Part shown: one piece after another, positions 1-64,000 of the stretch
Position numbering within the stretch: the first letter of the stretch is position 1
Layout: each line of letters begins with the position of its first letter
NCBI GenBank assembly: GCA_963745835.1
Contig: CAVUZH010000003.1
Location: forward strand, 160,001-224,000
DNA length: 64,000 nt
Source of the DNA: an uncultured delta proteobacterium
Lineage (GTDB): Bacteria > Desulfobacterota > Binatia > UBA9968
Reading direction: 5' to 3'
Program-made: the position numbers and the translations under genes
The notes under the pieces: generated by a model
What the model saw: only the letters and a program-made list of their open reading frames with translations
Told to the model about the DNA's origin: nothing
Database searches by the model: none

Positions 1-200
1 CGCTCAGCGATTTACGTGAAGGATTCGCTGATAAAACGCATATCCGCGAACGTTGAAGCTGAGCACCTTAACGGAATCGCTTCCGAAACTAAGACGGTAG
101 TAGATATATGCGCAACAGCGTGCAAGGTGTTTGTGGAGCGCCCCGGACTAATGAATCAAATTTCTGCCGGTTGATCTTGATCCATCTTCTAGAACAGTTC

Positions 201-219
201 CATGTGTAGTTGACACATG
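201..219. promoter_or_regulatory. Palindromic operator candidate CATGTGT-N5-ACACATG overlapping the -35 box
   Basis: Perfect 7-bp inverted repeat (201-207 / 213-219) upstream of an IclR gene. Confidence 0.5.
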
Positions 220-236
220 TTTGTCTTTCCTATAAT
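210..236 (+). promoter_or_regulatory. sigma70-type promoter TTGACA-N15-TATAAT
   Basis: Both hexamers are consensus (210-215, 231-236). The 15-nt spacer is shorter than optimal. Lies ~40 nt upstream of ATG 278. Confidence 0.55.
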
Positions 237-277
237 TCGAAAGTGATTCCGGTCAAAATAGTATTTCAATTATCAAA

Positions 278-1078
278 ATGAACGCTTCAGTAACTAAAGC
301 GATCAATCTCTTAGAGGAATTGAGCCGATCGAGGAAGCCACTCGCGTTAAAGGATCTTGCGCGGAACTTAAACCTGGACAAAGCAACGGCTTATCGCCTT
401 CTGAATTCCTTGCGGCAAAAGGGGTTTGTCCAAAGAATCGACAATCGTGGTTTGTATGGTCTCGGACCGAAGCTGCTAGTGCTTGCCGAGGATTACCGCA
501 GATGCTTTACCATGCGCGATGTAGTTGTGCCTTACCTGGAGCAGCTGGTCGAGGCCACCGGAGAGACGGCAATTTATTGCGAACGATTTCAGTACGACTC
601 CTGTGTGACGATAGAACGCCGTGAAAGCCCTCATCATACGCGCACCGTAATCGAAACCGGAGTTCCACGCCCTCTCTTTGTTGGCTCCTCTGCCTTCGCG
701 ATCTTGGCAGTGCTGCCGCAGGAAGAGATTCTCTCGATACTTAACGTGAAAAACTTTGAGAAGTTCACACCCTTCACGATAACTTCGCCGAAGCAGATAT
801 TGAAAAAGATCGAGGAGATAAAACGGCGCGGCTATGCGGTGAGCATCCAAGAAAGATATTCCTACACGGCGGGTGTCGCTGCTCCGTGTTTCCTTAGCAG
901 AGACCTTGTCGGCAGCATAGCCGTTATAGGACCTGCCGAACGAATCAAAGCAAATGGAATCGAAAGAACCGGGAAGATAGTCAAGAAGTTCGCTGAACGT
1001 CTATCCACTACACTTGGCTATTCCACAGGCACGCAAAGCTCAGACGCGAATGGAAAACGACTGCGGATGGTCAAGTAA
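278..1078 (+). CDS. IclR family transcriptional regulator
   Basis: N-terminal HTH (LKDLARNLNLDKATAYRLLNSL) and IclR effector domain (GYAVS..E...GVAAP). Confidence 0.93.
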   Translation: MNASVTKAINLLEELSRSRKPLALKDLARNLNLDKATAYRLLNSLRQKGFVQRIDNRGLYGLGPKLLVLAEDYRRCFTMRDVVVPYLEQLVEATGETAIYCERFQYDSCVTIERRESPHHTRTVIETGVPRPLFVGSSAFAILAVLPQEEILSILNVKNFEKFTPFTITSPKQILKKIEEIKRRGYAVSIQERYSYTAGVAAPCFLSRDLVGSIAVIGPAERIKANGIERTGKIVKKFAERLSTTLGYSTGTQSSDANGKRLRMVK

Positions 1079-1828
1079 ATGGAACGACTCAAAAATCGTA
1101 TCGCTATAGTTACCGGGGCGGGTCAGGGGATCGGCAGAACGCTGGCGCTCGGGTTGGCTCGCGAAGGCGCGAAGGTGGTCGTTGCCGATATCAATGGAGA
1201 AAACGCCGCATCGGTCAAGAGCGAGGTCGAAGCCTCAGGCGGAACAGCCTTGGTAGCAAGTACCGACGTGTCGAATGAGGACTCCGTACAAACAATGGTC
1301 GATGAGTCGTTAAGAAAGTTCGGCAAGCTCGATATCTTAATCAACAATGCGGGCATCTTCCCGGTAAGCTCGGTAGAGGAAATGAAAGAGGAAGACTGGG
1401 ATCGTGTCATTGGCACCAATCTGATAGGGGCGTTTCTCTGTTCGAGAGCCGTGTCCGGCAAATTTTTACAGCAGGGAAGTGGCAGAATCATCAGCATCAC
1501 TTCGGGACGAGCATTTCAGGGCGCCAAAAATGCCGCTCACTACGCATCTTCAAAGGCCGGCATCATCGGCTTTTCGAAATCCCTGGCATTAGAACTGGCG
1601 CCGCGTCAGATCACGGTGAATGTGATTTGCCCCGGGATCACCGATACGGCGCAACCGCGCGGCCATCAGAGCGAGGAGCAAATTTATGCTCAGGCGCAAA
1701 AAATTCCACTGGGCCGAATCGGCCAGCCGCAAGATCTGGTAGGCACTGCGGTGTTCTTGGCCAGCGATGCCGCCGGCTTTATTACCGGCCAGACGGTGAT
1801 CGTCAATGGCGGCAGCATCATGTGGTAA
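1079..1828 (+). CDS. SDR family NAD(P)-dependent oxidoreductase
   Basis: TGAGQGIG, NNAG and YASSK motifs; starts immediately after the IclR stop. Confidence 0.95.
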   Translation: MERLKNRIAIVTGAGQGIGRTLALGLAREGAKVVVADINGENAASVKSEVEASGGTALVASTDVSNEDSVQTMVDESLRKFGKLDILINNAGIFPVSSVEEMKEEDWDRVIGTNLIGAFLCSRAVSGKFLQQGSGRIISITSGRAFQGAKNAAHYASSKAGIIGFSKSLALELAPRQITVNVICPGITDTAQPRGHQSEEQIYAQAQKIPLGRIGQPQDLVGTAVFLASDAAGFITGQTVIVNGGSIMW

Positions 1829-1861
1829 GTGGAAGGTTTGTTTCGAGGGCGGAGTGAAACC

Positions 1862-2605
1862 ATGGCAAACAAAATTGCAGTAGTGACGGGGGGCGCGGGT
1901 GGAATCGGCCAGGCTGTTGCGGCACGGCTGGCGCAGAGCGGATTCGGCGTCTGCATCGTCGATCAAAACGACAAAGCCGGGCAGGAGTTTGTCGATCAAT
2001 TGCGCAAAGAGAAGTATGAGGCGGAATTCTCTCGAATCGAGCTAAGACGCGCCGCTGAAATCAAAGAAGTATTCGAAACGATCTATACGAAGCACCGGCG
2101 CATCGACGTGCTGGTGAATTTGGCCGGCGGAACAATCCACAAACATCCGATTCATGAGTTTCCGCTTTCGGAGTGGCGCGAAGTGATCGATGTCAATCTG
2201 AAAGCCACGTTTCTCTGTTGTCAGGCCGTAATCAAGCGTATGAAGGAAGCCAAAAGCGGCGCCATTATCAACACATCGTCCAATTTCGGTATAACCGGTA
2301 GCGCCGGGAGGACCGCTTACTCGGCGGCCAAAGCTGCCATCATTGCTTTTTCTAAATCACTGGCCTTAGAAATGGCGCCTTACGGCGTGCGCGTCAATAC
2401 AATTGCCCCGGGTCTCACCGCAACAGCGCGCGTTTTGGCGGTTCATACCGATGCGGAATGGGCGAAGATGAGCGCCGGCATGCCGCTGGGGCGAGCCGGA
2501 CAGCCGCGAGATATCGCTGAAGGTGTTCATTTTCTGGCCAGCGAGGATAGCGCTTTTATGACGGGTCAGTTGCTCCATGTGAATGGCGGGATGGTTTTTA
2601 ACTGA
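1862..2605 (+). CDS. SDR family oxidoreductase
   Basis: TGGAGGIG and YSAAK motifs; start moved to ATG 1862 (GGAG RBS upstream). Confidence 0.93.
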   Translation: MANKIAVVTGGAGGIGQAVAARLAQSGFGVCIVDQNDKAGQEFVDQLRKEKYEAEFSRIELRRAAEIKEVFETIYTKHRRIDVLVNLAGGTIHKHPIHEFPLSEWREVIDVNLKATFLCCQAVIKRMKEAKSGAIINTSSNFGITGSAGRTAYSAAKAAIIAFSKSLALEMAPYGVRVNTIAPGLTATARVLAVHTDAEWAKMSAGMPLGRAGQPRDIAEGVHFLASEDSAFMTGQLLHVNGGMVFN

Positions 2606-2655
2606 GATCTGCTTGGCGAATTGCACGGAAGTGGACGCTGGCAAGGCGCAGAGGC

Positions 2656-2744
2656 AGGATAAAGGCTAAAGGACAAAGTGAATGCGGGGCCCGAAAGCGG
2701 TTTCCAAGTTTTTTTTCATCTTTTCGCTTTCATCATTCATCCTT
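2656..2744. repeat. Inverted arrays of degenerate 7-nt repeats (AGGATAA/AGGCTAA/AGGACAA versus TTCATCT/TTCATCA/TTCATCC)
   Basis: 7-nt periodicity on both arms; the arms are roughly complementary and could form a hairpin. Confidence 0.5.
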
Positions 2745-2806
2745 CTGTACGCAAGAATTATTTTTAGCAACTACAGATACGACAATTAGTTTTCGGAGGG
2801 ACAGAA

Positions 2807-3892
2807 ATGGCTGAAGCCTACCGACTCTATGCGGGTACTCAGGCGGGAATGATTTTATTTCGGGGGGTCGCTGATATTTGGACTTCGATGGGCGGTTCGA
2901 GGGAGTTCGAGCCGTACTTCAAAGATCGAGTGGTGGATTCCGTTTATGGGTGTAAAAATTCTCCGGAAATTGTCTTTGCCGGCGTAACCTTTGACGGTTT
3001 GTACCGCACTCAAGATGCCGGCCGGCATTGGCAGCGCACGCTCGAAGGCGATATTCGCTGGGTGACGGTTGACCCTACTGATGATCGCGTCATTTACGCC
3101 GGAACCGAACCGGTTCATCTCTATCGCAGCGAAGACTGGGGCGGTACCTGGGAGGAGCTTAAATCACTTACCGAAATGCCCGCCGAAGTTCAGTACAAAT
3201 GGTATTTTCCGCATCCGCCGCACCAGGGTCACGTGCGCCATATCTATATCGACCCGGAAGATTCGAACTGTATTTACCTGGCCCTCGAACATGGCGGCAT
3301 TGTTAGAAGCTTTGACAGGGGCAAGACCTGGGAGGATGTCAGCGAGGGGCTCGAGTATCCCGATATTCACATGATCGTCAGATCACCGGGCAGCAGAACA
3401 AAATATTTTACTGCAACGTCGCGTGGCTTCTTTCGTGCCGATCCGCCGGAGAAGGGATGGAAACGCGCCGAAAAAGGTATGGAGAGCGACTACTTTCATG
3501 ACGTGATTAATCTGCCCGGCGATCGGCCGGCAATGTTTTTGGCCGCCGGGCATGGCTCGCCGCAGTATTGGGATCGGCCGGGCGGGGTCGACGGCCGCAT
3601 CTATCGCAGCGAAGATGGCGGCGAGACTTGGCGGCAGGTGGGCGCAGGATTGCCGGTGAAGCATACCGCGATGTGCTGGCAGCTTGCGTATAACCCGTAC
3701 AACACCGATTCCATTTTTGCGGCGTTCGGCGATGTCGCGCGCGGTCATACGGCAGGCCCTCCGGGGGAAGGCGCGATCTACGTCACCTACGACCGCGGCG
3801 ATACCTGGGAAGAAGTCGGATTGCAAAAGCGCGGCACGAAGTACTTGAGACCTCCTGCGATTCGCGTGCTTTGGGCTGCTGCCGACGATTGA
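2807..3892 (+). CDS. BNR/Asp-box beta-propeller protein (sialidase-like fold), no signal peptide
   Basis: Five (S/T)xDxGx(T/H)W Asp boxes; GGAGG RBS. Confidence 0.85.
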   Translation: MAEAYRLYAGTQAGMILFRGVADIWTSMGGSREFEPYFKDRVVDSVYGCKNSPEIVFAGVTFDGLYRTQDAGRHWQRTLEGDIRWVTVDPTDDRVIYAGTEPVHLYRSEDWGGTWEELKSLTEMPAEVQYKWYFPHPPHQGHVRHIYIDPEDSNCIYLALEHGGIVRSFDRGKTWEDVSEGLEYPDIHMIVRSPGSRTKYFTATSRGFFRADPPEKGWKRAEKGMESDYFHDVINLPGDRPAMFLAAGHGSPQYWDRPGGVDGRIYRSEDGGETWRQVGAGLPVKHTAMCWQLAYNPYNTDSIFAAFGDVARGHTAGPPGEGAIYVTYDRGDTWEEVGLQKRGTKYLRPPAIRVLWAAADD

Positions 3893-3959
3893 TGGAAGCA
3901 CAACCAGCAGCGGCAGATTCGCCGTCCGCGCTGCGCTGTAGCTAGCCGCGAGATAACAC

Positions 3960-4824
3960 ATGCGACGGTTTGAAATCCTAGAACCAAAATCGATTGCCGA
4001 AGCTTGTAAAATTCTTGCGGCGGAAGAGGACGTCAAGCTCATTGCCGGCGGCACTGCTCTTCTGATCTTGATCAAGCAGGGTATTTTCGTTCCGAAAACT
4101 TTGATCAATTTAAAAAAAATTAGAGACGCCGGAGAAATTACCTACAACTCCAAAGACGGTTTGCGTATCGGCGGTCTCGCGAGCATTTACGACGTTGAAA
4201 GCGCCGCGGCCGTGCGTGAACACTACCCGCTGCTGGCCGAGGCCTGCCATGTGGTTGCCAACATCCGAATCCGTAACATGGCCACCATCGCCGGTAACCT
4301 TGCGCATGCCGACTATCAATCCGACCCTCCGGCGGCATTGGTCGCTTTGGATGCCAGCGTCGAGTTGACGAACCGCAACAGAGTGCGAAGCGTCAAGTTA
4401 GCCGATTTCTTAATCGGGATGTACGAGACCGGTCTGGAGCGGGATGAATTACTCACCGGCCTGCTGGTGCCGCCACCGCCGCCCAGATTCGAAAGGGACT
4501 TACTTAAAGTTTGCCACGCGTTCTTCCGAGGACCGGCCTTGTGCAGGCGTTGCGGCGTTGGTGCAACGCTCGAACGGAACCTGGCAAGCGGCGCGAGTTG
4601 TCGTCGGTGCGGTTTCGCCGGTTCCGGTTATGATCACCGGTGCAGATCTTGTGAACGGCACAGCGATGACATCGGAGTCGATTGAGGAGATCGCCTCGAA
4701 GGCTCAAGCGGCTGTGGATCCCATCGATGATTTGCGCGGTACGGCGGCTTACAAACGTCATCTCGTTAAGGTTTTGGTGCGGCGCGCGTTGACGGCATGT
4801 GTGAACGAGGAAGGGACTCGATGA
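3960..4824 (+). CDS. Xanthine dehydrogenase family FAD-binding (medium) subunit, with one +1 frameshift near 4484
   Basis: AGGT and IRNMATIAGN motifs in ORF 3960-4685. The C-terminus (YLKFATRSSED...DDLRGTAAYKRHL) is in the frame of ORF 4444-4824. Span is 865 nt = 3n+1. Confidence 0.85.
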
Positions 4825-7139
4825 GCAGTGTCGGTTTGGATGTTTTTCGCGCCGATGGTCCTGCAAAAATCAGAGGGGCGGCGCAGTATGCGGCGGACGT
4901 TGAGCTGCCGGGGATGTTGTTCGTAAAGGCGCTGCGCAGCACCTATCCGCATGCGAAAATTTTGCGCGTTGACCCGAGCAAGGCGGAGAAGCTGCCCGGC
5001 GTCGTGGCGGTGTTGACGCGCGACGATTTGAAAGGAAAGAACGGGTTTTTTGGACCTGTTGTGAAAGATCAACCGGTGTTGGCTATCGATCGGGTGCGAT
5101 ATGTCGGCGAGGTAATTGCGGCAGTGGCGGCGGAGGCACGGGATATCGCGGAGGAGGCGCTCGATTTGATTGAAGTCGACTATGAGCCTTTGCCTGCCGT
5201 GTATGATCTCCTCGAGGCGATGAAGCCGGAAGCGCCCGTGCTCCATGCAGATCGAATCAAAGCGCAATCGTTCCCGGCAAAGAGCGGCTTTCGTCTTCAG
5301 GACCGAGGCAATGTGCTTAGCCGATATCACGTGGATGATGGCGATGTTGCTGTCGGTTTTAACGAGTCGGACGAAATTTTTGAGGATGTGTATACATCGC
5401 CGAAAATACAGCACGCGCACATCGAGCCTCATGCGACGGTGGCTTACTGGGAGCCGTCCGGAAAACTGGTCTTGTACACGTCGACGCAAACGCCGTCATC
5501 GATACGAACCCAGCTGGCTGAACTTCTGGGTCTGCCGCAGTCGATGGTGCGAGTCATCGTGCCCTTCGTCGGTGGCGGATATGGCGCCAAGACCCATCCG
5601 CGCTTGGAACCATTGGCCGCGTTGGTTGCGCGCAAGGCGCATCGGCCGGTCCAGTGGGTGTTAACGCGGGAGGAAGTATTTCTTACCGCCCATTGCCAGG
5701 CAGCCGTGGTGAAAATCAAAACCGGAGTCAAGAGGGACGGAACGATTGTCGCGCGACAGGTCGAAGCGGTCTACGACATCGGCGCGTACGCATTGACATC
5801 AACCAACACCGGACGCAACGGCGGCGAAGTATCCGGCGGACCTTATCGGATCAAGCACCAGGATTTGACGACTTACTGTGTTTACACCAATACACCGCCA
5901 ACAGGCCCTTATCGTGGCTTTGGCGTGCCGCAGGTGTGCTGGGCGTATGAATCGCAGATGGATGATATCGCTCGTCGATTGAGCATCGATCCGCTGGAGC
6001 TGCGGCTAAAAAATCTGGTGCGCGAAGGGGATCCGTTTGTGACGGGCCACAATCTGGTCTCCGTCGGAATTTCGGACTGCGCTCGGCGCGCCGCCGAAGC
6101 CATCGGATGGCAGCGGGGCGCCGAGCAAGCTCCTCGCGCGCTCTCGGGCAAAGTACGCGGCAAGGGCATGGCGGTCATGATCAAGACTACCATGACGCCG
6201 TCGAATTCTTCGGCGCTCGTGCGGCTCAACGCCGATGGCTCGGCGGTGTTGCTGACCAGCAGTGTCGAGATCGGTCAGGGGACACTGACGTCGCTCGCGC
6301 AGATCGTCGCCGAGGAATTAGGGCTGTCCTTCGAGCGTGTGAGCGTAACCTTCCCGGACACCGATGTGACGCCGTTCGATCAGTCCACCAGTTCGAGCCG
6401 GACGGTGTTTAGCATGGGCGGGGCGGCGCGGCAGGCGGCGCATCAGATCCGCCAGCAGCTTCTGGACATCGGCGCCAGAGTGCTTGAGGCCAACGTCGAG
6501 GATCTCCAAATGGTCGACGGTTTCTTGGAGGTCAAAGGAGTGCCGGATAAGCGGCGCAGCATCCCGCAACTCTTTCAGGCGCGCTATGGAGCGGCCGTCG
6601 GAAATATGGTCGGCAGTTTCGACAATCAGACGGCAGGCGGGCTGGATCCGACAACCGGAAAAGGAAAAGGTTCGGTGTTCTATTTCCTATCGGCTTGCGC
6701 CGCGGAAATCGAAGTGGACACCGACACGGGAAAGATAACCGTGCAACAAGTTGTATCCGCAGTAGATGCGGGCAAAGCCATCAATCCTCGGCAATGCCAC
6801 ATGCAGAATGAGGGTTCGATGATTATGTCGCTGGGGTCCAGTTTATTTGAAGAGATGGTGTTCGATAACGGCCAGCCGATCAACTCGACGTTCCTAGAAT
6901 ACATGCCGCCGTCGATGGAGGATCATCCCAAGAAGTTTCAGTCGCTACTGGTCGAAACACCGCATCCCGAAGGGCCGTACGGTGCCAAAGGCGTTGGCGA
7001 AGCGGGCCTCGGTCCGATCGAGCCGGCCATCGGCAACGCGCTGGCGAACGCTTTGAACGGAATACGGGTCAAAGATTTACCGCTACGGCCAGATCGAGTT
7101 TTGGCGGCGGTTCAGTCTGCGAAAGAGCATGGCGCATGA
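4821..7139 (+). CDS. Xanthine dehydrogenase family molybdopterin-binding (large) subunit
   Basis: VGGGYGAK, GPYRGFG and AKGVGE motifs; start ATG 4821 overlaps the upstream TGA (ATGA). Confidence 0.93.
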   Translation: MSSVGLDVFRADGPAKIRGAAQYAADVELPGMLFVKALRSTYPHAKILRVDPSKAEKLPGVVAVLTRDDLKGKNGFFGPVVKDQPVLAIDRVRYVGEVIAAVAAEARDIAEEALDLIEVDYEPLPAVYDLLEAMKPEAPVLHADRIKAQSFPAKSGFRLQDRGNVLSRYHVDDGDVAVGFNESDEIFEDVYTSPKIQHAHIEPHATVAYWEPSGKLVLYTSTQTPSSIRTQLAELLGLPQSMVRVIVPFVGGGYGAKTHPRLEPLAALVARKAHRPVQWVLTREEVFLTAHCQAAVVKIKTGVKRDGTIVARQVEAVYDIGAYALTSTNTGRNGGEVSGGPYRIKHQDLTTYCVYTNTPPTGPYRGFGVPQVCWAYESQMDDIARRLSIDPLELRLKNLVREGDPFVTGHNLVSVGISDCARRAAEAIGWQRGAEQAPRALSGKVRGKGMAVMIKTTMTPSNSSALVRLNADGSAVLLTSSVEIGQGTLTSLAQIVAEELGLSFERVSVTFPDTDVTPFDQSTSSSRTVFSMGGAARQAAHQIRQQLLDIGARVLEANVEDLQMVDGFLEVKGVPDKRRSIPQLFQARYGAAVGNMVGSFDNQTAGGLDPTTGKGKGSVFYFLSACAAEIEVDTDTGKITVQQVVSAVDAGKAINPRQCHMQNEGSMIMSLGSSLFEEMVFDNGQPINSTFLEYMPPSMEDHPKKFQSLLVETPHPEGPYGAKGVGEAGLGPIEPAIGNALANALNGIRVKDLPLRPDRVLAAVQSAKEHGA

Positions 7140-7612
7140 AGATCGAAATTTACACAACGGTTAACGGCCGCGAAATGGAAGCCGTGGTGAAGCCGAACCA
7201 GACCGTGCTGGAATGGTTGCGCGATGATTTGCGCCTGCGCGGCAGCGTCGAAGGATGCGGCGTCGGCGTCTGTGGATCCTGCACCGTGCTGGTCGACGGC
7301 CGGCCCGTTAGTTCTTGTTTGATGCTGGCCACCAACATCGAAGGCAAGCAGCTAACGACCATTGAAGGTTTGGCAACAGGAGATGAGCTCGATCCCATCC
7401 AGCAGGCGTTTCTCGACAACCAGGCCTTTCAATGCGGCTACTGCACGCCGGGAATGATTATGGCCATCAAAGGATTGCTGAATAGCAATCCTCGGCCGAC
7501 GGAGGAAGAAGCGCGTGATTACCTGTCGGGAAATATCTGCCGCTGCGGCACGTATTCAGAAGTCCTCGCGGCGGTAAAAAGCTTGTCCGAAGGAAACGGC
7601 AGCAAGCAATAG
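7136..7612 (+). CDS. (2Fe-2S)-binding small subunit of Mo-hydroxylase
   Basis: GCGVGVCGSC, QCGYC and CRC motifs. Confidence 0.95.
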   Translation: MKIEIYTTVNGREMEAVVKPNQTVLEWLRDDLRLRGSVEGCGVGVCGSCTVLVDGRPVSSCLMLATNIEGKQLTTIEGLATGDELDPIQQAFLDNQAFQCGYCTPGMIMAIKGLLNSNPRPTEEEARDYLSGNICRCGTYSEVLAAVKSLSEGNGSKQ

Positions 7613-7631
7613 AGTCGGAGACAAACATCCA

Positions 7632-9014
7632 ATGATCAATGACCTGCGAGAGTTCCTCAATCTTCTGGAAGCAAAGAAAGACCTGGTCCATATCAGTCGG
7701 CCGACTTCGCCGCGCTTCGAGATCGCCGCAGGCATCAGAAAGACATCCGACATCGAGGGGCCGGCATTGCTCTTCGACAATGTCGTCGGCCATTCGATGC
7801 CGGTAGTTGGCGGACTTTATGCGGTTCGACGGCGAGCGGTCTGGGGACTTGAGACCACACCGGATAAGATTCACAGCAAGATCATGGAAGGTCTCAAGAA
7901 CCATATCCCGCCACGTCTGGTGAAAGATGGTGCTTGCAAAGAGGTGATCTTAACCGGGGAAGATGCGGATTTCAGTCGCCTGCCGATCTGTACCCATAAC
8001 AGCAAGGATGCCGGTCCATTTATCACAATCGGCCTCGGTTTTATTCGTCACCCCGACTACGGCAATAATGTTTCGATCAGCCGCATGCAGATTTACGACG
8101 GCAAAACCATGGGATGCCGAAGCGTACCGCCGCAGCACCTGGGCGTTTATTTTCGCGAGTTCGAAGCCAAGGGAAAGGCTATGGAGGTTGCCTTCACCAT
8201 CGGCAACGATCCGTACGTGACTTTATGCTCTCAGGTTTCGGGATCGATCTTCATGGACGAGCTGGAAATCGCCGGAGGATGGAGGGGCGAACCCGTCGAT
8301 GTCGTGCAATGCGAGACCATCGACGTCCAGGTGCCCGCCACCAGCGAGATCGTGCTCGAGGGAGAATTGACTGCCGGCGAGCGCCGCACTGAAGGGCCGT
8401 TCGGCGAGTTTCCAGGTTACTACCAGGCAGTGACCGAACAGCCCGTGTTTAAATTGAAAGCGATTACGCACCGGCGCAATCCCATTTACATTACCGCGCT
8501 CACCGGTCCGCCGACCACCGATAATCACGTGATGAGAGAAATTGTTCTTGAAGCCGTGTTGTATGACCGGATTCGGCAGATCTGCCCTACGGTGCGCGAC
8601 GTCTGCGTCACCAAAGGCGGCGTCAATTTACATGTGGTTGTTTCGATCAAGCCGACCTTTATCGCCCAAGCCCGCGACGTCATGCTGGCTTGTTTTTCAA
8701 CCGAGCGTATTCGACCCAAGCTCGTGACCGTCGTTGATGATGATATCGATCCGCGCGATCCGGTCATGGTGGAATGGGCAATGGCGACGCGCTTTCAAGC
8801 CGACCGCGATCTCATGGTTCTGCCGAGACAGGTCGGCGCGCCTCTGGATCCATCCACACCGGCGCCTCGTCTCGGCGCCATCATGGGCATCGATGCGACC
8901 CGTCCTTATGGTCAAGAATTTCCAGAGGTAGCGGTGGTGCCGGGCGCGGAAGATTTTGTTATTCCCGGCTGGACCGACAGTCGTCGTCGGGAGGTCACAG
9001 CGGGTGGCAGCTGA
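7632..9014 (+). CDS. UbiD family (prFMN-dependent) decarboxylase
   Basis: EGPFGEF, VDDDIDP, WAMATR and GIDATRP motifs. Confidence 0.93.
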   Translation: MINDLREFLNLLEAKKDLVHISRPTSPRFEIAAGIRKTSDIEGPALLFDNVVGHSMPVVGGLYAVRRRAVWGLETTPDKIHSKIMEGLKNHIPPRLVKDGACKEVILTGEDADFSRLPICTHNSKDAGPFITIGLGFIRHPDYGNNVSISRMQIYDGKTMGCRSVPPQHLGVYFREFEAKGKAMEVAFTIGNDPYVTLCSQVSGSIFMDELEIAGGWRGEPVDVVQCETIDVQVPATSEIVLEGELTAGERRTEGPFGEFPGYYQAVTEQPVFKLKAITHRRNPIYITALTGPPTTDNHVMREIVLEAVLYDRIRQICPTVRDVCVTKGGVNLHVVVSIKPTFIAQARDVMLACFSTERIRPKLVTVVDDDIDPRDPVMVEWAMATRFQADRDLMVLPRQVGAPLDPSTPAPRLGAIMGIDATRPYGQEFPEVAVVPGAEDFVIPGWTDSRRREVTAGGS

Positions 9015-9153
9015 AGATCGACAATATCGGCTCTGAAGCGCGCAACTTGAGGTGATATCTCTCTGGCAATCAACGGTTGAACTAGAATAGGCAAAACGTT
9101 CTCATCCTGAGCTCCATGCGCAAAAAAGGTATAGTCACGAAGAGTCGCGCCAG

Positions 9154-9168
9154 TGGCATTGCGGTTGC
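9154..9168 (+). promoter_or_regulatory. Candidate sigma54 (-24/-12) promoter TGGCAT-N5-TTGC
   Basis: Correct GG-N10-GC spacing, ~75 nt upstream of the SBP start at 9242. Confidence 0.45.
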
Positions 9169-9241
9169 CCAGGGTGGAATCGCAGCGCTGTCCGACTCTT
9201 GCGCTGATCGACGTTAGCCGGGAGAAGAAGGAAGAACAGAA

Positions 9242-10222
9242 ATGATAAACGTCCTAATCTGGCTAGTCTTCCTATTTGTGATCTCCCCTCGAAGCGCTTT
9301 TGCTCAAACGCCTTTCCTGCACAGCTATTCCGGCACGAGCAGCGCGCAACTCGCAATCTGGGCTGCAAAAGATTTGAATTATTTTTCCAAATATCGCCTC
9401 GACGTCGACTTTGTTTTTATCCCGGGCGGAGCGCGCGGGATGCAGGCCCTTGTCGGCGGCAGCACTCAATCGGCAGACAGCGATGGCGTTGCTCCGATAC
9501 ATGTGATGCACCGCGGCGGAGACGCGGTGATCGTGGCAGGCCTCAACAACAAGCCTTTGTTTAAATTCGTCACTCAAAAAGAAATCACCGAGCCTGCGCA
9601 ACTGCGCAGGAAAAGAATCGGCGTCGCCAATTTCGGCGGATCCACTGAGTTTGCCGTCACGATCGCATTGAAGGAATGGAATATTCCAAGAGAGGCTGTG
9701 ACCCTCGTTGCTGCAGGAGGAAGTGGCGTTCGCCTGGCCGCAATGGAAAAGAAAGGTTTGGACGCAACGGTTCTTCCTTATGACCACGCAGCTATGGGCA
9801 GCAAAGCCGGTTTAAGAATCCTGGCGGACATGCCGACCTTGGTGCCGAGTTTTCCCGACAAGGTCATCATTATGCGCCGCTCATTCGTTCAAAAAGAGCG
9901 CGACACGGTTAAAAGGTTCCTACAAGGATTGAGCGAAGCGATCTACGAGATCTCGGTCAGTCCGGAAAAGGGTATGTCGGTGCTGAGTAAACGCTTGAAT
10001 GTAAAAGACCCTAAAGTGATCGAAGAAAATTACAATACGTACGGTCGTCTCTTTGCATTTCCGCCGCGTGTCGGCCGAAAAGGCATGGACGGTGTTTTAG
10101 AGCAGATCCAACAACAGTCAGGTGGCGCAAAATCCGACTTCGAGTTCGCGCGGTTTGTCGATGAAACTATTATTGATGAACTGGAGCGAGAAGGATTCTT
10201 TAAGAGGATTAGCCAAAAATAA
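9242..10222 (+). CDS. ABC transporter substrate-binding protein (SsuA/NMT1-like)
   Basis: Signal peptide ending AFA-Q; SsuA/THI5-like pattern (LRRKRIGV..FGGST). Confidence 0.88.
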   Translation: MINVLIWLVFLFVISPRSAFAQTPFLHSYSGTSSAQLAIWAAKDLNYFSKYRLDVDFVFIPGGARGMQALVGGSTQSADSDGVAPIHVMHRGGDAVIVAGLNNKPLFKFVTQKEITEPAQLRRKRIGVANFGGSTEFAVTIALKEWNIPREAVTLVAAGGSGVRLAAMEKKGLDATVLPYDHAAMGSKAGLRILADMPTLVPSFPDKVIIMRRSFVQKERDTVKRFLQGLSEAIYEISVSPEKGMSVLSKRLNVKDPKVIEENYNTYGRLFAFPPRVGRKGMDGVLEQIQQQSGGAKSDFEFARFVDETIIDELEREGFFKRISQK

Positions 10223-10331
10223 CGCGCCGCCAAAGCCTTGCATCAAAGGCTCGAGCTTCAGTGCAGGATGGACACGCAGACAGGTCCGGCATCTGCTAAG
10301 TGCCGGCGCAATCGCAATTAAAGGAGTGACA

Positions 10332-11384
10332 ATGTTCGGGGTGAGAGTAAATAAGATAATCGGTTCTGTAGCCGTGGCGCTATCGATATTTGTGCTGGTC
10401 GGCAGTGCCGCCGGGCAATCATCGAAGGTGGCTGATTTTTATCGCGGCAAACAGGTGCGGTTTATCAGCGGTTACTCTGCGGGCGGGCTCTTCGATAGCG
10501 CAACTCGCATTATGGCGCGGCACGTGGGCAAGTTTATTCCCGGCAACCCAAGCGTCTGGGTCGACAATATGACGGGTGCCGGCGGTCTGATTGCAACGAA
10601 TTACGTCGCCAAGGCTGCGCCTAAAGATGGCACGGTGCTTCTAAACCTCGACGGCGCGCTCCTGAGGCTACAGGCCTTTAATAACCCCTCGGCACAATTC
10701 GATGCTCGCCAATTTAACTGGCTTACCTCACCGGCCCCCGATCTCCAGGTGTGCTGGGTCGCCAAAGAAAGTGGTTGGACCAGCATCACCCAGGCTCTTG
10801 GCGGCTCTAAAGAGTTGAAGCTCGGAGGTCTTGCGCCAGGTACTTTCCCTTCCGATACCGCGCGAATTCTTCAAGAGGCGCTGGGGATCAAAATAAGGCT
10901 TGTGGACGGTTTCAAGGGCGTTTCCGAGGTGCGACTTGCCACGGAAAGCAACGAGGTCGATGGTTCTTGTTCCTCTTACGAAGGCGTGAAAAGAGCTTTT
11001 CCCAAAGAGTTGCAGGCGGGCGACATACAGGTGATCGTACAGATCGGCGAAACTTCGTGGCCGGGCCTTGAGAAAGTTGCCAACGCGATGGACCTCGCAA
11101 AGACCGAGAGAGCCAAGCAGCTTCTTCGCGTTGCCGTCATCGCTCCCAACGACATCAATCGTCTGTTTACGCTTCCACCCGGCGTGCCGGCCGACCGGGT
11201 AGAAGCGCTCCGGCACGCTTTCGATGCGACGTTCAACGATCCGGAATACAAAGCCGACGTCGCAAAGGCCCGCTTGGTTTTGCGGCCAATATCGGTCGAG
11301 AAGATAAAGGAAGTCGCTTCTTCGTGGTTGGATATGCCCGATGCTCAAAAGAAAGAGTTGCAGCAGATTCTGCAGATTAAGTAA
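10332..11384 (+). CDS. Tripartite tricarboxylate transporter substrate-binding protein (Bug/TctC-like), orphan
   Basis: FYRGKQV..GYSAGG.FD...R and PGNP...NMTGAGG motifs; start at ATG 10332 after AAGGAG. Confidence 0.85.
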   Translation: MFGVRVNKIIGSVAVALSIFVLVGSAAGQSSKVADFYRGKQVRFISGYSAGGLFDSATRIMARHVGKFIPGNPSVWVDNMTGAGGLIATNYVAKAAPKDGTVLLNLDGALLRLQAFNNPSAQFDARQFNWLTSPAPDLQVCWVAKESGWTSITQALGGSKELKLGGLAPGTFPSDTARILQEALGIKIRLVDGFKGVSEVRLATESNEVDGSCSSYEGVKRAFPKELQAGDIQVIVQIGETSWPGLEKVANAMDLAKTERAKQLLRVAVIAPNDINRLFTLPPGVPADRVEALRHAFDATFNDPEYKADVAKARLVLRPISVEKIKEVASSWLDMPDAQKKELQQILQIK

Positions 11385-11426
11385 CCCGTGCATTGACTTT
11401 GCGTCGGTTTAGTCGAGCAGGAGAGT

Positions 11427-12458
11427 ATGATGAAATCACCGAATTTAGAGAATGGCCAGTTGTTGACCGAGGTCAACCATAAGGCGGCAACGGCGCCGTC
11501 CGACAATGTTCTGCACCACTATTGGCATGCGGTAGCGCGCTCGAAAGATGTAACGGACAAACCGCTGCCGGTTAAATTACTCGATCATCCGGTGGTGCTT
11601 TGGCGCTCCGACACAGGCGTAGTTGCCTTTCATGATCTCTGCATTCATCGCGGCACGCCCCTCTCTCTTGGTTGGACTGAAAACGGCAACATCGTGTGCG
11701 CCTACCATGGCTGGCGGTACGGCGCGGACGGAATGTGCAAACACATCCCCTCCATACCGGCCGAGAGGGGAATACCGGCCAAAGCGCGGGCGATCGTTTA
11801 TCACTGCGCCGAAAAGTACGGTTTGATTTGGGTATGTCTAAAAGATCCGGTCGCCGACATTCCGGCATTTCCCCAGGAGATCCACGACCCGTCGTACCGA
11901 TGGGAGGCCTATTCGTCGCACGGGCAATGGAAAGCTAATGCGGCCCGGATGATCGAGAATCTTTTGGACTTCTCGCATTTCACTTGGGTGCACCCGGGAA
12001 TTCTTGGCGATCCTTCAAACGCGGCATGCGAGTCAAGCGAGATCACGGCGGTTCCGGGCGGTTTCCAGTACGAGATCGAGCAGCCGGTAAATCGCTTGAA
12101 AGCAAATAGCGCGTCGATACAGCGCTTCACGGTGATTTTGCCGTTGACTTTGCTCATTGAAAGGCGGCAGCCGGACGGACCCGAAAAACAAACGAACATC
12201 TATTGCTGTACTCCGATGTCCGATAAGGAAACCAGATTTTTTCGCCTGTCCGGTCGGAACTATCGTGATGCGCTTTCTGATGAGGAACTCAACAAAAAAC
12301 ATCAGACGATCTTCGAGCAGGATCGGGTCATCGTCGAGGCTCAAAGGCCGGAGGAACTGCCTCTGGATCTAGCTGAAGAGCTTCATCTGCGCGGTCCTGA
12401 CACTGCCGGGCTGGAGTATCGAAGAGCACTACGCGAGATTGGCGTGAAGTGGGATTGA
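11427..12458 (+). CDS. Rieske non-heme iron oxygenase (VanA/NdmA-like demethylase type)
   Basis: Rieske CIH...CAYH motif; mononuclear Fe motif ENLLDFSHFTWVH and later EQD. Confidence 0.9.
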   Translation: MMKSPNLENGQLLTEVNHKAATAPSDNVLHHYWHAVARSKDVTDKPLPVKLLDHPVVLWRSDTGVVAFHDLCIHRGTPLSLGWTENGNIVCAYHGWRYGADGMCKHIPSIPAERGIPAKARAIVYHCAEKYGLIWVCLKDPVADIPAFPQEIHDPSYRWEAYSSHGQWKANAARMIENLLDFSHFTWVHPGILGDPSNAACESSEITAVPGGFQYEIEQPVNRLKANSASIQRFTVILPLTLLIERRQPDGPEKQTNIYCCTPMSDKETRFFRLSGRNYRDALSDEELNKKHQTIFEQDRVIVEAQRPEELPLDLAEELHLRGPDTAGLEYRRALREIGVKWD

Positions 12459-12564
12459 GTTTTGTCGCTAGCCCGTGACCCTCTACGTGCAATGCTTTGA
12501 GTTATCAACATCGCTGCGAAAGGCTGAGATGTTATTTCAATCCTGAACTGATTCGGAAACTGCT

Positions 12565-12900
12565 ATGGATCGGCTATGCGTCGTTACCGGAGGAGCAAAC
12601 GGCATTGGCGCGTGAATCGTCAGACGCACCTGCACGAAGACGGCTACTGCGTACTGTTTTGCGATGTGGACAAGGAAAATGGAGAACGGCTAGCCGCGGA
12701 TCTAAGTCGTGACAATCATGCGGCGTACTTCGTTCGTTGTGACGTCAAAAATGACGCCGATGTGAGCCGCATGGTCGAGGTTGCAGCCCGGCTTGGGATT
12801 CCACTCTATGGTTGATCAATAATGCAGGAGTATTTCCCAGACGACAGTTTTCGGAAATTTCCTTGCAGAGTGGACTGATGTCATAGCGCCGAACATGTAG
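12565..12900 (+). pseudogene. Decayed 5' fragment of an SDR oxidoreductase
   Basis: MDRLCVVTGGANGIGA followed by an in-frame TGA, frameshifted ...CDV... and LINNAGVFP pieces, then truncation. Confidence 0.75.
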
Positions 12901-12969
12901 AGGGGGCGCGCCCGATTCTGCTAGCGTTCTCCGGATTGACGGCCGCGAAAAACCCGGAAGGAGTTTTGT

Positions 12970-13686
12970 ATGTTCGGATACCGCGCCAGAATAGGATACA
13001 TTTCGCCGTCTGTCATGGAGCTCAACGCCTATGACTTTTACCGCATCGTCCCCAAAGGAGTCGGCCTGATCGCGGTTACATGTATGGTTGAGGGCTGGAA
13101 GGAAGATGCCTATCAACGCGCACTGGCTCAAGTTGAAGCATGCGCCCGGGAGCTTGGCCGCCGCGCTTGCGATTTCATTATTCACGGCGGGGCTCCTTTG
13201 GTCTTGAGTCAGGGAAAGGGTTTCGAAACAAGACTATTGACCCAGCTACAAGAGCTCACCGGTGCTCCGTGCACCACCAGCATTGTCGCAGCCATGGATG
13301 CTTTTCGCGACCTGTCAGCTACCCGATTGGCGGTTGTCGATCCTTATCCAGCCGAGCTTAATGCCAAGATGACCGCGTACCTGAAAGACTGGGGCTTTGA
13401 GGTTGCGTCATTAGTCAGTCTCGGCACGTCTTTTACCGAATCGAGCATCGCATCGATTGCAGATATTTACCGAGCGGCCAAACGCGCCATCAAAGAAGCC
13501 CAAAATCCTCAAGCGATCTTTATACCGTGCGCTAATTTTCCGGTGATCGACGTCATTGAAGATATCGAAACCGATTTTGGGCTGCCGGTCATCAGCAATA
13601 TCACTTCTCAATTGTACGTAGGATTCAAAACTATCGGAATGCGGGAAAGGGTCACCGGATACGGAAAATTAATGCGGATGCTTTAG
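12970..13686 (+). CDS. Asp/Glu racemase-fold protein (maleate isomerase/arylmalonate decarboxylase-like)
   Basis: RARIGYISPS, DPYP and IPCANFP motifs; only the second catalytic Cys is present. Confidence 0.85.
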   Translation: MFGYRARIGYISPSVMELNAYDFYRIVPKGVGLIAVTCMVEGWKEDAYQRALAQVEACARELGRRACDFIIHGGAPLVLSQGKGFETRLLTQLQELTGAPCTTSIVAAMDAFRDLSATRLAVVDPYPAELNAKMTAYLKDWGFEVASLVSLGTSFTESSIASIADIYRAAKRAIKEAQNPQAIFIPCANFPVIDVIEDIETDFGLPVISNITSQLYVGFKTIGMRERVTGYGKLMRML

Positions 13687-13716
13687 TTCAAGCAAGACTC
13701 ACGGAAGGAGCGGACC

Positions 13717-13959
13717 ATGGCGAAGATAAGAGCGGTCATTACGGAAGGGGACCGTCAGAACGGCTACAAGCGAGTTCAGGTATTATTTGGCACAAACTAT
13801 TTCTTGGAAATCGTTGAAAACGACGGCCGAGTCGAGTTTCTGCTAGGAGCGCACCACACCGGATTCAAGGCTGATGCTTCCGAAGTCAACGGCGAACTGC
13901 AGAAGTATATCAGCGAAGTTCAGCAGCGGTATCCGGAAAGCGCCTTCGAGCAGGAATAG
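13717..13959 (+). CDS. Hypothetical 80-aa protein
   Basis: AAGGAG RBS; fills the gap between two co-oriented genes; protein-like composition. Confidence 0.7.
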   Translation: MAKIRAVITEGDRQNGYKRVQVLFGTNYFLEIVENDGRVEFLLGAHHTGFKADASEVNGELQKYISEVQQRYPESAFEQE

Positions 13960-13988
13960 GTAGTGGATGACCCGAAAGGTAGAAATGT

Positions 13989-14705
13989 ATGTTCGGCTGG
14001 CGCGCGAGAATAGGTTACCTTTGTCCCTCCGTGTTCGAAATGATCGCTTATGATTTCTATCGCATCGTTCCGCCTGGAGTCGGCATGATCGGGGTCACTT
14101 GCATGATTGACGGCTGGCAGGATGAGGCGTACAGAACGGGACTGGCGCGGATTAAAGAATGCGCGCTGGAGCTGAGCCGGCGAAAATGTGATTTCATCAT
14201 TCACGCAGGGGTTCCGCTGGTAGTGAGTCAAGGAAATGGCTACGAGCATGAGTTAATCAAAACCATCGAGACACTTACCAATACTCCGGCCACCACCAGC
14301 ATTGTTGCCGGAATGGAAGCACTCAAGGCTCTTTCTGTTCGGCGCATCGGCCTTGTCAATCCATATCCATCTGAATTGAACGCGGCGGTAGTGGCATTCA
14401 TGAAGGGTCACGGATTTGAAGTCGACGCAGTCGTCAGCCTCGGCGCTGATTTCACCCGAATCGGCGACGTCTCAGAAGCCGATGTTTACGCCGCGGCGAA
14501 AAAAGCTGTGAGCCAGTCACCTGACTTGGAAGGTTTATATCTGCCATGCCCGCAGTTCCCGGCGCTGGACGTCATCGATGCGATAGAATGCGACCTGGGA
14601 ATTCCCGCGGTGGGGCACTTAAGCTCGGAAATCTGGATGGCGTTGAAGGTTTTGAAGATCCGCAATCCGATCCCGGGATTCGGCAAACTCCTGACAATCA
14701 TGTGA
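13989..14705 (+). CDS. Asp/Glu racemase-fold protein (paralog of 12970)
   Basis: Clearly alignable to 12970 (YDFYRIVP.GVG.I.VTCM..GW); LPCPQFP. Confidence 0.85.
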   Translation: MFGWRARIGYLCPSVFEMIAYDFYRIVPPGVGMIGVTCMIDGWQDEAYRTGLARIKECALELSRRKCDFIIHAGVPLVVSQGNGYEHELIKTIETLTNTPATTSIVAGMEALKALSVRRIGLVNPYPSELNAAVVAFMKGHGFEVDAVVSLGADFTRIGDVSEADVYAAAKKAVSQSPDLEGLYLPCPQFPALDVIDAIECDLGIPAVGHLSSEIWMALKVLKIRNPIPGFGKLLTIM

Positions 14706-14719
14706 GCACCGGAGGATCT

Positions 14720-15694
14720 GTGAGATCGATAATCGTCAATTGTATCTGCGCGGCAATACTGCAGTTGGCAGGATGGGGTGTTTCCTATGCTCAGGAAATC
14801 CACATGTCTTACCCGGGACTTACCGGTGAGTCTGCGCCGTTGTGGGTGGCCCGGGAAGCGGGATTTCTAAAGGGATATGGCCTCGATGCCAAGCTCGTAT
14901 ATATGGAGGGAGGCCGCTTATCGATCCAAAGTCTTCTCTCCAACACGACCCAGTTTATGGCAGGTGATGCGGTGTCGGCTCTGAGCGCGATTGCCGGGGG
15001 TGCGGACATCGTTTTGCTGGCTTCGGCTAAAAACGTTTTGCCCTATGTCTTTGCAGTGTCCAAGGACGTCCGGCGCGGCGAAGATCTCAAAGGAAAAATA
15101 ATCGCGACCTCGCAAGTCGGCGGAAGAGCGGGAGAGATCGCCCGCATGGTCATCCGCAATATGGGTTTGGATCCTGACAAAGACGTGAATTACCTGGCTG
15201 TCGGCGGGACCATGTCGCGGCTGGCGGCTCTAGGCACCGGCAAAGTGCACGCGGCGCCAATCTCGCATACGGTTGTTCCGATCGCGGAGGAGCGAGGCCT
15301 CAGAATTCTGCAGATCGAACCTATCCCTCTTATCGTCGATGCCCTCTGGACTTCACGGAAATTCGCCGACGAAAACCCGCTGGTTATTCAGAATGTGCTG
15401 CGCGGCTATGTTCAGGCGATAGCCACAATCGTGAGGGACCGCGACAAGTCCTTGGAGATTATGCGCAAGTACATGAGAACTTCAGACACGCGGGTGGTGC
15501 AAGGCGCTTACGAACGCTACAGAGAAGACTTGGACCGAGTACCGATACCCTCGGACAAGGCGATCAAGACGACACTGGAGATAAGCCGTAGAGTGGCTCC
15601 GAAGCTGGCCGGCATGGACATTGATCGGCATATGTATTTTGCTCCGGTACAGAAACTGGCGGCGGAAGGCTTCATCGATAAGTTGTACAAGTAG
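14720..15694 (+). CDS. ABC transporter substrate-binding protein (SsuA/NMT1-like)
   Basis: GTG start after GGAGG; signal peptide; APLWVAREAG and DLKGK motifs. Confidence 0.87.
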   Translation: MRSIIVNCICAAILQLAGWGVSYAQEIHMSYPGLTGESAPLWVAREAGFLKGYGLDAKLVYMEGGRLSIQSLLSNTTQFMAGDAVSALSAIAGGADIVLLASAKNVLPYVFAVSKDVRRGEDLKGKIIATSQVGGRAGEIARMVIRNMGLDPDKDVNYLAVGGTMSRLAALGTGKVHAAPISHTVVPIAEERGLRILQIEPIPLIVDALWTSRKFADENPLVIQNVLRGYVQAIATIVRDRDKSLEIMRKYMRTSDTRVVQGAYERYREDLDRVPIPSDKAIKTTLEISRRVAPKLAGMDIDRHMYFAPVQKLAAEGFIDKLYK

Positions 15695-15727
15695 TCATAA
15701 AACACACGAGAGGGAGGCTTGATAACT

Positions 15728-16075
15728 ATGGCGCGTATTCGTCATCTGGCAATCGTAACCGACAATCGAGAAAGGCTCGTCAATTTTTACACGACCGTTT
15801 TCGGCATGAAGGTAATCGATGGAGTTGGGCCGGCTATTTATTTGTCCGACGGCTATCTCAATTTGGCCATCATCCAAAAGCGCGGAAATTACAAGGAAGG
15901 TCTCTATCATTTTGGTTTTGAAGTAGAAAATATCGAAGAGCTAAAACCCCTGTGCAAGGACCTGGGTGCGGCAAGCGAAATCCAGAAGCGACCGCCCAAC
16001 CGGGAAGCAGAGTATCGAGTTCACGATCCCGACGGCACTCCCATCGATCTCTCACAACACGGCTGGCCGGTTTAA
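15728..16075 (+). CDS. VOC (glyoxalase/bleomycin resistance/dioxygenase) family protein
   Basis: IRHLAI, FYTTVFGM, HFGFEV and DPDG motifs. Confidence 0.88.
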   Translation: MARIRHLAIVTDNRERLVNFYTTVFGMKVIDGVGPAIYLSDGYLNLAIIQKRGNYKEGLYHFGFEVENIEELKPLCKDLGAASEIQKRPPNREAEYRVHDPDGTPIDLSQHGWPV

Positions 16076-16157
16076 TCTATTCTCATTATCGACCGCGCGC
16101 TTTGCATTCAGAACTGAAGCAGTCGTCCGCCGGTCGGCTACATAGATTGACCATGTC

Positions 16158-17723
16158 ATGAGCTCTGAATCGGTAATCCATCGGCCGGTGGTTATGGGCG
16201 TCCATGGCATGGTTGCCACTGGACACCCGTTGGCTTCGGCCGCAGCGCTGGACGTCTTGAAAGATGGGGGCAACGCCGTTGACGCGGCGCTTTGCGCTTC
16301 AGGGGTTCTTTCCGTCGTAAAGTCTTATCACTGCGGTTTAGGCGGCGACGTTTTCGGGATTTTCTATTCAGCGAGGCAGCGGCGCACGCTCGTTCTCAAC
16401 GGCAGCGGGCGCTCTCCGCGACTGCTACAGCGCGAAGCTTATTCAGAGGGCATTCCACATCGCGGCATTCTCGCTGCGAGCACGCCCGGCGCCGTCCATG
16501 CGTGGTTTGAGGCGGCGTCCAAGCTGGGTAGCCGCGCCATGGGCGATCTGTTGAAACCTGCCATCGAATATGCGGACAACGGTTTTCCCGTCTTTCCTCA
16601 TCTTGCCAAAGTGATTCGTTCCTCGTGTAAACCGCTTAGCGCCGATCCGGCGTGGGCTGCGATTTTTCTGCCGGACGGGAAAGCTCCCGATGTCGGCGAT
16701 TTGCTGGTGCAAAAAGATCTGGCAGCGACTTTGAGAGATATCGCAAGCGGCGGACGAGAGGCGTTTTACGCCGGCGACATCGCCAGATCGATCGTTGGGA
16801 AATCGGACGATTGCGGCGGATGTTTTACTCGGCAGGATTTTGCCGAGCACCAGTCGAAGTGGGAGGAACCTCTTTCCGCGACCTACCGGGGTTATCAAGT
16901 ATCTGTGCCGCCGCCGAATTCGTACGGCTTGCTACTTCTGTTGCAACTAGAGGATTTGGCAGATCATGATCTGACAGCATTGGGCCATAACACACCGGAA
17001 TGTGTGGCGCTGCAGGTCAGAGTTAAGGAAGAAGCTTGGCGGGCGGGGCAATCATGGCTCGCCGATCCGGCTCAGTATCGACCCGATGCAATCACCGAGT
17101 TTCTTGATGCTTTTCCACGAAAAAAAGAAAGCCGCGATTTAGCGGGCGGTCTGCAAGATCACGGGAAAAGTACGACGTACATTGCAACTGCGGACAGATT
17201 CGGCAACTGGGCTTCGCTCATACAAAGCGTGCACCAAAGCTTCGGCTGCGGTGTCGTCGTCGATGACACCGGCATCGTCCTGAACAACCGTATGTCAGGT
17301 TTCAATCTGATCCCGGATCACCCGAACGAGCTTGCCCCGTCCAAGCTTCCCGCTCACACCCTGAGTCCGGCGCTTATTCTCAGGGACGATAAACCTGTGA
17401 TCGCCATCGGAACACCGGGTGGGTTGGGCCAGACACAGTTTCTCACGCAGACACTATGTAATATTGTCGATTTCGAAATGAACCTTCAGGAGGCCGTCGA
17501 AGCGCCCCGCTGGCAAAGCGAGAACACGGGTTGCGTGGAGTTGGAAAGCCGAATGCCCCGTGATGTCAGCGAGCGCTTGATCAGCGAAGGCTATAAAGTG
17601 ACCGTTTGCGCTCCGTGGGAATTTGCCTTTGGCGGCGTGGAAGCCATTCGCCTGCATGACAATGGCAAGGTATTTATGGCTGCGGCAGATCCAAGGCGAG
17701 ATGGCTACGCGCTTGGATACTAG
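16158..17723 (+). CDS. Gamma-glutamyltransferase family Ntn-hydrolase
   Basis: GGNAVDAA, nucleophile STT, LNNRM.GF, GTPGG and ADPRRDG motifs; no signal peptide. Confidence 0.92.
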   Translation: MSSESVIHRPVVMGVHGMVATGHPLASAAALDVLKDGGNAVDAALCASGVLSVVKSYHCGLGGDVFGIFYSARQRRTLVLNGSGRSPRLLQREAYSEGIPHRGILAASTPGAVHAWFEAASKLGSRAMGDLLKPAIEYADNGFPVFPHLAKVIRSSCKPLSADPAWAAIFLPDGKAPDVGDLLVQKDLAATLRDIASGGREAFYAGDIARSIVGKSDDCGGCFTRQDFAEHQSKWEEPLSATYRGYQVSVPPPNSYGLLLLLQLEDLADHDLTALGHNTPECVALQVRVKEEAWRAGQSWLADPAQYRPDAITEFLDAFPRKKESRDLAGGLQDHGKSTTYIATADRFGNWASLIQSVHQSFGCGVVVDDTGIVLNNRMSGFNLIPDHPNELAPSKLPAHTLSPALILRDDKPVIAIGTPGGLGQTQFLTQTLCNIVDFEMNLQEAVEAPRWQSENTGCVELESRMPRDVSERLISEGYKVTVCAPWEFAFGGVEAIRLHDNGKVFMAAADPRRDGYALGY

Positions 17724-17998
17724 CCGCAGGGTGGGACCATACGTTCTTGAATTTAGCTGTGCCGTTCCAGGGCCAGGCAATGAAACAAAACAAGATCATG
17801 AATCAGAGGTCCAGACGGCTGTATACTGCGCGACTCGTGCGGGAGTTTACCAAGGCCCTTCATTAGAAGAATCACATCATTGTGCGAGCTCGAACTCAGG
17901 GGCTTGAACCGGCTTTTGACGGTACTCAACTGAGGAACTGAACGCTCACGGTTTTCAGAAGGCTTGCGATTAAGGAACTAAATGCCGAGGAGTTATCC

Positions 17999-19015
17999 GT
18001 GATCCGTCGCTTATCAACTCTCGCAATTGCCTTGCTTATTTTATATCCAGCGACCGTGACGGCGGCGCAAGAGCGGACAAGATTGGTGATAGGCTATTCT
18101 GCAATGCAGGCGCCGGTTGCTCCGCTTTGGGTCGCGCAAGAGCAGGGGTTTTTTACCAAGTATGGTATTGAGCCCGAACTTGTTTTTGTCAGAACTACTT
18201 CCGTTCATATCGCGGGGCTAATTTCCGGTCACATCGATCTCAGCTACGGCGGTGGATCTGGAATTTTACCGGTGGCCGGACGCGGCATCGATTTGCGGTT
18301 TATAGCCTCCTTCGGCAGCCGCCTGACGCATTTCTTAGTAACACGCCCTGAGATACAACAGCCGAAAGATCTGCAAAACAAGCGAATGGGTGTCGTGAGC
18401 GTGGGGGGAACTCAGTGGATTACGACAAAGCTGGGATTGGAATATCTCGATGTTGACGAACAACGGGATAAAATTCGCATGCTGCCTATCGGCGACCAAT
18501 CGATATTACGGGGAGCACTCGAAAGCGGTAACATCGACGCCGCTTTCTTCAACGGCGCTTTAGCCGAGGATCTCAGATCCAAGGGTTTCCGCATCCTGAC
18601 GGATCTGCATTCAGCCAACATCAAGACATTGAGCTCAGGCGTCATCGTTAAAGGAACTTCTCTCCAGAAAGAACGCACTCTCACGACGAACTTGCTTCAA
18701 GCGGTGATCGAAGGGCTGGCATTTGTCAAATCGCCAACCCAAAAACCGAAGGTGATCAGAACCTTGATGGAAAGACTAAAAATCACCGATATGGCGATTG
18801 CGGAACAGGGATACCAGTACTTACAAAGGGATCTCGACATTGGTCTTTATCCTGCGGTTGAGGGATTGAAAAATTTGCAACGTTTTATGCGAACGTATAA
18901 TCCTCGCGTTGGCGAAGTGAACGCGACTGATCTTGTGGATGACAGCGTGGTTAGGGGTCTGATCGACAATGGATTTGTCGAAAGAATATTTCGTAGCTAT
19001 GGGCTGCAGTACTAA
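17999..19015 (+). CDS. ABC transporter substrate-binding protein (SsuA/NMT1-like)
   Basis: Signal peptide; APLWVAQEQGFF.KYG motif. Confidence 0.88.
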   Translation: MIRRLSTLAIALLILYPATVTAAQERTRLVIGYSAMQAPVAPLWVAQEQGFFTKYGIEPELVFVRTTSVHIAGLISGHIDLSYGGGSGILPVAGRGIDLRFIASFGSRLTHFLVTRPEIQQPKDLQNKRMGVVSVGGTQWITTKLGLEYLDVDEQRDKIRMLPIGDQSILRGALESGNIDAAFFNGALAEDLRSKGFRILTDLHSANIKTLSSGVIVKGTSLQKERTLTTNLLQAVIEGLAFVKSPTQKPKVIRTLMERLKITDMAIAEQGYQYLQRDLDIGLYPAVEGLKNLQRFMRTYNPRVGEVNATDLVDDSVVRGLIDNGFVERIFRSYGLQY

Positions 19016-19167
19016 ACAGGTTGTTGAAAAACTCTGGTTGCAGGCTGCTCAAAAAGATCCAGAGGCGAGGCCCGCGAAAAATCGACGAGCTAAGGCGTAC
19101 TTACAGTACGTTGCAGCGAGGCGATTTGAGCGCAACGAAGCATATGGGTCTTTTTCAGCCGCCTGTT
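19015..19167. mobile_element. MITE-like element with 17-bp imperfect terminal inverted repeats
   Basis: AACAGGTTGTTGAAAAA (19015-19031) versus TTTTTCAGCCGCCTGTT (19151-19167), 14/17 complementary. A second end-like copy CAGGCTGCTCAAAAA lies at 19041. Confidence 0.6.
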
Positions 19168-19278
19168 AAAGAGTAATCTCCGGATGTCGTTGGTAACTCG
19201 AACCACTGCGCTCGGGCATCGACGCTCTCTGGATAGAGTCCCTCTTAAAAACCAAAAAGTGAAAGAAGGATCACAAAC

Positions 19279-20319
19279 ATGAACGCATTTCCAATCATAG
19301 ATGCCGATGGGCATGTCACCGAAACATTGGGTAGCCTCAAGAAGTACCTGAAAGAAGAGTATCGCAGTCGACCCCTGATGACGTCTGAGGCATGGGATCG
19401 GTCTTTTAGTGGTACGTTAGGTAAGCGCAATGAAGACCCGAAAGTACAATTGGCAGATATGGACCTGGATGGAATCGATATCCAGGTAGTCTTTCCGACT
19501 CATCTTTCACTCAATGCCGAACGAGAAACAGATGTGGCAACCGATATTGCGCACGCCTACAATGATTGGCTTGCCGCGTTCTGCGCTCATCATCCAGATC
19601 GGCTCAAGGGCGTGGCAATGGTTGCCTTACAGGATATCAACGCGGCCATTCGAGAGGTACGGCGCGCCACCGAGGAGCTTGGATTGGTTGGCGTCATGAT
19701 GCCGACAAATGTGCGAGACCAGGACATCGGAAAACGCGAGTTTTGGCCATTTTACGAAGCAGTGGAACAACTAGGCATCGGGTTAGCCTTACATGGCGGC
19801 ATCCGCGCAGCCGAGCGCATGACCGGGCGTTTCGATAGCTTCATATCCGTGCACAGTTTAGCTTTTCCGTTCGAATGCATGGCGGCGATTACCGGCCTTA
19901 TCTTTGCTGGCGTGCCTGAAAAATTTCCCAAGCTTCGTATTGCTGCCCTTGAGGCTTGCTGCGGGTGGGTTCCTTTCCTGATGGACCGTCTGGACGAAGA
20001 GTTTGAGAAGCGCTCCAAGGAAGCGCCGCTGTTGAAACGAAAGCCGAGCGAATATATGGCCGGCGATAACTTTTTTTATGCTTTTGAACTGGAGGAATCA
20101 ACTGTTCCCTATGTCATCGAGCGAATAGGCTCGGAAAAGCTCCTTTACTCGTCTGACTATCCACACTGGGATACTTCCTGGCCGAATACGGTGAAGATGT
20201 TTCAGGAGCGCCAAGATATCTCAGATGAGCATAAACGTCAGATCGCATGGGACAATCCGCAACGGTTTTATGGTTTCAAAGCGGTTGTGAACGAACTTCA
20301 AAGTGTAATCAATCGCTGA
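19279..20319 (+). CDS. Amidohydrolase family (amidohydro_2) protein
   Basis: DADGH, AYNDWLA and SSDYPHWD motifs. Confidence 0.92.
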   Translation: MNAFPIIDADGHVTETLGSLKKYLKEEYRSRPLMTSEAWDRSFSGTLGKRNEDPKVQLADMDLDGIDIQVVFPTHLSLNAERETDVATDIAHAYNDWLAAFCAHHPDRLKGVAMVALQDINAAIREVRRATEELGLVGVMMPTNVRDQDIGKREFWPFYEAVEQLGIGLALHGGIRAAERMTGRFDSFISVHSLAFPFECMAAITGLIFAGVPEKFPKLRIAALEACCGWVPFLMDRLDEEFEKRSKEAPLLKRKPSEYMAGDNFFYAFELEESTVPYVIERIGSEKLLYSSDYPHWDTSWPNTVKMFQERQDISDEHKRQIAWDNPQRFYGFKAVVNELQSVINR

Positions 20320-20498
20320 TCGTTATACCAAGTTCATCGGCGCAAGGATGGAATCAATAACATGAGGATTGGATTAACGTGAACTGGAGGATCTAAAAGC
20401 AGCTGATAAGCGTAGGGGGAAATCCGCTATCGACTACTTTGTTCAGCGCAATGTCTCTCTGACACTTTTGTCAGGCACTGCGGATCTCGGAGGAGACG

Positions 20499-21446
20499 AT
20501 GATCTATAAAATGGCTCATTGGATAGGCATTAGTCTCGCTCTTGTGCTTTTCTCTACGCTGCCCCTTCAGGCCAAGGACATCGTGATTGCAACATCGTCG
20601 ATGACCCTCACCAGCATTCCCTATCTTGTCGCCATTGAAAGAAAGTTCTTCGACAAGGAGGGGCTCACTGCGCAGTATGTAGTCATGCGTTCGGACCTTG
20701 CCGTGAATGGCTTGATTACCGGCGATGTTGATTACAACCAAAGTGTGTCGAGCGTACTGCGTGCCGGCGCCGCTGGCGCTCCCGTAATAACTGTCGCCGG
20801 GATTTACAATCGAACTTTCTTCGATTTAGTTGCCCGGCGCGACATCAAATCGCTTGCCGAATTGAAAGGGAAGACGGTAGGAATCAGCCGTTACGGAGCC
20901 TCCACCGAGTATGCGCTACGATTCGGGCTCAAGGCCAACGGCATAGACACCGATAAGGAGATCAAGATTTTAGCAGTGGGTGGAGACGCCGCCAGAATAG
21001 CGGGACTTCAGAACGGGACCTTGGCGGCCATCGTGTCCCAGGTGCCGGCTAATTTCTTTGCCCACAAAGCCGGCGGGCATACGCTTCTGTCTTTGGGCGA
21101 GTATCTTGAGACCCTGCTTGCTGGTGTGGGTGTCAGCCGAAAAAAAGTGGAGCAAAATCGCGACGAGGTAAAACGAGTTGTTCGCGCGCTATCTCGCTCG
21201 CTGGACTTCATGCACGCGCAGCCGGCTGACACGAAAAGCCTCATCGGAAAAAGACTCGGTGCATCCGAGACAGCGATTGTCGATCACATCTATGCGCTAG
21301 TGACGAAGTACGCCACCCGTAACGGCATCCCCTCGCAACAAGCTATTGAGAACACGCTTTTGGGAACGCCCTTCGAAGGCAAACTGACGAATTTCGAGAA
21401 GCTATTCGATTTCTCTATGGCCCGCGAAGTCGCAGAAGGAAAGTAG
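20499..21446 (+). CDS. ABC transporter substrate-binding protein (SsuA/NMT1-like)
   Basis: Signal peptide; ELKGKTVGISRYGAST motif. Confidence 0.88.
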   Translation: MIYKMAHWIGISLALVLFSTLPLQAKDIVIATSSMTLTSIPYLVAIERKFFDKEGLTAQYVVMRSDLAVNGLITGDVDYNQSVSSVLRAGAAGAPVITVAGIYNRTFFDLVARRDIKSLAELKGKTVGISRYGASTEYALRFGLKANGIDTDKEIKILAVGGDAARIAGLQNGTLAAIVSQVPANFFAHKAGGHTLLSLGEYLETLLAGVGVSRKKVEQNRDEVKRVVRALSRSLDFMHAQPADTKSLIGKRLGASETAIVDHIYALVTKYATRNGIPSQQAIENTLLGTPFEGKLTNFEKLFDFSMAREVAEGK

Positions 21447-21493
21447 ATCATATCGAATGCTCGCCAATTTTCGGTGTAAGGAGAAAAGACCGT

Positions 21494-22111
21494 ATGAGCA
21501 GTGAGAGCTCAAAACCTCAAAGGCAAGAGATTCTGAAGGAACTGAAGTCCTCCCTGAAGGAAACGGATCTGGTGGTGGCAGCCCTGGCGGGCACGACGGC
21601 GGACAGCTATCAGATTATTGATCGTCCTGGAAATCTCTATTTGGTCGGCATGGGTATGGTGAGTCAGGTAGCATTCGGTCTGGCGACGGCGTTGCCGAAT
21701 TGTAGGGTGTTCGCGCTGGACACCGATGGCAGCATGTTGCTGGCCCCAAGCATCCTGCCGGTTATTGGCAGCTATAAACCAAAGAATCTGTATATGATCG
21801 TGTTTGACAACGAACAGCTATTCGGTAGCCGTGGCGGGCCGAAAAGCCAGACCGCAACTGGCACCGATATCGCCGCCATCGCGAAAGCCTCGGCAATCGA
21901 AAACGTTCGGACGCTTCGCAACCAGGATTCATTGGGTGCCGAACTCGCGCGGTTCCTGTCCGTTTCAGGGCCTTCCGTTCTGGTTGCCAAAATTCAAGCG
22001 CTGGGGCGAGGGGCGGGACCAAAAATGGATGGGCAGGAGAACAAGTATAAATTGATCCGTCATATAGAAAAAATTGCCAATATTGAAATCCTCGGTGCGC
22101 CGAAACCATAG
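21494..22111 (+). CDS. ThDP-dependent decarboxylase beta subunit (sulfopyruvate/phosphonopyruvate decarboxylase ComE-like)
   Basis: ThDP-binding motif variant DTDGS...VFDN; GMG; TDIAAIAKA. Confidence 0.8.
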   Translation: MSSESSKPQRQEILKELKSSLKETDLVVAALAGTTADSYQIIDRPGNLYLVGMGMVSQVAFGLATALPNCRVFALDTDGSMLLAPSILPVIGSYKPKNLYMIVFDNEQLFGSRGGPKSQTATGTDIAAIAKASAIENVRTLRNQDSLGAELARFLSVSGPSVLVAKIQALGRGAGPKMDGQENKYKLIRHIEKIANIEILGAPKP

Positions 22112-22159
22112 ATAAAACTCCGATAAACTGGCCTTTGACCACCTCGAGGAGAACCCGAT

Positions 22160-22660
22160 ATGAAAGCTGAAGCAGCTAAAGCGGCCCACGATGCCATCAT
22201 CAAAGCTGGTATCAATTTCGTAGCCTGTTTACCGGACTCCGCGTTTCAGGAGCTTTACCTGCCCTTGTCGGATGATCCGAGAGTAACTTACAGGCAAGTC
22301 GCTAGTGAAAACGATGGTGTCGGGGTATGCATGGGCGCATGGCTAGGCGGGCTCAAGCCGGCGTTGCTCGTCGAAAACACCGGCTTTACGTTGGGCACGT
22401 ACGCGCTGCTGCGCGGCCCAATAGCTTTTGGGATTCCAATCATACTCTTGATCAGTCATCGCGGCGAGCTCGGCGACGAGCGCTGGTTTTCCGTGCCGTT
22501 CGGTTGGGGCACGAAACCGTTACTCGACAGTATGCGCATCACCCATCGTTCCGTTGACAAGACCGAAGATGTGCAGGAAGCGATCCTGAGCGCTGCCAAG
22601 TCCATGAATTCGCTTCAGGCACCGGTGGCGGTCCTGTTTGCCGGCGCGCTTCTGTTTTGA
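22160..22660 (+). CDS. ThDP-dependent decarboxylase alpha subunit (ComD-like)
   Basis: ACLPDS, catalytic Glu in SENDGVGVCMGAWLGG, SHRG. Confidence 0.82.
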   Translation: MKAEAAKAAHDAIIKAGINFVACLPDSAFQELYLPLSDDPRVTYRQVASENDGVGVCMGAWLGGLKPALLVENTGFTLGTYALLRGPIAFGIPIILLISHRGELGDERWFSVPFGWGTKPLLDSMRITHRSVDKTEDVQEAILSAAKSMNSLQAPVAVLFAGALLF

Positions 22661-22694
22661 AGCTTCGAGCCATGATCAGTGAAAGAGCAGAGAC

Positions 22695-23654
22695 ATGAAA
22701 TCTGCCTTGCTGCTGCTATGCATTCTCTGCTTTCCAATTCCAGGAGTGGCTGCCGACGCGATCAGGATCGCGTATCCCTCTACCAGTTTCACAACTGTGC
22801 CGATTGTCGCTGCGATAAAGCACGGCCATTTTCAACAGGAGGGGATACGGGCCGAGCTGATCTTCATGCGGCCCAACATCAGCGTTACCGCTCTGGTTAA
22901 CGGGCAAGTAGAATTTGCTACGGTCCATGGTTCCGTGGTCAGAGCTGCGGCGCGAGGTTTGCCGGTCAAAAGCCTTATGGTGATCGCCGATCGGCCGGCG
23001 TATTTCTTGGTCACAAAAGCCATGGTGAAATCCATCCCGGCATTGAAAGGCAAAACAATCGGCATTGCCTCTCTGGGAGGTTCCGTTCACTTGATGACAA
23101 AGGAGCTTTTCGCCCAGAGCGGTCTCGATCCGGACAGAGATGTCTCTATGGTCGTAACTGGTGACCATAACACGAGCATTCTGGCAATGCAGGCAGGCAA
23201 CGTTGACGCCATCGTCATCGCCGTGCCCTGGCAAACAGTTGCCGCGAAGGCCGGTTTTCACAACCTCACTTATTTGGGCGATGCTCTGAGATTGCCAATG
23301 GCCGGACTTGGCGCCGCTGACGAGAGTATGAAAAAACGGCCGGATCTTTTGAAGCGGGCTGTTAAGTCAACACTTCGGGCGATCGATTTTGTTCGGGACC
23401 GAAGTAACAAGAGAGAAGTGCTCGCATTGATGGGTGATTGGTTCAAGATCAGTGACGATCTCGCGCAGAACGCCTATGACCAAATGGTCCAAGCCTATCC
23501 AGCCAACGGCATGGTCTCAGACCAAGCTTTGGAAAAGGATCTCGAAGTCGCGAGGCAAACTGGAGCTATAAAAGGCCGCGTTCCGCTATCTCGCGTCGTC
23601 GACTTTCAATTCGTCAGAGAAGCCCGTCAGGAATTATCTGGTGAGAAACCATAA
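22695..23654 (+). CDS. ABC transporter substrate-binding protein (SsuA/NMT1-like)
   Basis: Signal peptide; LKGKTIGIASLGGS motif. Confidence 0.88.
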   Translation: MKSALLLLCILCFPIPGVAADAIRIAYPSTSFTTVPIVAAIKHGHFQQEGIRAELIFMRPNISVTALVNGQVEFATVHGSVVRAAARGLPVKSLMVIADRPAYFLVTKAMVKSIPALKGKTIGIASLGGSVHLMTKELFAQSGLDPDRDVSMVVTGDHNTSILAMQAGNVDAIVIAVPWQTVAAKAGFHNLTYLGDALRLPMAGLGAADESMKKRPDLLKRAVKSTLRAIDFVRDRSNKREVLALMGDWFKISDDLAQNAYDQMVQAYPANGMVSDQALEKDLEVARQTGAIKGRVPLSRVVDFQFVREARQELSGEKP

Positions 23655-23711
23655 ACGTTATGCTCTCAGGGCTCGCCGCATTACACGAGGTTAGGCCGAG
23701 GATCAAGATTC

Positions 23712-24455
23712 GTGGCGAAAGATAACGAACATCAAGGACGCGTAGCAGTGATCACCGGAGGAAGCGGCGGCATCGGCACCGGGATAGGGCGGCGTCTGCA
23801 ATCCGAGGGAGTAACCGTGCACGTGCTAGACCTGAGTGACGACCTACCCGCCGATCCTGACGTTGCCGGAGCCGTACATTTTCACACGGTGGATATCGGT
23901 AACGAGGCTCAAGTCGACAGTGCCTTCGATCGCATTCAGTCGTTTTCTACGAGACTGGATTACCTGGTTTGCTGCGCGGCAATCTTTCGACCGCAGCCCT
24001 TCCTCGAACTCGAACCAGAGAACTGGCAGCAAACTCTGCAAACCAACCTTACGGGTTCGTTTCTCTCTTGCCGGGCGGCGCTTCGCTGCATGCGCCCCCA
24101 GAAATTCGGTCGCATCGTATTATTCTCTTCGATGATTGCGAGAACCGGGAGCGTCAAGGGGGCGCACTACGCGGCGTCAAAGGGTGGCATACTCGGTCTT
24201 GCGCGAAGCGTAGCGATAGAGGCGGCGGCCGACAACATCCGGGTGAACACAATCTCTCCAGGAATCACGGATACGCCACAACCACGCGCTTTTTTATCAG
24301 ATGCCGACTTGACGCAGAGACGGTCGCGCATTCCACTGGGACGAATCGGGGCTGTCGAAGATATGGTTGAGGCTTGCATGTTTCTTCTGAGCGAACAGAG
24401 TTCCTACCTTATTGGACAGGATCTGCGTGTTAATGGGGGAGCGTCTCTGTGGTGA
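23712..24455 (+). CDS. SDR family oxidoreductase
   Basis: TGGSGGIG, YAASK and PGITDT motifs. Confidence 0.92.
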   Translation: MAKDNEHQGRVAVITGGSGGIGTGIGRRLQSEGVTVHVLDLSDDLPADPDVAGAVHFHTVDIGNEAQVDSAFDRIQSFSTRLDYLVCCAAIFRPQPFLELEPENWQQTLQTNLTGSFLSCRAALRCMRPQKFGRIVLFSSMIARTGSVKGAHYAASKGGILGLARSVAIEAAADNIRVNTISPGITDTPQPRAFLSDADLTQRRSRIPLGRIGAVEDMVEACMFLLSEQSSYLIGQDLRVNGGASLW

Positions 24456-25213
24456 CTCCGACAGACAGCCGGGTCACTATTATCACCGGCGCGGGCAGTG
24501 GCATCGGCAAAGCAACCGCATTGAGGTTGGCACATGCTGGGTGCATCATTTGCGCCTGTGACATCAATGAAGAGGGGCTCAGGGAAACAGCGAGAGCGAT
24601 CCAATCGAGCGGGCGTAGGTGTTTTACTGGCCTGATTGATGTTCGCGACCGCGAGTCTGTCGAAAGCTGGTGTTCAGAAGTTGCCGATAGGTTTACAAAA
24701 ATTGATTGCCTTTTCAGCAATGCTGGACTGAATGCACGGTCAGCTTTTGATGAGATGACTCTCGCGCAATGGAATCTAGTTATAGATACTCACGTTACCG
24801 GAGCATTTAATTTCTGTCAGTCCGTTTTACGTCACATGGTCGAGCGCGGGAGTGGCGCGATCGTTATAACATCTTCCGATTTCGCCGTAGTCGGTGTCCC
24901 TAATGCAGCGAATTATTGCGCGGCCAAGACGGCGCTCTATTCGCTAACAAAATCTCTCGCGCTCGAATTCGCACCCTATGGAATTCGAGTAAACGCGATT
25001 GGTCCGGGTCCCATCGATACACCGTTGCTTCGCTCCGGCCGCACACAGGAACAGTATGAAAGCGCTCGTCGTAATTTTGAGAGCCGGCTGCCGATCAAGC
25101 GCCTCGGGCAGCCGGAAGAAGTTGCTGCCGTCGTTGAATTTCTGCTGAGTTCTGGCGCCGCCTACATCACCGGGCAACTTGTTCAGCCGAACGGCGGTCA
25201 AGTTATCTGGTAA
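24449..25213 (+). CDS. SDR family oxidoreductase
   Basis: TGAGSGIG, NAG and YCAAK motifs; overlaps the upstream stop. Confidence 0.92.
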   Translation: MVTPTDSRVTIITGAGSGIGKATALRLAHAGCIICACDINEEGLRETARAIQSSGRRCFTGLIDVRDRESVESWCSEVADRFTKIDCLFSNAGLNARSAFDEMTLAQWNLVIDTHVTGAFNFCQSVLRHMVERGSGAIVITSSDFAVVGVPNAANYCAAKTALYSLTKSLALEFAPYGIRVNAIGPGPIDTPLLRSGRTQEQYESARRNFESRLPIKRLGQPEEVAAVVEFLLSSGAAYITGQLVQPNGGQVIW

Positions 25214-25314
25214 GACTTGTCTTCAAGATTTGCTTGAATCCTTGACAGAAGAAGCGGTTGGTTGCTAGGGGATTGTTAAACGAATCAAGCAGAGTCTAGA
25301 GAGGAACCGGGTTT

Positions 25315-26160
25315 ATGATGTCATATCCTTACGACGATGGGCGATTGATACTGGCGTTACAGATCGATCATTCCCGGGTTGCGGGATATCTCGCCGCGCA
25401 CTGGGGTAACAAAGAATTTGCCAAGCCTGAACCTTACGCGTCCGTGGTTCTAGCGGCGCAGGAACACGATACCGGTTGGTGGGAATGGGAAATGTGCCCA
25501 TCGACTCTCAATGACAAGGGTTATCCGCTTGATTATCACGATGGGAGCCTTAAATATCTGGGGCAGCTTCGGCTCGACTTTTATAAGAATGCGGTAGACC
25601 GCGTCCGGCAACGCGATAGTTATGCAGCTATGTTAATGGCGATGCATGGCGTCGCGCTCATGAACGGCGGCTATGGCAAATACGCTTATCCTCCTGACCG
25701 TACCTCGGACCCGCGGGTGAAGGCCTACGTCGAACACCAGGAAGAACTGCGGCTCAAGTTGCTCGATGATCTGCGCAAATCGGATCAGTTCAAGGCTTTC
25801 AGCTCTGAGGATCAGGTGTGGACGAATTACGAATACATGGAGGTGTTCGACCAGCTGGCGCAATTCCTATGTAATCGTTATCCGTTGACCAGTGATGCGC
25901 GCAAGCTTGGGCCGACTAAAACGCTAAATGATGTGGACGTACCGGTAAGACCGGGCACGAGGCCGGTAAAAGTAAGTCTCGATACCATTGCTGCTAATCG
26001 CGCACTTGTTAAACCGTATCCTTTCGACCTCGATCCTTTAAGTGTTTCTTTTTCGGCGCGGCTGATACCGAATCGCGCTTATAAGAATCCGGATGATTTT
26101 CTTGAGGAATTTTACCGCGCAGAGCGTCTTACGATCACGCACACCTTAGCGTCCGCATAA
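25315..26160 (+). CDS. DUF3891 family protein (HD-like metal motif), copy 1
   Basis: QxDH, AAHWGN, HDxGWW, xxH, D(Q/R)L and PYPFD motifs shared with 33558 and 38210. Confidence 0.8.
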   Translation: MMSYPYDDGRLILALQIDHSRVAGYLAAHWGNKEFAKPEPYASVVLAAQEHDTGWWEWEMCPSTLNDKGYPLDYHDGSLKYLGQLRLDFYKNAVDRVRQRDSYAAMLMAMHGVALMNGGYGKYAYPPDRTSDPRVKAYVEHQEELRLKLLDDLRKSDQFKAFSSEDQVWTNYEYMEVFDQLAQFLCNRYPLTSDARKLGPTKTLNDVDVPVRPGTRPVKVSLDTIAANRALVKPYPFDLDPLSVSFSARLIPNRAYKNPDDFLEEFYRAERLTITHTLASA

Positions 26161-26188
26161 TTGCTTCTCTATCCGTACAGAGACAACT

Positions 26189-27049
26189 ATGAAGCCAGCT
26201 TCATTCGACTATTATTCTCCGGAATCACTAACCGACGCTTTACAGCTACTGGAGCGGCACCGCGATGCGGCAAGGCCGCTTGCTGGTGGACAAAGCCTGG
26301 TTCCGATGATGAATTTTCGTTTGGCTCGCCCGGCGCTTTTGATCGATTTGAATAATCTTCGTGAACTGAGTTTCCTCAAGGTTGAAGATGGCAAATTGCG
26401 TATCGGTGCCATGACCAGACAGCGTGCCTTGGAGCGATCCGCAGTGGTGGCCGCGGGTTGGCCACTCTTGCAAGAAGCAGCTCGGCACATTGGCCACATC
26501 CACATCCGTAATCGGGGCACCATAGGGGGAAGTATCGCTCACGCTTATCCGTCCGCGGAACTCCCTCTGGCAATGATGGCGCTGGACGCATCCTTCCTGT
26601 TGCGTAGCATGCAGGGAGAAAGAATTGTTCCCGCCAGGGATTTTTTCGTCGATGTAATGACAACCATCCTGGAGCCGAACGAGCTTTTGGTCGAGATACG
26701 CGTGCCTCAGGCAAAATCGCGAACTGGTTGGGGCTTTCAAGAAGTCAGTAGACGCCACGGAGATTTCGCGTTAGCAGCCGTGGCCAGCGTAATTTCGCTT
26801 CGGGAGGATCGGAGCATAGACAAAGTAAGATTAGTCTTTACCGGTGCAAAACCCCACCTCTCGAAGAAGACAGATTCTCTTATAGGACAAAAGTTCGACC
26901 GGACAATGTTTTCGGATATCGCCGCTACAGCCGCGGCGGAACTCGATACGGAATCCGATATTCACGCAAGCTCTGAATATAGACGGGAAGTAAGTCAGGT
27001 GCTGGCGCGCCGCGTTTTGGAAGAGGCAGCAGCTCGGGCTGCAATTTAA
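26189..27049 (+). CDS. Mo-hydroxylase FAD-binding (medium, CoxM-like) subunit
   Basis: MKPASFDY, AGGQSL, IRNRGTIGGS and RRHGDFA motifs. Confidence 0.93.
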   Translation: MKPASFDYYSPESLTDALQLLERHRDAARPLAGGQSLVPMMNFRLARPALLIDLNNLRELSFLKVEDGKLRIGAMTRQRALERSAVVAAGWPLLQEAARHIGHIHIRNRGTIGGSIAHAYPSAELPLAMMALDASFLLRSMQGERIVPARDFFVDVMTTILEPNELLVEIRVPQAKSRTGWGFQEVSRRHGDFALAAVASVISLREDRSIDKVRLVFTGAKPHLSKKTDSLIGQKFDRTMFSDIAATAAAELDTESDIHASSEYRREVSQVLARRVLEEAAARAAI

Positions 27050-27085
27050 ATGTAACACCTGGAATGGAAGCGGAAGAGAAGCAAA

Positions 27086-27577
27086 ATGAGCAAGCGTGAA
27101 ATCAACGTTACAATCAACGGCCGTCAGTACCGAGGCGATGTGGAGCCTCGAAGACTTCTGACTGATTTCCTACGGGACGATCTTGGTCTTACGGGTACCC
27201 ATGTCGGCTGCGAACACGGCGTTTGCGGCGCATGCACTGTTCTTTTGGATAATCAACCAGTGCGCGCCTGTCTGATGTTCGCGGTGCAAGTAAACGGCGC
27301 CGAATTGAAGACAATCGAGGGGTTGGCTCCCACTCCGACCGCGCTCCATCCGCTGCAGGAAAAATTTTGGGAGCTTCACGGCCTGCAGTGCGGTTTTTGC
27401 ACTCCGGGAATTTTGCTGACCGCGGTAGCGCTCCTAGAAGAGATCCCTAACCCCAGTGAAGACGACATCCGAGAATGGATCAGCGGAAACTTGTGTCGCT
27501 GCACCGGTTACTACAACATCATCAAATCCATTCAGGAAGCAGCGAAGACCTTAAATACGAGCAAGTCAAATTTATAG
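27086..27577 (+). CDS. Mo-hydroxylase (2Fe-2S) small (CoxS-like) subunit
   Basis: GCEHGVCGAC, QCGFC and CRCTGY motifs. Confidence 0.95.
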   Translation: MSKREINVTINGRQYRGDVEPRRLLTDFLRDDLGLTGTHVGCEHGVCGACTVLLDNQPVRACLMFAVQVNGAELKTIEGLAPTPTALHPLQEKFWELHGLQCGFCTPGILLTAVALLEEIPNPSEDDIREWISGNLCRCTGYYNIIKSIQEAAKTLNTSKSNL

Positions 27578-27682
27578 CTGCGCTTTTCTGTTCCCTTTCC
27601 GTTTCAAGTTAGACGAATAACACTGGTACTTCGATCTAATGCCGATTTCCAAGGGCATTCCGAGTTAAGAGAGTTACAACTT

Positions 27683-29989
27683 GTGGCTTACATTGGTTCA
27701 AGAGTTAAACGTAAGGAAGATTTAAGGCTGCTTCGCGGCGTCGGTAAATACGTTGCCGATGTTCATCGTGTAGGCATGACGCATGCGACAATTCTCCGCA
27801 GCGCGTACGCGCATGCGCGGATTGTCAAAATAGATGCGGCTGCTGCCCTGAAGTGGCCTGGAGTCGTCGGTGTGCTTACCGCAAGCGACATAGCCGGAGT
27901 GAAAAGCATTCCGATGCGAACTGGCATAATTCCAGGAATGGAGCGCTCGCAGCAATTTCCCATAGCAGCAACCAAAGTGCGTTATGTGGGGGATCCGATA
28001 GCCGTCGTGGTGGCGGAAAATCGTTACATCGCCGAAGATGCCATGGAGCTTATCGACGTGGAGTACGAGGCGTTGCCTGCGGTGACCGATGCCCGGAGCA
28101 GCATGCAGGCAGAAGCACCGCGACTTCATGAGGCCGTGCCAAACAACATCCCGGCGAATTTCCAGGTCGATGTCGGCGATGTCGATAGCGCGTTCGCTAA
28201 GTGTGACCTCATCATCGAAGAGGAATTTTCGATCCAACGACATGCGGCTGTGCCGTTGGAAACGCGCGGCTTAGTAGCGGAGTTCGACGAAGGCCGCAGA
28301 ATCCTCACCATGTGGGGACCGACTAAAATGACGCACGCCAACTGGCGTATTCTCTCCGATCTCATCGGCCTGCCGCAGAGCTGTATCCATTTTATCGAGC
28401 CGGAAGTGGGCGGCGGCTTCGGTGCCCGGGGTGAATTCTATCCCGAAGACTTTCTGATCCCGTTCGCCGCCATGCATTTCCGAAGGCCGGTCTGTTGGAT
28501 CGAGGACCGCTCGGAAAATCTAAAAACGATGAATCAGTCGCGGCAGCAGAACCATCGGGTCAAGATCGGCGTCAAAAGCGACGGCACCATCATGGCCATG
28601 GATGCCGAGATTCTCTTCGATATGGGCGGGTACACCAGAACCCATGGCGGTACTCCGGCCATTGCCGCGTCTGCGATGCTGCGCGGTCCTTTCCGTATCA
28701 AAAACTTTCGCGCCAACGTTTTTTGCGTGCTGACCAACAAGACTCCGGTCGGCACCTACCGCAGTCCTGGACGCTATGAAGCGAACTTCGTACGAGAACG
28801 GCTGTTAGATATGGTTGCACGCCGACTCCACATGGACCCAGCGGATGTCCGACGACGTAACTTCATTAAGCACGATGAAATGCCTTATGACCACGGCCGG
28901 CATCCCTACCACAATATACGTTACGACAGCGGCGATTTTTCACTTCAGTTTGAACGTGCTCTGGAGCACATCGGTTATGAAAAGCTGCAGGACCGCTGCG
29001 CAGATGCTAAAAAAGGAGGCGGTGCCATCGGCATCGGCATCGGCTGTTTCGTCGAGACCAGCGGGAGGGGACCTTGGGAGTATGCTCGTGTCGAAGTGGA
29101 CAATGCCGGCAAGGTTGTTTTGTATTCGGGCTGCAATTCACTTGGTCAAGGAATCGCGACAGCCTTGAGCCAAATCGTCGCGGATGAACTGCAGGTTGCG
29201 ATTGAGGATGTACGGGTGATCCACGGTGACACCGCAAAGGTTCCGTACGGAAACGGTAGTAATGCTAGCCGTTCGATCGTGATGGCTGGCAGCGCTGCGG
29301 TGGGAGCGTCGCGTAAGGTTAAGGACAAGCTTTTGCGCCTGGCATCTATGGCGCTGGAAATCGACATCGGTGATCTTATTCTCCAAGATGCGCACGTTGT
29401 GGCACGCGGCGCGCCAGATCGATCTCTAAGCTTTGCCGCTATTGCGCGCTTGGCGTTGCCTGGTCCCGCTATGAAAAGCGGTATAACCCCGGGAATTTCT
29501 GAGGAGGATTTCTTCGCCACGGATCAGCGTCCATTTCCGTACGGTGTGCATGTCGCGGTGGTCGAAGTAGATCGTGAGACCGGAGAAATAAAGATTCTCG
29601 ACTATTTAGTAACCGAAGATGTCGGAAGAAAAATTAATCCCATGATTGTTGAGGGGCAAATGGCCGGTGGATTAGCACAGGGAATCGGCGGCGCTTTGTT
29701 GGAGGAGTTTGTCTACGCTGAAGATGGTCAGCCCTTAGCGACCAGTTTCATGGACTATTTGATGCCGACGGCGATGGAAATGCCCAAAGCGCAGCTGATC
29801 TCGACTGAAGATTTCCCTTCACCGCTCAACCCCCTGGGCGCCAAAGGCGCAGGCGAAGGAGGAATCACTGCGGTTGGCGCGGCCTTGGCTAATGCAGTTT
29901 CGAACGCTCTTGGTGTTGAGGTAACCAAGCTGCCCCTCAAACCGGACTACCTGTTGAATCTGATCAAAATTGCTAACGCCCATTCATAA
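27683..29989 (+). CDS. Mo-hydroxylase large (CoxL-like) subunit, copy A
   Basis: VGGGFGARG, active-site loop TYRSPGR and KGAGEGG motifs. Confidence 0.93.
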   Translation: MAYIGSRVKRKEDLRLLRGVGKYVADVHRVGMTHATILRSAYAHARIVKIDAAAALKWPGVVGVLTASDIAGVKSIPMRTGIIPGMERSQQFPIAATKVRYVGDPIAVVVAENRYIAEDAMELIDVEYEALPAVTDARSSMQAEAPRLHEAVPNNIPANFQVDVGDVDSAFAKCDLIIEEEFSIQRHAAVPLETRGLVAEFDEGRRILTMWGPTKMTHANWRILSDLIGLPQSCIHFIEPEVGGGFGARGEFYPEDFLIPFAAMHFRRPVCWIEDRSENLKTMNQSRQQNHRVKIGVKSDGTIMAMDAEILFDMGGYTRTHGGTPAIAASAMLRGPFRIKNFRANVFCVLTNKTPVGTYRSPGRYEANFVRERLLDMVARRLHMDPADVRRRNFIKHDEMPYDHGRHPYHNIRYDSGDFSLQFERALEHIGYEKLQDRCADAKKGGGAIGIGIGCFVETSGRGPWEYARVEVDNAGKVVLYSGCNSLGQGIATALSQIVADELQVAIEDVRVIHGDTAKVPYGNGSNASRSIVMAGSAAVGASRKVKDKLLRLASMALEIDIGDLILQDAHVVARGAPDRSLSFAAIARLALPGPAMKSGITPGISEEDFFATDQRPFPYGVHVAVVEVDRETGEIKILDYLVTEDVGRKINPMIVEGQMAGGLAQGIGGALLEEFVYAEDGQPLATSFMDYLMPTAMEMPKAQLISTEDFPSPLNPLGAKGAGEGGITAVGAALANAVSNALGVEVTKLPLKPDYLLNLIKIANAHS

Positions 29990-30220
29990 GCTCGATTACA
30001 AATCGATCCTCGAAGCGCTGATTGTTATAGGCTAGAACTAAAACCTTCACATGATGCATCGACAGTATAACCTTCATCGCGCTCAAAGATCATTGTGTAA
30101 CTATCCGGGTCACTGGCCGAATAAAACGCGAACTGGCAATCAAGTTCAGTTTTGTTCCTGACCTGACCCAACGATGAACGTTGCGAATAGCTCATAAGAG
30201 AAAGGTTTAGGAGGTAGGGT

Positions 30221-31330
30221 ATGGCTGTCTTGGATTATGTAAGAGTAAATCGAAAATTAACTCACATATGTTGTCGCTCGATAGTGATTCTATTGCTGCT
30301 ACTGCCGTATATTCAGCTAAGCAATGTACGAGCACAGGGCTTCAACGAGAAGGCAGTCGCAGACTTCTACAAAGGGAAAACGGTAACGCTTACCGTCGGT
30401 TTCGATCCGGGCGGAGGCTATGACATAGCCGCGCGCATCGTTGCCAAGCACCTCGGAAAACATATTCCCGGCAATCCTAATATAATTGTCTCGAACCGAC
30501 CGGGCGGAGGTAGCCTGGTAGCGGCAAATCTCGTCTACACGACATTGGCCCAAGACGGCACACAAGTTGTCGATTTCCACCCGCAGATGTTGCTTCAGCA
30601 AGCGCAGGGCCGCGAAGGTATTAAGTTCGACGGCTTGAAATACCATTGGCTCGCAAGCCTCAACGCCGGTAGCACCTCTTGCGCCGTGCATGTCGAGACC
30701 GGGATTAATCATCTCGATCAGATTAAAGGTGCCGCTGGAAAAGTAGTGACGATGGGTGTGGAGGCTCCGGGATCCGGTATTACTGATGGCACAGCAGTAA
30801 TCAGGGCGGCATTAGGTCTAAAATTCCGCATGATTTACGGATACAACGGGCAGCGTCCAATTGTGAATGCCGTCTTGAGTCGGGAGGTAGATGGAATCTG
30901 CTCCAGTTGGGATTCTTTCACTGCGACATTGAAAAATCTGTTTGAGCCGAAACAGTTAGTCCGCATGCTCGTGATTAACGAGCCTGAGGTTCCGAAGCAC
31001 CCGTGGCTCAAAGATGCTGTTGCCGCCCAGGCTGCCGCGCCGGACGACACGACGCGCAGGTTGCTCCGGGTCGTGGATGGACCTAGGGCAATTTCCTACC
31101 CATTTGCCGTCGGCCCTAAAGTTCCGAGAGATCGCGTTTTAGCATTACAGGAAGGGTTTGAGAAAGTGTTGAAGGATCAAACATTCATATCCGATTACGA
31201 AAAAACCGGACGAAGCTATGAACCAAAGAATTGGAAAGAAGTGACGGAAGTCGTGAATGATCTTCTGACAATGGATGACAAGACCAAGAAAGCTCTGGAG
31301 GAAGCCCTAAAGCGAAAGGAAGCGCCTTAA
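30221..31330 (+). CDS. tctC: Tripartite tricarboxylate transporter substrate-binding protein
   Basis: FYKGKTV...PGGGYD..AR and PGNP motifs; adjacent to tctA/tctB. Confidence 0.85.
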   Translation: MAVLDYVRVNRKLTHICCRSIVILLLLLPYIQLSNVRAQGFNEKAVADFYKGKTVTLTVGFDPGGGYDIAARIVAKHLGKHIPGNPNIIVSNRPGGGSLVAANLVYTTLAQDGTQVVDFHPQMLLQQAQGREGIKFDGLKYHWLASLNAGSTSCAVHVETGINHLDQIKGAAGKVVTMGVEAPGSGITDGTAVIRAALGLKFRMIYGYNGQRPIVNAVLSREVDGICSSWDSFTATLKNLFEPKQLVRMLVINEPEVPKHPWLKDAVAAQAAAPDDTTRRLLRVVDGPRAISYPFAVGPKVPRDRVLALQEGFEKVLKDQTFISDYEKTGRSYEPKNWKEVTEVVNDLLTMDDKTKKALEEALKRKEAP

Positions 31331-31404
31331 GAAGATATCGGGCGCGACACACGGTCTTAGTTGAATGCAACGACACATGGTAAGTTCGATTTACCCCTAA
31401 CCTA

Positions 31405-32901
31405 ATGGCAGAGGCTTTTCTAGCGGGCCTTACCGCTGTCTTTACCTACCCTACATTCCCGTTGTTGCTGATCGGGATCTTGGCCGGGTTTGTAGTCGGT
31501 ATTCTTCCCGGCGTCGGGGGTGTTACCACGCTGGCACTCATGCTCCCTTTCACTTTTGATATGAAGCCGGTTGAGGCATTCGCGTTTCTCCTGGGGATGC
31601 TTGCCGTTACATCGACGACAGGAGATATCACTTCCATACTGTTTGGTATACCCGGGGAGTCTATTTCTGCCGCAACCATCGTCGACGGTCATCCGATGGC
31701 TAAGAATGGCGAAGCTGGGCGTGCCCTAGGCGCGGCGCTGATGAGCAGCTTGGTGGGAGCAATTATCGGAGCAGGAGTATTGGCGATAAGCATCCCGATT
31801 ATCACTCCGATTGTCTTGGCGTTTAAATCACCTGAGTTTTTTGCCCTCGCTTTGGTGGGGGTCACATTTGTCGCTGCTTTAAGTGGCACGAACAAGCTTA
31901 AAGGCATCGTCGTCGCCGGGCTCGGACTGCTACTCTCTGTGGTTGGACTGGATTCGCAAACCGGCGTGCCTCGTTACACGTTAGGGATGGTTGAATTCTG
32001 GGAAGGTTTGAGTTTAGTGCCGGTTACAGTCGGACTCTTTGCCATCCCTGAAGTTGTCGATCTATGGATTAAAGGAACCAGTATTGCGGAAAAGAAAATA
32101 GGCAAGATCGGCGGTGTGATGCAGGGCGTCAAAGATACATTTGTCTATTTGGGTATCACGGTGCGTTGCAGTCTCATTGGCACAATCATAGGAATCATAC
32201 CTGGTTTAGGAACGGGCGTCTCCCAATGGGTGGCTTACGGGCACGCAGTACAAAGCGCGGCGGACAAGAGTAGATTTGGCAACGGAGATGTCCGTGGCGT
32301 GCTCGGACCGGGTGCGGCGAACAACTCGGGGATCGGCGGTTCGCTCATTCCAACGCTGGGTTTTGGCATACCTGGAAGCGTCTCCACGGCTATTTTGCTC
32401 GGGGCGTTCTTGATCCAAGGAATCGTTCCGGGTCCGAGCATGTTGACTGAAAATTTGGGCCTTACTTTTTCATTCGTTTGGATGATTGTCATCTCCAACG
32501 TCATTACGGTTGTGTTGAGTTTCATGTTTCTGAACCAGCTTGTGAAGATCACTTACGTCAAGGGCGCGCTTCTCTTGCCGGCTATCCTGCTACTGGTTTT
32601 CCTTGGATCCTACGCCGACTCCAATTCGATGCTCGACATGTTTATGACGATTGTCTTCGGGCTACTCGGATTGACGATGGTCTATCTGGGGTGGCCGCGA
32701 CCGCCGTTAATTTTGGGTCTGGTTTTGGGCACGCTCATCGAACGAAACTTTCTAATATCGTATGAACTTCATGGCTTGGGTTTGTTTCTCAAACCCATTG
32801 TCGTGGGCACGTTCATTCTCGGCTTTGGCAGTTTGATGTTGTCTTCTTATCGCCGCCGGACGGGGAAATCGGAGAGTGGGCGTGTTTCACAGAGCGCTTG
32901 A
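31405..32901 (+). CDS. tctA: Tripartite tricarboxylate transporter large permease
   Basis: Repeated G.LPG/G.IPG motifs, DGHPMAK.GEAGRAL, many TM helices. Confidence 0.92.
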   Translation: MAEAFLAGLTAVFTYPTFPLLLIGILAGFVVGILPGVGGVTTLALMLPFTFDMKPVEAFAFLLGMLAVTSTTGDITSILFGIPGESISAATIVDGHPMAKNGEAGRALGAALMSSLVGAIIGAGVLAISIPIITPIVLAFKSPEFFALALVGVTFVAALSGTNKLKGIVVAGLGLLLSVVGLDSQTGVPRYTLGMVEFWEGLSLVPVTVGLFAIPEVVDLWIKGTSIAEKKIGKIGGVMQGVKDTFVYLGITVRCSLIGTIIGIIPGLGTGVSQWVAYGHAVQSAADKSRFGNGDVRGVLGPGAANNSGIGGSLIPTLGFGIPGSVSTAILLGAFLIQGIVPGPSMLTENLGLTFSFVWMIVISNVITVVLSFMFLNQLVKITYVKGALLLPAILLLVFLGSYADSNSMLDMFMTIVFGLLGLTMVYLGWPRPPLILGLVLGTLIERNFLISYELHGLGLFLKPIVVGTFILGFGSLMLSSYRRRTGKSESGRVSQSA

Positions 32902-33427
32902 TCTAGTCTTTGCCTGTTTCGTTGCGCTAGTGATTCTCTGGTTCGTTTGGGAGGCTAGGGATTGGTCATTTCACTCACGGCTATTTCCTTGGTCGGTGGG
33001 TATTACTGTTCTGATTCTGGCATTGGCCCAAGTAGCTCTCTCGGTGCGCAACTTTCAGTTTGGTTCATCAAAAGACAATGTTGAGTTGAAGGTGAGAGCT
33101 CAAGATCATCAGGCGGCCGAGGTCGAGCCCTCTGAAGTATGGCGCCTGGTGACCATTGGAGGTTGGATCGCAGTGTTTTTCTTGGGAATTTGGCTGTTCG
33201 GGTTCCGCTTGGGAAGTCTGATTCTTACAATCGCTTTTTTAAAAGTCGCCGCCAAGGAAGGTTATAGAAAATGCTTGATCCTTGGGCTGGTCAATTATCT
33301 TTTTTTCGTGATCATTTTCGACTTCGCATTGGGAGTCCCTCTTCTCGAAGGCGCTATAGCCCAATGGTTAGGAATTGAATCTCTGGACGGTTTTGTTCTA
33401 AAAGAGTTGCGCAACCTATGGACATGA
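32876..33427 (+). CDS. tctB: Tripartite tricarboxylate transporter small permease
   Basis: About 4-5 TM helices, FP and L.VPL motifs; overlaps tctA. Confidence 0.8.
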   Translation: MGVFHRALDLVFACFVALVILWFVWEARDWSFHSRLFPWSVGITVLILALAQVALSVRNFQFGSSKDNVELKVRAQDHQAAEVEPSEVWRLVTIGGWIAVFFLGIWLFGFRLGSLILTIAFLKVAAKEGYRKCLILGLVNYLFFVIIFDFALGVPLLEGAIAQWLGIESLDGFVLKELRNLWT

Positions 33428-33557
33428 ATTTATAGCTTCCCGGGTCGGTGTTAGCCGCCCTGCGACAGGTAATTGACGTATAGGGTCTGCACCCAGGCAT
33501 CACAATGCTCTTGTTCTGAGTTCGGAAAACACGCATTAGAGAAAGGAACAATTCACA

Positions 33558-34397
33558 ATGATTATTGCAGACAATTCTGAATGGTACCGAATGATCACAC
33601 AAAATGACCATGGCGATCTCGCCGGGCAGTTTGCTGCCCATTGGGGAAATCAAAAATTTGCACGCCTAAAGCCCTATGGGTCAATGGTGCTGGCGGCTGA
33701 GGCCCATGACAACGGCTGGTGGGATTGGGACGTATTTCCATCTGTGGATGAACAAGGCGCTCCCATACCTTTTACTCGAACGCCACGAGAATTCAGATCG
33801 ACCTTCTACGGCAAAGGCATCGACAACGTGATCTCTCGAGACCTTTATGCAGGATTGATCGTCAGCATGCACGGCGTGGGTCTCACAAAAAAGCGTTATG
33901 GAACGATGCCGACAATGGTGGAGCGTCAAGACGAATACTCTCAGCAGTTCGTAAAAGACCGCGAACCTGATCACGATCAGATGCTGGCAAAGCTAAAACA
34001 GATGGAACAGTATGTCGGCGCAACGGATCAGGAACAAATATGGTTGAACTATCTGATGATGCAGGTGTTCGATCGGCTGTCACTCTTTTTCTGTTCGAAC
34101 TACGACATTACAGCTGTGCCGGAGACCGGTGCTCACACAGCTGGCAAAGGTTATTATGGCCCTTCGATCAAACCAACCCCGGTGAAATTGGGCGAGGACG
34201 AGGTCGATCTAAAGTTGCGTGTTCTCGATCGCAACAACGTGCTCGTAGAACCCTATCCGTTTGATCAGTCGCCGTTGCGAGTCAGCGTTCGGGGAAAACT
34301 AATTCCGTGTGTCGCCTACCGATGCCAGGAGGAATTCAGAGAGACCTACGCCAAAGCACAGCGGGAGCAGTTTGAGTTCACTCTTAGAGCGGCGTGA
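33558..34397 (+). CDS. DUF3891 family protein (HD-like), copy 2
   Basis: ITQNDH, AAHWGN, HDNGWW, SMH, FDRLSL and PYPFD motifs. Confidence 0.8.
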   Translation: MIIADNSEWYRMITQNDHGDLAGQFAAHWGNQKFARLKPYGSMVLAAEAHDNGWWDWDVFPSVDEQGAPIPFTRTPREFRSTFYGKGIDNVISRDLYAGLIVSMHGVGLTKKRYGTMPTMVERQDEYSQQFVKDREPDHDQMLAKLKQMEQYVGATDQEQIWLNYLMMQVFDRLSLFFCSNYDITAVPETGAHTAGKGYYGPSIKPTPVKLGEDEVDLKLRVLDRNNVLVEPYPFDQSPLRVSVRGKLIPCVAYRCQEEFRETYAKAQREQFEFTLRAA

Positions 34398-34482
34398 TCA
34401 TCATGGACGTTTGCTGATCGCAGCCGCCTATCTCCAGGGGTGCGTTGCAGGCTGATAGCGACTGTCGCTAGGAAAAACAGCG

Positions 34483-36786
34483 ATGCCATATATTGGTTCA
34501 AGAACTAAACGCAAAGAAGACATCAGGCTGCTACGCGGCAGCGGCAAGTATGTTGGCGATATCCAGCGCGTTGGAATGGTTCACGCGACTATCTTGCGGA
34601 GCACTCAGGCGCATGCGCGTATCACAAAAATTGATGCAACCGCCGCCTTTAAGCTGCCCGGTGTTATAGGTGTTCTTACTGCGGCTGATATGCCGGGATT
34701 GAAAACAATTCCGATGCGTACCGGTGTCATTCCAGGCCTGGAACGCTCGCAGCAAACTCCAATCGCGACGGACAAGGTGCGCTACGTTGGCGACCCTGTT
34801 GCAGTGGTGGTTTCGGACAGCCGTTACATTGCCGAGGATGCGCTCGAGCTTATCGACGTTGAATACCAGGCCCTCGGCGTTGTCACGGACGCGCGCCAGA
34901 GCATGCAACCGGGAGCTCCCCAACTGCATGACGCGACGCCAAACAACGTCGCTGCCAACTTTCAGGTAAATGTCGGCGACGCCGACACGGCTTTCGACGG
35001 TTGTGATCTGGTATTTGAAGAAGACTTTTCTACTCAGCGCCACTCCGCAGTGCCTCTGGAAAACCGGGGTTTAGTCGCGGAGTGGGACGAGGGGCGGGGA
35101 CTTCTAACAATGTGGGGGCCGACCAAGATGACCCACACCAACTGGCGTATTCTCTCCGATCTCATCGGCCTGCCGCAGAGCTGTATCCACTTTATCGAGC
35201 CGGAAGTGGGCGGCGGCTTCGGTGCCCGGGGTGAATTCTATCCCGAAGACTTCCTGATCCCGTTCGCCGCCATACATTTCCGAAGGCCGGTCTGCTGGAT
35301 CGAGGACCGTTCGGAAAATCTAAAAACGATGAATCAGTCGCGGCAGCAGAACCATCGGGTCAAGATCGGCGTCAAAAACGATGGCACCATCATGGCCATG
35401 GATGCCGAGATTCTCTTCGATATGGGTGCTTACACCCGCACCCATGGCGGCGTTCCTGCCATTGCCGCGTCTGCGATGCTGCGCGGCCCATTTCGTATCA
35501 AAAACTTTCGCGCTAACGTTTTTTGTGTGCTGACCAACAAAACCCCGGTCGGCACTTACCGCAGTCCTGGACGCTATGAGGCGAATTTCGTGCGTGAGAG
35601 GCTTGCCGATATCATTGCCCACCGATTAAGGTTGGACCCAGCGGACGTAAGGCGGCGCAATCTAATTCGTCGTGAAGAGATGCCCTACGACTTGGGCAAG
35701 CATCCCTTTCACTACATGGTCTACGATACCGGAGATTTTATCGCCCAGTTCGATCTGGCATTAGATCGTTTCGGATACGATAAACTCCAGAAGACCTGCG
35801 CTGCCGCCAAGCAAGAAGGCCGAGCCGTGGGAGTCGGTATAGGCTGCTTCGTCGAAACCAGCGGCATTGGACCGTGGGAGTATGCTCGAGTCGAGATCGA
35901 CAATGGCGGCAAAGTCCTGCTGTACTCCGGTTGCAACTCCGTTGGTCAAGGCATTGCCACGGCGCTCAGCCAGATCGTCGCCGATGAACTGCATTGTTCA
36001 ATCGATGACGTGAGCGTGGTTCACGGCGACACCGCGAAAGTTCCGTACGGCAACGGTAGTAACGCCAGCCGCTCTACCGTCATGGCAGGCAGCGCCGCGG
36101 TCGGCGCCTCGCGCAAAGTGAAAGACAAGCTCTTTCGCTTAGCCTCTTCGAGTCTAGAAATCGACGTAGCCGACCTTATTCTCCGGGACGGTAGAGTGGT
36201 TGCAGTGGGCGCACCGGACCGTTCGCTTGGCTTTGACGACCTCGCGCGCATGGCATTGCCCGGTCCGGCGCTTAGGAATGGAATAACACCTGGTATCTCG
36301 GAAGAAGATTTCTTCGCTACTGACAAAAGACCATTTCCTTACGGCCTGCATATCACAACCGTTGAAGTCGATAAGGAAACCGGCCAGATAAAAATTCTCA
36401 ACTATTTTGTCACTGAAGACGTCGGACGAAAAATCAATCCGATGATCATCGAAGGGCAAATGGCAGGCGGTCTGGCGCAAGGTATCGGCGGAGCAATGTT
36501 GGAGGAATTTGTTTACAGCGAAGATGGTCAGCCTTTGGCAACTAGCTTTATGGATTACCTGTTGCCCACAGCAATGGAAATGCCCAAAGCACAGTTCATC
36601 TCAACAGAAGAATTTCCAAGTCCCCACAATCCGCTGGGCGTGAAAGGGGCCGGCGAAGGCGGCATCACCGCAGCTGGGGCAGCATTAGCGAACGCCGTGT
36701 CGAACGCGTTGGGTGTCGAAGTGAAAAAGTTACCGCTGAAGCCTGACTATGTTTTGGAATTAATCAAGCGAAGTCGTGTAGTATGA
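34483..36786 (+). CDS. Mo-hydroxylase large (CoxL-like) subunit, copy B
   Basis: Close, colinear paralog of 27683 at an offset of 6800 nt; TYRSPGR. Confidence 0.93.
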   Translation: MPYIGSRTKRKEDIRLLRGSGKYVGDIQRVGMVHATILRSTQAHARITKIDATAAFKLPGVIGVLTAADMPGLKTIPMRTGVIPGLERSQQTPIATDKVRYVGDPVAVVVSDSRYIAEDALELIDVEYQALGVVTDARQSMQPGAPQLHDATPNNVAANFQVNVGDADTAFDGCDLVFEEDFSTQRHSAVPLENRGLVAEWDEGRGLLTMWGPTKMTHTNWRILSDLIGLPQSCIHFIEPEVGGGFGARGEFYPEDFLIPFAAIHFRRPVCWIEDRSENLKTMNQSRQQNHRVKIGVKNDGTIMAMDAEILFDMGAYTRTHGGVPAIAASAMLRGPFRIKNFRANVFCVLTNKTPVGTYRSPGRYEANFVRERLADIIAHRLRLDPADVRRRNLIRREEMPYDLGKHPFHYMVYDTGDFIAQFDLALDRFGYDKLQKTCAAAKQEGRAVGVGIGCFVETSGIGPWEYARVEIDNGGKVLLYSGCNSVGQGIATALSQIVADELHCSIDDVSVVHGDTAKVPYGNGSNASRSTVMAGSAAVGASRKVKDKLFRLASSSLEIDVADLILRDGRVVAVGAPDRSLGFDDLARMALPGPALRNGITPGISEEDFFATDKRPFPYGLHITTVEVDKETGQIKILNYFVTEDVGRKINPMIIEGQMAGGLAQGIGGAMLEEFVYSEDGQPLATSFMDYLLPTAMEMPKAQFISTEEFPSPHNPLGVKGAGEGGITAAGAALANAVSNALGVEVKKLPLKPDYVLELIKRSRVV

Positions 36787-36825
36787 CATCAGGTTTTAAA
36801 CATGCGGCAAATTTTTTATGACTAT

Positions 36826-37043
36826 TATCCCTAATCCGACATTATTCGAATCCCGCGAGGCCAGCGAGCCCTACAGCCGTGGGCAATGGGATAGTGCCTT
36901 AAAGGCCGCCCCGCATTCCCCTAAAGGTGATGTTTGGTACGTCGGGGCCTTGGAGCCAACTGCGTGCTCGACTGCCCACGACTTCCAGTCTCGTCATCCT
37001 CGCTCACTCCTGACAACGCTCAACTATTGTCGGATTAGGGTTA
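36826..37043. mobile_element. MITE-like element with terminal inverted repeats and possible TA target duplication
   Basis: CCCTAATCCGACA (36829-36841) and TGTCGGATTAGGG (37028-37040) are a perfect 13-bp IR that extends imperfectly to ~21 bp; TA on both outer flanks. Confidence 0.6.
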
Positions 37044-37099
37044 TGTCTTGGTTCATTTGCCATACATCGTTCTAGCTGCGAGGAAACCGCCCACGGCCT

Positions 37100-38080
37100 A
37101 TGCCGGAAAACGAGTTGAAATCAATGGATATAATTGATGTGCACGCCCATCTTTACCCGGAAGGCAGTTTCACCGAGGTGCTCAAGAACGATAGCGAATT
37201 CGAGCTGGTCGAAAACCCGCGGGGCCAATCGCTGGTCTACCGCGGTAGCCATGTTATGTCGATGCCCGTGGGGCAGGCTGATATAGCGTTGCGTTTGGCA
37301 TCGATGGATGAAGCGGGCATCGGTATGGCCATACTTTCGGTGGGTGCATTGAATATCGGCTGGGCACGCGCGCGCGCAGCGGCTGCGGCGCATATTGTCA
37401 ATGATGGTCTCGCTGCGGTTTGTCGCCAATATCCAGGGCGGTTCCGGTTTGTCGCAGTGTTGCCGTGCGCGAACGAAGCAGAGATGAAAAGCGAGCTCGA
37501 TCGCGCTCAAGATCTGGGCGCTGCGGGTGTCGGTATAGCAACCAACATCGGCGAGTTTCAACTGCAAGCGCCGGAGATCCGCCACTTTTGGCGTGAAATG
37601 AATCGCCGCAAGCTGATGGTGCTGGTGCATCCAACCTGTCCCTGCGACGCGCCGCAGAATGATCCGGGAACGTTTCTCTCGGTAGGCTACCCTGCCGAGA
37701 CCGCCATGGCAGCCACCAAACTGGCGCTGGCTGGTGTGTTGGCCGAGTGCCCTGACGCCAAAATAGTGTGGTCGCACTTAGGCGGTAGTTTGCCGATGAT
37801 TTTGGACCGCATTGATCGTGGCTATCAGCGGTACTCCAGTTGTCCTCATCCCCCTGGATACTACTTGCGTCGTTGTTACTTTGACACTGCATGCGCTCAC
37901 GGTCCTGCGTTTGAATGCGCGCGGGCAACCTGGGGTGGCGGCGCCCTGGTGTTCGGCACCGATGTTCCCCACGTGCCGAATACAGAAAAAGAAACGATTA
38001 GGGCTTTGGAAGCCTGTCAATGGTCGGATACCGAACTGCGAGATATCTATGGTGGCACGGTAAGGAGATTAATGATTTGA
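37100..38080 (+). CDS. Amidohydrolase family protein (ACMSD/non-oxidative decarboxylase-like)
   Basis: DVHAH, VHP, HLGG.LP and FGTD.PH motifs. Confidence 0.9.
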   Translation: MPENELKSMDIIDVHAHLYPEGSFTEVLKNDSEFELVENPRGQSLVYRGSHVMSMPVGQADIALRLASMDEAGIGMAILSVGALNIGWARARAAAAAHIVNDGLAAVCRQYPGRFRFVAVLPCANEAEMKSELDRAQDLGAAGVGIATNIGEFQLQAPEIRHFWREMNRRKLMVLVHPTCPCDAPQNDPGTFLSVGYPAETAMAATKLALAGVLAECPDAKIVWSHLGGSLPMILDRIDRGYQRYSSCPHPPGYYLRRCYFDTACAHGPAFECARATWGGGALVFGTDVPHVPNTEKETIRALEACQWSDTELRDIYGGTVRRLMI

Positions 38081-38209
38081 CGGATTTTTTATCTATAGTT
38101 TGGGAGTTCAGCCGCAATTCCGGTGCTCATCGGAACTCTGTAGGTTATCTTTTTACGAAGGTGGTAAGAGCTCTAACGGTGGCCTTAAACAAGGCGGGGA
38201 GAAGATAAA

Positions 38210-39052
38210 ATGATGGTATGCCCTTTTGATGAGAATCGTCTACTGCTCATTTTGCAAGTCGACCATTCCAAGGTTACCGGTTGGTTCGCCGCCCATTGGG
38301 GCAACGATAACTTTGCGCGGCCAAGCCCGTACGCGGCAATGGTGTTAGCAGCTCAGGAACATGACACTGGTTGGTGGGATTGGGAGATCAAACCGCAGCT
38401 CAACAGCGAAGGTTTACCGCCGGACTATATCGGCAGCATCAAACATCTGGGCGGGAAAGTTTGGCTCGATTTTTATCGCCACGGAATACTGCGCCTCGCC
38501 CAGCAGGATCCCTTCGCTGGTTACATCGTTTCCTTACATGCGGACGGTTTGCTGACACAAGGCCGTGGTCTATTGCCTTATATGCCGGACTACGGGATCT
38601 ATCCGGAGGTGGCAGAATTTCTCAGCGAACAGGAGAGTTATCGCGCCGAGTTGATGAAGCTACTGAAAGCCTCGGCGGAGTACTCTGACTTTGTCTCAGA
38701 TGAGCAGTTATGGACCAACTTCAAACTTATGGAAGTCTACGATCAGATGGGACAGTTTGTCTGTAACCGCTATCCCTTAAACAGCACGATTCGCAAGAAC
38801 GGTCCCAGTAATACAATGAGTAATGTTCCTACTCCGACCAAACCAGGCAGCGCAGACACGATTCTGAACTTCACCATAAAAGATGAAAGCCGGGCCACGG
38901 TCGAGCCTTACCCGTTTGACATGGATCCGCTCCTCGTCTCCTTCCAGGGCCGTCTGATACCCAAACGCTCCTATGGAACACAGGAAGAATTTCTTCAGGA
39001 ATATTATCGCGCTGAGCGGCTCGCGATTAACTACTCGCTATACTCGCGGTAA
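38210..39052 (+). CDS. DUF3891 family protein (HD-like), copy 3
   Basis: LQVDH, AAHWGN, HDTGWW, SLH, YDQM and PYPFD motifs; closest to copy 1. Confidence 0.8.
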   Translation: MMVCPFDENRLLLILQVDHSKVTGWFAAHWGNDNFARPSPYAAMVLAAQEHDTGWWDWEIKPQLNSEGLPPDYIGSIKHLGGKVWLDFYRHGILRLAQQDPFAGYIVSLHADGLLTQGRGLLPYMPDYGIYPEVAEFLSEQESYRAELMKLLKASAEYSDFVSDEQLWTNFKLMEVYDQMGQFVCNRYPLNSTIRKNGPSNTMSNVPTPTKPGSADTILNFTIKDESRATVEPYPFDMDPLLVSFQGRLIPKRSYGTQEEFLQEYYRAERLAINYSLYSR

Positions 39053-39082
39053 CGGACGTCGCGTTCGAAGGAGGAACTCACT

Positions 39083-40129
39083 TTGTTTCGAGCATCCAAT
39101 CCGACAATGCGCACCATCTTTTTTATCGCTGTCGCTCTATGGCCTATTCATTTGCCCGGAGAAAGCTTCGGTCAACCGACACCGACCTACAAGATTAAAC
39201 TGGCTACCTCAACCGCCGGGTTGGATTTCGCGCCGATCTGGATCGCGCAGCGGAAGGGCTATTTCAAAGAAGAAGGAATTGAATTCGAACACATCTTGAC
39301 CACCGGTGGAGCGGTTACCATGGCGGCGCTGATCAACGGCGATGTGCAGTTCGCGTCAACCGCAGCATCGGATGTTCTCGTCGCCCGGTCCAAGGGCGAC
39401 CGGTTGTTAGCCCTAGGTATTTTTCCCGCGTCATTGGAGTGGCACATCGCCACCACCAACAAATTTTTGGAGTCGCGGGGATTAAGCAAGGGCAAGGTCG
39501 AAAAGATGACGGTGCAACAGAAAGTTCAGATGTTGAAGGGAACTACCATTGGCGCCGCAACCGTTGGCGGGGCACCAGCGCAAGTTGTCCGATACATTCT
39601 TCGGCAGAACAATCTAAAACCGGACTCTGACGTGCGGTTTGCTGCTGTAGGAGCTGGCACCGCGCGCGTCGGCGCTCTCCGCCAAGGTCAGGTCGAAATG
39701 ATCGTGGGTGGGATACCCGACACCGAACAGCCGGAGCTTGAAGGCTGGGGAATGACCTACATACGGATCGGGCATGAGATCGATATCTTCAAGGACTATC
39801 CGCACGAGTCGATTCATGCCACCGAAGCTTATCTCAAGAGCAATACTGACTCGACTCGAGCGCTGCTGCGCGCGGTCGTGCGTGGTAACAACCTGATCCT
39901 CGACAACCCCTCAGAATCCGACGAAATCTTGGTAAAGCACTTTCCCAAAATTAGTCCGTCAGTTCTTCGAACCGTTATGGCGCGGAGTCGCGCGACGTTC
40001 CGACGAGATATGAAGATGACCAAGTCCGGATGGGATAATATGCAAAAAGTTTTCGTTTCCGTAGGCCTGCTTAAGAGTGATCTGAATACCACGGAAGGCG
40101 AATTCTGGACGAACAAATACTTACCATAA
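39083..40129 (+). CDS. ABC transporter substrate-binding protein (SsuA/NMT1-like)
   Basis: TTG start after AGGAGG; APIWIAQRKGYFKEEG motif; adjacent to permease/ATPase. Confidence 0.88.
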   Translation: MFRASNPTMRTIFFIAVALWPIHLPGESFGQPTPTYKIKLATSTAGLDFAPIWIAQRKGYFKEEGIEFEHILTTGGAVTMAALINGDVQFASTAASDVLVARSKGDRLLALGIFPASLEWHIATTNKFLESRGLSKGKVEKMTVQQKVQMLKGTTIGAATVGGAPAQVVRYILRQNNLKPDSDVRFAAVGAGTARVGALRQGQVEMIVGGIPDTEQPELEGWGMTYIRIGHEIDIFKDYPHESIHATEAYLKSNTDSTRALLRAVVRGNNLILDNPSESDEILVKHFPKISPSVLRTVMARSRATFRRDMKMTKSGWDNMQKVFVSVGLLKSDLNTTEGEFWTNKYLP

Positions 40130-40165
40130 CGAGCCCGCCACCTGCCGGGATCAATCAGCTAGACC

Positions 40166-41023
40166 ATGGACGTGGAAGACAGCACGCGAAACAATTCAAG
40201 CCGAGAAGCCGCCACTACATTTCACCCCGAATTACAAAAAAGCACCTTGATCCACAGCCCGGGCTTTCTCGTGCTACTTCCCGGTTTGATCACGGTGATC
40301 GGTTGGGAAATTCTGGCGTGGCGCTGGCCCATCGTAGCCAAACTGGTAAGTCGCCCTAGTGATGTGACGCGGGGCATCGTTCATGTTGTTTGGACGGGCG
40401 AGATCTGGCAACACCTCGAAGCGACACTCACCGAAATGGCGGTGGGTTATTTAATCGGTGCGCTCAGTGGCGTGAGCCTGGGCTTCCTATTCGGGCGTGT
40501 GAAACTTCTGGGCGAGATTTTCAACCCGTACATTTCTCTTTTCAACGGTATACCAAAAGTCGCGTTGGCTCCGGTGTTTGTGATCTGGTTTGGTATCGGC
40601 CTGATGTCAAAGATCGCGATTATCATGACCATGGTATTCTTCGTCGTATTTATAAATACTTTCGCAGGGCTTCGATCGATTAATGAGGAGTTCGTCTCGA
40701 TTACTCGCATTATGGGCGCTTCGCGCTGGCAAGTTGTACGTGAGGTTTTTTTGCCGGCGACCCTGCCATTCATTCTTGTCGGCCTACGGGCAGGCATACC
40801 CTTTTCCGTTATCGGCGCCGTTGTCGGTGAATTCATTGCCGCAACCAAAGGACTTGGGTATTTCATCAATTATCACCAGGGCACGTTTGACACCAATGGA
40901 ATCTTTGTTGGTGTCGCCATTCTAGCGGGGCTTGTAGTCGTGCTCGATGGCCTCCTTTCGATAGTAGAGCGTCGGCTGCTTAAGTGGCGGCCTGAGGTTG
41001 AAGCAAAAAATGTCAGCGCTTAA
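40166..41023 (+). CDS. ABC transporter permease (SsuC/TauC-like)
   Basis: PKVALAP..IWFGIG, EAA-like loop, GAVVGEF. Confidence 0.93.
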   Translation: MDVEDSTRNNSSREAATTFHPELQKSTLIHSPGFLVLLPGLITVIGWEILAWRWPIVAKLVSRPSDVTRGIVHVVWTGEIWQHLEATLTEMAVGYLIGALSGVSLGFLFGRVKLLGEIFNPYISLFNGIPKVALAPVFVIWFGIGLMSKIAIIMTMVFFVVFINTFAGLRSINEEFVSITRIMGASRWQVVREVFLPATLPFILVGLRAGIPFSVIGAVVGEFIAATKGLGYFINYHQGTFDTNGIFVGVAILAGLVVVLDGLLSIVERRLLKWRPEVEAKNVSA

Positions 41024-41088
41024 TCATCTCAAAAAGCCTCTTGTTTGCCGAAGGGACTAGTCTAGCTCCAATGCGGTAATGTATTCAG

Positions 41089-41859
41089 ATGGATCCAATT
41101 ATCGAGCTTTCCAAAGTCACAAAAACCTATCGGTCCAAAGGTAAGGCGGTACTGGCTCTCAAGGATGTAAATCTTCCGGTGGAACGGGGCTCGTTTACGA
41201 CGCTAATCGGACCCAGCGGCTGCGGCAAAAGCACACTACTTAAAATCATTGCGGGTATTGCGTTGCCCTATGAAGGACGCATGCGCTACAAGGATCGGGA
41301 AATCACTTCGATCAACACCGATATTGGCTTTGTTACTCAAGACAGCAATCTCTTCCCCTGGCTGACGCTCATCCAGAACGTCGAGCTTGCACTCAAGATT
41401 CGCGGCGTTGCACGGGATCAGAGAAAAAGAACCGCGCAAAAATATATCGACACCATGCAGCTCAGCGGTTTCGAGAGCCACTACCCCTTCGAACTGTCCG
41501 GCGGAATGCAGAAACGGGGTTCGATTATCCGAACATTAATATATGATCCGGAAATCATTTTGATGGATGAACCCTTCGGCCCGCTAGACGCGCAAACGCG
41601 GATGGTCTTGCAAGACGAATTATTGCGAATTTGGGATTCAAACAAAAAAACTATTCTTTTTGTTACCCATGATTTAACCGAGGCTATCGCGCTGTCAGAT
41701 AAAGTAGTCCTGTTTACCGGCCGTCCCGGCACGGTGAAGCGAGTGTTCGATGTGCCGTTAGCGCGGCCCCGAAACGTTTTTGAAATTCACAATGAAAAAG
41801 GGTTCAATGAGATTTACCATGAGATCTGGCAATACTTCAAAAACGAAATCACCATATAA
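41089..41859 (+). CDS. ABC transporter ATP-binding protein (SsuB/TauB-like)
   Basis: GPSGCGKS, LSGGM, DEPFGPLD and VTHD motifs. Confidence 0.95.
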   Translation: MDPIIELSKVTKTYRSKGKAVLALKDVNLPVERGSFTTLIGPSGCGKSTLLKIIAGIALPYEGRMRYKDREITSINTDIGFVTQDSNLFPWLTLIQNVELALKIRGVARDQRKRTAQKYIDTMQLSGFESHYPFELSGGMQKRGSIIRTLIYDPEIILMDEPFGPLDAQTRMVLQDELLRIWDSNKKTILFVTHDLTEAIALSDKVVLFTGRPGTVKRVFDVPLARPRNVFEIHNEKGFNEIYHEIWQYFKNEITI

Positions 41860-41872
41860 AGGATAGAAAGCT

Positions 41873-42190
41873 ATGTGGTACATCGTACTCTCGCGTTCAA
41901 AGCCTGAAATGGAAGACGATAAGCAAAATCACTATGACGAGCATCGTCTCTGGCTCGAGGAACAGCATAAAAACGGCAGGTTGTTGTTTTCAGGCCCGAC
42001 CACCGATGGAGCCTATGGCATCTACATTATGCTCGCGGCAAGTCTTGACGAAGCTCGATCGATCGCGGCCCAAGACTCCCACCACCGTCGCGGAATCCGC
42101 ACTATGGAAGTGCTCGAATGGGATCCGCGCCGGGCATTCCGTATGAAGCATACTATTGCGGACGTTGAAAAAATGGCGCGAGGCGAGTAG
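41873..42190 (+). CDS. YciI family protein
   Basis: EH..WL....G.LL.SGP and A.SL.EA...A.QD.H patterns. Confidence 0.75.
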   Translation: MWYIVLSRSKPEMEDDKQNHYDEHRLWLEEQHKNGRLLFSGPTTDGAYGIYIMLAASLDEARSIAAQDSHHRRGIRTMEVLEWDPRRAFRMKHTIADVEKMARGE

Positions 42191-42399
42191 TCATCAAGCT
42201 CGCAGTGTATCGTTTCGTGCGTTATCAAGTTCGATTCTCGTAAATCGCTGCTATAGGTCGAGACCGTTAGCGCCGGTTATTTCAGGCCTAACTGAGTGAT
42301 GTCTTTTTTCCGTTGACAGCAGGCATGGGCGGGCGGATATTTCATGTCGTCCCCGTGGCTGGTGGATTTTTGTAGTAACGAGTAGCGAAAGGAGAATCT

Positions 42400-43815
42400 A
42401 TGCACGATCTCAGAAGTTTCATTGCGTCGGCCGAAAAGTCCGCAGAATTGTTGCGCGTTGACCGCGAGACCGATCCGTTGACCGAAATGGGGGTGCTCTT
42501 CGGCGAGACCGAGCAGCCGCTGATCTTTGAGAATGTGCGCGGATATCCGGGCTGGCAGGTCTGCGGAGAGTTGGTAACTAGTCGCGCGGCCCAGGCGTTG
42601 GCGTTTCAGGTCGAACGCTCTCAGGTCGTGCCCGAACTAGCGCGAAGAATGCAATCGGCCGCTTTGCCGGGTCGAAACGTGAATACGGGACCTGTTAAGG
42701 AGCGAATTCTGACCGGCCACGATGTGGATTTACGCAAACTCCCGGTCGTCGTGCATTCCCAAGAGGATGGCGGTCCTTATATCGGCTCGGCGATGTGCGT
42801 AACAAAGGATCCGGACACCGGCATCCAAAACGTCGCGATGCTGCGGATGCAAATTCAGGATCGCAACCGCACCGGCACGGCCTTCGCCCCGAGGCATTCC
42901 TGGATGCATTACCAGAAATATGAAGCGAGAAACGAACCTATGCCGATGGCCGCCGTCATCGGACATCACCCCATACTCGATCTCGCAACAAACAGCAGCG
43001 TGCCTTACGGTGTCGATGAATTTCAAGTGGCCGGCTCACTACTTCAGGAGCCGCTTGAAATGGTACGTTGCGAAACCGTCGACCTCATGGTGCCGGCGCA
43101 CGCCGAAATCGTAATCGAAGGTTTGATACCTCCGGGCATCCGCGAAGACGAGGGTCCTTTCGGAGAGTTTCAATGCTACTACCTGACCCGAACACGCAAG
43201 TGCCCCATCTTCGACGTCAAAGCCATCACGATGCGGCGCGACGCGCTCTACCGACACATCCAGGCTACACCTTCCACCGTCGAGCATCAGGCTTTGGTCG
43301 CCGTGCCGATGGAGGCCCATCTCTGGCAGCGCATCAAGGATGTTGATGGATACATTGATTTGAAAGATGTTCATGTTCCTCCCTGGGGCGCCTGCTTTGT
43401 GGTGCTGGTCAAATTCACGCCTCGTCTGGAGGAACAGGCCAAGAGCGTTTTGATGGCGGCGCTTTCCAGCTCCTACGCCCATCCAAAAATTGCCATAGCG
43501 CTCGACGACGACATCGATCTAACCGATCCGCGTGATGTCTTCTGGGCGGTCGCGACACGAGTGGATCCGGCGCGTGATCTGCTGCAAATCCCGTATGCGC
43601 GGATGCATTCTCTCGATCCCTCGGGAAAACTGGTGACCGCGCCGGGAGCAGGGCATCAAAGGGTCGGGGGAAAGTTAGGCATCGATGCCACCAAGCCGCC
43701 CACATGCCGGCCGAAGGACCGATATGACTGGGAGCGCGTTCTGCCTATGGGCCACGGCAACATCAGCCTTCAGGAAGTGCTGGGCGCTCTTGGGTCCAAA
43801 GGAGCGTTGCGATGA
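42400..43815 (+). CDS. UbiD family decarboxylase
   Basis: DGGPY, EGPFGEF, DDDID, WAVATR and GIDATKP motifs. Confidence 0.93.
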   Translation: MHDLRSFIASAEKSAELLRVDRETDPLTEMGVLFGETEQPLIFENVRGYPGWQVCGELVTSRAAQALAFQVERSQVVPELARRMQSAALPGRNVNTGPVKERILTGHDVDLRKLPVVVHSQEDGGPYIGSAMCVTKDPDTGIQNVAMLRMQIQDRNRTGTAFAPRHSWMHYQKYEARNEPMPMAAVIGHHPILDLATNSSVPYGVDEFQVAGSLLQEPLEMVRCETVDLMVPAHAEIVIEGLIPPGIREDEGPFGEFQCYYLTRTRKCPIFDVKAITMRRDALYRHIQATPSTVEHQALVAVPMEAHLWQRIKDVDGYIDLKDVHVPPWGACFVVLVKFTPRLEEQAKSVLMAALSSSYAHPKIAIALDDDIDLTDPRDVFWAVATRVDPARDLLQIPYARMHSLDPSGKLVTAPGAGHQRVGGKLGIDATKPPTCRPKDRYDWERVLPMGHGNISLQEVLGALGSKGALR

Positions 43816-44777
43816 AGAAGTTAGCTCGGGTTTTTCTAGTGGCGCTCTTTTTCGGCGGCGCCTCGGCCCATGCCATCGCGCGAGATTTTGTAGTCGGATT
43901 CAGCGTGCTTTCAGCCAGCGCGGCTCAGCTTTGGGTCGCCCACGACGCGGGCATCTTTAATAAGCACGGCTTGAACGTAAAACCGATCTTTGTACAGGGC
44001 GGAACTCGGACCACGCAGGCTTTGTTGGCGGGCGATCTTGACGTCGCCTACGTGGCGCCTCCGGGAATTATTAGTGCGGTTGCTGGTGGGGCTCAACTCG
44101 TGTTTGTAACAGGGATATACCGAACGCTTCCGTATATGATCTATGGAGCTACCGGGATCAGCACGCCTGCGCAGCTTCGTGGTAAGCGCGTGGGGATCAC
44201 GACGTTCGGTGACTTGTCTGATTTTGGCACGCGCTTCGGACTCAGGGCGATCGGGTTGGACCCTGATAAGGACGTAAGCCTGGTTCAGATGGGCGGACAG
44301 CCCATCCGGATGGCAGCGTTACAGTCCGGTGCGGTGGCCGCCACGATTCTCAATCCGCCCTATACCTTTCATGCGCGGAAGCTGGGTCTTCCGTTGCTCA
44401 TCGACCTGATCGGCAAGGTTGAATTTGCCAGCACCTCGCACGCGATCCGGAGAGTCGACCTGGAACGGCGGCGCGAAGAAATGCAGCGCTTTGTCGATGC
44501 CGTGGTGGAAGGGAATCGCTACTTCATGACGCATAAGTCGGAGAGCGTAAAATCCATGGCGCGCTACCTGCGCACGTCGGATATTACTTCGCTCGAAGAG
44601 AGCTATGATATCTACGCCAAGCGCATCATGTCGGACACGCCGGTGCCTTCTCAGTCTGCCTTTCGTGCTGCCATCGAGTATGTGGCCCGCGATTTTCCGT
44701 CGGCGGCGAAACTTCGGCCTGAAGACGTCTACGATACGTCTCTGGTGCAGTCGGCAGTGGCGCGCTTGGGGCGATAA
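43812..44777 (+). CDS. ABC transporter substrate-binding protein (SsuA/NMT1-like)
   Basis: Signal peptide; LRGKRVGITTFG motif; ATGA overlap with UbiD. Confidence 0.88.
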   Translation: MKKLARVFLVALFFGGASAHAIARDFVVGFSVLSASAAQLWVAHDAGIFNKHGLNVKPIFVQGGTRTTQALLAGDLDVAYVAPPGIISAVAGGAQLVFVTGIYRTLPYMIYGATGISTPAQLRGKRVGITTFGDLSDFGTRFGLRAIGLDPDKDVSLVQMGGQPIRMAALQSGAVAATILNPPYTFHARKLGLPLLIDLIGKVEFASTSHAIRRVDLERRREEMQRFVDAVVEGNRYFMTHKSESVKSMARYLRTSDITSLEESYDIYAKRIMSDTPVPSQSAFRAAIEYVARDFPSAAKLRPEDVYDTSLVQSAVARLGR

Positions 44778-45419
44778 TCGCGATAGCCGATTTATCGAGT
44801 AATCGAAGCGTACACTAAGAAGCTCAGCATCTGTTAGTTTGACCCGAGCGATTATCAATCGGTGTGTAAAAGGAATTTTGGTCGGTGGCCATTCCTGTTC
44901 GGATTACGTCCCGAAATTACATTTTGGCGTCCCAGCTGGGGTGCATCAGGTTTTCGAAAAAACTCAGCTCCCCCATCATGGTCTTTCGGATCAGGCGGAT
45001 GGCACCGACCTAGAATGTAAGCCGCTCGATGCGGGCGCCTCAGCCGATACTCGAGAGGAAGGCCACTCCAGCACGTACGATGTCGGCTAGTGTGTCGAGT
45101 GTTCGCTGCGAAATCATAGCGCGTCGTCAGCCGCTTTTAGTTCTCCACCACTGTTTTGACCACAATGTCTAGGGTTGTGCCGCAATGCTTGATCGGAAAA
45201 CCTTCGCACTTTTAACGCCTCTGCCCGACTGTACGCATCCATCATTGTGACAATGACTTTTGCGTGCGGACCTGCTCCATTTTTTCCACTGCAGCAACGA
45301 CGTTGAGCATGTCGTGATTCCGTTAAAGCAGCAATCGATTCACCGAAGAGGACATTGGGAGTTGCGATTTGACACACCATTTTGAGCTGTCCTATAGAAC
45401 GAATTTTATCATTCTGTTC

Positions 45420-46331
45420 TTATCTCCGCCACGGCCAAAAGGAACGTCTGCGCGCAGCTTCCACCTTCGTGTTAGGAGACTCCGTGACATCTTCAGGATT
45501 GGGTTCCGGAAGGCCGTCGCCGTTAAAACGCGCAACAATCACGGTGATGTTGTCCTCGCCGCCTCTTTCTCGGGCCATTCTCACGAGTCCCTGACAGGCC
45601 GCTTTTGGTTCAAACTTTTCTAAATACTCTTTGATCTCCTCGGCATCAACTTTCCCTGAGAGACCATCACTGCATAATACAATCTGGTCGCCCCTCCTTA
45701 GTTCCGTGAATGTAATCGCTACATCAACCTCGCTCTGTATTCCTAAAGCCTGCAGGATAACGTTTCGTTTGGGATGAGTTTTAGCCTCCTCCGGAGTTAA
45801 CGAACCAGAGGCGACCATCTGAGCTACAAGACTTTGATCTTTGGTCATTTGAGAGATAACTCCCTTACGCGCCAAGTAGGCCCGGCTGTCTCCAAGCTGT
45901 GCAAATAAAATGGTGCCGCCGAGAACTGTCGCGGCGGTGAGCGTTGTGCCCATGCCGTTTAGCTCAGTGTTTTTCTGTCCTTGCTGAAAGATAAGTTCGT
46001 TTGCCTCTCGAATAGTTTCGGTTAGCGCGGTAATCAACGATTGCTGGTCCAGGACGGTTTGTTTTCCCAGAGCATCGATAAAGTTTCGTCCAACCGTTTC
46101 GACTGCCATCCGGCTTGCCACTTCTCCTGCTTGAGCTCCACCCATGCCATCTGCAACAATGAACATGGTTCCATTCTGGGGGATGATGCCGTTTAACTCA
46201 GCGGGATTCTGGTTGGCAAAGTCGCTGGTCGGACTTGCGATCAGAAAGCTGTCTTCATTGTTGGTACGGACCAAGCCGACATCGCTCAATCCATAGCTAT
46301 CTACTACGACGGCTAAGCTTGAGTTGCTCAT
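45420..46331 (-). CDS. PP2C-family Ser/Thr phosphatase (PppA/Stp1-like)
   Basis: RTNNED, VADGMGG, GDSRAY, CSDGL and GGEDNIT motifs. Confidence 0.95.
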   Translation of the reverse strand: MSNSSLAVVVDSYGLSDVGLVRTNNEDSFLIASPTSDFANQNPAELNGIIPQNGTMFIVADGMGGAQAGEVASRMAVETVGRNFIDALGKQTVLDQQSLITALTETIREANELIFQQGQKNTELNGMGTTLTAATVLGGTILFAQLGDSRAYLARKGVISQMTKDQSLVAQMVASGSLTPEEAKTHPKRNVILQALGIQSEVDVAITFTELRRGDQIVLCSDGLSGKVDAEEIKEYLEKFEPKAACQGLVRMARERGGEDNITVIVARFNGDGLPEPNPEDVTESPNTKVEAARRRSFWPWRR

Positions 46332-47536
46332 TTTCTTACGGTGATCTCCACGCGGCGATTTTGACTCCGCCCTTGTTCAGTTTCATTGGTAGCCAGGGGT
46401 TTCGTGCTGCCAAGCCCATGAGCGGAAATTTGAGCACTGCGAAAACCGGAGCGGGTAAACGCCTCGGCCACAGTGCGCGCGCGGTCTTCAGATAATTTAC
46501 GATTACGCGGTTCGTCTGCCTCTCTTTCCCTGCTGGCATGGCCCTCTATTCTAACGACTTTGTCAGGCGCATAGCGCTTCACCGTCATAACGATATCATC
46601 GATCTGTGCACGAGCCTGGGCGTTCAACTGCGCGTTGCCGGCGGTAAAAAGTAGTGTATCGAGGGTAATCAGAACACCTTCCGGTTGCTCAACAGCGCGC
46701 ACGCCCCTGCGCCTCAGCTCTTCAACTAGCGAACCGGACCAAGGCTTTTTGATTGCTGCGGGTGCCGGGGGAGCCTGTTCGACTCTGGCGATTTTGGCGA
46801 TCAACTGATCGGCTTGATACCTGAGGAGAACGAAATACGCGATGAACAAGACGACCGGCGTGCTTAGGGCCACGACATACCAAAAGAATTTCGCGCGATC
46901 AGGTGCCCGCGCCGCAGTGACGGCTTTCTGATACGCCTCTGGAAATAGCAGGCCATAGTTGCGGCGAATGTCGCCTTGCTTTCCGGATAGTTGATTGTAG
47001 AGCGCTTGCTTTAACTTCTTAACTTCAGACGGTCCGTCGCCAAAAGCATATTGTCCCAGAAAGCCGAGGCTCAAGCACAAGTAATAGATTTCGCGCACGT
47101 CATTGGCATGCGGCGGAAGGTTCTGTAAACGGGCGAAAAATTCTTCGCCGGCGTTAAAGGTTTTGTAATAACTTAACATCAGATGCTGCCAACGGGTCCG
47201 GTGGGGCCATGCCGAAGTCAGAATCATTTCATCGACCCAAGAAAAAACGGCGAAACGTGCTTCGCGGAAATTGTCTGCGGAAATTCCCGCTGTTTTGACT
47301 CGCTCCTCTTGGGCGGTTGCGAGCGCGAGAATCTTCTCACGCAGCTCATTTTGATCCGGCGGTTGTTTGTCACAGGAGGACTTGAAAAAGATTACGAAAG
47401 CAATGAGATCCGTAAAGATCTCGCGCAGCGGATTGGTGCCTCCGGCCGACGCAACCGGCGGCACGCTGGCGCGGCCGATTCGAGTAATACTGGCGATTCC
47501 CTTGTGAATCCAGGTTGAGGATTGTTGCTCTCCCAT
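46328..47536 (-). CDS. tssL: T6SS TssL/DotU with C-terminal OmpA peptidoglycan-binding domain
   Basis: AGEEFF.RL and YYLCLSLGFLGQY motifs, one TM, OmpA domain (LSEDRA, NRRVEI). Confidence 0.92.
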   Translation of the reverse strand: MGEQQSSTWIHKGIASITRIGRASVPPVASAGGTNPLREIFTDLIAFVIFFKSSCDKQPPDQNELREKILALATAQEERVKTAGISADNFREARFAVFSWVDEMILTSAWPHRTRWQHLMLSYYKTFNAGEEFFARLQNLPPHANDVREIYYLCLSLGFLGQYAFGDGPSEVKKLKQALYNQLSGKQGDIRRNYGLLFPEAYQKAVTAARAPDRAKFFWYVVALSTPVVLFIAYFVLLRYQADQLIAKIARVEQAPPAPAAIKKPWSGSLVEELRRRGVRAVEQPEGVLITLDTLLFTAGNAQLNAQARAQIDDIVMTVKRYAPDKVVRIEGHASREREADEPRNRKLSEDRARTVAEAFTRSGFRSAQISAHGLGSTKPLATNETEQGRSQNRRVEITVRK

Positions 47537-47640
47537 GTAACTTCAGCTAGCCAGACGCAAAGCTCTTCTCAAACGACTTTGCGTAAAATTCTTCAGTCTT
47601 CGTGTGTCCGGTTAATTGATCGCTGCAGATGAACTTACGA

Positions 47641-48435
47641 TCAAGCGAATTCAACGTTTCTGATTTCCAGTAGCGAGCGTTCGTCTCCATCAATCAGAAA
47701 GGTCCGCTGACCTTTGCCGAGATTGGTTTCTTCCCCGACATTCTCCCAAACTGTCATTCGTCCGAGTTTAACGGGATCTTCAGCATGATCACTCGAACCG
47801 TAATATTGTACGGGTATGAAAACATCAATTGTTTGTTGCTCGCGCAGTTCAAGCTTGCCCGGAATCCAAAGAAGGTCTCTTAGAGTTCGCGGCGGCCGAA
47901 TCTCGAGCCGGACAATATCTTCGAGCGCCAGCCACAGATAATCAGCTCGGATGATGACCTCCAAAAAAGGAGCTATGAGATCGTCGCCATCCTTGAAATC
48001 GTCGAAATGGGTCTCATCAATTTGACCGCCTAAGCTCTTCCTGAGATCACTGCTCTCTTTAAGCGAACTTTCCGCTTCATCGAAGTGCTGCTGAATTATC
48101 TCCGTAAGCGCTTTCAGATGTAACGCCGTATAGGGTGGCGGTTCAGACAAAAACTTTGGTTGGCGGCTCTGCCCTTGAAATAGTTGACGACGGCTAGCTT
48201 CCGCCCGGAGAATACCCCGATAAATTTCTATGCCAAGTTCGACCGTAGCATCGCCACTAACCTGAGCCACAGCATCGAGCTGGCGTTCAGCTCGCTGGAA
48301 ATCACCCATGAAACACAATAATTCAAAAAGGAAGATTCGGTTACGCAGGTCGAGCGGATTCGCCTTAACATCTGCGGTGAGTTGGCTGATGGCTCCCTGC
48401 AGATCGCCGTTGTCGAAGAGCTGCTTTGCATCCAT
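47641..48435 (-). CDS. tagJ: T6SS accessory TagJ/ImpE/SciE
   Basis: VKANP...R.FLFELLC..GD..RA..QL, LRDLLW.P and LGR.T.W motifs. Confidence 0.9.
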   Translation of the reverse strand: MDAKQLFDNGDLQGAISQLTADVKANPLDLRNRIFLFELLCFMGDFQRAERQLDAVAQVSGDATVELGIEIYRGILRAEASRRQLFQGQSRQPKFLSEPPPYTALHLKALTEIIQQHFDEAESSLKESSDLRKSLGGQIDETHFDDFKDGDDLIAPFLEVIIRADYLWLALEDIVRLEIRPPRTLRDLLWIPGKLELREQQTIDVFIPVQYYGSSDHAEDPVKLGRMTVWENVGEETNLGKGQRTFLIDGDERSLLEIRNVEFA

Positions 48436-48553
48436 AATTGGTTAACCTCCAAGCTCTCTGTATCTTGAAGCGTTTGACTCCTATATCGTCTTAGGACTCC
48501 ATCATGGATTTCATTACGTGCGGTCGCAGCAATTGGGATCGAGCTGCTTAGGC

Positions 48554-50688
48554 TCAAGGCTTTTTAGAGTTGAGTTCTTTTTCAGCCTCCCAGGCTTTCA
48601 TTACTCTGATCCGGAGAGATCGCGCCTCCTTACTCTCCGGAGCTAACCTGAGCGCATGCTCGAGCTCAATCATGGCTTCACTGTACTTCCCTTGTTCCCA
48701 AAAAATCGTCGCGGTTCTCAAATTTTCTCTGATATCAGGCGCCCTGGGTTTCTCTATTTGTGGTTTTTGCCGAGGCTCGGCGGGAAGCTCGGGCTCAATG
48801 CTTATCGGATCTTTTACGATAACACTTATCGCCGGGCTCGCGACTCCTTCGTAACTCGCATTCAATTTCACCTGACCACTGCGATGAGCCGTGACCCGGC
48901 CTCTAGAATCAATGGAGGCGATCCGCTCGTCGCTGCTTTGCCAGAGAACTCCATCATTGATGTCGATCTCTTTGCCATCTGAGTACTGCCCTTTTGCCCT
49001 CAGAACAATGCGCTCATTGGCTTGCAGCTCGCGCTTGACTGAAATAACCACAAGCGAGCGAAGACTCGGCGTAGGCGCAGGCACCCGAGTTGGAGTCGGG
49101 TCGTTTGGCTTGTCCGTTTTCACTACAACCGTCACCGGCGGGCTGACTTGTTCTTTGAGCTCGGCGCTAAGCTCCGCTATGCCTTCGTTTTGAGCTTCTG
49201 CCTGGCCTTCGGAAGTTGATGCTAACGACCGAACTATTGCTGCTGTGCCATTTCAATCCGCTTGAGATCTGCTTGCTCGCTTCCGTCGGAGAATCTTCCG
49301 GTAGCAGTAAGGGTCAAGCGTTCTTTAGGAGCGAGATTTCTCCGATCAGAAGTCACGTAGAGAGAGAGCAGTTCAGGTGCAGGGGGAGAAATGGAAGAAG
49401 TTTCTGTAGGAGCAAACGACCGGCTAATAAGCGCCGGGCCGTTGTTCAAGTAAAAGACGGTTCCGAGTACTCCTGCTAATGCCAAAAGGGAGAGTATAAC
49501 AATCGATCGGCGGTAGGTGGAGGCGCGAGGCTTAGGCTGATCGAAGTCGTCGAGTGATATTGCCTGAGTAGGAGCCCACTGCGGGCCGGCTGACTCAAGT
49601 AGTGTTCTTGCATTGGTGGGCTCTATAGGGAGCGGCTCTGGCGGCGGTTCAAATCTTTCAGGCCGCGTTTCGTCTGCCTTCCTAAATGCTTGACCTATCC
49701 GGTCCCATCCCGATCCCGGCTCTTTAACTCTTATACCCGGCTTGCCTCTTAACTGTTCTTCCGCCTTGCGCAATTGCTGGACAACCTCAGCCATGTTGGT
49801 CTGTCGCTTGTGCGGCTCCTTCTCCAAAGCCTGCATGACCGGCCGCTCGACGGCTGCTGGTAGTTCGCGCCGTAGCTTGCGCAGTGGCACCGGCATCTCC
49901 TGCATGTGCTTGATTAACACCGCGCCGGGAGTTGCGGCTGTAAAAGGCACACTGCCACTGAGCATCTCATAAAGAACTACGCCCAAGGCATAGGTGTCCG
50001 TCTTATCACTGACTTCTCCCCCGTCTACCTGTTCGGGCGCCATGTAAGCCGGCGTGCCGACGATCAAACCTGCGCGAGTTATCTGGCTGGCATTCCCGGG
50101 ATCCCGAAGTCTCGCGATACCGAAGTCCATCAGCTTGATCTCTTCCGAAGCGTCTGCTCCAGCAACCATGATGTTGTCCGGCTTGATGTCTCGGTGAATC
50201 ACGCCGGCACGGTGCGCTGCCTCTAATCCGTCGGCGATCTGCAGGCCGAGCCGAGTCGCCCGACCTATCTCTAGAGGACCGTCGCGCCGAATCACATCGC
50301 TGAGCTTCTGACCGCTCAAGTACTCCATGACAATAAACAGCGTGCCATCGTTCGCTTGATCAAAATCATAGAGGATCACGATATTGCGGTGATTCAATGA
50401 AGCTGCGAGCCGCGCCTCGCGACGAAATCGGCTGATAAATGCATCGTCGCTCGCATAATTGCCTAGCAAGAACTTTATCGCGACCTTGCGACCGACGCTG
50501 ACCTGCTCCGCCAGGTAAACGGTTCCCATCCCTCCTTCGCCCAGTTTGCTAAGCACCTGATAGCGGCCTCTGATGACATTGCCTAGGTAAGGATCCTTCT
50601 TTCCGCTAATCCGAAGGATGGCTCCGTCCACTTCGCAGAACTCTGTTTCGTCCCCATAATTCTTACCGCACAACGGACAGTACTTCAT
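48554..50688 (-). CDS. Membrane Ser/Thr kinase (Zn-ribbon, kinase, TM, two Ig-like domains, TPR-like end), with two +1 frameshifts near 49270 and 49217
   Basis: GEGGMG, HRDIKPDN, DFG and YMAPE motifs. The Ig-like reading (GLKWHSSNSSVVSI / TSEGQAEAQ) continues across the shifts into ORF 48554-49135. Span is 2135 nt = 3n+2. Confidence 0.85.
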
Positions 50689-50732
50689 TGCTAATTCTCT
50701 ACCTGCGGGTTATGCATCAATGCCTAGCACAG

Positions 50733-50751
50733 CTGTCAACAACGTTGACAG
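50733..50751. promoter_or_regulatory. Perfect palindrome CTGTCAAC-AAC-GTTGACAG in the divergent T6SS promoter region
   Basis: 8-bp inverted repeat 45 nt upstream of the kinase start; contains TTGACA on both strands. Confidence 0.5.
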
Positions 50752-51328
50752 AATCTCTCGCCGAAAGAGATGAAAATGCAAAACTCTTGCCCGCCGCTCA
50801 TGGTGAGCGGAACTGAGCCGTTCATCGCCACGGTGTTTGCGCGCGCTCGTCAACAGTGACATCAACCAGGGGTGACTTTCAGCTCCAAACAGACCGGCCT
50901 ACAAAAGCATTCGAAAGGGGATTGATTTCTTATTGTTTAGCGACTTATACACCGGAACGGGTGGACTATGTCAAGGCGACACTAGCGAGTTACGCAACGG
51001 TTTGTTGCTAACGAGGTCTCCAGTATTGAGGTGAACGAGGGCAGCTTTGCAGCAGTAGATTACGGTAACAGCAACGCTTTGGTATCGGAATTGGCGAGGA
51101 TTATTTCGAGTATGGTCCAGAAGTTGAATACGACCTCAAGCGCGAGTATTCACCGGATGAAAGCTCTGTCGAACTTACAAGTTGGTTCTGTACTTCGGCT
51201 CAATGCTCACCAGGTGTACTATCGGCGGTTGTAATGATCGCGGTTTCAGCGAAAGCAGTAAAACTAAGCTCAACTCCATGCCGCGCGATCAGAGGACTAA
51301 ATGAGTGTTCCCCGAGCGAGAATCCACC

Positions 51329-51358
51329 TTGACTGCGTTGAACGAGTTTGACTAGAAT
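51329..51358 (+). promoter_or_regulatory. Candidate sigma70 promoter TTGACT-N18-TAGAAT
   Basis: Near-consensus hexamers ~50 nt upstream of the FHA-tssM start. Confidence 0.45.
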
Positions 51359-51406
51359 CCCCGACACAGTTACTTAGAGCTGAATCTTCACGTTGTAAGT
51401 GAGCCG

Positions 51407-54400
51407 ATGGCATTTTTTTTGAAACACGTCGAAGGAAGCAAGACTGGCCAGGTCGAATCATTCGATCGAGACATCATCCGCATCGGTCGGCAATCCGACA
51501 ACGATCTCACGTTTGATCCGCAAAGGGATGCGTCCGTTTCGGGATACCATGCAGAAATATCTCGGGAAGGCGAATCTTACTTCGTTAGGGATCTCCAAAG
51601 TCGAAACGGAACCTTCCTCAACTCGCGAAAAATCGATAGCTCTGTTCAACTCGAGGACGGCGATCTCCTGCAGTTCTCCGCCCGGGGGCCGAAAGTAGTT
51701 TTTACCACACGCGATCCCTCGTTTCCGACCCAAAGCGCGTTCAAGGAACCGTCTCGAGGTGCTCCGACAGAAATCTTGGCGCAGCCAAATAACGATGCTC
51801 AGCAAAAACCCGTGAGCAGATCGAGATCGCTGGCGAAGCTGGTTGCTGTCGTTGTTGGGATATCCTGCTTGGCGGCTGCTTTGGCAGCGGGATTTCACTT
51901 CGGTTATCCATGGTGGGCTTTGCTCGCCGCCGGGGCCGGCGTATCGCTCCTGATTGCAGGAGCGTACCTGGTTTGGCGGTTTTGGCGGCACCGCCGAACC
52001 CGCCGGCAAGAAGCGGAAGCGGCGCATCAAGAAAGAGAAGCGAGTCTCGGACGCGGCCGCAAAAACAACTTAGAGGATTTGAAACGCAAATGGACTGAAG
52101 TCGTACGTTCCTTGCGACAGTCGAAGCTTCAGAAAACGGGAGATGATGCACTCGATGCGTTGGCGTGGGTTGCCGTCATCGGCGAGTCAGGTTGTGGAAA
52201 GTCAGCTTTGATAAAAGGTGGGGGGCCGCAATCTTCCGTAGTAACCGTTGGCTCTGAAGGTCCGACACAAAATTGCGATTGGTGGTTTTTTGATAAGCTT
52301 GTGGTTCTTGATGTGGCGGGACAGTATCTGCATCAGGCCAAGCAGAGCGAAACGGCTACCGAATGGCAAGAACTGTTGAACTTGCTCAAAAATAATCGGC
52401 GGCGAGAGCCGATCAACGGCGTTATCGTTGCGGTATCGGCTGATTCGCTGGCTTCAGCCCCGGTTGAGAAGCTCAAGGAACAGGCGGCTCATGCGCGCGA
52501 GCGTCTAGATGAGATTTCTCAATGGCTTGGAGTTAAGTTCCCGGTTTATCTCACGGTTACTAAGTGCGATCTGATAGTTGGCTTCAATGAGTTCTGGGCC
52601 GGACTGCCGGACAAAGCCAATGCCCAGGCTGCCGGCGAGGTGAATCCGGACCCCATCAATCACTCGGATCCGGCGCGATTTTTTGACAGGGCGTTCCATC
52701 GGATCTGTGAGAGGGTCGAGCGTATCCGGCTGGCGCAGATCGTCGAACAAGAGCAGGAAACTGCGGTGCAACGAATGTTTCTCTTTCCGGCTGAACTGAA
52801 GAGCTTGCAAGTCCCGTTGAAAGCTTTTGTAGATGTTCTGTTTCGGCCGAGTTCGTACCGCGACGTTCCTTTCTTGCGAGGATTTTTTCTTACCAGTGGC
52901 CGCCAATCAGGACCAGCGACGTCGCGTCTTTCACGCCTGCTTGGCTCCAGGTATGTTCATCCACAAGCGGCAAGCACAACCCGAGATTTCTTTTTGCGCG
53001 ATCTCTATTCCAAAATCCTTCCTAGCGACCGTAATCTTGCCATTCGCACCGCGGTGGGCCGCGAGCGCCACCGCCTTCGTTGGGCTGCCGGTCTAATCGG
53101 GGTGTTGGCTGTATCGCTGATCCTGTGCATCGCTTTTACAGTGTCGTTTACGAACAATTGGATGGCACTCACTAATTTGGATGTGACACCTTGTACGAGT
53201 TTGGCGGCATTGCGGGTTTCTATTGGAGACGCCTTACGACCGCTCGATAATTGCCGGCAAAACATTTCTTCGCTTGGTGTACAGTCGAAATGGAAACGGA
53301 TTGTCTCTAATTTTGGCCTGAGGCAAACGCCTCGCATCACGACAGCGCTGCAGCAACGATTTCTGCCGGCATTCACTGCCAAGGTCATTAATCCACTTGA
53401 AAAGCATATCGATCAAGCCCTTGCGAAGGGTTCCGGCGCATCTATGGTGGTTGGCGCCATCACCCAACGAGCTCTTCTCATGGCAAGGTGTGAGCAGAGT
53501 AGCTCATGCGGTGATTTGCACAATGCGAATCCGTTGAGTTACCGGGTTATGTTGTCTATAGCTGACCCTGAGTTAAAAGGCGGTGACGTCGAGATCGAAC
53601 GCTTTCGCCGGACCCATGAATCGTATTTGCTTTGGCAATCAGATTCGGACGTGTTCGTTGAAACCCGGCTAAAGGACATCCAAAGAATAAAGGAGTGGTT
53701 AGGTCGGGGTAATCTGAAGGAGGAGTCGATTATCGAGTCCGCTAAAGCACAGTTTCAGCCGGTGCGTGCAACCGCCCTTTGGGGTGTCAGTGTACCGCTG
53801 GAGGTGGAGTCAGCCTACACAGCACGTGCCTGGCAGGAGGGAATCGATCCGCTTATTTCAGGCCTGAAAAAATTGGCTGCCGACCAGGCCGAGGTCAGTG
53901 ATTCGGTGAAAGGATTTGAAGCTAGTTATCGAAGCCGAGCTTTGCGGCAATGGGGAGAATTTTTGTCGGCTTTTTCACAGCCGGAAAGAGTTCCTATCCA
54001 TACCCAGATGAATCGCGAACTGGTCAATTTAGTTTCCGCCGCAGACTCGCCTTACATAAAAGTGATCGACGAGGCTAATGCCAATCTGAGCGTTATTCTC
54101 GGCGATGCCTGGCAGCGTAACGAGCTTCCGGCGTGGGCGTCGACGTTGAAACAATTCGTAGCCCTGAAGACAAAAGTTGCGCACGCCCAGAAATCCGCCA
54201 AGAGCAACGATAAACCTGCAAACGCGGAAACAGAAGCAGGAGGATACCTGGCAATCTACCTGGAAGCGGTCGGGCAGTTGCGAGGCGAAATCACTACCTT
54301 TGAAAAAAGTTTCAAGTCGTCGCAGAAAGCCTTTGAAGAGGGTGAACCGAGCGCCAAAGCGACCCACCCTATCCTGCGTGCGACATGGGCGCTCTCAATG

Positions 54401-54796
54401 TTGCGGAATTCGATTGGCGCTCCGGAAGAAACGGACCGGCTCTTCTGGATGTTGTTGTCACGTCCTCTCTCCTTGGCGTGGCGCGGGATGTTGACGGAAT
54501 CCAGCAAGTACCTTCAGCAACAATGGGAAGGCCTGCTCCTCGAGATTAGAGATTTTGATTCTGGGTCCAAGGGGGGCAAGATCATGAACTTTGTCAATCA
54601 ATCGGCTAACGCCTTTCTGAGTCGGCAGGGCGGGCGCTGGGTCTCGCGAAGGCTTCTCGATCAAAGCTTCCCTTTTACGGAAGGATTCTTGCAATATTTA
54701 TCACGGTTGCGGTTTGACGCACTCAGTCCCACCACTTTTCGCGCCGAACCACCGTTTCGGGCCGAACCACCATTTACAATTGTCCGAAGTTCTTAG
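51407..54796 (+). CDS. tssM: FHA domain-TssM (IcmF/ImcF) fusion protein
   Basis: N-terminal FHA (IGR, S..H, SRNGT), two TMs, Walker A GESGCGKS, CDWWF, PINGVI, FPVYL.VTKCD, LRGFFLTSG and a third TM. Confidence 0.9.
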   Translation: MAFFLKHVEGSKTGQVESFDRDIIRIGRQSDNDLTFDPQRDASVSGYHAEISREGESYFVRDLQSRNGTFLNSRKIDSSVQLEDGDLLQFSARGPKVVFTTRDPSFPTQSAFKEPSRGAPTEILAQPNNDAQQKPVSRSRSLAKLVAVVVGISCLAAALAAGFHFGYPWWALLAAGAGVSLLIAGAYLVWRFWRHRRTRRQEAEAAHQEREASLGRGRKNNLEDLKRKWTEVVRSLRQSKLQKTGDDALDALAWVAVIGESGCGKSALIKGGGPQSSVVTVGSEGPTQNCDWWFFDKLVVLDVAGQYLHQAKQSETATEWQELLNLLKNNRRREPINGVIVAVSADSLASAPVEKLKEQAAHARERLDEISQWLGVKFPVYLTVTKCDLIVGFNEFWAGLPDKANAQAAGEVNPDPINHSDPARFFDRAFHRICERVERIRLAQIVEQEQETAVQRMFLFPAELKSLQVPLKAFVDVLFRPSSYRDVPFLRGFFLTSGRQSGPATSRLSRLLGSRYVHPQAASTTRDFFLRDLYSKILPSDRNLAIRTAVGRERHRLRWAAGLIGVLAVSLILCIAFTVSFTNNWMALTNLDVTPCTSLAALRVSIGDALRPLDNCRQNISSLGVQSKWKRIVSNFGLRQTPRITTALQQRFLPAFTAKVINPLEKHIDQALAKGSGASMVVGAITQRALLMARCEQSSSCGDLHNANPLSYRVMLSIADPELKGGDVEIERFRRTHESYLLWQSDSDVFVETRLKDIQRIKEWLGRGNLKEESIIESAKAQFQPVRATALWGVSVPLEVESAYTARAWQEGIDPLISGLKKLAADQAEVSDSVKGFEASYRSRALRQWGEFLSAFSQPERVPIHTQMNRELVNLVSAADSPYIKVIDEANANLSVILGDAWQRNELPAWASTLKQFVALKTKVAHAQKSAKSNDKPANAETEAGGYLAIYLEAVGQLRGEITTFEKSFKSSQKAFEEGEPSAKATHPILRATWALSMLRNSIGAPEETDRLFWMLLSRPLSLAWRGMLTESSKYLQQQWEGLLLEIRDFDSGSKGGKIMNFVNQSANAFLSRQGGRWVSRRLLDQSFPFTEGFLQYLSRLRFDALSPTTFRAEPPFRAEPPFTIVRSS
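54737..54772 (+). repeat. 18-bp tandem duplication (FRAEPP x2) at the TssM C-terminus
   Basis: tttcgcgccgaaccaccg / tttcgggccgaaccacca. Confidence 0.8.
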
Positions 54797-54813
54797 TTGT
54801 AGGAGTCCATTAG

Positions 54814-56154
54814 ATGAGCCGAGCGAGAAGTGTGGTATGGAGCGAGGGTCTCTTTTTAACACCGCATCTGTTTCAGCAGGCCGACCGTTATTACGAAAGC
54901 CTGCTCAATTTTCGGATAAAACCTCTCGCACCGTACCTCTGGGGAGTATCCGAGTTGGAGGTAGACCGCGCCGGACTGCCCAACGGCTTTTTTACCTTAT
55001 ATAGGTGCAGCGGTATCATGCCTGACGGACTTCCGGTGCAGATTCCTGATGACGATTTAGCTCCCGAAGTTCGGTCGGTCAAAGATCTGTTTCCGGCGTC
55101 AGCGGAGTCACTTGACGTTTACCTGACGATTCCAGCTCGACAGGCGGACTCGATCAATTTTCACCTGGAAAATGGATCGGCTGGTCGAGGACGGCGCTAT
55201 CAAATGGAAACGGTCCGGGTTTCGGATGAAACGACCGAAGGGAACGAGTGTGAAATTCCGGTCGCAAAGAAAAACTTTCAAATTAACTTTGGCGGCGAAT
55301 CACTGGAAGGCAAAGTTTGGCTGAAAATCGCCCAGTTGGGCCGCACCGCTTCGGGGGTAGTCACTCTCAACGACTCGTATATCGCGCCATCCGTCGCGAT
55401 TTCTGCTTCGGACTCTTTGATCGGCATCCTTCACCGTATTCTTGAAGTCCTGGCCGCGAAGAGTACGGGCCTGTCACAACAACGCCGCCATATCACCGAG
55501 TTTGGCTCTTCGGACATTGCCAATTTTTGGCTGCTGCATACGGTGAATTCCTACGTTCCGATTCTAGCGCACTTCAACGCGTCCCCTAATCACCATCCTG
55601 AGCAACTCTATTTGTTCCTGGTGCAACTGGTCGGGCAGCTTAGCACGTTCGCTCTTCAGGCCGACGCGAGAGACGTGCCGCGTTACGATCATGAGAATAT
55701 GTTTGACACGTTCAACGAGTTGGAAACAAAAATTCGGTTTCTTCTTGATACGATAATCCCGGCCAAATACGTCATCATACCATTGGAGAAAACGCCCGAG
55801 CTTTGGTACGTCGGTCAAATCCATGACGATCGCCTGCTGAAGAACGCTCAGTTCTATCTTGCCGCCAATGCTCAGGTGGCGCCCGCGAGATTGATTGAGG
55901 GTGTGCCGTCGCAGTCAAAGATCAGCTCCCCGGATGAGGTCGGCGCGCTCATTGGAAGGGCCGTACCCGGAGTCGTGCTTGCCCACGAACCGATTCCGCC
56001 GAGCTCGATTCCGATAAAACCGGGATTCAAATATTTTCATCTGCATACCCAGGGCCGCTGGTGGGAGACGATTTCTAAGGCGAGAAGATTAGCGTTGTAT
56101 TTGCCGGACGAATTTCCGGAGTTGAAGCTCGAATTGATAGCCGTGAAGGAGTAG
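54814..56154 (+). CDS. tssK: T6SS baseplate subunit TssK
   Basis: VVWSEGLFL.P..FQQ.DRY, HPE.LY and LELIAV motifs. Confidence 0.94.
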   Translation: MSRARSVVWSEGLFLTPHLFQQADRYYESLLNFRIKPLAPYLWGVSELEVDRAGLPNGFFTLYRCSGIMPDGLPVQIPDDDLAPEVRSVKDLFPASAESLDVYLTIPARQADSINFHLENGSAGRGRRYQMETVRVSDETTEGNECEIPVAKKNFQINFGGESLEGKVWLKIAQLGRTASGVVTLNDSYIAPSVAISASDSLIGILHRILEVLAAKSTGLSQQRRHITEFGSSDIANFWLLHTVNSYVPILAHFNASPNHHPEQLYLFLVQLVGQLSTFALQADARDVPRYDHENMFDTFNELETKIRFLLDTIIPAKYVIIPLEKTPELWYVGQIHDDRLLKNAQFYLAANAQVAPARLIEGVPSQSKISSPDEVGALIGRAVPGVVLAHEPIPPSSIPIKPGFKYFHLHTQGRWWETISKARRLALYLPDEFPELKLELIAVKE

Positions 56155-56330
56155 CCGGCGATGTATCTTATCGCTGAGACTGTGCCGCTAACTAATTGCA
56201 ACCGCCAGTGTAAACAATCGGTACGCTTAGTGTATCTGCTGGTGTACATGCCGGACGTGAAATTTTCCTGATCATCTATTTTTGCGGGTGAGAAACGAGC
56301 GATTTAGTGGATTCTACATTTCGTCATAAC

Positions 56331-56346
56331 TGGCGTAGCGATTGCT
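56331..56346 (+). promoter_or_regulatory. sigma54 promoter TGGCGTAGCGATTGCT upstream of tssA
   Basis: GG-N10-GC with TTGCT; a TGT-N12-ACA element at 56231-56248 lies ~85-100 nt upstream. Confidence 0.65.
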
Positions 56347-56412
56347 ATTTTCGCAGTTGAGAGTTGAGTTGCTTCGGAGTATGTGACGGAAGTCTATTAA
56401 GGAGACTTTCTT

Positions 56413-57546
56413 ATGCCCTCGTCCGCAGTCTTGGACCTCGAATTTTTGCTTGCACCCATTCCTGGTAATAATCCAGCAGGTGAGTCGGTGCGTTATGCCG
56501 GCGTTTACGACGCCATCCAGGAGGCTCGGCGCGCCGATGACGACCTAAACAAAGGCGATTGGCAGAGGGAAGCGAAAGTCGCCGACTGGCGTGCGGTGAT
56601 CAATATTTCTACAGAAGCCATTGGAACGAAATGCAAGGATTTACAAATCGGTGCGTGGCTGGTGGAAGCTCTTACCAAACGAGACGGCTTCGCAGGTCTA
56701 AACGCGGGTCTTAATTTGTTGCACGAGTTGCACGAGCAGTTCTGGGACGGGCTTTATCCCGAGATCGAAGACGGCGACCTGGAGTTTCGTGCCGGTCCAC
56801 TGAATTGGCTGAATGAAAAATTACCGGCGGCTATCCGGGAAGTCGCCTTGACGGGCGGAAATCCGCCGTACGCGTGGAATCACTGGGACGAATCGCGCAA
56901 GGTGGATAACTTAGGACGGCAAAACCCAGAGGCAATGCAAGCAGCCATTGCGGATGGGAAAATCACCGGTGAGCACTTCGAGAACTCCGTAAAAGCGACG
57001 GAACGCGGGCATTTTGAGAGCGTGTTCGAGGATCTATCTCAAAGCAAAGAACAGTTAAGCCGGCTCGAGAAGACTGTCGACGAAAAGTTCGGACCGGACG
57101 CTCCCAGCTTAATTAAAATAAGAAACGGCATTGATGATTGTCATCAGGTTGTCAGCGGCATTCTCAAAAAGAAGAGAGAGGAAGATCCTACCTATAAGCC
57201 AGAATCCGACAGCACGATGGTAAAGGGGCCGATCTCTTCAACCCCAGAGACTATAGCCATGAATACAGGCAACACCCATGATAACGGAAACCCCGTAGCA
57301 GTATCCGGAAACATCAGTTGGGCCGGGGAGCCGCGCAACCGCGAAGAGGCGTTTCAGCGCTTAGCCGTGCTCGCTGCTTATTTGAAACGGGTTGAAGCCC
57401 AGCATCCGGTTACCTATCTGCTTGAACGCGCCGTACGCTGGACCAAGATGCCCCTGGACCAGTGGCTCGGCGAGGTTGTCAGCAATCAAGACGTGCTCAA
57501 TCAGCTGCGTGACACACTGGGGATTAAGGACCGAGATACCACTTGA
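56413..57546 (+). CDS. tssA: T6SS TssA (ImpA_N domain)
   Basis: LLAPI.G.NPAG, KDLQI.AWL and C-terminal R..A...L..LA.Y....E..HPV.YLL.RA..W motifs. Confidence 0.93.
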   Translation: MPSSAVLDLEFLLAPIPGNNPAGESVRYAGVYDAIQEARRADDDLNKGDWQREAKVADWRAVINISTEAIGTKCKDLQIGAWLVEALTKRDGFAGLNAGLNLLHELHEQFWDGLYPEIEDGDLEFRAGPLNWLNEKLPAAIREVALTGGNPPYAWNHWDESRKVDNLGRQNPEAMQAAIADGKITGEHFENSVKATERGHFESVFEDLSQSKEQLSRLEKTVDEKFGPDAPSLIKIRNGIDDCHQVVSGILKKKREEDPTYKPESDSTMVKGPISSTPETIAMNTGNTHDNGNPVAVSGNISWAGEPRNREEAFQRLAVLAAYLKRVEAQHPVTYLLERAVRWTKMPLDQWLGEVVSNQDVLNQLRDTLGIKDRDTT

Positions 57547-57670
57547 CACTGCTTGCAAGCCCGGAGTAGTTTCGCGCCAGGTTGTACGGTTGCCGCGAGA
57601 CTTTGACTGATTCCTATTATTGACGGCAGGTCGGCTCCACTGTTGAGCGCAAAAAATTAAGGAGGAGTCT

Positions 57671-58210
57671 ATGGCGAGAGAAAGTATACAAAGCAAGCTG
57701 GGTCGTGTACGACCGCCACGGGTGCACATCACATACGATGTCGAAGTCGGCGACGCTATTCAGCTAAAGGAGCTTCCGTTTGTGGTCGGCGTACTAGCGG
57801 ATTTATCGGGAAGACCCGATGAGGCGCTTCCCCCAGTCAAGGATCGAAAGTTTGTCGAGATCGACCGCGATAACTTCGACGCCGTCTTAAAAGGCATGAA
57901 GCCGCGCTTGGCCTACCGCGTGGATAACAAACTGGCAGACGACGATAGCAAGCTCGGAGTCGAGCTTCGTTTCAACAGCATGGACGATTTTCAGCCGGAG
58001 CAGGTGGTCAATCAAGTCGAGCCTCTGAGAAAGCTGGCTGAGGCGCGGAAAAAACTTTCGGATCTCATGGCCAAGATGGATGGCAATGATCGCTTAGTGG
58101 AACTCATGGACGAAGTTATCCAGAACACGGATGCTCTTCAAAAATTAAGTAAAGAAGCCGGCCCGGCTGTTGCTGAGGGTGAGAAGGACTCCGTTAGCAA
58201 GGAGAAGTAA
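57671..58210 (+). CDS. tssB: T6SS contractile sheath small subunit
   Basis: RPPRVHITYDVE, ELPFVVGVLADLSG and IDRDNFD motifs. Confidence 0.97.
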   Translation: MARESIQSKLGRVRPPRVHITYDVEVGDAIQLKELPFVVGVLADLSGRPDEALPPVKDRKFVEIDRDNFDAVLKGMKPRLAYRVDNKLADDDSKLGVELRFNSMDDFQPEQVVNQVEPLRKLAEARKKLSDLMAKMDGNDRLVELMDEVIQNTDALQKLSKEAGPAVAEGEKDSVSKEK

Positions 58211-58211
58211 A

Positions 58212-59705
58212 ATGGCAGAAAGAAGTCAAGCAAAAGCTAAGCTGTCCATCGCCGAAGAAGTACAAAAAGAAGGCAGTCTTTTAGATTCAATCGTTGCCGA
58301 AAGTCGGATCGCCCGCAGCGACACCGAGCGCTCCCGGGCCAAGGATCTTATCGGAGAGTTTGTCCAGCAGGTTCTAGATGGCGCTGTGGTCGTCAAGAAG
58401 GACCTTGAAACTGCCATTGCCGCCAGAATCGCCGCGTTGGACGAGGCAATCTCGGCTCAGCTCAATGAAGTCATGCATGCGCCGGAATTTCAGAAGCTCG
58501 AAGGGTCATGGCGCGGGCTTCATTATCTAGTCCACCAGAGTGAGACCGGCACGATGATGAAGATCCGAGTCATGAACATTTCCAAAGACGATCTCCGTAA
58601 AGATCTCGAACGAGCCGCTGAGTTCGATCAGAGCGCTCTTTTCAAAAAGGTTTACGAAGATGAATACGGGACGTTTGGCGGCGCGCCGTTCGGCGCGCTC
58701 ATCGGTGATTATGAGTTTGGCCGGCATCCTCAAGACCTGTCGCTCCTGGAACAGGTTTCGCACGTCGCGGCGGGGGCTCACGCTCCGTTTATCGCCGCTG
58801 CCTCGCCGGGCCTTCTCAATCTCGATAGCTATACCGATCTGACTGGGCCGCGAGATTTGGCGAAAATTTTCGATACCGTGGAGTATGCCAAATGGAAATC
58901 GTTTCGCGAGTCGGAAGACTCGCGATACGTGGGACTCACATTGCCGCGCACCTTGGCGCGGCTTCCTTACGGCCCTGAAACAGTGCCGGTGGAGTCTTTT
59001 AATTTCAAGGAAGAGGTGGATGGCAAGGACCACAGCAAATACCTCTGGAGCAATGCCGCATACTCGTTCGGGGCGCGCTTGACAGATTCTTTTGCCAAGC
59101 ACGGATGGTGTGCCGCGATCCGTGGAGTGGAGGGAGGCGGTCTCGTCGAGGGTTTGCCGACTCATACGTTTAGCACCGACGAAGGCGAAATAGCGTTGAA
59201 GTGTCCCACGGAGATCAGCATTACCGACCGCCGCGAAAAAGAACTTTCGGATCTGGGATTAATTCCGCTCGTGCACTGCAAGGGGACAGATTACGCAGCA
59301 TTTTTTGGTGCCCAGTCCTGCCAGAAGGCAAAGAAATACGACACCGACTCGGCCAATGCTAATGCTCGGCTCTCGACTCAGTTGCAATACATGATGGCCG
59401 TGTCGCGCTTTGCTCATTATCTGAAATCCATGATGCGGGACAAGATCGGCAGCTTCATGTCGCGCACTGATTGTGAAAAATTTCTTAATCGCTGGATCAT
59501 GAATTACGTGACCGAAGATGATAACGCGTCGGCAACAGTCAAAGCGCAATACCCATTACGAGAGGCGCGTGTGGAAGTGGCTGAGGTGCCAGGCAAGCCT
59601 GGTGTCTATCGCGCCATTGCATTCCTGAGGCCTCATTTCCAATTGGATGAGCTAACTGTTTCGTTGCGGTTAGTTGCCGAGTTGCCGGGTTCGGCCAGGA
59701 AGTAA
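58212..59705 (+). CDS. tssC: T6SS contractile sheath large subunit
   Basis: FQKLEGSWRGL, YGTFGG.PFG, CPTEI.ITDRRE and PHFQLDEL motifs; start moved to ATG 58212. Confidence 0.97.
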   Translation: MAERSQAKAKLSIAEEVQKEGSLLDSIVAESRIARSDTERSRAKDLIGEFVQQVLDGAVVVKKDLETAIAARIAALDEAISAQLNEVMHAPEFQKLEGSWRGLHYLVHQSETGTMMKIRVMNISKDDLRKDLERAAEFDQSALFKKVYEDEYGTFGGAPFGALIGDYEFGRHPQDLSLLEQVSHVAAGAHAPFIAAASPGLLNLDSYTDLTGPRDLAKIFDTVEYAKWKSFRESEDSRYVGLTLPRTLARLPYGPETVPVESFNFKEEVDGKDHSKYLWSNAAYSFGARLTDSFAKHGWCAAIRGVEGGGLVEGLPTHTFSTDEGEIALKCPTEISITDRREKELSDLGLIPLVHCKGTDYAAFFGAQSCQKAKKYDTDSANANARLSTQLQYMMAVSRFAHYLKSMMRDKIGSFMSRTDCEKFLNRWIMNYVTEDDNASATVKAQYPLREARVEVAEVPGKPGVYRAIAFLRPHFQLDELTVSLRLVAELPGSARK

Positions 59706-59777
59706 GGCAAGTATAAACCTAACCAGAGGTGGATAGCGGCATAACAACTTTCAACTTTCACGTTTGATGGAGGTTAT

Positions 59778-60266
59778 ATGGCGGCAGTAGATTATTTTCT
59801 GAAACTCAAGGGCATTGATGGAGAGTCAACGGACCACAAGCACAAAGGGGAGATTGATGTAGAGTCTTTCTCGTGGGGCGAGACCAACTCTGGTACACAT
59901 ACGGGCGGCGGTGGAGGAGGTGCCGGCAAAGTTGTTATGCAGGATTTCCATTTTGTGATGAGGGTTAGTAAGGCAAGCCCAAAGCTCATGCTCGCGTGCG
60001 CGACGGGTGAGCACATTGGAGAAGGAACCCTGGTTTGCCGGAAGGCGGGTACAGAGCAGCAAGAATTCCTATCCGTAAAAATGACGGACCTACTAGTTTC
60101 CTCTTACCAGACCGGTGGGTCGGGCGGTAGCGATATTGTTCCTACGGATCAGGTGTCGCTCAACTACTCCAAGATAGAGTTCGAGTATAAAGAGCAGAAA
60201 CCAGACGGTTCGCTCGGCGGAGCTGTTAAGGCCGGCTATGATCTGAAAGCGAATAAGAAAGTGTAA
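59778..60266 (+). CDS. hcp: T6SS tube protein Hcp (TssD)
   Basis: FLKL.GI.GES.D..HK.EI.V.SFSWG, SPKL..ACA.G.H and GYDLK.N motifs. Confidence 0.97.
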   Translation: MAAVDYFLKLKGIDGESTDHKHKGEIDVESFSWGETNSGTHTGGGGGGAGKVVMQDFHFVMRVSKASPKLMLACATGEHIGEGTLVCRKAGTEQQEFLSVKMTDLLVSSYQTGGSGGSDIVPTDQVSLNYSKIEFEYKEQKPDGSLGGAVKAGYDLKANKKV

Positions 60267-61167
60267 CGATGTCCGACTCAAATTCGGCGCTGGCGCCAAA
60301 TCAAATCGTCGACTTCGGACAACCCAAAAATCTGGACGCGGGAAGAAACGAGAGCTTCAAGGCAGAGTGCGTTGGCAATTTCTAACCGCGCTAAGGCTAT
60401 CGTTCATCGCGATATAGGAGCGGACCAAACTCGATGGCCAAGGATATTCATCGTTACCGGCCGTGAGCAGTACGATAGCCATTTCCGGGACATCCTATCG
60501 ACTATCGCTGGGGATGGTTTTAGACGAAAGGCTGAAGGCGCTACAGATCGGATAGTGGCTGCAAGCTTGCCGGGTCACGATGAGTAGCACGATAAGGAAT
60601 CATCTAAGTTCTGCAATCTGAGCGCATTGCGGTGATCAGACTTGATCAGTTGTGGAGATCGCTCGGTACGGCGAAATCGACGTTCTAGCGAAACCTTCAT
60701 GTTTACGCCTGGCAGCAAATCGCCTTATCAGTGCAAGGAGATAGCCCAAGTTACCGGTTTTAACGTCGAATTCGAGCGGCAATACAGGATTCGATAGCAT
60801 GTCGGAAGAACAGCTGAGGTCGGCACGAGTACAACCCTTTCCTGATTTGCGCGATAACTGCGGCTCAGACTCGTTACGATCCCGCCATTCAACATTACCA
60901 CTGCGTTGTCGATGATGCGTGCTTTGATAGAACCTATCGAACATGCAAGACTGTCAGGATGATCAATCGGATAGGTTTAGTCCTGTAAAGTATCGACATG
61001 CTGCACCGAAGTATGCATGCTGACAGCTTTGTTGCGATCTTTCTTGGGACTCAAGACCCGGTGTCTGACTCGTGTAGCGTTAGATGGTGCTCGCAGTAGG
61101 CTTTTAAGGTCAAATCTAGTAAGTCTCTGTAACGAGATTCACGATCGGTGTTGATTTCCGCTCCTCC

Positions 61168-61777
61168 ATGAGTTTTTGGTTGAACACTTTCATTCCGCGG
61201 GACATTTTTGGCGCGTACAACTATGTTGCGTGAAGGCGAGTACAGGGGGTTAACGGTTTTGAGTGCAGCACCTTGCTATCTGACCGACCAACGTAATTTC
61301 AGTAATGATCTACGCGCCTCGTCGCGCATGCACTCCTTGGTCAAAGTTGATCTCACAGCTTCGGAGCCCGTTTTAACCCAGCACCACAGATGCGACGATC
61401 TCATTGAATGCGATCCGGTCAGCGGAGAAGTGCTACAACAAGCGGCGCGGTAGCACGTCAAAGATGAACATTCTCTTTGCTGGCGACTACGCCGACTATC
61501 CTGATCCAGATGGACTGTAGATATGGCGATTCGATACTCCCGCGCCGGTCATGGAATCGGCGAGATTGAGTATAAAGGAACAATCGAAATCGATCCCACG
61601 GCGCGCAGCATCGACATCGATCTAATGATTTGTTTGTTCCCCGCCTTTGAAGGATATGCGGCGATCGACGACGGAACCGGGACCGTTCTGTTCCGGCACG
61701 CACCTCCCGCTGGAATACTGAGCTCTTGGACCGCCGCGAGGGGCGAACCGCCGCATCCGGTCACGATTGGACGATGA
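61168..61777 (+). pseudogene. Multiply frameshifted gene, tentatively DUF3238-like
   Basis: Pieces in changing frames: MSFWLNTFIPRDI / CYLTDQRNFSNDLRASSRMHS / FPAFEGYA; family assignment from memory only. Confidence 0.45.
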
Positions 61778-61798
61778 ATCTTTCAGCCAGATCAAACG

Positions 61799-63381
61799 AT
61801 GAGCAGTCAACTAACAGCGTATGACAGCGTGCCGTATTCAGGGCATGCGCTGGCGCAAGCCCATCCTGACCGGCTGGCGACGATCGCGACGCTCTTCGGA
61901 ATGAAACCTGCGCCGATTACTCGCGCTCGCGTGCTCGAGCTCGGCTGCGGTGACGGACTCAATCTGACTTCGGTCGCGTTGAGCTTGCCGGAAGCGGAAT
62001 GTGTCGGCATCGATCTGGCCGCGGCAGGAATCCTGCAAGGGGCAGGAGCGCGCGCGGGCGCTTGGTCTTAAAAATCTGGAGCTTCGGCAACTCGACATCA
62101 TGGACGTCGGTGAGAGTCTGGGCCGCTTCGATTTCATCATTGCCCATGGAATCTATTCATGGGTTCCGGAGAAGGTGCGCGATAAGCTCCTGGCGATTTG
62201 CAAGCAGAACCTGGCGGAGAATGGCGTGGCTTACGTGAGCTACAACACCTATCCGGGCGGCCACATGAGGGATATGGCCCGCGAGATGATGCGCTTTCAC
62301 GTAAGCGAGTTTAACGATCCCCAGCAGCGCGTCACTCAGGCTCGCTCTCTGATCAAATTCATCATAGATGCTGGCAGCGAGCCCGATCTCTATCGCATGG
62401 TTCTGCAAAAAGAGCTGGATCGCATCACAGCATTTGCCGATAGCTCGCTCTTCCATGACGACTTATCCGAGTACAACGCGCCAGTTTATTTTTATCAGTT
62501 CGTTGAACACGCTGGGCGTCATGGCTTGAAGTATCTGTCTGAGGCGCACTTTTTTGAGATTCAGACAGGTATTTTCCCCGCCAGAGTAGTGGAAGTGCTA
62601 AACCGCATCTCGGACAGCGCTATCGCCAAAGAGCAATACTTGGATTTCCTGAAGTGCCGCCGCTTCCGGCAGACGTTGCTATGCCATGATGACCAGCCGT
62701 TAGACGATGACCCACGGCCGGAGAAGGTGAATTCATTTTACATCGCCTCGCCTACTCGGCCCGCTGATGCGAACGCTCGACTCGACTCTCGCGAGCAGTT
62801 AACGTTTGCCGGGCCCAAGAACTCATCGCTCCAAACCGATAATCCATTGATCAAAGTAGCAATTTCGGCATTGGGCAAAGCCTGGCCGAAAGCGATCCAT
62901 TTTCAGGAGCTGCTCGCTCAAGCACGAGGATCATGCGAGAGAGGATCTTCATGCGCGACTGCCAACGCTGACGACGATGCACGAACGCTCGGCGAGTTAC
63001 TGTTGAGAGCGTACGCCGGCGGCATTGTCGAATTCAGTCTTGTTCCGCCTCAACTCGTGACAAGTGCAAGTGAAAAACCGAAGGTAAGCGCACTGGCGCG
63101 TCTGCAGAGCCTAGAGGGCACCGAGGTTGTAAACCAGCGTCACTTCAATCTCCGAGTAGAAGATTCGTTAACGCGGCTGCTGCTGCAGTTGTTGGACGGC
63201 AGTCGCGACCGCGATGCATTGCTCGATGATTTAGTGACGCTGGTAAGATCCGGACGCCGCAGCCGTTGAAACAGAGAACGGCGCGATCACCAAGAGTGCC
63301 GAAGAAGTCCGGGGCTTCCTTGCCGCCGAATTGGAAAGAAAACTTGCTGAGCTGGCCGAAATGGGTCTGCTTGTTGCCTAA
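61799..63381 (+). CDS. Class I SAM methyltransferase with methyltransferase regulatory domain (PKMT-like), two +1 frameshifts near 62031 and 63254
   Basis: YD.VPY...HPDRL, VLELGCGDG, HGIYSWVP, SYNTYPG and EQYLDFL..RRFRQTLL motifs; C-terminus ELAEMGLLVA* in a third frame; span 1583 nt = 3n+2. Confidence 0.8.
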
Positions 63382-63405
63382 TTTATCGGATAAAAGCTGA
63401 ACCGA

Positions 63406-64000
63406 ATGATGCCATCCGACGAAGACACTTCCGCAAAAACAATAAACGTCAAGGTCGAGCTTGCGGGACCCGATTGGCAGCTACAGACAACCATGTCTGT
63501 TCCGACGGAGCCTATTGGCTGAAAGAAATGCTGCCGCTGTTTTTTTCGTTTGCCGATGCCGTGATGAGCACAGCGGCCAACGGCGTAGAACAAACTGGAG
63601 AAAAAATTTCTTGCAAGAAAGGATGCGGCGCCTGTTGCCGGCAACTGGTGCCGATCTCCGAGACCGAGGCGCACTGGATTGGGGAGCTGGTAGATCGTTT
63701 ACCTATTCAAAAGCAAAATGAAATTCGGGACCGCTTCGCCGAGGCCCGGCGCCGGCTCGCCGAAACCGGTTTACTGGAAAAGCTGCTCCATCGCGAAAGT
63801 TGGGCCGAAGGCGAGGGATGGTCCATTGCGATGTCCTATTTTCGTTTGGGGATTGCCTGCCCATTTCTCGAAAACGAAGCCTGCTCTATTCATCCAGACC
63901 GTCCTATCAAATGCCGGGAGTATTTGGTGACCTCGCCGGCCGAGCACTGCCGCGCAGCCCACCGCGGAGAAGATAAGGCCTGGTCGAATTGCCGTTTCAG
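63406..64000 (+). CDS. YkgJ/CxxCxxCC cysteine-cluster protein, frameshifted near 63516, runs off the window
   Basis: Manual translation gives ISCKKGCGACCRQLV...CPFLENEACSIHPDRPIKCREY. Confidence 0.8.

Follow-up and report, generated by a model that had tools for sequence, protein, structure and literature searches.

Three DUF3891 paralogs among molybdenum-hydroxylase and decarboxylase genes of an uncultured Binatia bacterium

Genes of the locus

The window analysed here, a stretch of 64,000 nucleotides from an uncultured bacterium of the Binatia, carries three full-length open reading frames of the family DUF3891 (PF13030), referred to below as D1, D2 and D3. They were identified from the ORF list and a Pfam scan, and all lie on the forward strand together with the following genes.

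19279..25213, + strand: upstream catabolic genes, comprising Amidohydro_2, NMT1 binding proteins, two SDRs and the separate beta (21494) and alpha (22160) genes of a split TPP decarboxylase
25315..26160, + strand: D1, DUF3891 paralog of 281 aa (PF13030, E 8.7e-42)
26189..27049, + strand: Mo-hydroxylase FAD (M) subunit (FAD_binding_5 and CO_deh_flav_C)
27086..27577, + strand: Mo-hydroxylase 2Fe-2S (S) subunit (Fer2_2 and Fer2)
27683..29989, + strand: Mo-hydroxylase large subunit L1 of the GTYRSPGR type (Ald_Xan_dh_C, MoCoBD_1, MoCoBD_2)
30221-31330, + strand: TctC-like binding protein of 369 aa, a tripartite carboxylate transporter component
31405-32901, + strand: TctA (Pfam TctA)
32876-33427, + strand: TctB (Pfam TctB)
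33558..34397, + strand: D2, DUF3891 paralog of 279 aa (PF13030, E 8.8e-49)
34483..36786, + strand: second Mo-hydroxylase large subunit L2, an orphan that lacks M and S partners of its own
37100..38080, + strand: Amidohydro_2 enzyme (PF04909) resembling ACMSD, IDCase and gamma-resorcylate decarboxylase
38210..39052, + strand: D3, DUF3891 paralog of 280 aa (PF13030, E 8.5e-39)
39083..41859, + strand: NMT1-type binding protein, ABC permease and ABC ATPase (Pfam scan)
41873-42190, + strand: YCII-domain protein (domain scan)
42400-43815, + strand: UbiD-family decarboxylase (domain scan)

Membership in DUF3891 was defined as a full-length match to the PF13030 profile above its gathering cut-off of 24 bits. 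D1, D2 and D3 score 134-167 bits, in alignments that start at profile position 1-2 or 8 and extend to position 218-219 of 219, and PF13030 is their sole Pfam match. With pairwise identities of 36% (D1-D2), 47-49% (D1-D3) and 35% (D2-D3), they are the three divergent paralogs that an earlier note on this DNA had recognised. The start of D1 may lie at 25318, as the Met conserved in the family is its residue 2.

The three genes belong to a large island of breakdown genes, share the strand of their catabolic neighbours and lie 29-131 bp from them, in the arrangement that the earlier note had described. D1 precedes the M subunit by 29 bp, followed by S and L1; D2 precedes L2 by 86 bp; and D3 sits between the ACMSD-like Amidohydro_2 gene and the NMT1-type binding protein with its ABC transporter genes. 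L1 and L2 are 81% identical (619/762), have the GTYRSPGR motif in common and show the layout of the xanthine dehydrogenase family, with a hammerhead and two MoCo-binding domains and with separate FAD and 2Fe-2S subunits, which L2 lacks as genes of its own. The best PDB relative of L1 is 6-hydroxypseudooxynicotine dehydrogenase (7dqx, E 1.2e-166), followed by CoxL and quinoline 2-oxidoreductase; against the NCBIfam equivalogs, both L1 and L2 score below every cut-off. The Amidohydro_2 enzyme upstream of D3 matches ACMSD best in the PDB (E 5.7e-24) and then uracil-5-carboxylate decarboxylase, and the TctC-like protein is 34% identical (E 3e-55) to a weak-TctC ORF at 10122.

As had been claimed, the window shows no XdhC, CoxF or CoxG: a Pfam scan of 53 window ORFs matched none of them, a tblastn search using two CoxG proteins taken from related loci returned nothing at E<=1, and within 1-45.4 kb no unannotated gap exceeds 642 bp. 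The same 53 ORFs include no cupin, VOC, LigB or intradiol dioxygenase, and no recognised ring-cleavage dioxygenase is encoded in positions 1-45 kb of the window.

Conserved residues and predicted fold

DUF3891 is a sizeable family without an assigned function, comprising 2,356 clusters (50% identity) at E<=1e-3 from soil, groundwater and marine bacteria and from haloarchaea. In agreement with the earlier note, which knew of no function, our literature search found no paper that names DUF3891. The family carries no DNA-binding or signalling domain. D1 has a 98% identical orthologue in another locus (L001); D2 has 391 relatives at E<=1e-3, with PF13030 present in all 120 among the matches listed; and the D3 clade is the largest among the fetched loci, with 36 members at >=60% identity.

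D1, D2 and D3 all keep Q16-x-D18-H19, H29WGN, H51-D52-x-G-W-W, H111, D179 and a PYPFD motif. Across 101 diverse members, H19 (98%), H51 (99%), D52 (99%), H111 (98%) and D179 (98%) are conserved at a mean column identity of about 27%, which places this His/Asp motif far from chance. Q16, W30, W55 and Y103 are conserved together with these five residues. D18, which is Asp in 72% and Glu in another 16%, and H29, which falls below 60%, lie outside the family core. The motif QxDH...HDxGWW...H...D proposed from the three paralogs holds within the window, and its H...HD...H...D order holds family-wide. The most conserved residues apart from the putative ligands are aromatic (W30, W55, Y103, Y172 and F237), and no Arg or Lys is conserved above 78% in the 101-member alignment. 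Between HD and D179 only H111 is conserved, with no second His reaching 60% in that stretch among the 101 members.

AlphaFold models of the family are confident (pLDDT 95.2 and 95.0; for D1 pLDDT 95.2, pTM 0.93) and predict eight helices, with an all-helical domain (residues ~15-190) and a small beta domain composed of an N-terminal hairpin and residues ~200-281. In the model, each conserved residue is located on a helix or at a helix terminus, and the additional beta domain contains an invariant P-x-P-F motif. The suggestion that DUF3891 is HD-like agrees with the H...HD...D ligand order of the HD superfamily, which is present here together with H111. It also agrees with the weak structural matches, which HD enzymes top in both structure libraries. 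The HD oxygenases PhnZ (probability 0.75-0.85, TM 0.37-0.42, with 0.85 and 0.42 for the helical domain) and TmpB (probability 0.44-0.60) lead the Foldseek matches, with E values of at least 0.1 and TM-scores of at most 0.42, alongside PgpH (probability 0.47), DatZ and phage 5'-nucleotidases, and the top-ranking entry of a BFVD search is a phage HD protein. However, three Foldseek searches returned no match at E<=0.001, Pfam HD (PF01966) matched 1 of the 101 members (E 0.013), and a PDB profile search returned no HD protein. Alignment by hhalign to YfbR and to a 30-sequence YfbR alignment gave probabilities of 0.25-0.4% (E 0.15-0.24), the template alignment being shallow (Neff 1.6). An HD fold for DUF3891 is weakly supported.

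Genomic neighbours across the family

The neighbourhoods of 91 DUF3891 ORFs in 78 loci were surveyed, all of them loci chosen through DUF3891 itself and counted without a genome background. Of the 91 copies, 34 have an L subunit no more than 5 kb away, distributed as 9/11 D2-like, 15/25 D1-like, 10/41 D3-like and 0/14 distant copies. None of the 16 copies in the main D3-like subclade has one within 5 kb, and the three of these that were scanned (L018, L026 and L039) adjoin restriction-modification or toxin-antitoxin genes. Likewise, no L subunit is nearby in the five annotated plasmid contexts examined, which include haloarchaeal plasmids and a Peribacillus plasmid whose copy has no catabolic neighbours. 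Per 2.5-kb bin from DUF3891, the L-subunit counts are 9, 3, 3 and 7 (38 loci), with no clear fall-off, a result that an L-rich island would also give. Conversely, of 20 L ORFs of the L1/L2 type in the fetched loci, 18 have a DUF3891 copy no more than 5 kb away, a proximity that is kept in at least six different gene orders. The co-occurrence with Mo-hydroxylase large subunits, which the earlier note had suggested checking, is real but clade-limited: it is seen in the clades of D1 and D2 and in some D3-like copies.

Among direct neighbours, an Amidohydro_2 decarboxylase or hydrolase is the most frequent; it adjoins 17 of the 91 copies and lies within 5 kb of 41, followed among adjacent families by NMT1 (14), YCII (13), SDR (9) and UbiD (5). 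UbiD is found within 5 kb of 10/91 copies, and YCII directly adjoins 13 of the 41 D3-like copies. D1-like copies in six loci (L001-L003, L008, L023 and L052) are flanked by the same genes as those at 19279..25213, and the pair of Amidohydro_2 and DUF3891 recurs in Dehalococcoidia and SAR202, with a tandem duplicate in one case (L075). Cupin, VOC or LigB genes lie near DUF3891 in L011, L055, L041, L074 and two haloarchaeal plasmids, and DUF3891 need therefore not be the ring-cleaving step.

Possible roles of DUF3891

Of the two alternatives put forward in the earlier note, a new enzyme acting in the same pathway and a maturation factor for this Mo-enzyme clade, the former fares better. A maturation or assembly factor substituting for XdhC or CoxF, for example in the insertion or processing of molybdopterin cytosine dinucleotide, would account for three Mo-hydroxylase sets in a window devoid of XdhC, CoxF and CoxG, and for the position of D1 before M-S-L and of D2 before the orphan L2, directly upstream of Mo-hydroxylase structural genes as is known for XdhC, CoxF and CoxG. 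Such a factor would also fit the closeness of 18 of the 20 L1/L2-type (GTYR[SAG]PGR) L ORFs to DUF3891, and the CoxG genes beside DUF3891 in L011 and L056. Nevertheless, DUF3891 has no homology to these proteins, PF13030 being its only domain rather than one of the XdhC/CoxI type, and it often occurs with no Mo hydroxylase nearby. The absence of L subunits near the distant and plasmid copies, and near those of the main D3-like subclade, argues against a dedicated maturation factor. On a 90-row tree, the L label requires at least 17 changes. D3 is paired with a decarboxylase and a transporter instead of an L subunit, and XdhC could be encoded elsewhere in the genome. In addition, D1 and D2 (36% identical) separated long before L1 and L2 did (81%), which means that D and L genes were not duplicated together as modules. 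We regard this explanation as the least probable of those considered.

A conventional HD phosphohydrolase, with a phosphate ester of nucleotide or cofactor type as its substrate and a role in cofactor supply or housekeeping, appears improbable. UbiD enzymes need a prenyl-phosphate-derived cofactor, and the proximity of UbiD to some DUF3891 copies could be read in this sense, as could the weak matches to PgpH, DatZ and phage 5'-nucleotidases. H...HD...D is the mononuclear phosphohydrolase motif (PMC8177086). YfbR-type phosphohydrolases have it as well, and the only stretch that hhalign could align, at a probability below 1%, places H51-D52 on H68-D69 of YfbR. The distance from HD to the last Asp is, however, 68 residues in YfbR and 127 in DUF3891, whose conserved pocket is aromatic rather than basic. 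Moreover, the HD Pfam family is undetected in 100 of the 101 members, the nearest structural matches are oxygenases and not phosphatases, and the association with catabolic operons holds across phyla. A non-catalytic protein that binds a small molecule or metal, whether it senses or carries its ligand or forms a subunit of the Amidohydro_2 enzyme next door, is a still slimmer prospect. The frequent adjacency to Amidohydro_2, other phyla included, would fit such a role, and the beta domain with its P-x-P-F motif could serve as an interaction surface. Yet the Amidohydro_2 proteins next to DUF3891 fall into different subfamilies (ACMSD-like versus 8sm6- and PtmU3-like), D1 and D2 have no adjacent Amidohydro_2, the family lacks the domains expected of a signalling protein, and no fused forms were found, although the latter is weak evidence.

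Most likely, the DUF3891 copies are catabolic metalloenzymes of a still-unknown reaction rather than helpers of Mo-enzyme maturation. D1, D2 and D3 would be ancient paralogs of one soluble enzyme family, in which H19, H51, D52 and D179 may coordinate a divalent metal, which could be Fe, Zn or Mn, in the manner of mononuclear H...HD...D sites. H111 could provide a fifth ligand, belong to a second site or take part in catalysis. With the conserved W30, W55, Y103, Y172 and F237 lining it, the pocket would be expected to take an aromatic substrate and not a phosphate ester. From the surrounding genes we infer a pathway with several branches, each possibly served by one paralog, in which (hetero)aromatic carboxylates would be imported by the Tct and NMT1/ABC systems, hydroxylated next to a ring nitrogen by Mo hydroxylases resembling Kdh and Qor, whose L subunit comes in two alternative forms, and decarboxylated by the ACMSD-like Amidohydro_2 enzyme, UbiD and the split TPP enzyme. 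We propose that the DUF3891 proteins would cleave the hydroxylated or decarboxylated intermediates of these branches, hydrolytically or with O2. This reading draws on the conserved His/Asp and aromatic residues, the confident models, the HD enzymes at the head of the weak structural matches, the position of all three genes among catabolic genes and the neighbours that recur from clade to clade; against it stand the non-significant structural matches, the negative profile comparisons and the heterogeneity of the neighbourhoods. To the explanation as a whole we assign even chances.

A narrower version, in which DUF3891 proteins form a highly diverged, previously unrecognised branch of the HD-type iron oxygenases that has fewer ligands (H, HD, H, D), has gained a beta domain and opens or trims Mo-hydroxylated N-heteroaromatic rings with O2, is possible but unlikely. 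HD enzymes beyond phosphohydrolysis include the diiron oxygenases MIOX, PhnZ and TmpB, with six ligands in the order H...HD...H...H...D, and the Zn hydratase Ddi2 (PMC8177086). PhnZ and TmpB share with DUF3891 the all-helical domain and the H...HD...H...D order, are its best though non-significant structural matches and follow immediately on a hydroxylase as the second of two enzymes in a cascade. DUF3891 departs from their six-ligand motif in that a single His is conserved from HD to D179, resembles them neither in sequence nor in profile, carries an extra C-terminal beta domain, and occurs in aromatic and heteroaromatic carboxylate catabolism instead of a phosphonate or inositol context. A reduced ligand set has a parallel in SmaX (DUF6817), an atypical, mono-iron HD-like oxygenase that cleaves a C-C bond following a separate hydroxylase (PMC12186529), the sequence of steps suggested here for a Mo hydroxylase and DUF3891; SmaX belongs to another Pfam family and acts on a peptide in RiPP biosynthesis. 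Ddi2, a cyanamide hydratase, illustrates that this scaffold with a mononuclear metal can perform non-phosphate, non-redox C-N chemistry, but it lacks the terminal Asp (H...HD only) that DUF3891 retains as D179. For the iron-oxygenase version, the order of events would be to hydroxylate and then cleave, the hydroxyl group deriving from water via the Mo hydroxylase and not from a 2-oxoglutarate/Fe enzyme, and a single island would gain several substrate branches from its three paralogs and its pair of alternative L subunits.

If DUF3891 proteins prove to be metalloenzymes that act in the degradation of (hetero)aromatics, they would account for a so far unassigned step in pathways centred on Mo hydroxylases and non-oxidative decarboxylases, pathways which are abundant in uncultured Binatia-like bacteria, and the small set of HD-type enzymes with chemistry other than phosphate-ester hydrolysis would grow. 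With three paralogs, each in a different set of neighbours, the window offers a compact test bed for this family.

Genes surrounding the three DUF3891 paralogs

From about 0.3 to 44.8 kb, the plus strand of the window carries a single long catabolic island, which a type VI secretion cluster follows. Within this island, the three DUF3891 (PF13030) paralogs D1, D2 and D3 are interleaved with genes for the FAD (M), 2Fe-2S (S) and molybdenum large (L) subunits of Mo hydroxylases, and the neighbour layout described in the earlier note was confirmed by the ORF list and Pfam.

Genes around D1, D2 and D3
25315-26160, +, D1 (ORF list, Pfam)
26189-27049, +, M, FAD subunit (Pfam)
27086-27577, +, S, 2Fe-2S subunit (Pfam)
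27683-29989, +, L1, molybdenum large subunit (Pfam)
30221-31330, +, TctC-like binding protein (no Pfam match; 34% identity, E 3e-55, to the weak-TctC ORF at 10122)
Between the 30221-31330 ORF and D2, +, TctA and TctB (Pfam)
33558-34397, +, D2 (ORF list, Pfam)
34483-36786, +, L2, second large subunit, own M and S absent (Pfam)
37100-38080, +, Amidohydro_2 enzyme (Pfam)
38210-39052, +, D3 (ORF list, Pfam)
3' of D3, +, NMT1-type binding protein, ABC permease and ATPase, then YCII protein and UbiD decarboxylase

On the same strand 5' of D1 lie a second Amidohydro_2 gene, a split TPP decarboxylase, two SDRs and further NMT1 binding proteins, and still further 5' another Mo-hydroxylase set, the third, which has a UbiD of its own. 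This third set (3960-9014) has the order M-L-S followed by the UbiD decarboxylase; the CO_deh_flav_C domain is missing from its short, 241-aa M subunit, and its L subunit is nearest to 4-hydroxybenzoyl-CoA reductase alpha, far under the cut-off (581 vs 995 bits). The split TPP-dependent decarboxylase (21494-22660, beta preceding alpha) resembles sulfopyruvate/phosphonopyruvate decarboxylases, likewise under the cut-offs, and similar split pairs flank DUF3891 in five loci from other genomes (L005, L006, L055, L058 and L059). Positions 9242-44777 hold two TctC-like proteins too diverged for Pfam and seven NMT1/THI5-like solute-binding-protein paralogs (9242, 14546, 17999, 20499, 22695, 39083 and 43812), only one of which adjoins an ABC permease and ATPase. 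Furthermore, two paralogs of the Amdase/Asp-Glu-racemase family, which includes maleate isomerases (12970-14705), and a gamma-glutamyltranspeptidase (16158-17723) would fit late steps of pyridine-ring catabolism. The type VI cluster (45420-60266) includes a PpkA-like Ser/Thr kinase, a PP2C phosphatase and a 1129-aa protein in which an FHA domain is joined to an IcmF-related N-terminal domain; the 1.7 kb after hcp (60267-62000) contain no ORF of at least 120 aa and no Rfam or tRNA match. A promoter and terminator scan of 19-39 kb gave fewer sites than shuffled sequences and was uninformative, and Rfam and tRNA scans found nothing, so that there is no Moco or TPP riboswitch to link the genes with a cofactor.

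Conserved residues and predicted fold

All three paralogs match PF13030 nearly end to end (E 8.7e-42 for D1, 8.8e-49 for D2 and 8.5e-39 for D3), which upholds their assignment to the family, and they share 35-49% pairwise identity. At the DNA level, two overlapping MAG-contig stretches (L001 and L035, labelled 'uncultured delta proteobacterium') are about 95% identical to the window, and the D1 orthologue there is 98% identical in protein, indicating that the genes are under purifying selection; most relatives are labelled 'Candidatus Binatia'. A profile search with the three paralogs, clustered at 50% identity, returned 2,356 clusters at E<=1e-3, 1,185 at E<=1e-10 and 152 at E<=1e-30, whose source names, where seen, read only 'DUF3891 family protein' or 'hypothetical'. 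NCBIfam holds no model for the family and left D1, D2 and D3 unmatched, a search for DUF3891 found no mention in the papers covered, and one for PF13030 returned, judging by titles, only Plasmodium gene identifiers; the family is catalogued and uncharacterised.

In an alignment of 101 sequences (the three window proteins plus 98 representatives, selected from 150 listed for a length of 250-300 aa), the columns average 27% identity, and the near-invariant positions are Q16 (98%), H19 (98%), W30 (99%), G31 (98%), H51 (99%), D52 (99%), W55 (95%), Y103 (95%), H111 (98%), D179 (98%), P234 (100%), P236 (99%) and F237 (93%). The motif QxDH...HDxGWW...H...D on which the earlier note relied is present in all three paralogs, but across the family D18 is kept in only 72% (Glu in a further 16%) and H29 falls under the 60% listing threshold, so that the conserved core is H...HD...H...D plus an aromatic set. 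In six longer representatives, PF13030 is the only significant domain, an EamA match (E 0.0049) being weak and below its cut-off, and a search for longer forms with the 101-sequence alignment gave none among 8,000 candidates, which is weak evidence.

The AlphaFold2 model of D1 built on this alignment (pLDDT 95.2, pTM 0.93) comprises an N-terminal beta hairpin, eight helices (residues 16-186) and a C-terminal beta domain (203-280), with H19 in the first helix, H51-D52 at the junction of helices 2 and 3, and H111 and D179 also on the helical part. Foldseek against the PDB gave no match at E<=0.001; the top two entries were PhnZ (E 0.12-0.13, probability 0.75-0.80, target-normalised TM 0.37-0.39), and TmpB ranked tenth. 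When the helical domain was re-modelled alone (residues 15-192, pLDDT 95.0), again nothing reached E<=0.001 in the PDB, the best probabilities belonging to four PhnZ entries (0.63-0.85; best TM 0.42/0.41, rmsd 6.9 A), followed by the PgpH HD domain (0.33-0.47), TmpB (0.44) and the phage HD phosphohydrolase DatZ (0.28). Nuclear-receptor ligand-binding domains interleaved among these matches are taken to be noise from all-helical folds. The BFVD list was headed by a phage 'HD domain-containing protein' (E 0.15, probability 0.35), and its top 50 held three further HD-type entries, none significant, while ESM Atlas searches with both queries gave no usable match outside PF13030.

Profile comparisons were negative. 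Pfam HD matched one of the 101 members (E 0.013), which does not set it apart from many unrelated families, and a PDB profile search returned no HD protein. With hhalign, the probability was 0.25% against E. coli YfbR and 0.4% against a shallow 30-sequence YfbR alignment (29 of 120 listed homologues, Neff 1.6), and nothing was significant against the YfbR family in local or global mode; the sole locally aligned stretch placed H51-D52 onto YfbR H68-D69. A helix-1/HD regular expression was dropped as an argument, as it matches 101 of 120 YfbR relatives but 8 of 270 proteins from the DUF3891 search. PDB sequence and profile searches stayed at chance level (BcmD, E 0.67; a TENA/THI-4 protein, E 0.48; an uncharacterised protein, E 0.96), and the TenA lead, a heme-oxygenase-like fold, was abandoned, as neither PDB Foldseek search listed a TenA structure among its first 50 entries. 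The HD fold advanced earlier is thus plausible and unproven: PhnZ, TmpB and PgpH lead the weak structural matches, and the balance of probability tilts towards an HD-like origin of DUF3891, at best as a very remote branch.

Linkage to Mo hydroxylases in other genomes

A scan of species-representative genomes with two conserved peptides gave 151 pattern matches and 102 confirmed relatives, of which the best 80 were kept, making 78 loci; their ORFs took their labels from BLASTP matches to annotated proteins of the window. Neighbours were additionally labelled by Pfam in 28 loci (245 ORFs; 33 loci were chosen and five lost, their DUF3891 ORF having been removed by overlap filtering).

DUF3891 ORFs with an L gene within 5 kb (ascertainment-biased, every locus having been found via DUF3891 without a genome background; distant copies are <50% identical to any window paralog)
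All, 34/91
D2-like, 9/11
D1-like, 15/25
D3-like, 10/41
Distant copies, 0/14

The association with Mo hydroxylases suggested in the earlier note therefore recurs beside relatives of all three paralogs and is lacking from distant copies. It is also lacking from five annotated plasmid contexts: tblastn with D2 against annotated plasmids gave nine records, and of six contexts inspected, the Azospirillum one is without annotation, and the other five (four haloarchaeal megaplasmids and one Peribacillus plasmid) contain no Mo hydroxylase; genes nearby include cupin, amidohydrolase, isochorismatase-family, IclR and MOSC genes. Directly adjacent L genes (<=400 bp) occur at 7 of the 91 DUF3891 ORFs. Within 5 kb, 41 of them have an Amidohydro_2 gene, and 17 have one adjacent, among these 5 of the 14 distant copies; NMT1 (14), YCII (13), SDR (9) and UbiD (5) also occur as adjacent partners.

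On a maximum-likelihood tree built quickly from 90 rows, no fewer than 17 changes are needed to explain the label 'L within 5 kb' (35 rows), with well-supported branches forcing 11. The label is absent from the 14-row outgroup and a 16-row D3-like subclade; a few absent labels come from short contigs (L002, L003, L032 and L037). In the three Pfam-scanned members of that subclade (L018, L026 and L039), the neighbours of DUF3891 belong to restriction-modification or toxin-antitoxin systems or encode YCII proteins. In these three and in L022, XcyI-type restriction-modification or toxin-antitoxin modules lie immediately upstream of the D3-like gene, separating it, on several Binatia chromosomes, from Amidohydro_2 genes 5-7 kb off.

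L genes per successive 2.5-kb bin number 9, 3, 3 and 7 in the 38 loci with full 10-kb flanks; this is no clear distance decay, and L-rich islands fit as well as specific pairing. Window-type L genes (GTYR[SAG]PGR, at least 63% identity to L1/L2) lie within 5 kb of DUF3891 in 18 of 20 cases, other L types in 12 of 20, and the link is kept across at least six gene orders (D1-M-S-L; D1-SDR-SDR-M-S-L; L-D1-L-M-S; L-cupin-D1-CoxG-SDR; M-S-L-TPP-TPP-D2; Tct-D2-L). This proximity and persistence speak in favour of a real link, within loci that were all picked via DUF3891, so that these counts and the tree share the ascertainment bias of the table. CoxG-family (SRPBCC) genes stand directly 3' of DUF3891 in two loci (L011:10913-11401 and L056:1573-2058) and are absent from the window. 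In a SAR202 MAG (L075:6719-12140), an Amidohydro_2-DUF3891 pair is tandemly duplicated and followed by a GFO/IDH/MocA oxidoreductase, and the same trio occurs unduplicated in two Dehalococcoidia loci (L072 and L076).

A proposed catabolic role and its alternatives

L1 falls under every NCBIfam equivalog cut-off, and its nearest solved relatives are the 6-hydroxypseudooxynicotine dehydrogenase large subunit (7dqx, E 1.2e-166), then CoxL and quinoline 2-oxidoreductase; by sequence it is a predicted hydroxylase, with two N-heteroaromatic-ring hydroxylases among these relatives. L1 and L2 are 81% identical whereas D1 and D2 share 36%, which makes the L duplication recent and the D paralogs ancient, so that the interleaving did not arise by duplication of a D-L module. 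The arrangement of two L genes with a single M and a single S about DUF3891 recurs in a lineage (L014 and L015) whose L subunits are only 63-65% identical, and this recurrence, together with L2 lacking its own FAD and FeS subunits, suggests alternative catalytic subunits sharing one electron-transfer module. The Amidohydro_2 enzyme adjoining D3 is nearest to ACMSD, uracil-5-carboxylate decarboxylase and gamma-resorcylate decarboxylase; the copy at 19279, 25% identical to it, and the SAR202 one are nearest to other subfamilies (8sm6/8sm7, PtmU3). A Pfam scan of 53 window ORFs found no cupin, VOC, LigB or intradiol dioxygenase, leaving the ring-opening step without an assigned enzyme; genes of these types do lie near DUF3891 in some related loci (L011, L055, L041 and L074).

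The reading we prefer, to which we give about an even chance, makes D1, D2 and D3 catabolic metalloenzymes that each act in a branch of a pathway for aromatic or heteroaromatic carboxylates. The linkage to Mo hydroxylases would then reflect a shared pathway in this lineage, and the DUF3891 step would be the cleavage, hydrolytic or O2-dependent, of a hydroxylated or decarboxylated intermediate. The earlier note had left the choice between a new enzyme and a maturation factor for Mo hydroxylases; the enzyme side is favoured, and maturation appears highly improbable, given the many DUF3891 copies with no Mo enzyme nearby. A non-catalytic binding protein or decarboxylase subunit is very unlikely.

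As to the chemistry, the review PMC8177086 gives the ligands as H...HD...D in mononuclear HD phosphohydrolases, H...HD in the Zn hydratase Ddi2, and six, H...HD...H...H...D, in the diiron oxygenases MIOX, PhnZ and TmpB. Compared with the diiron set, DUF3891 is one His short and falls outside it. SmaX is described in PMC12186529 as an atypical, single-Fe oxygenase of the HD type, which performs C-C cleavage after a separate hydroxylase, and on that description a reduced ligand set is compatible with oxygenase chemistry. A classical phosphohydrolase is unlikely: in the 101-sequence alignment, aromatic residues are the most conserved ones outside the ligands, and Arg and Lys stay at or below 78%, a pattern that mildly counts against a phosphate-ester substrate. 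The DUF3891 trio is a good, compact lead for enzyme discovery, rather than a demonstrated new system.
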